Source: an uncultured Methanosarcinales archaeon
GTDB taxonomy: Archaea; Nanobdellota; Nanobdellia; Woesearchaeales; JAGVZT01
Direction: 5' to 3'
Length of the DNA: 24,039 nucleotides
Assembly: GCA_964419615.1 (NCBI GenBank)
Contig: CAYQPU010000025.1
Span: 1-24,039, forward strand
Below, one piece after another: positions 1 through 24,039 of this stretch. A program made the translations under genes and the position numbers. Every line of letters starts with the position of its first letter. Positions within the stretch are counted from its first letter, which is position 1. The notes under the pieces were generated by a model. That model was not told the DNA's origin, did no database searches, and saw nothing but the letters and a program-made list of their open reading frames with translations.

Positions 1-87
1 GTTTCTTCTGGAGAGCATCTTGTTAAGGTAACTTACAGATCTGGTAATGTTAGAAAAGTTAAGTTCAGAAGAGTATTTATTGAGTAA
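1..87 (+). CDS. 3' fragment of a CDS entering from the left edge (…VSSGEHLVKVTYRSGNVRKVKFRRVFIE*)
   Basis: Frame +1 is open from base 1 to TAA at 85-87; the other two plus frames stop within 30 nt. Overlaps the convergent gene by 11 nt. Confidence 0.45.
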   Translation, partial: VSSGEHLVKVTYRSGNVRKVKFRRVFIE

Positions 88-472
88 ACGGCTCACCTAA
101 GATATCATCAAGGAATTCTTTTAGACCAAATTCCTGAATTGACTTTTGCCTGTGAATGTGTTCTGGTTTAATACCAGGGAATTCTTCTTTGACAGGGTAT
201 AATCCAACCAAGGCAATAACTGGTTTATCATAATTTGTGGAATTAATTGCATCAGTCAAATGAAGCATATTATAATCTAAAAGTATTGCTTTAAACCTAT
301 CTTTGTGCTCTTCAATTACTTCTTTAACCTTGGGCTCACTCCAATTTACTGCTGCTGAATTCCCTTGTACTTGTTCATATGTGTGAGCTAGGTAAGAAGA
401 GTCTAATAGATTAGGTATAATTACTGACCATCCCAAATGTTCACCAATATATAATAATTCTATTTTTTCCAT
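77..472 (-). CDS. Stand-alone atypical response-regulator receiver (CheY-like) domain protein
   Basis: Collinear receiver-like motifs: ELLYIGEH, IIPNLL, AILLDYNM (Asp66), KPVIALVG, RQKSI (Lys110). TATA box 23 nt upstream of the ATG. Confidence 0.55.
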   Translation of the reverse strand: MEKIELLYIGEHLGWSVIIPNLLDSSYLAHTYEQVQGNSAAVNWSEPKVKEVIEEHKDRFKAILLDYNMLHLTDAINSTNYDKPVIALVGLYPVKEEFPGIKPEHIHRQKSIQEFGLKEFLDDILGEPFTQ

Positions 473-494
473 GATTGTTTTAGGAATTGATTGG

Positions 495-502
495 GGTATA
501 AA
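495..502 (-). promoter_or_regulatory. TATA box (TTTATACC) for 77..472, leaderless spacing
   Basis: 8-mer ends 23 nt before the ATG at 472. Confidence 0.55.
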
Positions 503-591
503 TAGTTATTTACATCTGAATGTGTATTATAAAATACTCAAATTCAAATTTTCCTTAAAATGAGTAATTTTATGAGGTCATTCATTTAAAT

Positions 592-1005
592 ATGAATAAA
601 TTTCCTTTTGATATGACAAAACCATTCACAACTGCAGGTAGAGGATTAATGTTAACTTTAACAGTTTTATCCCTATCTGCTATGACGTTGGGATGTCAAG
701 TAGAGTGCAATACTAATATGGTCCAATATACTGTCAATGAAGGAGCTGTGATCAGAACAGATGAATTAGGTGTTTTGGTGGGAACTGATCAGAAAACTCA
801 TTATTTGTATGATGGAGGATCTGAAACAGCAACATTTGAGTTATATAATTATGATGATCATATTTGCCCTGAGTCAATGGTTCTAAAGAGACCTAATGGT
901 GATGTTGTTTCAATTTTCTTAGATTATTCTTCAAAACACTATGAGGAAATGCATGAATCTTTGCAGAATAGAATTACTTTTTTTAACTCTGTTGAGAATG
1001 AATAA
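592..1005 (+). CDS. Hypothetical exported protein, possible lipoprotein (alternative start 613)
   Basis: N-terminal hydrophobic stretch GLMLTLTVLSLSAMTLG-C ending in a lipobox-like LGC, followed by a polar, beta-rich domain. Confidence 0.6.
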   Translation: MNKFPFDMTKPFTTAGRGLMLTLTVLSLSAMTLGCQVECNTNMVQYTVNEGAVIRTDELGVLVGTDQKTHYLYDGGSETATFELYNYDDHICPESMVLKRPNGDVVSIFLDYSSKHYEEMHESLQNRITFFNSVENE

Positions 1006-1024
1006 TCTTCACAACATACACAAC

Positions 1025-1032
1025 TTTATTAA
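1025..1032 (+). promoter_or_regulatory. TATA box (TTTATTAA) for 1056..1424
   Basis: Ends 24 nt before the ATG at 1056. Confidence 0.6.
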
Positions 1033-1055
1033 ATATTTCTCTACTCCCTTTTAGG

Positions 1056-1424
1056 ATGACTAAAAAACAAGTTAAAAAGATAGCCAAATCTGTTGATCAA
1101 GTTGATGATAAGGTTAAAGAAGAGATTATTGCCAATCATATCAAGAAACTGGAGAAAATCACTAATACTGCTAAAAGAGAAGCAAAAGAGTTTCAACTTG
1201 AGGTTAGAAAGAGTACTGCAACTGCTATTGCAGCTGCGTTTTCTTTTGTTATTGCGCTGTTTTGGAGAGATGCAATTACTGATATTCTAAATAAGATATT
1301 AAACGATCTTGGTTTGACTGGGAGCACTTATATTGCTAAGATTATTGCAGCTTTGATTGTGACCATTATTGCAGTTATTGCTATTAATAAGGTTTCCAAA
1401 TGGGGAGAAGTTAAAAATGGCTAA
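1056..1424 (+). CDS. Small membrane protein, DUF5654-like, with an N-terminal charged coiled coil
   Basis: TAIAAAFSFVIALFWRDAI matches the AFGLVAALAWNEAI-type motif; second TM helix IIAALIVTIIAVIAI. Confidence 0.7.
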   Translation: MTKKQVKKIAKSVDQVDDKVKEEIIANHIKKLEKITNTAKREAKEFQLEVRKSTATAIAAAFSFVIALFWRDAITDILNKILNDLGLTGSTYIAKIIAALIVTIIAVIAINKVSKWGEVKNG

Positions 1425-1812
1425 ACCAAAATTAGATCTTGATTACCTTAACGATTTAAGCTTTGATGAGAGGATCATATTTGATGACGTACTTAATCCA
1501 AAAAACTTAATAAACGCTTTGAATGGAAAGTGCTTTTCAATTTACCAGCTTGCAGATGCAATGGGTATAGATTATGTTCATCCTGCGGAAGCATCTTTTA
1601 TAATAAGTAATCCTAAGGAAGCACCATATTTTGGCAGAATGCCAGAACAGTACAAAAATTTAACGAGATTGGTAGATGACCTTGTAGGTCGCTGGATTAT
1701 CAAACCTGCAAAGGATACAACTCCAGGTGATAATATTCATGCAAGGAGGTATTATCTACCAGATCAAGAGTATGTTCTAGTACCTCCTCTACAAAAATCA
1801 TTTAGAGCTTAA
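1417..1812 (+). CDS. Hypothetical protein, possible winged-helix fold (start moved from 1369 to 1417)
   Basis: GGGGAG SD at 1402-1407 before ATG 1417; 8-nt overlap with the upstream gene; FSIYQLADAMG … LTRLVDDLVGRWIIK … RRYYL pattern. Confidence 0.6.
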   Translation: MAKPKLDLDYLNDLSFDERIIFDDVLNPKNLINALNGKCFSIYQLADAMGIDYVHPAEASFIISNPKEAPYFGRMPEQYKNLTRLVDDLVGRWIIKPAKDTTPGDNIHARRYYLPDQEYVLVPPLQKSFRA

Positions 1813-2615
1813 CGGTTTGCAAAGTTGAAAAACTTGGTTATGTCTGTTGATTCCTTCTCTTCTTCAGTGAGTTCTGCTCTTGGCTGACTTTTGTCTATTT
1901 CCAATTCATATAATGTGTCAGTTCTTACAAGTTTTCGTTCTGGTGCAGCTGGCTTTGGAGTCTGCTGTTGTTGTTCGGGCTGCGGAGCTGGTTCAGCTAC
2001 TTGTGGTTGCTGTGGGGCTTCCTCGATTTCCACAGGCGCAGATTCTTGTGCAATAGGTTCTTGCAGAGGTACTTCAGGTTCTAATTGTACTTCTGGAGTT
2101 TCTTCTTGCATGGTTTCAACAGGTGCAGATTCTTGTGCAGCCGGCTCTACTTTTGGTTCTTCAAATATACTTAGAGAATCTGATTCAGAAGAATCTTCTG
2201 GTGCTTCTAGCTCTGTTTGAGTTTCGATTTTCGGCTCTACTGCCTCAATTATTTGCTCAGGTTCCATTACTTGTGATAGAGGTTTGCTTTGATCAAGCTC
2301 ACCATCCATTGAATCTTGATTAACAAATACTTCCGCACATTCCATTTTTTCCTGCATAAAGGATTTTTCTTCCTTAGGCAAGTTTTCGATTTTAGGTTTT
2401 GCAGGTTGCTGATTTGCTGGTTGAAATAAAGGGTGTGGTTGTTCATCTCTAACCCCAGTTCCCATTGATTGTTCAATTCTGTGTTCTACTTCTTGTTGTC
2501 GTACTTCTACTCCTGATGTTATGCTCTGTGCCATGTTTTTTGCATCATAAACAGATGCTGCTAGCCCAGCGCTTTTCAGTGTTGCTGCTAATTGGTCTAC
2601 TTTTGAATTTGTCAT
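1809..2615 (-). CDS. Hypothetical protein with a long E/Q/P-rich disordered middle and short helical termini
   Basis: 268-aa ORF, GAGGTGA SD 7 nt upstream, BRE+TATA upstream. Confidence 0.8.
   Translation of the reverse strand: MTNSKVDQLAATLKSAGLAASVYDAKNMAQSITSGVEVRQQEVEHRIEQSMGTGVRDEQPHPLFQPANQQPAKPKIENLPKEEKSFMQEKMECAEVFVNQDSMDGELDQSKPLSQVMEPEQIIEAVEPKIETQTELEAPEDSSESDSLSIFEEPKVEPAAQESAPVETMQEETPEVQLEPEVPLQEPIAQESAPVEIEEAPQQPQVAEPAPQPEQQQQTPKPAAPERKLVRTDTLYELEIDKSQPRAELTEEEKESTDITKFFNFANR
2027..2139. repeat. Two 26-nt direct repeats (2027-2052, 2114-2139) encoding AQESAPVE
   Basis: tttccacaggcgcagattcttgtgca vs tttcaacaggtgcagattcttgtgca: 2 mismatches, 87-nt period. Confidence 0.85.
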
Positions 2616-2622
2616 TAATTGT

Positions 2623-2629
2623 TCACCTC
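2623..2629 (-). promoter_or_regulatory. Shine-Dalgarno GAGGTGA for 1809..2615
   Basis: Typical archaeal SD, 7 nt before the ATG. Confidence 0.75.
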
Positions 2630-2670
2630 TAATGTAACTTTATTTACTCAGATTACAAACATATTACTGG

Positions 2671-2686
2671 TATATAAATATTTCGG
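2671..2686 (-). promoter_or_regulatory. BRE (CCGAAA) + TATA (TTTATATA) promoter for 1809..2615
   Basis: Minus strand reads CCGAAATATTTATATA. Confidence 0.7.
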
Positions 2687-2791
2687 CTTTAGATCCAAGT
2701 ATAGGAAAAGGTATACCAAGGATTGTTGTGTGGAAATCTGTGTGAAATGCCTGTGTTTAAGTACTACAGCGCCCCTAGCTACATCTCTTAA

Positions 2792-2807
2792 CCGAAAAAT
2801 ATATAAA
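2792..2807 (+). promoter_or_regulatory. BRE (CCGAAAAA) + TATA (TATATAAA) promoter upstream of gyrB
   Basis: Reads CCGAAAAATATATAAA; implies a TSS near 2830. Confidence 0.65.
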
Positions 2808-2936
2808 CCCAGTCACTTTCCAACTTATATAGAAAAAGAGGCCAAATTCGTTTAAAAATTAGACATAACTCATCTGGTTTTTACTGCGGAACAAACCAAA
2901 TTCAGTAAGATTTGGGATGTGGCTGCTTTCTAATAA

Positions 2937-4859
<1,923 letters not shown>

Positions 4860-4874
4860 AGCTTAAGTATAGAA

Positions 4875-5294
4875 TTATTGTACCAATACTTCTTTATTAA
4901 CTAATTCAGGTAGTCCAGATCCATGGTGTGTTGAATAACCAGAATAATCTAATTGAACCATAACAGGTGTGACTGCAAAGTTATTGACTGGAGGTAATTC
5001 TTTTTCTCCTTGCTCTACTAATACGTTTTCGCAAGTTTTTGCCAAGTTTAATCCAACACTGACTTCATTTCTTTGACAAAAGTGGCTGACATAGCCTTGA
5101 ACTGGTTTTCCCATAGTACTTACATAAGATACTAAATCCCCAATTCTCAAACCTTCATATAAATCAGTGTCAAGAATTGTTATTCTATTTCTTTGTTCAA
5201 CAAGATCTCTTTGACTAGAAAGATGATCCTTTAGAATTGTTGCTCTTTCATCCACTGTTTGATCTTTACTAAGTTTATCTGCAAGGCTTACCAT
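4875..5294 (-). CDS. Hypothetical protein (start moved from 5312 to 5294), possible small SH3/KOW-like barrel
   Basis: TATA TTTATATT (5326-5319) ends 25 nt before ATG 5294; LRIGDLVSYV…VQGYV pattern. Confidence 0.6.
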   Translation of the reverse strand: MVSLADKLSKDQTVDERATILKDHLSSQRDLVEQRNRITILDTDLYEGLRIGDLVSYVSTMGKPVQGYVSHFCQRNEVSVGLNLAKTCENVLVEQGEKELPPVNNFAVTPVMVQLDYSGYSTHHGSGLPELVNKEVLVQ

Positions 5295-5382
5295 TTTGTA
5301 TAAGGGAATCAATATTTAAATATAAATCCTTGCATCAAATGTTGTTTGTTTCAGTGTATATCAAGTGTTTATTAAAGTAATA

Positions 5383-5390
5383 TTTATAAA
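5383..5390 (+). promoter_or_regulatory. TATA box (TTTATAAA) for rps3ae
   Basis: Ends 25 nt before ATG 5415. Confidence 0.7.
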
Positions 5391-5414
5391 GCAGTGCCTA
5401 CTCCCATATATTAG

Positions 5415-6209
5415 ATGGCTAAGGTAAAAGCAAAGGTTAAGAAGAAACGATGGTATAATATTGTTGCACCTTCTAATTTGAATTCAGCTGAGATTGGAGA
5501 AACATTAGCTGCTGAACCTGATGAATTAATGGGTAGGTATGTTAATACTAATCTACGGAATATTACTGGTAATATTAAACAGCAAAATATTAATCTTAAG
5601 CTAAGAGTTATAGCAGTTAAGGATAGAACTGCAGTTACCGAAGTTATTGGTTATAAATTCTTACAAACCGGTATCAAGAGGTTTGTTAAAAGAAGAATTG
5701 ACAGGATTGATGAGTCCTTTATTGTTCAGACAAAAGATAATAAGAATATTAGAATCAAACCAATGTTGTTAACAAGGTTTAATACAAATAGATCAGTTAA
5801 AACAGCTGTGAGAGCTGAGATGAAAAAATTATTGCTTAAAACTGTTAAGACAAAGAATTTTGATGATTTTGTTAGGGAAGTTTTGCAAAATAGAATTCAG
5901 AAGGAAATTTCCAAGATTTTGAATAAGATTTATCCAACTAGAATGTTAATTATTAGAGAGTTTCATATTGTTCAAAAAGGTGTGAAGGTAGAAGTTCCAA
6001 AAACAGAAGAAAACCCTGAAGTAGAAGTAAAAGAAAAACAAGCTGAAGAACCAAAGGAAGCTGAAGCTGTTACAGAAAAGACAGAGGTTAAAGCAGAGCC
6101 AGAAGTAAAAGAGAAAGAAGTAGTAGTGAAAGAGGAACAACCAAAAAAAGAGGTTGAAAAAGAACCTGTTAAAGCTGAAGAATCAAAAGAAGCTGAGAAA
6201 ACTGAATAA
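5415..6209 (+). CDS. rps3ae: 30S ribosomal protein S3Ae (eS1) with an E/K-rich C-terminal extension
   Basis: KKKRWYNIVAP…EIGETLA…LMGR; RRIDRIDESF…TKD…IRIK; IYPTR motifs. Confidence 0.92.
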   Translation: MAKVKAKVKKKRWYNIVAPSNLNSAEIGETLAAEPDELMGRYVNTNLRNITGNIKQQNINLKLRVIAVKDRTAVTEVIGYKFLQTGIKRFVKRRIDRIDESFIVQTKDNKNIRIKPMLLTRFNTNRSVKTAVRAEMKKLLLKTVKTKNFDDFVREVLQNRIQKEISKILNKIYPTRMLIIREFHIVQKGVKVEVPKTEENPEVEVKEKQAEEPKEAEAVTEKTEVKAEPEVKEKEVVVKEEQPKKEVEKEPVKAEESKEAEKTE

Positions 6210-6629
6210 TTATATTTCTTCTTTTATTGTCATTGTTGTAACCATTGTTAGTGTGTTTTTGACTCCTTTTGTTTTTCTAAAGTCATGGATAAATTTGTTA
6301 AAATCATTTAGGTCTGCACATTTTAATTTGATTATTAGATCATATTCTCCTGTGATTCCAAATACCTCTTTTACTCTTTTATCTTGAAATGTTTTGTTGG
6401 AAATATCTGAGTTTGTTTTTACCCACACCCATACAATAAAGTCTTCTTGTGCTTTTTCGTTGTTGAGTTTGATTGTAAATTTTTCAATTGTTTTTTCTTT
6501 GGTTAATTTTTTTATTCTTGTGTGGACTGTACTTGGTCGCAGGTTAGTTTGTTTTGCTATATTCCTTATTGTTGATCTGGAGTTCTGTTTTAGTTGTTCT
6601 AAGATTTGCTTATCCTTTTTGTCTAGCAT
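6210..6629 (-). CDS. Lrp/AsnC family transcriptional regulator
   Basis: LDKKDKQILEQLKQNSRSTIRNIAK…STVHTRIKKL HTH; ITGEYDLIIK…GVKNTLT RAM domain. Confidence 0.92.
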   Translation of the reverse strand: MLDKKDKQILEQLKQNSRSTIRNIAKQTNLRPSTVHTRIKKLTKEKTIEKFTIKLNNEKAQEDFIVWVWVKTNSDISNKTFQDKRVKEVFGITGEYDLIIKLKCADLNDFNKFIHDFRKTKGVKNTLTMVTTMTIKEEI

Positions 6630-6652
6630 ATAAATTTAATTTGTTTGGTTTA

Positions 6653-6660
6653 TTTATAAA
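6653..6660 (-). promoter_or_regulatory. TATA box (TTTATAAA) for the Lrp gene
   Basis: Ends 24 nt before ATG 6629; A-rich BRE-like sequence upstream. Confidence 0.65.
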
Positions 6661-6756
6661 TATTTTGAAATTTGTCCAGCAAATACTGATTTTTTTTCAA
6701 CTATGTGCAGCTTTTTAAAGAAAAATTATAAATAAATCACTTGTGTTTCATAAGTC

Positions 6757-6763
6757 AGGTGAT
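6757..6763 (+). promoter_or_regulatory. Shine-Dalgarno AGGTGAT for ahcY
   Basis: Directly precedes in-frame ATG 6767. Confidence 0.7.
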
Positions 6764-6766
6764 ATT

Positions 6767-8029
6767 ATGGATACTGAAGATAATTATGAAGTTAAGGATT
6801 TGAGTTTGGCTGACCAAGGTAAACTTAATGTTGAGTTTGCAGAGTCTAACATGAGTGCTCTGTTAGAGATAAGAAAAAGATTTGAAAAAGAACAACCCCT
6901 GAACGGGATTAGAGTTGGAATGGCTTTGCATGTTACTAAGGAAACTGCAGCTTTGGTTAGGACTTTAATTGCCGGTGGCGCTGATGTTGCTATTACTGGT
7001 TGTAATCCACTTAGCACACAGGATGATGTTGCTGCTTTTTTAGCTAAAGAAGGGATTAAGGTTTGGGGTTATAAGGGTGAGAGTAATGAGGATTATTATA
7101 AGTATATTAAGAAGGTGATTGATTTCAAGCCACATATCACTATTGATGATGGTTGTGATTTGGTTAGTGAGATTCATAAGAATCATAAAGAATTGATTCC
7201 CAAAATTATTGCAGGTTGTGAGGAAACTACAACTGGTATTATCAGATTAAAGGCTATGGAAAAAGATAATGCTCTGAAGTATCCAATGATTGCTGTGAAC
7301 GATAATAAAACAAAACATTTGCTTGATAATTATTATGGAACCGGCCAGTCAACTATTGATGGTATGATTAGAGCATCAAGTATTTTGTTTGCTGGTAAGA
7401 ATGTAGTTGTTATTGGTTATGGTAGTTGTGGTAAGGGTTTTGCTCTTCGAGCAAAAGGCATGGGTGCTAATGTTATAGTGACTGAGGTTGACGCTTTTTG
7501 CGGATTGCAGGCAAAGTACGATGGATTTAGAGTTATGCCTATGAAAAAAGCCTGCAAGATAGGAGATATATTTTGCACTTTGACTGGAAACAAGCACGTT
7601 ATAAGAACTGAACACTTGAAGGAAATGAAAGATGGTGCAGTTTTAGCAAATTCAGGTCATTTTGATATTGAGATTGATATTAAAGGTTTAACTGAGATGG
7701 CTGATTCTAAGGAGAAGGTTAGACCAAGTTTAGTTAGATATGATTTTGATGGTAAGAGTATTTTTCTTTGTGGTGAAGGAAGACTTGTCAATTTAACTTC
7801 TGCAGAAGGACATCCACCAGAGGTTATGGCAACTAGTTTTTGTGGTCAAGCATTAGCTGTTGAGTATGCTGTGAAGAATAAAGGCACGATGGAAAACAAA
7901 GTTATACTATTGCCTGAAGAGATTGATAATCATATTGCAGAGCTTCAGCTTGAGGCCTTGGGTGTAGAGATTGATGAGTTGACTCCTGAGCAGATTAAGT
8001 ATTTGGAGAGCTGGGAAGAAGGGACTTAG
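6767..8029 (+). CDS. ahcY: Adenosylhomocysteinase (SAH hydrolase); start moved from GTG 6743 to ATG 6767
   Basis: LHVTKETA, CNPLSTQD, IDDGCDL, EETTTG, AVND..TKHLLDNYYGTGQS, NAD-binding GYGSCGKG, NSGHFD, GRLVNL..AEGHP.EVM. Confidence 0.96.
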   Translation: MDTEDNYEVKDLSLADQGKLNVEFAESNMSALLEIRKRFEKEQPLNGIRVGMALHVTKETAALVRTLIAGGADVAITGCNPLSTQDDVAAFLAKEGIKVWGYKGESNEDYYKYIKKVIDFKPHITIDDGCDLVSEIHKNHKELIPKIIAGCEETTTGIIRLKAMEKDNALKYPMIAVNDNKTKHLLDNYYGTGQSTIDGMIRASSILFAGKNVVVIGYGSCGKGFALRAKGMGANVIVTEVDAFCGLQAKYDGFRVMPMKKACKIGDIFCTLTGNKHVIRTEHLKEMKDGAVLANSGHFDIEIDIKGLTEMADSKEKVRPSLVRYDFDGKSIFLCGEGRLVNLTSAEGHPPEVMATSFCGQALAVEYAVKNKGTMENKVILLPEEIDNHIAELQLEALGVEIDELTPEQIKYLESWEEGT

Positions 8030-8052
8030 TTTTTTATTTATTTTTTATTTTT
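8030..8052 (+). terminator. T-rich archaeal-type terminator after ahcY
   Basis: ttttttatttattttttattttt immediately after the TAG. Confidence 0.55.
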
Positions 8053-8057
8053 AGAAT

Positions 8058-9335
8058 TTAAAGTCCCAATGACTCAACAATCAACTCAGAATTAAATTCT
8101 TTTAGATCTTTATATTCCTGGCCTGTTCCAATGAACATGATTGGTTTTTCGGTTACAAAAGAAACAGAGATTGCTGCACCACCTTTTTCATCTATGTCTG
8201 CTTTTGAGAGAATTATTCCATCTATTCCAATTTCTTGGTTAAATGTTTTTGCTTGTTCTATGCAATCATTGCCAGTTATACTTTCTCCCACAAATATTGT
8301 TAGGTCTGGTTTTGTTACTCGCTTTAGTTTTTTGATTTCTTCCATTAAGTTTTTGTTTGAGTGTAATCTGCCTGCTGTGTCTATTAATACGATATCTATG
8401 TCATGTGATTGTGCATGTTTTATTGCATCATATGCAACTGCTGCTGCATCTGCACCATAGTCATGCTTGATTAGTTTGATCCCAAGTTTATCTGTGTGCT
8501 CCTCAATTTGCTGGATTGCTGCTGCTCTGAATGTGTCTGATGCTGCAACAACTATTTTTTTGTTGTTTTTTTTTAGCATGCTTGCAAGTTTGGCTATGGT
8601 TGTTGTTTTTCCAGAACCATTGATTCCAACAAAACAAATAATGAGTGGCTTTTTATTTTCTGAAAGCTTTACAATGTTTATTTGATCAGCTTCAAACAAA
8701 TTTTCTATAGATTTTTTTAGTGATTCTTGAATTTTGTTTTCAACATTTTTTCTTGGTATTTGCTGGCCAATTAGATCTTCTGATAAATCTTGTTTGATTT
8801 TGTCAACAACTTCAAGTGCAACATTATTCTCTAGAAGAATTAGTTCAAGTTCATCAAATATATCTTCAAATTGTTTTTCAGTTATTTTGTATGTTATACT
8901 TTGTTTAAGTTTTGAGAATATTGATTTTTTCTCTGGAACCTTTGTTGGTTCTTCTGATTTTTTTATTTCCTTTTTAACTGGTTCAGATATTATTTCATCA
9001 ATTTCTTTTATTAATTTGGGTTCTTCTTTTTTTACTTCTTTTATTGGCTGAGCTTGTTTTTCCTTGATTGTTTCAACAGAAGTAAGTTTTTTCTTCTTTG
9101 TTTTTCCTACTACTTTTTCTGTTTCTGATTTTTCTTCTATAGCTTTTTCTTCTTCTTTTTTTTTAATAGGTATTTCTTCTGATTTTTTTTCCTTTTTAGG
9201 CTCTTTTTTCGTATCTTCAATTAGTTCTTTTTCTAATTTTTCTTCTGGAATTTCTTCTGGTATTGATTCTTCTTCAACTTTCTTAGAAGCTTTAGAAATT
9301 GCAGTTTTTAGTTTGTTTTTTAAGAATTTAAACAT
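8058..9335 (-). CDS. ftsY: Signal recognition particle receptor FtsY
   Basis: Charged N-domain followed by the NG domain: GINGSGKTTTIAKLA, DTFRAAAIQQ, DTAGR, SKAD.DEKGGAAIS, GTGQEY.DL. Confidence 0.96.
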   Translation of the reverse strand: MFKFLKNKLKTAISKASKKVEEESIPEEIPEEKLEKELIEDTKKEPKKEKKSEEIPIKKKEEEKAIEEKSETEKVVGKTKKKKLTSVETIKEKQAQPIKEVKKEEPKLIKEIDEIISEPVKKEIKKSEEPTKVPEKKSIFSKLKQSITYKITEKQFEDIFDELELILLENNVALEVVDKIKQDLSEDLIGQQIPRKNVENKIQESLKKSIENLFEADQINIVKLSENKKPLIICFVGINGSGKTTTIAKLASMLKKNNKKIVVAASDTFRAAAIQQIEEHTDKLGIKLIKHDYGADAAAVAYDAIKHAQSHDIDIVLIDTAGRLHSNKNLMEEIKKLKRVTKPDLTIFVGESITGNDCIEQAKTFNQEIGIDGIILSKADIDEKGGAAISVSFVTEKPIMFIGTGQEYKDLKEFNSELIVESLGL

Positions 9336-9735
9336 TTTGACTATCTACTTGACCTTGTAGTTCTGTTGCAATTACCTGCAACTTTGCAGTTAGCTGCTGA
9401 ATTCCAGTAGTCATTTGTTCATGGAATTCTTGTACTTGTACAACTCTTTTATCAAGTAGCTCTTTTGTTTCATTATTTTTCTTTTTTACTATTACATTTG
9501 CACCAACATTAACCATCAATTCATTGCTAGTGGTAAGTTTGGCTCTAGCAAATATGCCTCCACTTATTGGCAATAGGATTTCCTTGTTTTCATCTAACTC
9601 GTCAATAGTTTGCAATGCAGCCTGCAATTCCACTAGCTGCTCTTCCAAAAGTTGGGTTTGCTGTTGCCTTTCTTTTAATTGTTCATTTAGTAATTGGAAT
9701 TCATAATATTTAGTCTGAAGTTCTTCTTGCTCCAT
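9328..9735 (-). CDS. pfdA: Prefoldin alpha subunit
   Basis: Coiled coil-EILLPISGGIFARAKL…MVNVGANVIVKK-coiled coil; conserved archaeal pfdA-ftsY adjacency; GGTGG SD. Confidence 0.9.
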   Translation of the reverse strand: MEQEELQTKYYEFQLLNEQLKERQQQTQLLEEQLVELQAALQTIDELDENKEILLPISGGIFARAKLTTSNELMVNVGANVIVKKKNNETKELLDKRVVQVQEFHEQMTTGIQQLTAKLQVIATELQGQVDSQNV

Positions 9736-9807
9736 ATAACCACCTTATATACCGTAACCTTGTTTTGTTTTTAAAGGTTTGGGAAAACCCTTGTGCTTTT
9801 TAGGAAT

Positions 9808-10641
9808 TTAGATTGAGAGAAAGATTAATGCTGGTATGAGTAATAAAAGGCCAACATACTGGCTAATTTGCAGTCTTTCTTTTAGGAAAACATATCCTAA
9901 GATAAACACAACTGCTGGAAAAGCGTTTATTATTGGAACTGTTAGACTTATTTTCTCCATTAGAGTTGAGACAGCATATGATATTTGCATTATGGTCTCA
10001 AGAAGAGCCATTATTAATACCACTAGAAACAGTTTTTTGTTTAATACCTTGAATGAAGATAGGTGCTTTGGTGCGAGGGTTAATACTACAACTGTTTTAA
10101 ATAGAAAAACTCCAAATGCAAATCCAAAGATTGCTGTTATTGGTTGATAGAGGAAGAATACAAGGGCAAATGTTCCAAGAGGAATCAGGGCTAATAAGAC
10201 TCCTTTGGAAATTTTTATTTTTTCAGATTTTTCAAGTGAAACAAGGAATATACCTATTACTGCAAGAAACACACCTAACCATTGGTATAGTTGCAGCTTT
10301 TCATTGAGAAAAAACATAGCTAACAATAGGGTTGGAAGTGTATACGATGCAGCTATTGCAGATACTAGGGAAACTTTTCCAATTTTAATTGCTCCAAACA
10401 AACCATAGTAAGCAGCAACATGCAATAATCCCATTATTATTATCAAGTAAATGGAATTTAATTCAAAGTTAATCTCTGTGAAAAACAGAAAAGGAATCAA
10501 TAAAATCACACCAAACAGATATTCTAAGAATAACAATTGAAAGGGTTTAAGCTTTTTAAGAACAATTTTGCCAAGAAAATCATGTATCCCCAAAGCAAAC
10601 ATTGCGCAAAATGCAAGTACAATTCCTGTTGATATTGCCAT
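9808..10641 (-). CDS. EamA/DMT family transporter, two repeats (start 10641 or 10644)
   Basis: About 10 hydrophobic helices; duplicated motifs LFFLNEKL…QWLG and YVFLKERL…QYVG; TATA at 10664-10671 ends 23 nt before 10641. Confidence 0.9.
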   Translation of the reverse strand: MAISTGIVLAFCAMFALGIHDFLGKIVLKKLKPFQLLFLEYLFGVILLIPFLFFTEINFELNSIYLIIIMGLLHVAAYYGLFGAIKIGKVSLVSAIAASYTLPTLLLAMFFLNEKLQLYQWLGVFLAVIGIFLVSLEKSEKIKISKGVLLALIPLGTFALVFFLYQPITAIFGFAFGVFLFKTVVVLTLAPKHLSSFKVLNKKLFLVVLIMALLETIMQISYAVSTLMEKISLTVPIINAFPAVVFILGYVFLKERLQISQYVGLLLLIPALIFLSI

Positions 10642-10767
10642 CATCTGAACATATTAATATTAATATATAAACATTTCTGGAATTTTCTACTAATTATGGG
10701 TTGTTCCCACAATAAGCCATATATTCAATCCACTTGCTTATTTTAAGGTTTTTTCACTCTCAACTTA

Positions 10768-10775
10768 TTTATAAG
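10768..10775 (+). promoter_or_regulatory. TATA box (TTTATAAG) heading the 10802-13408 operon
   Basis: Ends 27 nt before ATG 10802. Confidence 0.5.
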
Positions 10776-10801
10776 TTCATTCTATTCCAAATGTTAGTAA
10801 A

Positions 10802-11170
10802 ATGGTGGTCTGTGTATTAGACAAGACCATTGAAGAGTATGAGTTTGGGAATGGTGATCAGATATTAACAGAACTTGCCTTTGCCCAAGAGAATATTGCT
10901 TTGCTCAAAGGTGGTTTGAAAGAAAACAGAAGAGAACAAAATTACTCTTTTAAAGATGGCTTCAGAGTAACAAAAGATAAATTAAGATCACTCAAAAGAG
11001 AAGCTGAGCAAGAAGGCGTAAGATTGAGCTTTTTGCAGGTCTTACAGTACATATGTTATCAATGGCTCGAGGATAGAGACATAGAGTATACAAAGGGATT
11101 GGTTGTTTTATCAAAAAAAAAGACTGGTGATTTTGATTGGATGTACGAAGGTAGTTTGTACACCAAATAG
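10802..11170 (+). CDS. Hypothetical protein (122 aa)
   Basis: ORF following a TATA box, first in a co-oriented cluster; no family recognised. Confidence 0.7.
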   Translation: MVVCVLDKTIEEYEFGNGDQILTELAFAQENIALLKGGLKENRREQNYSFKDGFRVTKDKLRSLKREAEQEGVRLSFLQVLQYICYQWLEDRDIEYTKGLVVLSKKKTGDFDWMYEGSLYTK

Positions 11171-11188
11171 ATGATAGGAGGAATAAAC

Positions 11189-11239
11189 ATGGATGAATTA
11201 ATACATACTTTAATGTCAGGATTATTCTGTGATGGGTGA
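11189..11239 (+). CDS. Putative 16-aa micro-ORF MDELIHTLMSGLFCDG
   Basis: AGGAGGA at 11176-11182 lies 6 nt before the ATG; the TGA overlaps the SD/GTG of the next gene. Confidence 0.4.
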   Translation: MDELIHTLMSGLFCDG

Positions 11240-11244
11240 ATGAA

Positions 11245-12279
11245 ATGAGTCTAATATTTCATAGTGAAGAGCCAGTTGAGATTTTATACGAAGGAACTGG
11301 AAGTAAACAAAAGCTTATTCCCTATGTTGGTTTGATAACCGAGCCATTACACCAATTAGGAATTGGACTTGCAAGGGTTGATAATGCAGAAGGTCCCTTT
11401 TATGCAGCTATTGACAAGGTAAATCCAGTTCAGTGCTATAGGGCATTTGAGATAATAAAAAATCTAAAGCAAGCTAATAATACAAATCTTTTTGGTGCTT
11501 ATGAAGCTGCAGAGAGTATTCGCAGTTTTAAAGCTGGTTATGTAGATCTACATAGTCTAAGATCAATAGCAATAGATGATATTGAAAGTCTATTCACTAG
11601 TAAACTTCCAAATATGGATAATACAATTCAAAAGCTAGTGGAACTTGATTTGGATTTTGAGGTTGAACCAATAATCAGAGAGGTAGAAGCTGGAAGATTG
11701 GAACTAACACAAACAGTCAATGAAGCTATTAGACATTATGTTGGACTTGATCTTGTTTTAAGAGGACTAAGAGAGTCATTTGCTGATACATATAATTTTA
11801 TTAGAAATGAATCTGGTGCCGATAGAACTGTTGACAGTCTTGTAAATGATTATAATGTCACACTAGGTGCTGTAGGATTTATGATGCTTGCAACAATTGA
11901 TCTTCTTCATAATGAACTAGAAACCATGATGTATGATTTAGAAGAACAGGGTTGTGACAATCAAAATTATATGTATGATAAATTATGGATGGTGGCCAAA
12001 GAAAACATTGCACAAACAACTGATTCATATTTGAGATTCAAAATGGCATTAGTACAGGATATGGATCCAAGAGTCCAATTTGTTTCCTTCCATGATTCTA
12101 TGAGCAATTATGTGATGGGACTTATTAGTCTTAGAACTAATTTTTCAGAGTTAAGAAATTTGACAGGGGATCCAAATTATGAGGACGCTGAAGTGACTGC
12201 TGAGGCAATTGCTAGAACAATAAATGAAGGGTTATATGACCATGCTCAAGGCTATTATAATTTGCTCTCACCTATCTAA
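11245..12279 (+). CDS. Hypothetical mostly alpha-helical protein, paralog A (start ATG 11245 or GTG 11236)
   Basis: GGTGA SD at 11235-11239; aligns with 12302..13408. Confidence 0.8.
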   Translation: MSLIFHSEEPVEILYEGTGSKQKLIPYVGLITEPLHQLGIGLARVDNAEGPFYAAIDKVNPVQCYRAFEIIKNLKQANNTNLFGAYEAAESIRSFKAGYVDLHSLRSIAIDDIESLFTSKLPNMDNTIQKLVELDLDFEVEPIIREVEAGRLELTQTVNEAIRHYVGLDLVLRGLRESFADTYNFIRNESGADRTVDSLVNDYNVTLGAVGFMMLATIDLLHNELETMMYDLEEQGCDNQNYMYDKLWMVAKENIAQTTDSYLRFKMALVQDMDPRVQFVSFHDSMSNYVMGLISLRTNFSELRNLTGDPNYEDAEVTAEAIARTINEGLYDHAQGYYNLLSPI

Positions 12280-12301
12280 AGAACTACGGAGTTGATGAAA
12301 A

Positions 12302-13408
12302 ATGGATGAAGTGCTCTATGCCGGAAGATATATGACTAGGACTGTTAATGGAATTATGACAAATACTGTTGCTAGAGTAGGAATTAAAACTGATTCAAAG
12401 AAATTGCATTTTGAAGTCATTGACACAGATGAAGGTAATATGCTTGCGTATGAAAGCTTTAGTGATATTGATATTATTAATGCAGTTAGAGCTTTTAGGC
12501 TGCTTGAGCAACTTACACTTATTGAGGAAGGTGATATTGAACATTGTTGGCATGCTGCTAATCCTAACTATCCTCCTGAACACCAGGAAAGTGTGGATAT
12601 GATTGTTGGTAAGACAGGTATTGGTACAAGAGAAAGGCAAATTAATGATTGGCTTCCTTTTTTAGATAGTGCGCTTGAATCTTTTGATGAATATGGTCTT
12701 AGTGTTAATATCGAAAGTATTTTTAGAGAGTTAGACTCCCGGCTATTGACTAAGACACATAGAGTTGGTAGAGTAATCTGGGAGCATGCAGATAAGTATT
12801 TTGTTTTCAAAGGTTTATCAGAAGACTATCAAGAAGCACTTGATTTTTATGAGTCAAAACCAAATGGATTAACTCAGCTACTTAATCTTAAAGGATTATG
12901 GGATGCATCTTCTATGGCTATTAGGTACAATGATAAAGCCGAAGAGTTGTTACAAGAAGTAATTGAGCATTTTGAGGAGTCTCTTCCGAAACTCCAGGGT
13001 AAGATCCTATCTGCAACAAGAGAAACAAGAGTTCCCTTGTATGATCAATGGGAATTTGCCATTTATCATGAACATGTTAATCATGCAAGTACAAAGATAG
13101 AGAGAGCAATTGAATTTGGTAAGTTTGATTTGGATCCATACCCAAAAAGAAATGCTGGTGAAAAGTTTATTCATTTTCATAAAAGATTCAAAGATTTCTC
13201 AGAGATTCTCATAAGTCTGGAAGATAGTTGCATTAAACTTTCAAAGATTCCTGAGATTGAAGAACAAGATTATAAATCACAAAGCCATGTTCATCTAAGC
13301 AACGCAGAGTTAGTAAGGGGTGAATTAAGATACCTTAACAGATTGGTTGCAGAGAACATGCCAGAAGCCTATAAGTTAGGAAGATATACAGGGATACCAG
13401 TTATTTAA
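12302..13408 (+). CDS. Hypothetical mostly alpha-helical protein, paralog B
   Basis: 368-aa ORF, GGAG SD at 12288-12291; aligns with paralog A; T-tract after the stop. Confidence 0.8.
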   Translation: MDEVLYAGRYMTRTVNGIMTNTVARVGIKTDSKKLHFEVIDTDEGNMLAYESFSDIDIINAVRAFRLLEQLTLIEEGDIEHCWHAANPNYPPEHQESVDMIVGKTGIGTRERQINDWLPFLDSALESFDEYGLSVNIESIFRELDSRLLTKTHRVGRVIWEHADKYFVFKGLSEDYQEALDFYESKPNGLTQLLNLKGLWDASSMAIRYNDKAEELLQEVIEHFEESLPKLQGKILSATRETRVPLYDQWEFAIYHEHVNHASTKIERAIEFGKFDLDPYPKRNAGEKFIHFHKRFKDFSEILISLEDSCIKLSKIPEIEEQDYKSQSHVHLSNAELVRGELRYLNRLVAENMPEAYKLGRYTGIPVI

Positions 13409-13426
13409 TTACGGGTTTTTTATTTA

Positions 13427-14284
13427 TTACCTAAAAACAATAGAAGCATATCCAACTGCTTGCTTGTAATCACCAGCAATATCTGCAGAAGTATAGTACT
13501 GAAGTAGTTCTCCATTTGATTTGATTAATTTTGTTAGCAGGAGCATAGGAATTACTCCACAGATTGTGGCTCCTGTTTCTTTTACATAATTTGCAAAACT
13601 ATCATGATCTAGGTTAAGGATGTGCTTGATTGCTCCAAGATCAAGTTTGTACATCCTTTTTGGAATATCAGATGAGAATGGAACATATCTATATGCTGAT
13701 CCATAGTGAGTAAAGTCTGAACTTATGATAAAAGTGACTTCTTTTTCGAGATCAATTAGTGTTTCTTGTATATCAAGTGCTAATTTTGATAAATCAATAT
13801 CATCTGATAAACATATTGGAAGAATTCTGATTTTGCTTAAATGCTGTTTGTTTGCATATTGTAAAAATGGAAGTTGCACTTCTATTGAATGTTCTTCCTG
13901 ATGATCTGTTGGATCTAATGTTAATTCTGATTTTTGAGCAAGAGTTTGGCCAAGTTGCTTATCAATGTTGACTAAACCCATTGGAGTTCTCCAGGGATTT
14001 AGACTAATTGATGATTTTCTGCCTCTATGATTTGGTCCAATTAGAATGTAACAATCTGGAAGCTCAGCTTCTGCAATTTCTTTAAATGACCATGCTGCAC
14101 ATGGGCCAGAGTAGGAATAACCTGCATGCGGACAAATAACAGCTTTTACTTGCCCTTCACGTTTTGATAGGGGTAATGTGCTTGGTCCTTTTTCATGCAG
14201 AAATGATGCTTTGATTTGTTCTTTTAGTTTTTGAAAGTCTGCAGGATAAAAAGATCCAGCAACAATTGGTTTTCGAATTGTCAT
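13427..14284 (-). CDS. MEMO1 family protein (AmmeMemoRadiSam system protein B)
   Basis: IRKPIVAGSFYP, PHAGYSYSG, GPNHRG, EHSIEVQLPFLQY, SSDFTHYG, TICG, Y.TSAD…VGYASI. Confidence 0.93.
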   Translation of the reverse strand: MTIRKPIVAGSFYPADFQKLKEQIKASFLHEKGPSTLPLSKREGQVKAVICPHAGYSYSGPCAAWSFKEIAEAELPDCYILIGPNHRGRKSSISLNPWRTPMGLVNIDKQLGQTLAQKSELTLDPTDHQEEHSIEVQLPFLQYANKQHLSKIRILPICLSDDIDLSKLALDIQETLIDLEKEVTFIISSDFTHYGSAYRYVPFSSDIPKRMYKLDLGAIKHILNLDHDSFANYVKETGATICGVIPMLLLTKLIKSNGELLQYYTSADIAGDYKQAVGYASIVFR

Positions 14285-14307
14285 ATGTTCAATATAATTA
14301 TAAATGC

Positions 14308-14315
14308 TTTATAAA
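14308..14315 (-). promoter_or_regulatory. TATA box (TTTATAAA) for the MEMO1 gene
   Basis: Ends 24 nt before ATG 14284; GGCAAAAA BRE-like sequence upstream. Confidence 0.65.
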
Positions 14316-14351
14316 ATTTTTGCCTTCTTAAATCATCTTTTTCCCGTAAAG

Positions 14352-14359
14352 TTTATATA
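14352..14359 (+). promoter_or_regulatory. TATA box (TTTATATA) for 14382..14873
   Basis: Ends 23 nt before ATG 14382; CGTAAAG BRE-like sequence upstream. Confidence 0.65.
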
Positions 14360-14381
14360 TACTTAACCCGTAAAAAAGAAT

Positions 14382-14873
14382 ATGGGGAGACATAAGCAAT
14401 TCAATAAAGAGCTTGGAGATTATCTTAATAAGAGAACAACGGAGAAGGTTTTTAAAATTAAACCCCGGCCTAAGAAAAGAAAGGTTGAAGATCTTGAAGA
14501 GATTGAGTTGGAAAAGGCTGATGAAAAGATTTCTAAAAAAGGGTTTTGGGCAAGATTAAATAACAAAATGTTCGGATCAAAAGCTGTTGTTCAAAGTGAA
14601 CCTGCTCAGATAGAACATGAGGAACCACCAAAAAGAGGTTTTATCAAAAGCATATTGTATGGCTCTCAAAAAGAAAAGCACTTTGAAGAGGTGCATGAAG
14701 AGCCTTTGAAAATCAAAAAAGTTGTTTTGTACAAACCAAAAACTGAGCAAGAAATTCGATTTTTAATCAAGTTGGTTGATTCACTTGTGGTACAATTGGG
14801 CTCCCTTCCAGGAGATAGGTTTAAAAGGACTCCTGAATACAAGATATTTAAGGGTATTAAAGAGCGTTATTAA
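14382..14873 (+). CDS. Hypothetical charged protein with two amphipathic-helix motifs
   Basis: 163-aa ORF with a promoter; ends 1 nt before the next ATG. Confidence 0.75.
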   Translation: MGRHKQFNKELGDYLNKRTTEKVFKIKPRPKKRKVEDLEEIELEKADEKISKKGFWARLNNKMFGSKAVVQSEPAQIEHEEPPKRGFIKSILYGSQKEKHFEEVHEEPLKIKKVVLYKPKTEQEIRFLIKLVDSLVVQLGSLPGDRFKRTPEYKIFKGIKERY

Positions 14874-14874
14874 T

Positions 14875-16449
14875 ATGCAAAGAGGTGTGTACTGGTTTTT
14901 TATTTTCCTTATTTTATTAGCTTTTGCTAATGCATCAACATATGATACATGGGTTTTATCAGGAGAAACAATTAATTTTAATGAACAAGATTTTTTGGTT
15001 TTAACAAGTTCAGATTGGGAGATTGCCAGCATAGAATATGATGATGAGGTAATTATTGCTAGTAATCAAAGTTGCGGTGCAGATGCTTTTTATAGATTGT
15101 GTTATGAGGGTGCAAGGTGGGACCAAGCAAAGGGTTATGGTGAATATGACAGCACAACTTCTGCTAAAACACCTGAATTACATATAACTATTTCCAATCT
15201 AGCTCCAACTGTTACTGTTGCAAGATCAATCACCAAATCAGATTTAATTGTAAATGAAGAAACAGATGTTATTGTTACTATTTCTCATACTGGTGAGAAA
15301 AAGATTGAGAATGTAGTTTATACGGAAATTATTCCAAATGGATTTCAAGTTACAGAAACTGAAGACATTGTTAAGAAAGGTAACATCTTAAAGTTTGAAA
15401 CACCTTATTTGTCTGCTGATAAACAGCTAAGTTACAAAATCAAAACCATAAGACCAATTAATGCCAGCTGGACTTCAAGTCTTAAGTATGATTACCAAGG
15501 TCAAAGTACAACTCAAGAGATTGGTCAGATTTCTGTGAAAACTATTGAAATAACTAATCCACTGCAAGTGAGCACAACTCTTTCAAAAGCAAATATTGAT
15601 CCAGGACATAGTGTTACTTATACTGCCACATTGACTCCAAGCGAAGAAACACAGGTGCATAGCTTTGTTTTTGATATTCCAAAGAATGTTGAGGTCAAGG
15701 ATTATTCTGATGAGATGCAGTTTGAAAATAATAATATTGAATGGGCCGGAGTTATTGATGAGGTGCAAGTTTTTGAAGTTGATTTGAAGTTTTTATATGC
15801 AGGAAGTTTTGAGCTTAATACTACTGTGGTTAACGAATTTTATAGTGATGTTGAAGAAAAGTATCATAATAAAAGTCAAACAAAATCAAATAAGCTGGTT
15901 GTTGATTTAACCAAAATTTCTGCGAAAGTTGACTTCATGCTTGATAGGAAAAGTATTAAAGTTGGCAACAAATCAAATATTAAGGTACTTATTGAAAACA
16001 AAGATTCTAAGACTGTGTTATTTGATGTGAATTATTATATTAAGACAGGTTTATTTGGAAACTCACAAGGCACTGTTGAGGCACTTGCTCCAGGTGAAAT
16101 TGAACAGGTTTATTTTAAGGAGTTTTATGCTCCATCTTTAGAGGAAGATAGTAAGTTTATAATGAATGTTACTGGAAGTTATCGTACACAATTTTATCAG
16201 GAGTTTGATTTTGATGCTTCTGATACATTGAGTATTGGTAAAGATCCTGATTTTGTTGCTGAACAAGAACCTAGCCAGGTAGTGCAGCAAGAACAAAAAA
16301 CAGAAGATACTAGTGAAGAAGAATCAGAAGAAGAAAAACTTGTTGATGATGAGTCAATCGAAGATTCAAATGAAGGGGTAGATGAAAACCCGAAACAAAA
16401 AAAGAGTTTCTTTTCAAAGATTATTGATTTTTTTAGGAATTTGTTCTAA
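14875..16449 (+). CDS. Secreted/surface protein with tandem Ig-like (DUF11/BatD-like) domains, acidic linker and amphipathic C-terminus (start moved from 14776 to 14875)
   Basis: Signal peptide MQRGVYWFFIFLILLAFANA; alternating beta-strand motifs VTVARSIT…TDVIVTISH…EIIPNGF and LQVSTTLS…SVTYTATL; C-terminus KKSFFSKIIDFFRNLF. Confidence 0.8.
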   Translation: MQRGVYWFFIFLILLAFANASTYDTWVLSGETINFNEQDFLVLTSSDWEIASIEYDDEVIIASNQSCGADAFYRLCYEGARWDQAKGYGEYDSTTSAKTPELHITISNLAPTVTVARSITKSDLIVNEETDVIVTISHTGEKKIENVVYTEIIPNGFQVTETEDIVKKGNILKFETPYLSADKQLSYKIKTIRPINASWTSSLKYDYQGQSTTQEIGQISVKTIEITNPLQVSTTLSKANIDPGHSVTYTATLTPSEETQVHSFVFDIPKNVEVKDYSDEMQFENNNIEWAGVIDEVQVFEVDLKFLYAGSFELNTTVVNEFYSDVEEKYHNKSQTKSNKLVVDLTKISAKVDFMLDRKSIKVGNKSNIKVLIENKDSKTVLFDVNYYIKTGLFGNSQGTVEALAPGEIEQVYFKEFYAPSLEEDSKFIMNVTGSYRTQFYQEFDFDASDTLSIGKDPDFVAEQEPSQVVQQEQKTEDTSEEESEEEKLVDDESIEDSNEGVDENPKQKKSFFSKIIDFFRNLF

Positions 16450-17471
16450 ACAAACATTGAACCAAACATTGCTGTTAACACTTTTAATAGTAATAAATAC
16501 ACAAGATGAGATGAAACTACAAATACTGGGATGTACTTTACACCGCTTTTGATATTTCCCCTGTTTATTAAGGAGACAATCATTGATGAAAACAGTGCTA
16601 TCACTCCAAGAGTTATTTTTGAGAATTTAACGAAATCTTCTGGTTGCACTGCGAGCTGTTCAAAGTTAAAGGCGAGGTTTACTGATGCTCTACTAAGTGA
16701 TGGACCCAGTTTTTGAGAAAATCTTAATAGAATAATTAGGAGTTCATGAGAAAGTGCAAAAAGCAGGGGTGCAATAAATATCACAATCATAGCAATGAAT
16801 ATTACATAAGTAGTGTTCGCAGCGACTATTTCTGCCTTAAGAAGCTTGGTTTCTCTTATGTTATCTACGATTTTATCGATTATTGAAGCAAGTTCAGCTC
16901 CACTTCCAAGACCTTCAATAATTAGATTAAGAGACCTTTTGGTCATAGGAGATTCATATTTGTGAGAGAACTCAGTTAATGCTTGTTCAAATGGTTGTCC
17001 AGTTGCAACCCTTTTTGATACTATTTGAATTTCTTTTGCCAAAACACCAAATTCTGGTTTCACTGCTTCCCACAGTGCCCGGTCTAAACCAATTCCTCCT
17101 TTCACGTTTTCAGAGACTAGTGCCAGATAGCCATCCAAAACATCTTCAATTTTCTTGGTTCTGCTAAATATTTTTAAGTCAAGGTAAGAGTAAACTACAA
17201 CAAAGATAATAACTGCAATTGCTAGCATTGCTAAAGCAACAAATAGAAATGTGTATAAGAAAAATTGAATTATGCCTTGATTATCCAATGCTGGATATAT
17301 CAATGAAAAGTAGGCAAACAATGTTAAGATAACACTCAAATAAAATAGTATCCCAAAGTATTTGTAAGGTACCTCAACAATGCCAGCTTTTAGTAAGTAT
17401 CTTCTTAGGTGTGGTCGTATCTTTTGTGGGATGAACGCCTTTCCAAATTCCTTTAAAAAAAGCAATTTCAT
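16446..17471 (-). CDS. Type II secretion F (TadC/ArlJ-like) membrane platform protein
   Basis: TM helices flanking RTKKIEDVL…LVSENVKGGIGLDRAL…EFGVLAKEI…VATGQPFEQAL; ATGA overlap with the upstream gene. Confidence 0.85.
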   Translation of the reverse strand: MKLLFLKEFGKAFIPQKIRPHLRRYLLKAGIVEVPYKYFGILFYLSVILTLFAYFSLIYPALDNQGIIQFFLYTFLFVALAMLAIAVIIFVVVYSYLDLKIFSRTKKIEDVLDGYLALVSENVKGGIGLDRALWEAVKPEFGVLAKEIQIVSKRVATGQPFEQALTEFSHKYESPMTKRSLNLIIEGLGSGAELASIIDKIVDNIRETKLLKAEIVAANTTYVIFIAMIVIFIAPLLFALSHELLIILLRFSQKLGPSLSRASVNLAFNFEQLAVQPEDFVKFSKITLGVIALFSSMIVSLINRGNIKSGVKYIPVFVVSSHLVYLLLLKVLTAMFGSMFV

Positions 17472-18286
17472 ATGTCCACCGCTGGCCTAATTGATTTTAT
17501 TACTGAAATAAATACTAATTGAATAAGAGCAATGAAACATGTCACAATAATTAAAGTTGTGAAGTCAAGGACTATATTGACCATACTTGAAAATATTATG
17601 AACATTGAGATTCCAAGTGAAGGCAGTACACACGCTGCTATTAGATAAAATAAAACTATTGAGTTCAACTTTTTTGAATATGCCTTGATTTCAATTTGCT
17701 GCCGTTTTGTTATTTCATCCAGTAATTTTTTTAGTGAACTACTTATATCAACACCAGTTTTAAGTGAGTTTAAAATCTGATGAAGAACCATTTGGAATTC
17801 ATGATTGGCATTATAGTTAATCGCATCTTCTATTGCTTGTTCAATAGGTTTTCCAAGGTTGATGTCATCAACAATTTCTTTAAAATATGATCCTCCCACA
17901 CCATAACTATTTGAAGCTTTAATCATTGCATTAAATAAGGGCTCACCTGAATCAATTTTCACAAGCAGATATCTAGTTGCAAATAGTATGTTTCGTTTGA
18001 TGTCTTTATCCCTTCGTCTTATGTATGCCTTTGGTGTGTTTGAAAAGAAAACATAAAGCATAATCAAGGTGACAGGAATCGTAAACATCAATAGTTTTAA
18101 TGATTCACTATATTTTAATAATATAAAAAATAACATTCCATTAAGTGCTATTGATATTTGAAGTGAAAGCATAAAATTACGCTTCAGAAATTTTTTTGGA
18201 TCTATGTCCATGTGAGCAGTTCTTAGCTCATTTTTTAACTTGTGACTAGGTCTTGTTAAGGCCTCATATATATTTAATCCTTTCAT
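17468..18286 (-). CDS. Type II secretion F (TadB/TadC-like) membrane platform protein (start moved from 18322 to 18286)
   Basis: RRRDKDIKRNILFATRYL…SGEPLFNAM…FKEIVDDINLGKPIEQAI; ATG 18286 lies 1 nt after the ATPase stop. Confidence 0.85.
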   Translation of the reverse strand: MKGLNIYEALTRPSHKLKNELRTAHMDIDPKKFLKRNFMLSLQISIALNGMLFFILLKYSESLKLLMFTIPVTLIMLYVFFSNTPKAYIRRRDKDIKRNILFATRYLLVKIDSGEPLFNAMIKASNSYGVGGSYFKEIVDDINLGKPIEQAIEDAINYNANHEFQMVLHQILNSLKTGVDISSSLKKLLDEITKRQQIEIKAYSKKLNSIVLFYLIAACVLPSLGISMFIIFSSMVNIVLDFTTLIIVTCFIALIQLVFISVIKSIRPAVDI

Positions 18287-18287
18287 C

Positions 18288-19868
18288 TTAAATATCCAAA
18301 CGGTTGTTGTAGTACATTGCAAAGAATAGACCTAGATCGTTAATGTTCGTCATATCTTCCCGTATCAAATGCTTGATTAATGCTTTTTTATGTTCCAAAT
18401 CTTTTTTTACATCTTCCCAAGTCATCCCAGTAAATAAATTTAGTGTTTCCATAAGTTTTGTCCATTCGGTCACTTTCTTAAATCTGTTTTCTTTTAGATC
18501 CAGCTGGTAGAGCACATTGGCATCTCCACTCTCAACTATTTCTGCAAGTTGGAATGTTCTTCTAACTCCTGTTCTTCTGTTTCTTGATTGGACAAGTATA
18601 ATTGAGAGAGCAGGCATTAACATTTTGGGTACATCAATAGGTGGATTTGTTAATCTTAGTATTGCTTCACGTGCATCATTTGCATGAAATGTTCCATAAA
18701 CACTATGTCCCGTGTGCATTGCTTCAAATAACACTTCTGCTTCTCTTTTTCTTCTGATTTCTCCAACCACTATACGATCCGGTCTCATTCTAAGACTGTT
18801 TACAACCAAGTCAAGCATAGTTACCTCGCCTTTACCTTCAGGGTTTGCTAGTCTTGTTTCAAGAGGTACCCAATGAATATTTTTTGGAAGAATGATTTCT
18901 CTAGTGTCTTCAACACTGATTATTCTTTGATTTGGAGGAAAGAAGTTGCAAACAACATTCAATGTAGAAGTTTTACCAGTTGCTGTTCCACCAGCTATTA
19001 ACATGGATAGTTCGTTCTGTACTGCCAGCCAAATTATTGCTGCTGCATTTAATGAAATTGTTTTGTTTTTTACAAAATCTACAATTGTCCAAGGTTTTTC
19101 AGAGAACTTTCTGATTGTTATAGTATTACCTGCTGCAGATATTGGCCGAAGGGTTGCATTTACTCTATCACCTGTTGCAAGATGTGCATCCAATAAAGGT
19201 TTTAATAGTGTGAGTTCTTTTTGTACGTCCCTACCAATCATTGTTGCAAAATGTCGAATTCTTTCTTCAGATGGAATATTAACATTTGTTCTAAGCCAAC
19301 CAAATTGCTTATGATAAACCCATACAGGTTCTTTTGAGCTGTTTACAACTATCTCTTCAAGTCTTGAGTCCTTTAAGAGAATTTCAATATTACCTAATCC
19401 AACATTTTCTCTCATAACATAGGAAATCAAAAGGTTTTTGTTCTTATTGTCAATTTTAGGAAAGTATTTTTCAATTAGAATTATTATTTCTTTTTTGAAT
19501 CTGTTTTGGATAGAGTGTTGAGCATCTTCTTCTGAAACTGGAATTGTACCGGCTGCTACTTTGGTTACAAATTCCTCTTTTAATTTGTCGAGGATTATAT
19601 TTGTGTGCTGACTGATATTTAGAATGGAAATTCTGTAAGTTGGAACAAAATCTATTTCAGATTGAAAAATATCAACATGCACAATGAGTTTATCAACATT
19701 TATTTGATAACTATCTAGTTGCCTGCTGGTTTGTTCCTTGGCTGTTTGCCGGGTTTTCTCTTGGCCTGAATCCTTGCCTGACTTCTGGTCTGACGCCTGA
19801 TTTACCTGAGGATTTGACTGTTGGTTTACCGGCGAATTCGTCTTTGGATTTGTGTGTTGTTTTATCAT
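18288..19868 (-). CDS. Type II/IV secretion system ATPase (CpaF/TadA/ArlI-like)
   Basis: Walker A GGTATGKTS, Asp box ISVEDTRE, Walker B MRPDRIVVGEIR, His box MHTGHSVYGTFHA. Confidence 0.92.
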   Translation of the reverse strand: MIKQHTNPKTNSPVNQQSNPQVNQASDQKSGKDSGQEKTRQTAKEQTSRQLDSYQINVDKLIVHVDIFQSEIDFVPTYRISILNISQHTNIILDKLKEEFVTKVAAGTIPVSEEDAQHSIQNRFKKEIIILIEKYFPKIDNKNKNLLISYVMRENVGLGNIEILLKDSRLEEIVVNSSKEPVWVYHKQFGWLRTNVNIPSEERIRHFATMIGRDVQKELTLLKPLLDAHLATGDRVNATLRPISAAGNTITIRKFSEKPWTIVDFVKNKTISLNAAAIIWLAVQNELSMLIAGGTATGKTSTLNVVCNFFPPNQRIISVEDTREIILPKNIHWVPLETRLANPEGKGEVTMLDLVVNSLRMRPDRIVVGEIRRKREAEVLFEAMHTGHSVYGTFHANDAREAILRLTNPPIDVPKMLMPALSIILVQSRNRRTGVRRTFQLAEIVESGDANVLYQLDLKENRFKKVTEWTKLMETLNLFTGMTWEDVKKDLEHKKALIKHLIREDMTNINDLGLFFAMYYNNRLDI

Positions 19869-21864
19869 GTTCTATCTTATGTTTTAGTTCAATGTTGGAC
19901 GGATCTAGTCTGTGTGCTCTTTTGTAGAGCGCTTCAGCCTCAATTGTTTTCCCTCCCTTTTCATAATCATAAGCTTTTGTTAATAATGTATTTACAAGTG
20001 CTTGGGATCTCATATCCTTAGGTTGATTATTTTTTTGCATGTATTGCTCATACTTTGATCTGACATAATTCCATATCTTCATGTCTTCAGGGTATTTTGA
20101 TGAGAATGTATGTAAGGCTGATTTTATTTCAAATAAGATTCTATTTATTTCTTTGGACTCTATTGTCTTATCAAGTTTCTTTACTTGCCCTAAGACTTCT
20201 ACTTCATGATAAAGCTTACTGATTGCATCAGATATTTTTGATTTTTCTTGCACAAGTGAAAGTGGGAGATGACCATATAACTCCCTGATTGCCTTGTACT
20301 TTGATTCTAATACATTAAATTCACTATTATCAATGTGTTCTCTTACATCCACAAGGAGTCTTATTAACTGTTTATATCTTTGTTCAGTGTATTCATCAAA
20401 ATCTTTTAGCATTGGTTCTTCTGATTTTAATAGCAAATCACGATATAGTTTTAGAATGTTGACTCGAAGATTGGTTTGTTCTTGCATAAATCCAGCAGGC
20501 AGAGTTGAGTAATGGTGCAATATTTCATAATAAACTCCATCTGCCATGTCTATGTTACCCTCTTTTACATAATCATTTGACATAGTCAATAATTTGTTGA
20601 TTCTCTTTGTTTTTACTTCTAGATCAGAAAGTGCATTTTTGTTCTTGTGTATTACAAGAAGTTTGTTTAAATGAATTAATTTTTCTTCAATATCAATTCC
20701 TTTTCTACCAATTTGTTTTGGAAGTTGGTTATAGATTTGTCTTGCTTGTTCATATGTTCTTGAAGCTTGTTCAAGATTTCCTTTGCCAATAAACTCATTT
20801 GTTTTACGCATTAACTTAACTATAGTTATTCTGTTTTGTGTTACAATTTTAATTTCCTGCTCTTCTTTCACAGCTATTAGTAGAGGAATAAGATTAAAGA
20901 TTAGTTTTTCAGTTTCAGCTCTTTGTTTAGAATAACCAATAGGAAGCAGATTATATGTCATTCTAATAACTTCGTAAGTTTCAAATGCTTCTTTTACTTG
21001 CTTGTGCTGGAGTTGCAGATGAAGTTTTTTTATTAACTCAGTTAATTCTTTTATTTTTAGATTTGTGTATTTTAATAATAATGATTCTCTTAGCTTAACA
21101 AGTTTTTCATAACTATCTAATATGCTTCCTTGAATCTTTGCTTTTTGAATTGCATATGTGTTTGGTAAAGCTGAATAAAGTGTCTCAATATCAGTGTATA
21201 ACTCTTCTGCATGTTTAATATCTCTTCTTAGAAGAACAAAATTTAGTTTTTGAAGTTTAAACCTTATTTGTTTGGATATTTCTTTAGAAGTTTTAGCATG
21301 TTCATTTTTTATATGCAGTGACATATCCTTGTTTAACTTAGTGAGCTTGACATCCATTTCTCTTTTAACATCTTGTAAATGAAATGGCAGTTCTTCGTGT
21401 CTAACTTTGATTAATTGGTATATTTTATTAGCTTCTTCAAATTTTCCCTGCTCAAGATAGGAATATGCTTTTTGAAGCATAACATTCATATTTTTTGAAA
21501 GTTCAGGTAGGATATCCGGAATGTCAAATTCTTCTTTTTTCTCAACAGGTTTATCATCCAAATGCGCTGCAGGATATTTTGGTTTCTTGGGCAGCTTTAT
21601 CTGTGGAAGTGCTTGTTTTGGTTTTGTTGTTTTTGTTTGTGAAGTAATAAGGTAAGGTGTTGTAAGTTTGTATTTAATTCCTAAAACTCCCTCTTCCTCA
21701 AGATAATTTCCCCAAGCTTCCACTGTCACTGTAGGAACTTTTAATATTTCAGCAGCCTCACTAAAAGATATCTCTTTTTTCTCATTAACTAGTTTTACCA
21801 GAGAGTCTACATCTGTTTTAATTAGTACATTTTTATCTTCTGGTTTAGAAACTGATTTTTCCAT
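19711..21864 (-). CDS. Winged-helix + six ~74-aa helical repeats + TPR protein, first gene of the pilus/secretion operon
   Basis: wH-like residues 15-73; repeats from residue 125 to 558; TPR-like LLTKAYDYEKGGKTIEAEALYKRAHRLDPSN; GAGAGTGA SD-like site; TATA at ~21920-21928. Confidence 0.85.
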   Translation of the reverse strand: MEKSVSKPEDKNVLIKTDVDSLVKLVNEKKEISFSEAAEILKVPTVTVEAWGNYLEEEGVLGIKYKLTTPYLITSQTKTTKPKQALPQIKLPKKPKYPAAHLDDKPVEKKEEFDIPDILPELSKNMNVMLQKAYSYLEQGKFEEANKIYQLIKVRHEELPFHLQDVKREMDVKLTKLNKDMSLHIKNEHAKTSKEISKQIRFKLQKLNFVLLRRDIKHAEELYTDIETLYSALPNTYAIQKAKIQGSILDSYEKLVKLRESLLLKYTNLKIKELTELIKKLHLQLQHKQVKEAFETYEVIRMTYNLLPIGYSKQRAETEKLIFNLIPLLIAVKEEQEIKIVTQNRITIVKLMRKTNEFIGKGNLEQASRTYEQARQIYNQLPKQIGRKGIDIEEKLIHLNKLLVIHKNKNALSDLEVKTKRINKLLTMSNDYVKEGNIDMADGVYYEILHHYSTLPAGFMQEQTNLRVNILKLYRDLLLKSEEPMLKDFDEYTEQRYKQLIRLLVDVREHIDNSEFNVLESKYKAIRELYGHLPLSLVQEKSKISDAISKLYHEVEVLGQVKKLDKTIESKEINRILFEIKSALHTFSSKYPEDMKIWNYVRSKYEQYMQKNNQPKDMRSQALVNTLLTKAYDYEKGGKTIEAEALYKRAHRLDPSNIELKHKIEHDKTTHKSKDEFAGKPTVKSSGKSGVRPEVRQGFRPRENPANSQGTNQQATR
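20191..21492 (-). repeat. Protein-level tandem repeat, 6 units, consensus L..A..Y…G….A…Y..I…Y..LP
   Basis: The LP dipeptides are spaced 74,74,74,74,78 aa; Y25 is present in all six units and A21 in five. Confidence 0.85.
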
Positions 21865-22007
21865 GTTTCACTCTCTTTTTGCAATTGAATCTAGCTTAAT
21901 TATCCCACATATATACAGATATATAAAAGTTTTGTATTTAAAAAGACTTGTTTAAACACACCTTAGATGCTAAAATACCATGTTTTAAGGGGTTTTTTTG
22001 CAATAAA

Positions 22008-22015
22008 TTTATAAA
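22008..22015 (+). promoter_or_regulatory. TATA box (TTTATAAA) for 22043..22363
   Basis: Ends 28 nt before the ATG. Confidence 0.5.
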
Positions 22016-22042
22016 CCTAGTAATCAATCTATAAATGGGGAT

Positions 22043-22363
22043 ATGGCAAAAGATAATAACTTGTATGATTTAGATGGAGTTGCATACTCTGACAGAGAGT
22101 TTAAAGCTAGAAAGGAATATGAACTGGAATTTCATGAAAAAGAGTCACTCAAAGAATTAAAAAAGTGCATTGATAATAGAAAGTATAAGACTGCAAGACA
22201 GATTTCTGAGCATCTTGAATATCTTGAAGATTTAATGGAGAAATTAAAGAGAATTATCAGCTTAGAAGAAAGAGGAGGACTAGTTAATCTTTCTTTAAAA
22301 AGAGAGTATGGACAAATTAGAGAGCTTTATAATAAGCTTTCTTTGCTTTATAATAAATTTTAA
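22043..22363 (+). CDS. Hypothetical helical protein (106 aa)
   Basis: ORF with an upstream TATA and a T-rich tract after the stop. Confidence 0.7.
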   Translation: MAKDNNLYDLDGVAYSDREFKARKEYELEFHEKESLKELKKCIDNRKYKTARQISEHLEYLEDLMEKLKRIISLEERGGLVNLSLKREYGQIRELYNKLSLLYNKF

Positions 22364-22470
22364 TTCTTTTTATTTTGTTAAATTCTGCATTTATAACCCT
22401 AAGTGTATGGCCTCATCAGATATCCCAATCATTAAAAGTGATTAATATAGGAAATACTTGAACAACTTTG

Positions 22471-23163
22471 TCAAGCTTTATTGGATTTGGGAGTTGGTAC
22501 TTGAACCTTTTTTATTCCAAGTTTTGGAGGTTCACTTTTTTTTGGCATTCCTTTTGTTACTTTGGATTTTGCCAAATCACTTTTTTTTGGTATTCTTTTT
22601 GTTACCCGGGGTTTAGGTGGAACCCTTTTTTGCAAAGGTTTACTAGGTTTTCTGTTTGGTTTTCTATCTGGAATTAAGTATTTTCTTTTGTTTTTGTCAA
22701 GATCAACAAAATAATCTGCTTCTTTTTTTATTTTGGATGATGCTGTTTTTCCAAATGCCAAAACTTCAGTCCTACATCCAAGTGATTTTAAATGATGTAG
22801 TAGATCTGAGAAATCACCATCTCCGCTAACTAAAACAGCAGTGTCTATTTTAGATGCGATTCTCATCATGTCCATTGCTATACCTACATCCCAATCTCCT
22901 TTTTTTGCTCCTCCAAAAAATATCTGGAGTTCTTTTGCTTTTACTTCAAAACCAATATTGGTTAGTGCATCAAAGAAATTTGATTCATCTTTTACGTCAG
23001 CTTTTATTACATATGCAATTGCTCTAATGAGTTTTCTTCCATCAACACTTTCATTTAATATCGCTTTAAAATTAACTTTTTTCTTATACAAATTTTTTGC
23101 AGAGTAATACATGTTCTGCACATCTATAAAAACACCAACTCTTTGTTCTTTATGTCTTGTCAT
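22471..23163 (-). CDS. NYN domain protein (LabA/DUF88 family, PIN-like) with a K/P-rich tail
   Basis: VFIDVQNMY, KKGDWDVGIAMD, LVSGDGDFSDL…G..TEVLAF; GAGGT SD in the 3' end of the upstream gene. Confidence 0.92.
   Translation of the reverse strand: MTRHKEQRVGVFIDVQNMYYSAKNLYKKKVNFKAILNESVDGRKLIRAIAYVIKADVKDESNFFDALTNIGFEVKAKELQIFFGGAKKGDWDVGIAMDMMRIASKIDTAVLVSGDGDFSDLLHHLKSLGCRTEVLAFGKTASSKIKKEADYFVDLDKNKRKYLIPDRKPNRKPSKPLQKRVPPKPRVTKRIPKKSDLAKSKVTKGMPKKSEPPKLGIKKVQVPTPKSNKA
22532..22605. repeat. Two 29-nt direct repeats (22532-22560, 22577-22605) encoding VTK(R/G)(I/M)PKKS
   Basis: 27/29 identical, 45-nt period. Confidence 0.85.
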
Positions 23164-23167
23164 TTTA

Positions 23168-24034
23168 CTACCTCATATTTAATATATATAAACCAATAAG
23201 CATTAGTGAAATTGCACATACTTTGCTTATTATTGCTTGTTTTGTTAGTTCTTCTTTTAATATTTTTGGGAAAAATTTTGTGAGGATAACTGCTAAGACA
23301 AATACAAATAAACCCTGGAATCCACTCAACACTGAGACAAGTGATGCCACTCCTAATTTGAGAGCATACATTGTGAAGCATAGTGCTATTATGTGTAATA
23401 GTCCATTAGCTAAGAGCAGATTTTTTATTGGTTTTTTTAATGCTTTTTGAAAATCTTTTCTGGTTTCTTTGAGTGATAGGAAACTTAGTCCAATAAAGGA
23501 ACTTATTACAACACCAATTATGAATGAAGACCAGTAGTCAGCAACTTCATAAATATGTTTCATGATAACAATATTTATTCCCCAAAAAAATACAGCTAAT
23601 AGCATTAACCAAAATCCTTTGGAGACTGTTAAAAGATGTTTTACTTTTTTAACTGAGACTAAAATCCCTCCTGTTAGCATTAGGAAAAATGCAATATATT
23701 GCATGTAATTAAGAGTCTGATTTAGAAATATCATTGAGAGTACTAAAACGAACAGGCTTTGCAATGGAAGTAAAGGGATTAATCTTGATGCTTCTTCTAT
23801 TTCAAACGCTTTAACATATGGTACAAATGCAATCAGACCTAGAAAACTAGCTAAAGATATGAGTAATAACTGATTGAGTGTGGGAAATGAAAAGTTTGTA
23901 AAAGGTACTAATAAGAGTACCACAAACCAGATTATTGCTTTGAATACTATTAAGGTGTAGTTTTTAAGGTATTTATCTAAAATGGGCCCTGTCCAGAGTC
24001 TTCTGGACAGAATTAACTTAATGGCTTTAGCCAT
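23168..24034 (-). CDS. EamA/DMT family transporter; N-terminus atypical, possibly 5'-disrupted
   Basis: EASRLIPL…FLNQTL…QYIAFFLML.GGILVS; second repeat LGVASLVSVL…FVFVLAVIL…KILKE. The first 17 residues are not hydrophobic. Confidence 0.75.
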   Translation of the reverse strand: MAKAIKLILSRRLWTGPILDKYLKNYTLIVFKAIIWFVVLLLVPFTNFSFPTLNQLLLISLASFLGLIAFVPYVKAFEIEEASRLIPLLPLQSLFVLVLSMIFLNQTLNYMQYIAFFLMLTGGILVSVKKVKHLLTVSKGFWLMLLAVFFWGINIVIMKHIYEVADYWSSFIIGVVISSFIGLSFLSLKETRKDFQKALKKPIKNLLLANGLLHIIALCFTMYALKLGVASLVSVLSGFQGLFVFVLAVILTKFFPKILKEELTKQAIISKVCAISLMLIGLYILNMR

Positions 24035-24035
24035 T
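23989..24035. other. Two perfect tandem hairpins
   Basis: CTGTCCAGA-gtct-TCTGGACAG (23989-24010) and AATGGC-ttta-GCCATT (24020-24035). Confidence 0.8.
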
Positions 24036-24039
24036 CTTT

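Follow-up and report, generated by a model that had tools for sequence, protein, structure and literature searches.

An acidic winged-helix protein with a predicted spectrin-like rod heads a type IV filament motor operon in Woesearchaeota-type DPANN archaea

The window, by which we mean the whole 24,039-nucleotide stretch of DNA that was analysed, contains a tight operon in which the gene for P0001 comes first, followed by a gene for a secretion ATPase (P0002) and two genes for platform proteins of the T2SSF family; these downstream genes are set apart by a single nucleotide or joined through an ATGA overlap (Table 1). The first-pass annotation, made from the sequence alone, had placed P0001 at the head of a pilus ATPase operon, and the T2SSE match of P0002 and the two T2SSF genes confirm this assignment. 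It had also given the gene a span of 19894-21864, of which the start is correct but the end is not: position 19894 corresponds to residue 657 inside the last TPR helix, and the reading frame continues through a disordered tail to a stop codon at 19711-19713, so that the ATPase gene (ATG at 19868) is overlapped by 158 nt. In searches against NCBIfam, P0002 scored 270 bits to FlaI and 202 bits to the TadA family, each under the equivalog cut-off of the model. The operon thus holds the VirB11-type ATPase and the two separate platform genes by which the Epd/Tad-like “system 1” is recognized. No pilin gene was found in the operon, and a prepilin peptidase gene (Peptidase_A24, 61 bits) is located on contig C15 of the genome. 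The genome also contains a paralogous operon on contig C8, which opens with a gene for a P/Q-rich protein with a winged helix and a C-terminal transmembrane segment; the C8 locus includes a gene for a VWA protein and genes for pilin-like proteins whose N-termini are of class III type. These genes and the prepilin peptidase make an ordinary pilus function available to this genome. Among sequencing runs, the P0001 locus was present only in marine or seawater metagenome DNA from two studies, and no RNA runs were listed.

Table 1. Positions of the P0001 gene, its predicted parts and the downstream genes in the window.
Feature	Position	Strand	Basis
P0001, whole ORF, 717 aa: winged helix, six repeats, TPR, disordered tail	19711..21864	-	Homologs
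Acidic winged helix, aa 17-74, family-defining module	21643..21816	-	AF2, VIA, conservation, charge
K/P-rich disordered linker, aa 78-116	21517..21633	-	AF2 pLDDT <50
Six tandem ~74-aa repeats, aa ~119-566	20167..21510	-	LP spacing, HMM, AF2, structural searches
Two extra helices between last repeat and TPR, aa 570-612	20029..20157	-	AF2
C-terminal TPR motif and capping helix, aa 618-671	19852..20013	-	Pfam TPR_14, AF2
Low-complexity disordered tail, aa 673-717	19714..19848	-	pLDDT <50; overlaps ATPase ORF start
P0002, FlaI/TadA(CpaF)-like secretion ATPase, type IV filament motor, 526 aa	18288..19868	-	PF00437, 125 bits
TadB-like platform protein (T2SSF), probable ATG 18286	17468..18322	-	PF00482, 43.7 bits
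TadC-like platform protein (T2SSF)	16446..17471	-	PF00482, 53.2 bits; ATGA overlap with TadB-like gene

Hydropathy and sequence checks of P0001 revealed no transmembrane segment, signal peptide or class III signal. Its peak 19-residue Kyte-Doolittle hydropathy is 0.83, whereas membrane proteins encoded at the same locus reach 2.9-3.3. This agrees with the earlier statement that P0001 has no transmembrane segment or signal peptide. The K/P-rich linker that was expected to follow the winged helix is present and is predicted to be disordered. The C-terminus was said to contain a true TPR, and here a single motif at residues 625-660 matched Pfam TPR_14 with 29.5 bits (cut-off 23.5), with AF2 helices at residues 618-636, 640-653 and 658-671. 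Pfam and NCBIfam scans of P0001 otherwise gave weak TPR-, PPR- and HTH-type matches only. A profile search of the PDB with the whole family recovered only designed helical bundles, Foldseek searches of the PDB with the whole model and with a three-unit model yielded nothing at E<=1e-3, and the ESM Atlas returned only TPR-like clusters with scores of 0.82-0.83, which is below the trustworthy level. The overall shape of the rod formed by the repeats is uncertain, since the pTM of the AF2 models is just 0.57-0.64.

The N-terminal domain was modeled with high confidence (pLDDT ~95) and has the H1-S1-H2-H3-S2-W1-S3 topology of a winged helix, with helices at residues 18-29, 34-41 and 45-58 and strands at residues 31-33, 61-66 and 69-74. 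It superposes in VIA on solved winged-helix domains with Z scores of 10-11 and an rmsd of 1.2-2.0 Å over 60-63 residues. Both lines of evidence bear out the winged helix that had been proposed from the sequence pattern, and the superposing structures include SelB, Z-alpha, MarR and ESCRT-II, the last of which had been suggested for comparison. The domain is well conserved, with a mean column identity of 59% among 44 members and four invariant residues (E35, W37, E42 and E43). It is also acidic: the mean net charge is -3.25, every one of the 44 members has a helix 3 with a net charge between -3 and -5, and two moderately conserved lysines are located in the wing. Membership in a DNA-binding wHTH regulator family such as DeoR, MarR or ArsR was rejected because helix 3 is acidic throughout and no HTH family in Pfam reached its cut-off, with HTH_DeoR at 15.3 bits against a cut-off of 21; sub-threshold matches to HTH_DeoR were obtained for 29 of the 44 members, and HTH_24 was likewise sub-threshold. 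Only sub-threshold HTH rows or designed bundles were recovered in a sequence-profile search of the PDB with the domain. The acidic winged helix is an unnamed domain family, a constant module that is combined with variable partners.

In the central part of P0001, LP dipeptides occur at residues 159, 233, 307, 381, 455 and 533. The spacings of 74, 74, 74, 74 and 78 residues reproduce exactly the periodicity over six units reported in the first-pass annotation. Pairwise identity among the units is just 14-24%, but when an HMM built from five units was used to score the sixth, the left-out unit obtained 22-37 bits, as compared to a maximum of 10 bits in 500 shuffles. Judged by these profiles, the six units are real repeats and not chance similarities. 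Each was modeled as an antiparallel three-helix bundle (pLDDT 87-91), with the LP(xGF) loop located after helix B and with helix C running without a break into helix A of the following unit, forming helices of 49 residues. The connectivity of the rod in the models is spectrin-like, and the 74-residue spectrin-like repeat is an addition to the known helical repeat types. Within the family, the number of repeats is 5 (51 members), 6 (94 members) or 7 (15 members). The 5-repeat forms lack both the sixth unit and the TPR; a hidden degenerate sixth repeat was ruled out, as their tails are P/K-rich and disordered. Because the number varies from five to seven, the suggestion that six repeats match the hexameric ATPase fails.

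We compared the repeats to three types of known helical proteins. The period of 74 residues differs from the 34 residues of a TPR, as had been stated, and an ordinary TPR solenoid was dismissed after AF2 and Foldseek comparisons by the third long helix of each unit, a TMq of at most 0.22 and an rmsd above 20 Å. What the protein has in common with TPR proteins is its one real TPR and a TPR-like sequence pattern in the A-B hairpin of the units, and sub-threshold matches to TPR_6 and TPR_19 were seen at residues 124-153 in the region of the first repeat. The proposed resemblance to MIT domains holds for single units, in that the archaeal Vps4 MIT domain (2w2u_B) superposes on one unit (Z 9.6, rmsd 1.9 Å, 72 of 74 residues) and a pair of units matches the tandem MIT domains of calpain-7 (8uc6, Z 9.6-10). 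It is a generic bundle match: Not5, GAT, BAG and designed three-helix bundles fit a single unit equally well, P0001 had no match to the MIT model (PF04212) in Pfam at E<=1, and MIT domains are discrete whereas the units of P0001 are joined via continuous helices. Spectrin, plakin and EzrA-type bacterial rods resemble the P0001 models in being built of antiparallel three-helix bundles in tandem, with helix C of one bundle extending into helix A of the next. Spectrin and plakin triples (5j1i_B, 1u4q_B and 3edv_B) were the sole structures whose alignment covered the full 223 residues of the three-unit model, with a TMq of 0.37-0.40, an rmsd of 9-13 Å and Z scores of 9.4-10.2; Z scores of about 10 fall in the range that the structure-comparison tool marks as a common arrangement of helices. 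The spectrin period is, however, ~106 residues, and no match to the spectrin model (PF00435) was found in P0001 with Pfam.

The family of proteins with a winged helix and repeats comprised 157 representatives at E<1e-30, all from Woesearchaeota and Nanoarchaeota. Among 56 related loci, which were gathered with the repeat protein as the query, the order of the genes for the winged-helix repeat protein, the ATPase, TadB and TadC was retained in all 47 that had enough downstream DNA; the gaps between the genes were mostly between -25 and +140 nt, with frequent overlaps. The earlier expectation that homologs would be linked to T2/T4SS ATPases was thereby upheld. In an even sample of the phylum, the winged-helix profile matched 88 of 151 genomes, and close ATPases (best E <=1e-120) were found in nearly the same genomes. 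Of 30 families listed by name, 28 had identical presence patterns, and the other two (f23 and f24) carry only distant ATPases.

The winged helix also occurs in several other architectures, including a protein of 145-250 residues with the winged helix alone, a winged-helix gene accompanied by a separate repeat gene, a winged helix followed by a K/E coiled coil of ~320 residues (380-395 residues in total), a winged helix with a transmembrane segment (P0159, L073 and L080-L085) and proteins with 4-12 transmembrane segments and a C-terminal winged helix. In 19 of 20 further loci with such architectures, the winged-helix gene is located directly upstream of the ATPase, TadB and TadC genes. Natural fusions of the winged helix to the N-terminus of the ATPase in one ORF were identified in L086-L090, and further fusions of 593-621 residues form at least 10 protein clusters on contigs of up to 84 kb. 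A neighbourhood survey of the domain, as called for by the first-pass annotation, thus found adjacency or fusion to the ATPase in nearly every case examined. In three loci, small winged-helix genes lie immediately after TadC, and in one genus (G018/G142) the winged-helix gene is not adjacent to the ATPase gene. A protein of 187 residues that appeared to combine a winged helix with T2SSE (P0161, on a contig of 774 nt) was excluded from the fusion argument, which rests on the other proteins; it joins a winged helix to the C-terminal Zn-finger region of a bacterial PilB-type protein and is probably a chimeric assembly. PF23989 in the fused ATPases was likewise rejected as a winged helix, since this model represents PilB3_C.

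The architecture of the partner protein follows the phylogeny of the ATPase. ATPases with a repeat-type partner, whose loci were sampled with the repeat protein as the query, form one clade (46 of 46, with a moderate support of 0.68), as do those with a membrane-type partner (14 of 14, support 1.0) and those with a coiled-coil or short partner (14 of 14, support 0.955). The fusions occur in at least two ATPase clades. As far as gene arrangement can tell, adjacency and fusion show a functional linkage of the winged helix and the ATPase rather than a mechanism.

In bacterial type IV filament systems, the ATPases are recruited by small dedicated cytoplasmic domains, often carried by a bitopic membrane protein whose gene neighbours that of the motor, such as the cytoplasmic domain of GspL with the N1E domain of GspE, BfpC and TcpR. 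The membrane-anchored winged-helix forms have the same layout. The bacterial tethers, however, have actin-like or ferredoxin-like folds instead of a winged helix, and P0001 is soluble, with a rod in place of the anchor. The winged helix may bind the motor. P0001 is unrelated in sequence to the known type IV filament accessories TadZ/CpaE, ArlH, ArlX, ArlCDE, the Zn-ribbon proteins and arCOG07564, and its identification as TadZ/CpaE, ArlH, ArlX, ArlCDE, PilM or GspL was rejected for want of a match to any of their models in Pfam or NCBIfam. One VirB11-type ATPase with two separate platform genes (TadB/TadC, EpdJ/K-like) is also the arrangement of the Epd pilus of Methanococcus maripaludis, the archaeal system 1 and the bacterial Tad system, for which two censuses make no mention of a winged-helix, HTH, TPR or other helical-repeat accessory (PMC4858521; PMC13705601). 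In DPANN archaea, the 2026 census describes system 1 with adjacent ATPase and platform genes and scattered pilin genes, and it characterizes the filament loci as scattered, with accessory parts that are yet to be identified (PMC13705601).

The closest published precedent is the set of coiled-coil proteins (CCPs) that Hamm et al. (2024; PMC11291902) describe beside CpaF/TadC at two conserved loci in cluster-2 DPANN archaea, including Woesearchaeota, and that were detected by proteomics in Ca. Nanohaloarchaeum antarcticus and likened to nucleoporin and the viral attachment protein sigma-1, with a suggested role in cell-cell interaction. P0001 shares with the CCPs, as described there, a helical protein in the neighbourhood of a CpaF-like ATPase and TadC, the lineages (Woesearchaeota, Pacearchaeota and Nanoarchaeota) and the presence of two loci per genome, which here are on contigs C25 and C8. 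By neighbourhood and lineage, P0001 can be counted among the CCPs as a helical protein beside CpaF/TadC in cluster-2 DPANN, and the published description fits the architecture of 380-395 residues with a winged helix and a coiled coil in our survey. The winged helix, the 74-residue repeat and the fusion to the ATPase are, however, absent from the main text and the text supplements of that article. The earlier statement that no such accessory had been described therefore needs to be narrowed, since helical proteins beside CpaF/TadC have been reported. On the present reading, the published CCPs would probably be partners of the motor in the cytoplasm and not fibres for attachment.

We consider it reasonably probable (about 0.6) that P0001 serves in the cytoplasm as a soluble accessory subunit of an Epd/Tad-like, split-platform system 1 filament machine in Woesearchaeota-type DPANN archaea, in which the winged helix docks on the motor. 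This reading agrees with the annotated picture of a cytoplasmic protein whose helical repeats are not TPRs and which is linked to a pilus ATPase. Since the winged helix adjoins or is fused to the motor ATPase in nearly all cases, P0001 is probably a new motor accessory and not a DNA-binding regulator. The winged-helix family would serve this clade of motor ATPases specifically, and the domain would most likely dock on the ATPase or provide in trans the N-terminal ATPase domain of the fused forms; DNA binding would probably not be its role. The remainder of P0001 may be a variable “business end” of disordered tether, spectrin-like rod and peptide-binding TPR tip, which would space, tether or organise the motor with respect to a further partner, or build a scaffold beneath it in the cytoplasm. 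Physical binding to the ATPase, a role of the rod as a scaffold and a peptide as the ligand of the TPR are what we infer from the domains and their gene contexts.

The fold itself offers a counterpoint, as it is a classical DNA-binding wHTH fold with ArsR and MarR proteins among the top structural matches. P0001 could thus be a transcription regulator that binds the operon promoter through the winged helix and senses a ligand or peptide through the repeats and the TPR, in the manner of RNPP- or MalT-type HTH and TPR proteins, to autoregulate the pilus genes. The first position in the operon is usual for a regulator, the best structural matches include ArsR/SmtB, MarR and IclR repressors, NprR and RapI were among the weak Foldseek rows, and the sub-threshold HTH_DeoR and HTH_24 matches point the same way. 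We nevertheless regard a regulator as unlikely, since the helix normally used for recognition is acidic in every member, no HTH family reached the Pfam cut-off and RNPP/TPR proteins gave TM-scores of at most 0.22 with an rmsd above 20 Å. The winged helix is also fused to the C-terminus of proteins with 4-12 transmembrane segments, to C-terminal membrane anchors and to the N-terminus of the ATPase; being acidic and fused in these ways, it is more likely the motor-facing end than an output towards DNA. The same charge and fusions speak against the DNA coupling proposed in the first-pass annotation, in which six repeats connect the hexameric ATPase to DNA or to a winged-helix-binding partner, with DNA uptake, DNA transfer or positioning linked to the cell cycle as the suggested functions. 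In favour of such a scaffold, FtsK and other hexameric translocases read DNA via a winged helix, the operon lacks a pilin gene, and P0002 scores to the TadA model for a “conjugal transfer-associated ATPase”, albeit below its cut-off. Set against repeat numbers of five to seven with true 5-repeat forms, the acidic domain and the ordinary pilus function offered by the C8 genes and the prepilin peptidase, this scaffold appears very unlikely.

A spectrin-like architecture would also suit a general cytoskeletal or scaffold protein that acts in another process, such as cell shape or division, and simply shares a transcript with the pilus core; FtsZ-family genes are an example of unrelated cytoplasmic genes carried in T4P loci (Makarova et al., 2016; PMC4858521). 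Co-transcription alone hardly explains the strict adjacency across the phylum, the match between architecture and ATPase clade and the repeated fusion to the ATPase, making such a bystander role rather improbable. An elongated rod is compatible with a fibre as well, and P0001 might, as a CCP in the sense of Hamm et al. (2024; PMC11291902), be exported or displayed for host contact like sigma-1; the two conserved CCP loci and the detection of CCPs by proteomics in Ca. Nanohaloarchaeum antarcticus are in favour of this. It carries, however, none of the export or membrane signals that were searched for, its conserved module is fused to the N-terminus of a cytoplasmic ATPase in some lineages and a sigma-1-like match was absent from the fold searches, and we consider display at the surface highly improbable.

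The reading of P0001 as a motor-docking accessory can be carried further, although the extension is doubtful: the acidic winged helix might be a DPANN-specific motor adaptor that replaces anchoring of the GspL, PilM or ArlX type, with several copies of the protein with winged helix, rod and TPR forming, in the repeat-type operons, a cytoplasmic cage or ruler under the hexamer and linking the motor to another machine, for example an apparatus for host cell-cell contact or cytoplasmic bridges.

DPANN archaea need contact with their host cells, and type IV filaments are prime candidates for establishing it. That the domain accompanies the motor ATPase throughout the phylum and is repeatedly fused to it yields a concrete hypothesis, namely that the winged helix binds the motor. 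The winged helix also offers a handle for pull-downs, structural work and the interpretation of cryo-ET data on the cytoplasmic face of these machines. If the cage or ruler reading is true, the rod would be an archaeal cytoskeletal element of a new, spectrin-like class.

Among 1.84 billion representative proteins, a profile search recovered 157 members (E<1e-30) of the family of P0001, the protein with a winged helix (wH), repeats and a TPR encoded in the window. A scan of species-representative genomes yielded 56 loci, all from Woesearchaeota/Nanoarchaeota MAGs or from records mislabelled as other taxa. The order wH-repeat protein, ATPase, TadB, TadC was found in all 47 loci that extend far enough downstream; the ATPase gene directly follows the wH-repeat gene in every one, the homologs being strictly linked to the motor ATPase, and the two genes are mostly separated by -25 to +140 nt. 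The period of 74 residues is kept across the family, with a variable number of repeats: when proteins of 550 aa or more are counted, five repeats occur in 51, six in 94 and seven in 15. In the five-repeat subfamily, the sixth unit and the TPR are both absent, and the C-terminus is a disordered, P/K-rich tail.

The window is AT-rich (G+C about 30-36%), the source genome of its contig comprises 1.48 Mb in 64 contigs and is 99% complete, and the relatives of P0001 come from Woesearchaeota/Nanoarchaeota MAGs. The layout of the P0001 operon, with one ATPase and two platform genes, is that of the archaeal Epd-like "system 1", which occurs in DPANN according to a 2026 census (PMC13705601). No pilin genes were found in the window's own P0001 operon.

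Genes of the P0001 operon and its surroundings in the window
Feature	Position	Strand	Description
P0001 ORF	19711-21864	-	single ORF, 717 aa
FlaI/TadA-like ATPase (P0002)	18288-19868	-	downstream of P0001, tightly coupled
TadB-like T2SSF gene	17468-18322	-	downstream, tightly coupled
TadC-like T2SSF gene	16446-17471	-	downstream, tightly coupled
557-aa protein	14776-16449	+	convergent with TadC-like gene end; N-terminal hydrophobic signal-like segment, weak Ig-like/DUF11 matches, acidic C-terminal tail
347-aa ORF	11236-12279	+	adjoins the 368-aa ORF; without Pfam match
368-aa ORF	12302-13408	+	without Pfam match
106-aa coiled-coil-like ORF	22043-22363	+	divergent from P0001 gene
NYN-domain gene (predicted RNase)	22471-23163	-	upstream of the locus
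EamA transporter gene	23168-24034	-	upstream of the locus

The first-pass annotation had described P0001 residue for residue as it was found here, except that it placed the end of the gene at 19894, while the real stop codon is reached through a low-complexity tail at 19711. This tail overlaps the ATPase ORF (predicted ATG at 19868) by 158 nt (19711-19868), and the ATPase N-terminus is S/T/N/Q-rich within the overlap. The sole alternative in-frame start, GTG at 19682 (codon 63), falls past the position (about aa 43) from which homologous ATPases can be aligned, and the overlap is therefore probably genuine, or else a non-canonical start is involved. The same gene pair overlaps by 116 nt in the nearest relative (L001), with small gaps in most relatives.

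The AlphaFold2 model of P0001, built on an alignment of 101 sequences (mean pLDDT 86.9, pTM 0.57), contains the predicted winged helix at aa 17-74 (H-E-H-H-E-E), followed by a disordered K/P linker (aa 78-116), a repeat region in which helices of 16 residues alternate regularly with helices of about 49 residues, and the TPR within helices 618-671, ahead of a disordered tail. The LP motifs are located at aa 159, 233, 307, 381, 455 and 533, which reproduces exactly the reported spacing of 74, 74, 74, 74 and 78. Pairwise identity among the six units is only 14-24%, but an HMM built from five units scores the held-out sixth at 22-37 bits, as compared to 10 bits for the best of 500 shuffles. The TPR proposed from the sequence is TPR_14 at aa 625-660 (29.5 bits, cut-off 23.5), the one motif in P0001 that passes a Pfam cut-off; matches in the repeat region are TPR-like and sub-threshold.

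The wH superposed on solved winged helices, including SelB, Z-alpha, MarR, ArsR and ESCRT-II, with Z of 10-11 and rmsd of 1.2-2.0 Å in exhaustive structural alignments. A single 74-residue unit is modelled as an antiparallel three-helix bundle that matched Not5/CNOT3, GAT and BAG domains, glycyl-tRNA synthetase alpha, and the MIT domains of archaeal Vps4 and katanin (rmsd 1.6-2.5 Å over 72-81 residues); the match to MIT domains is a generic one, no better than those to the other three-helix bundles. A separate model of three units (aa 189-411, pLDDT 90.9) retained the helix pattern, and spectrin/plakin triple repeats were the only structures aligning over all of its 223 residues (TMq 0.37-0.40, rmsd 9-13 Å). 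Since TPR proteins reached a TMq of at most 0.22, the units are three-helix bundles and only spectrin/plakin repeats align over the full length, the repeats are not a TPR solenoid, in agreement with the original reading. In the model, the repeats form a rod, with helix C of each unit predicted to run on as helix A of the next. This connectivity is like that of spectrin, the period in P0001 being 74 residues; as all Z values are about 10, a range flagged as common among helical proteins, we take the two to have a predicted architecture in common and do not claim homology.

The wH is conserved far above the repeats, with a mean column identity of 59% and invariant positions T3, D6, L8, E35, W37, L41, E42, E43 and Y51. 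Its profile matched 88 of 151 genomes in an even sample of the phylum, and the genomes with close P0002-like ATPases (best E ≤1e-120) are almost the same ones; among 30 families given by name, presence of the two agrees in 28, the other two having distant ATPases only. The only adjacency exception seen is genus g91 (genomes G018 and G142), which belongs to another taxonomic order. There (L074 and L092 of G018; G142), the wH is C-terminal in a protein of 250 aa, and the ATPase-TadB-TadC cluster is on a different contig from the wH gene.

In 30 further loci, with the domain in ORFs of other sizes, the wH was found alone (145-250 aa), ahead of a separate repeat gene (L069, L070, L077), joined to a K/E-rich coiled coil of about 320 aa (L067, L068, L071, L078, L079), at the C-terminus of polytopic membrane proteins with 4-12 TM segments (L073, L080-L083), with a TM anchor (L085), in small genes directly after TadC (L093-L095), and joined to the ATPase N-terminus in a single ORF (L086-L090). 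The fused form occurs in at least 10 distinct protein clusters (593-621 aa) from several sources, on contigs of up to 84 kb, and is therefore not an assembly artefact. PF23989 in the fused ATPases was rejected as the wH, since it is the C-terminal PilB3_C domain. P0161, a protein of 187 aa on a 774-nt contig in which the wH is followed by a C-terminal region of bacterial PilB type, is a probable assembly chimera.

A second operon in the window's own genome (L065, contig C8:12000-28000) starts with a gene for a 549-aa protein with a P/Q-rich disordered region, the wH and a C-terminal TM helix, followed by an ATPase and two T2SSF platform genes, with pilin-like genes and a VWA protein upstream. 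This paralogous pilus locus (5097-15719) is fuller than the operon in the window: N-termini resembling class III signals are encoded by four to five of its genes, one of them the gene for the 792-aa VWA protein.

Partner architectures sort into clades in the ATPase tree (n=74): the repeat type, whose loci were gathered by a repeat-protein query, accounts for 46/46 in one clade (local support 0.68), the membrane type for 14/14 (support 1.0), and the coiled-coil, short and downstream types for 14/14 (support 0.955). Fusions were found in two of the three clades. ATPase homologs in open frames of 1008-1037 aa (G062:C27:56494-59481 and G061:C46) match query 49-322 and 317-523 separately, with about 1.5 kb between the two parts, as if the ATPase domain carried an intein-like insertion.

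Adjacency, the match between architecture and clade, the repeated fusion to the ATPase and the fusion to membrane anchors point to the wH as a domain acting on or with the motor ATPase. We consider it likely (probability of about 0.6) that P0001 is a soluble motor accessory, in which the wH would dock on the ATPase and the 40-residue linker, the rod of six bundles and the TPR tip would reach to, or organise, something else. Membrane-anchored paralogs may serve as tethers, much as GspL, BfpC and TcpR do. In the 2026 census (PMC13705601), extensions at the N- and C-termini of archaeal filament ATPases were independently proposed to be interfaces for accessory proteins.

An autoregulator would be suggested by the fold, which is that of classical repressors, but helix 3, the would-be recognition helix, has a net charge of -3 to -5 in 44 of 44 members (domain mean -3.25). 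This acidity, as judged from the sequences, argues against DNA binding and makes an autoregulator unlikely; it speaks equally against the scaffold coupling the ATPase to DNA in the first-pass annotation, which we regard as improbable, although its non-TPR helical-repeat protein linked to a pilus ATPase stands. That P0001 is an unrelated scaffold, merely co-transcribed with the motor genes, is rather doubtful, falling between these two. Least probable of all is an exported attachment fibre; P0001 is, as first annotated, free of hydrophobic segments (peak 19-residue hydropathy 0.83).

Two surveys (Makarova et al., 2016, PMC4858521; 2026 census, PMC13705601) list the cytoplasmic accessory proteins encoded at archaeal type IV filament loci, and neither mentions a protein with a winged helix, a TPR or an HTH. 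The gene position of P0001 has already been published: Hamm et al. (2024, PMC11291902) described "coiled-coil proteins" encoded together with CpaF and TadC at two loci that are conserved among cluster-2 DPANN, Woesearchaeota included; the likeness to P0001 is one of gene neighbourhood and lineage. Those proteins were likened to nucleoporins and the sigma-1 attachment protein, and proteomics of Ca. Nanohaloarchaeum antarcticus detected them; the main text and text-form supplements nowhere attribute a winged helix to them. The literature compared gives no account of the winged-helix module and its modular spread, of fusions to the ATPase, or of the 74-residue three-helix repeat. The operon represents a type IV filament machine whose winged-helix partner, found across the phylum, is undescribed and in the form of P0001 bears a spectrin-like rod.
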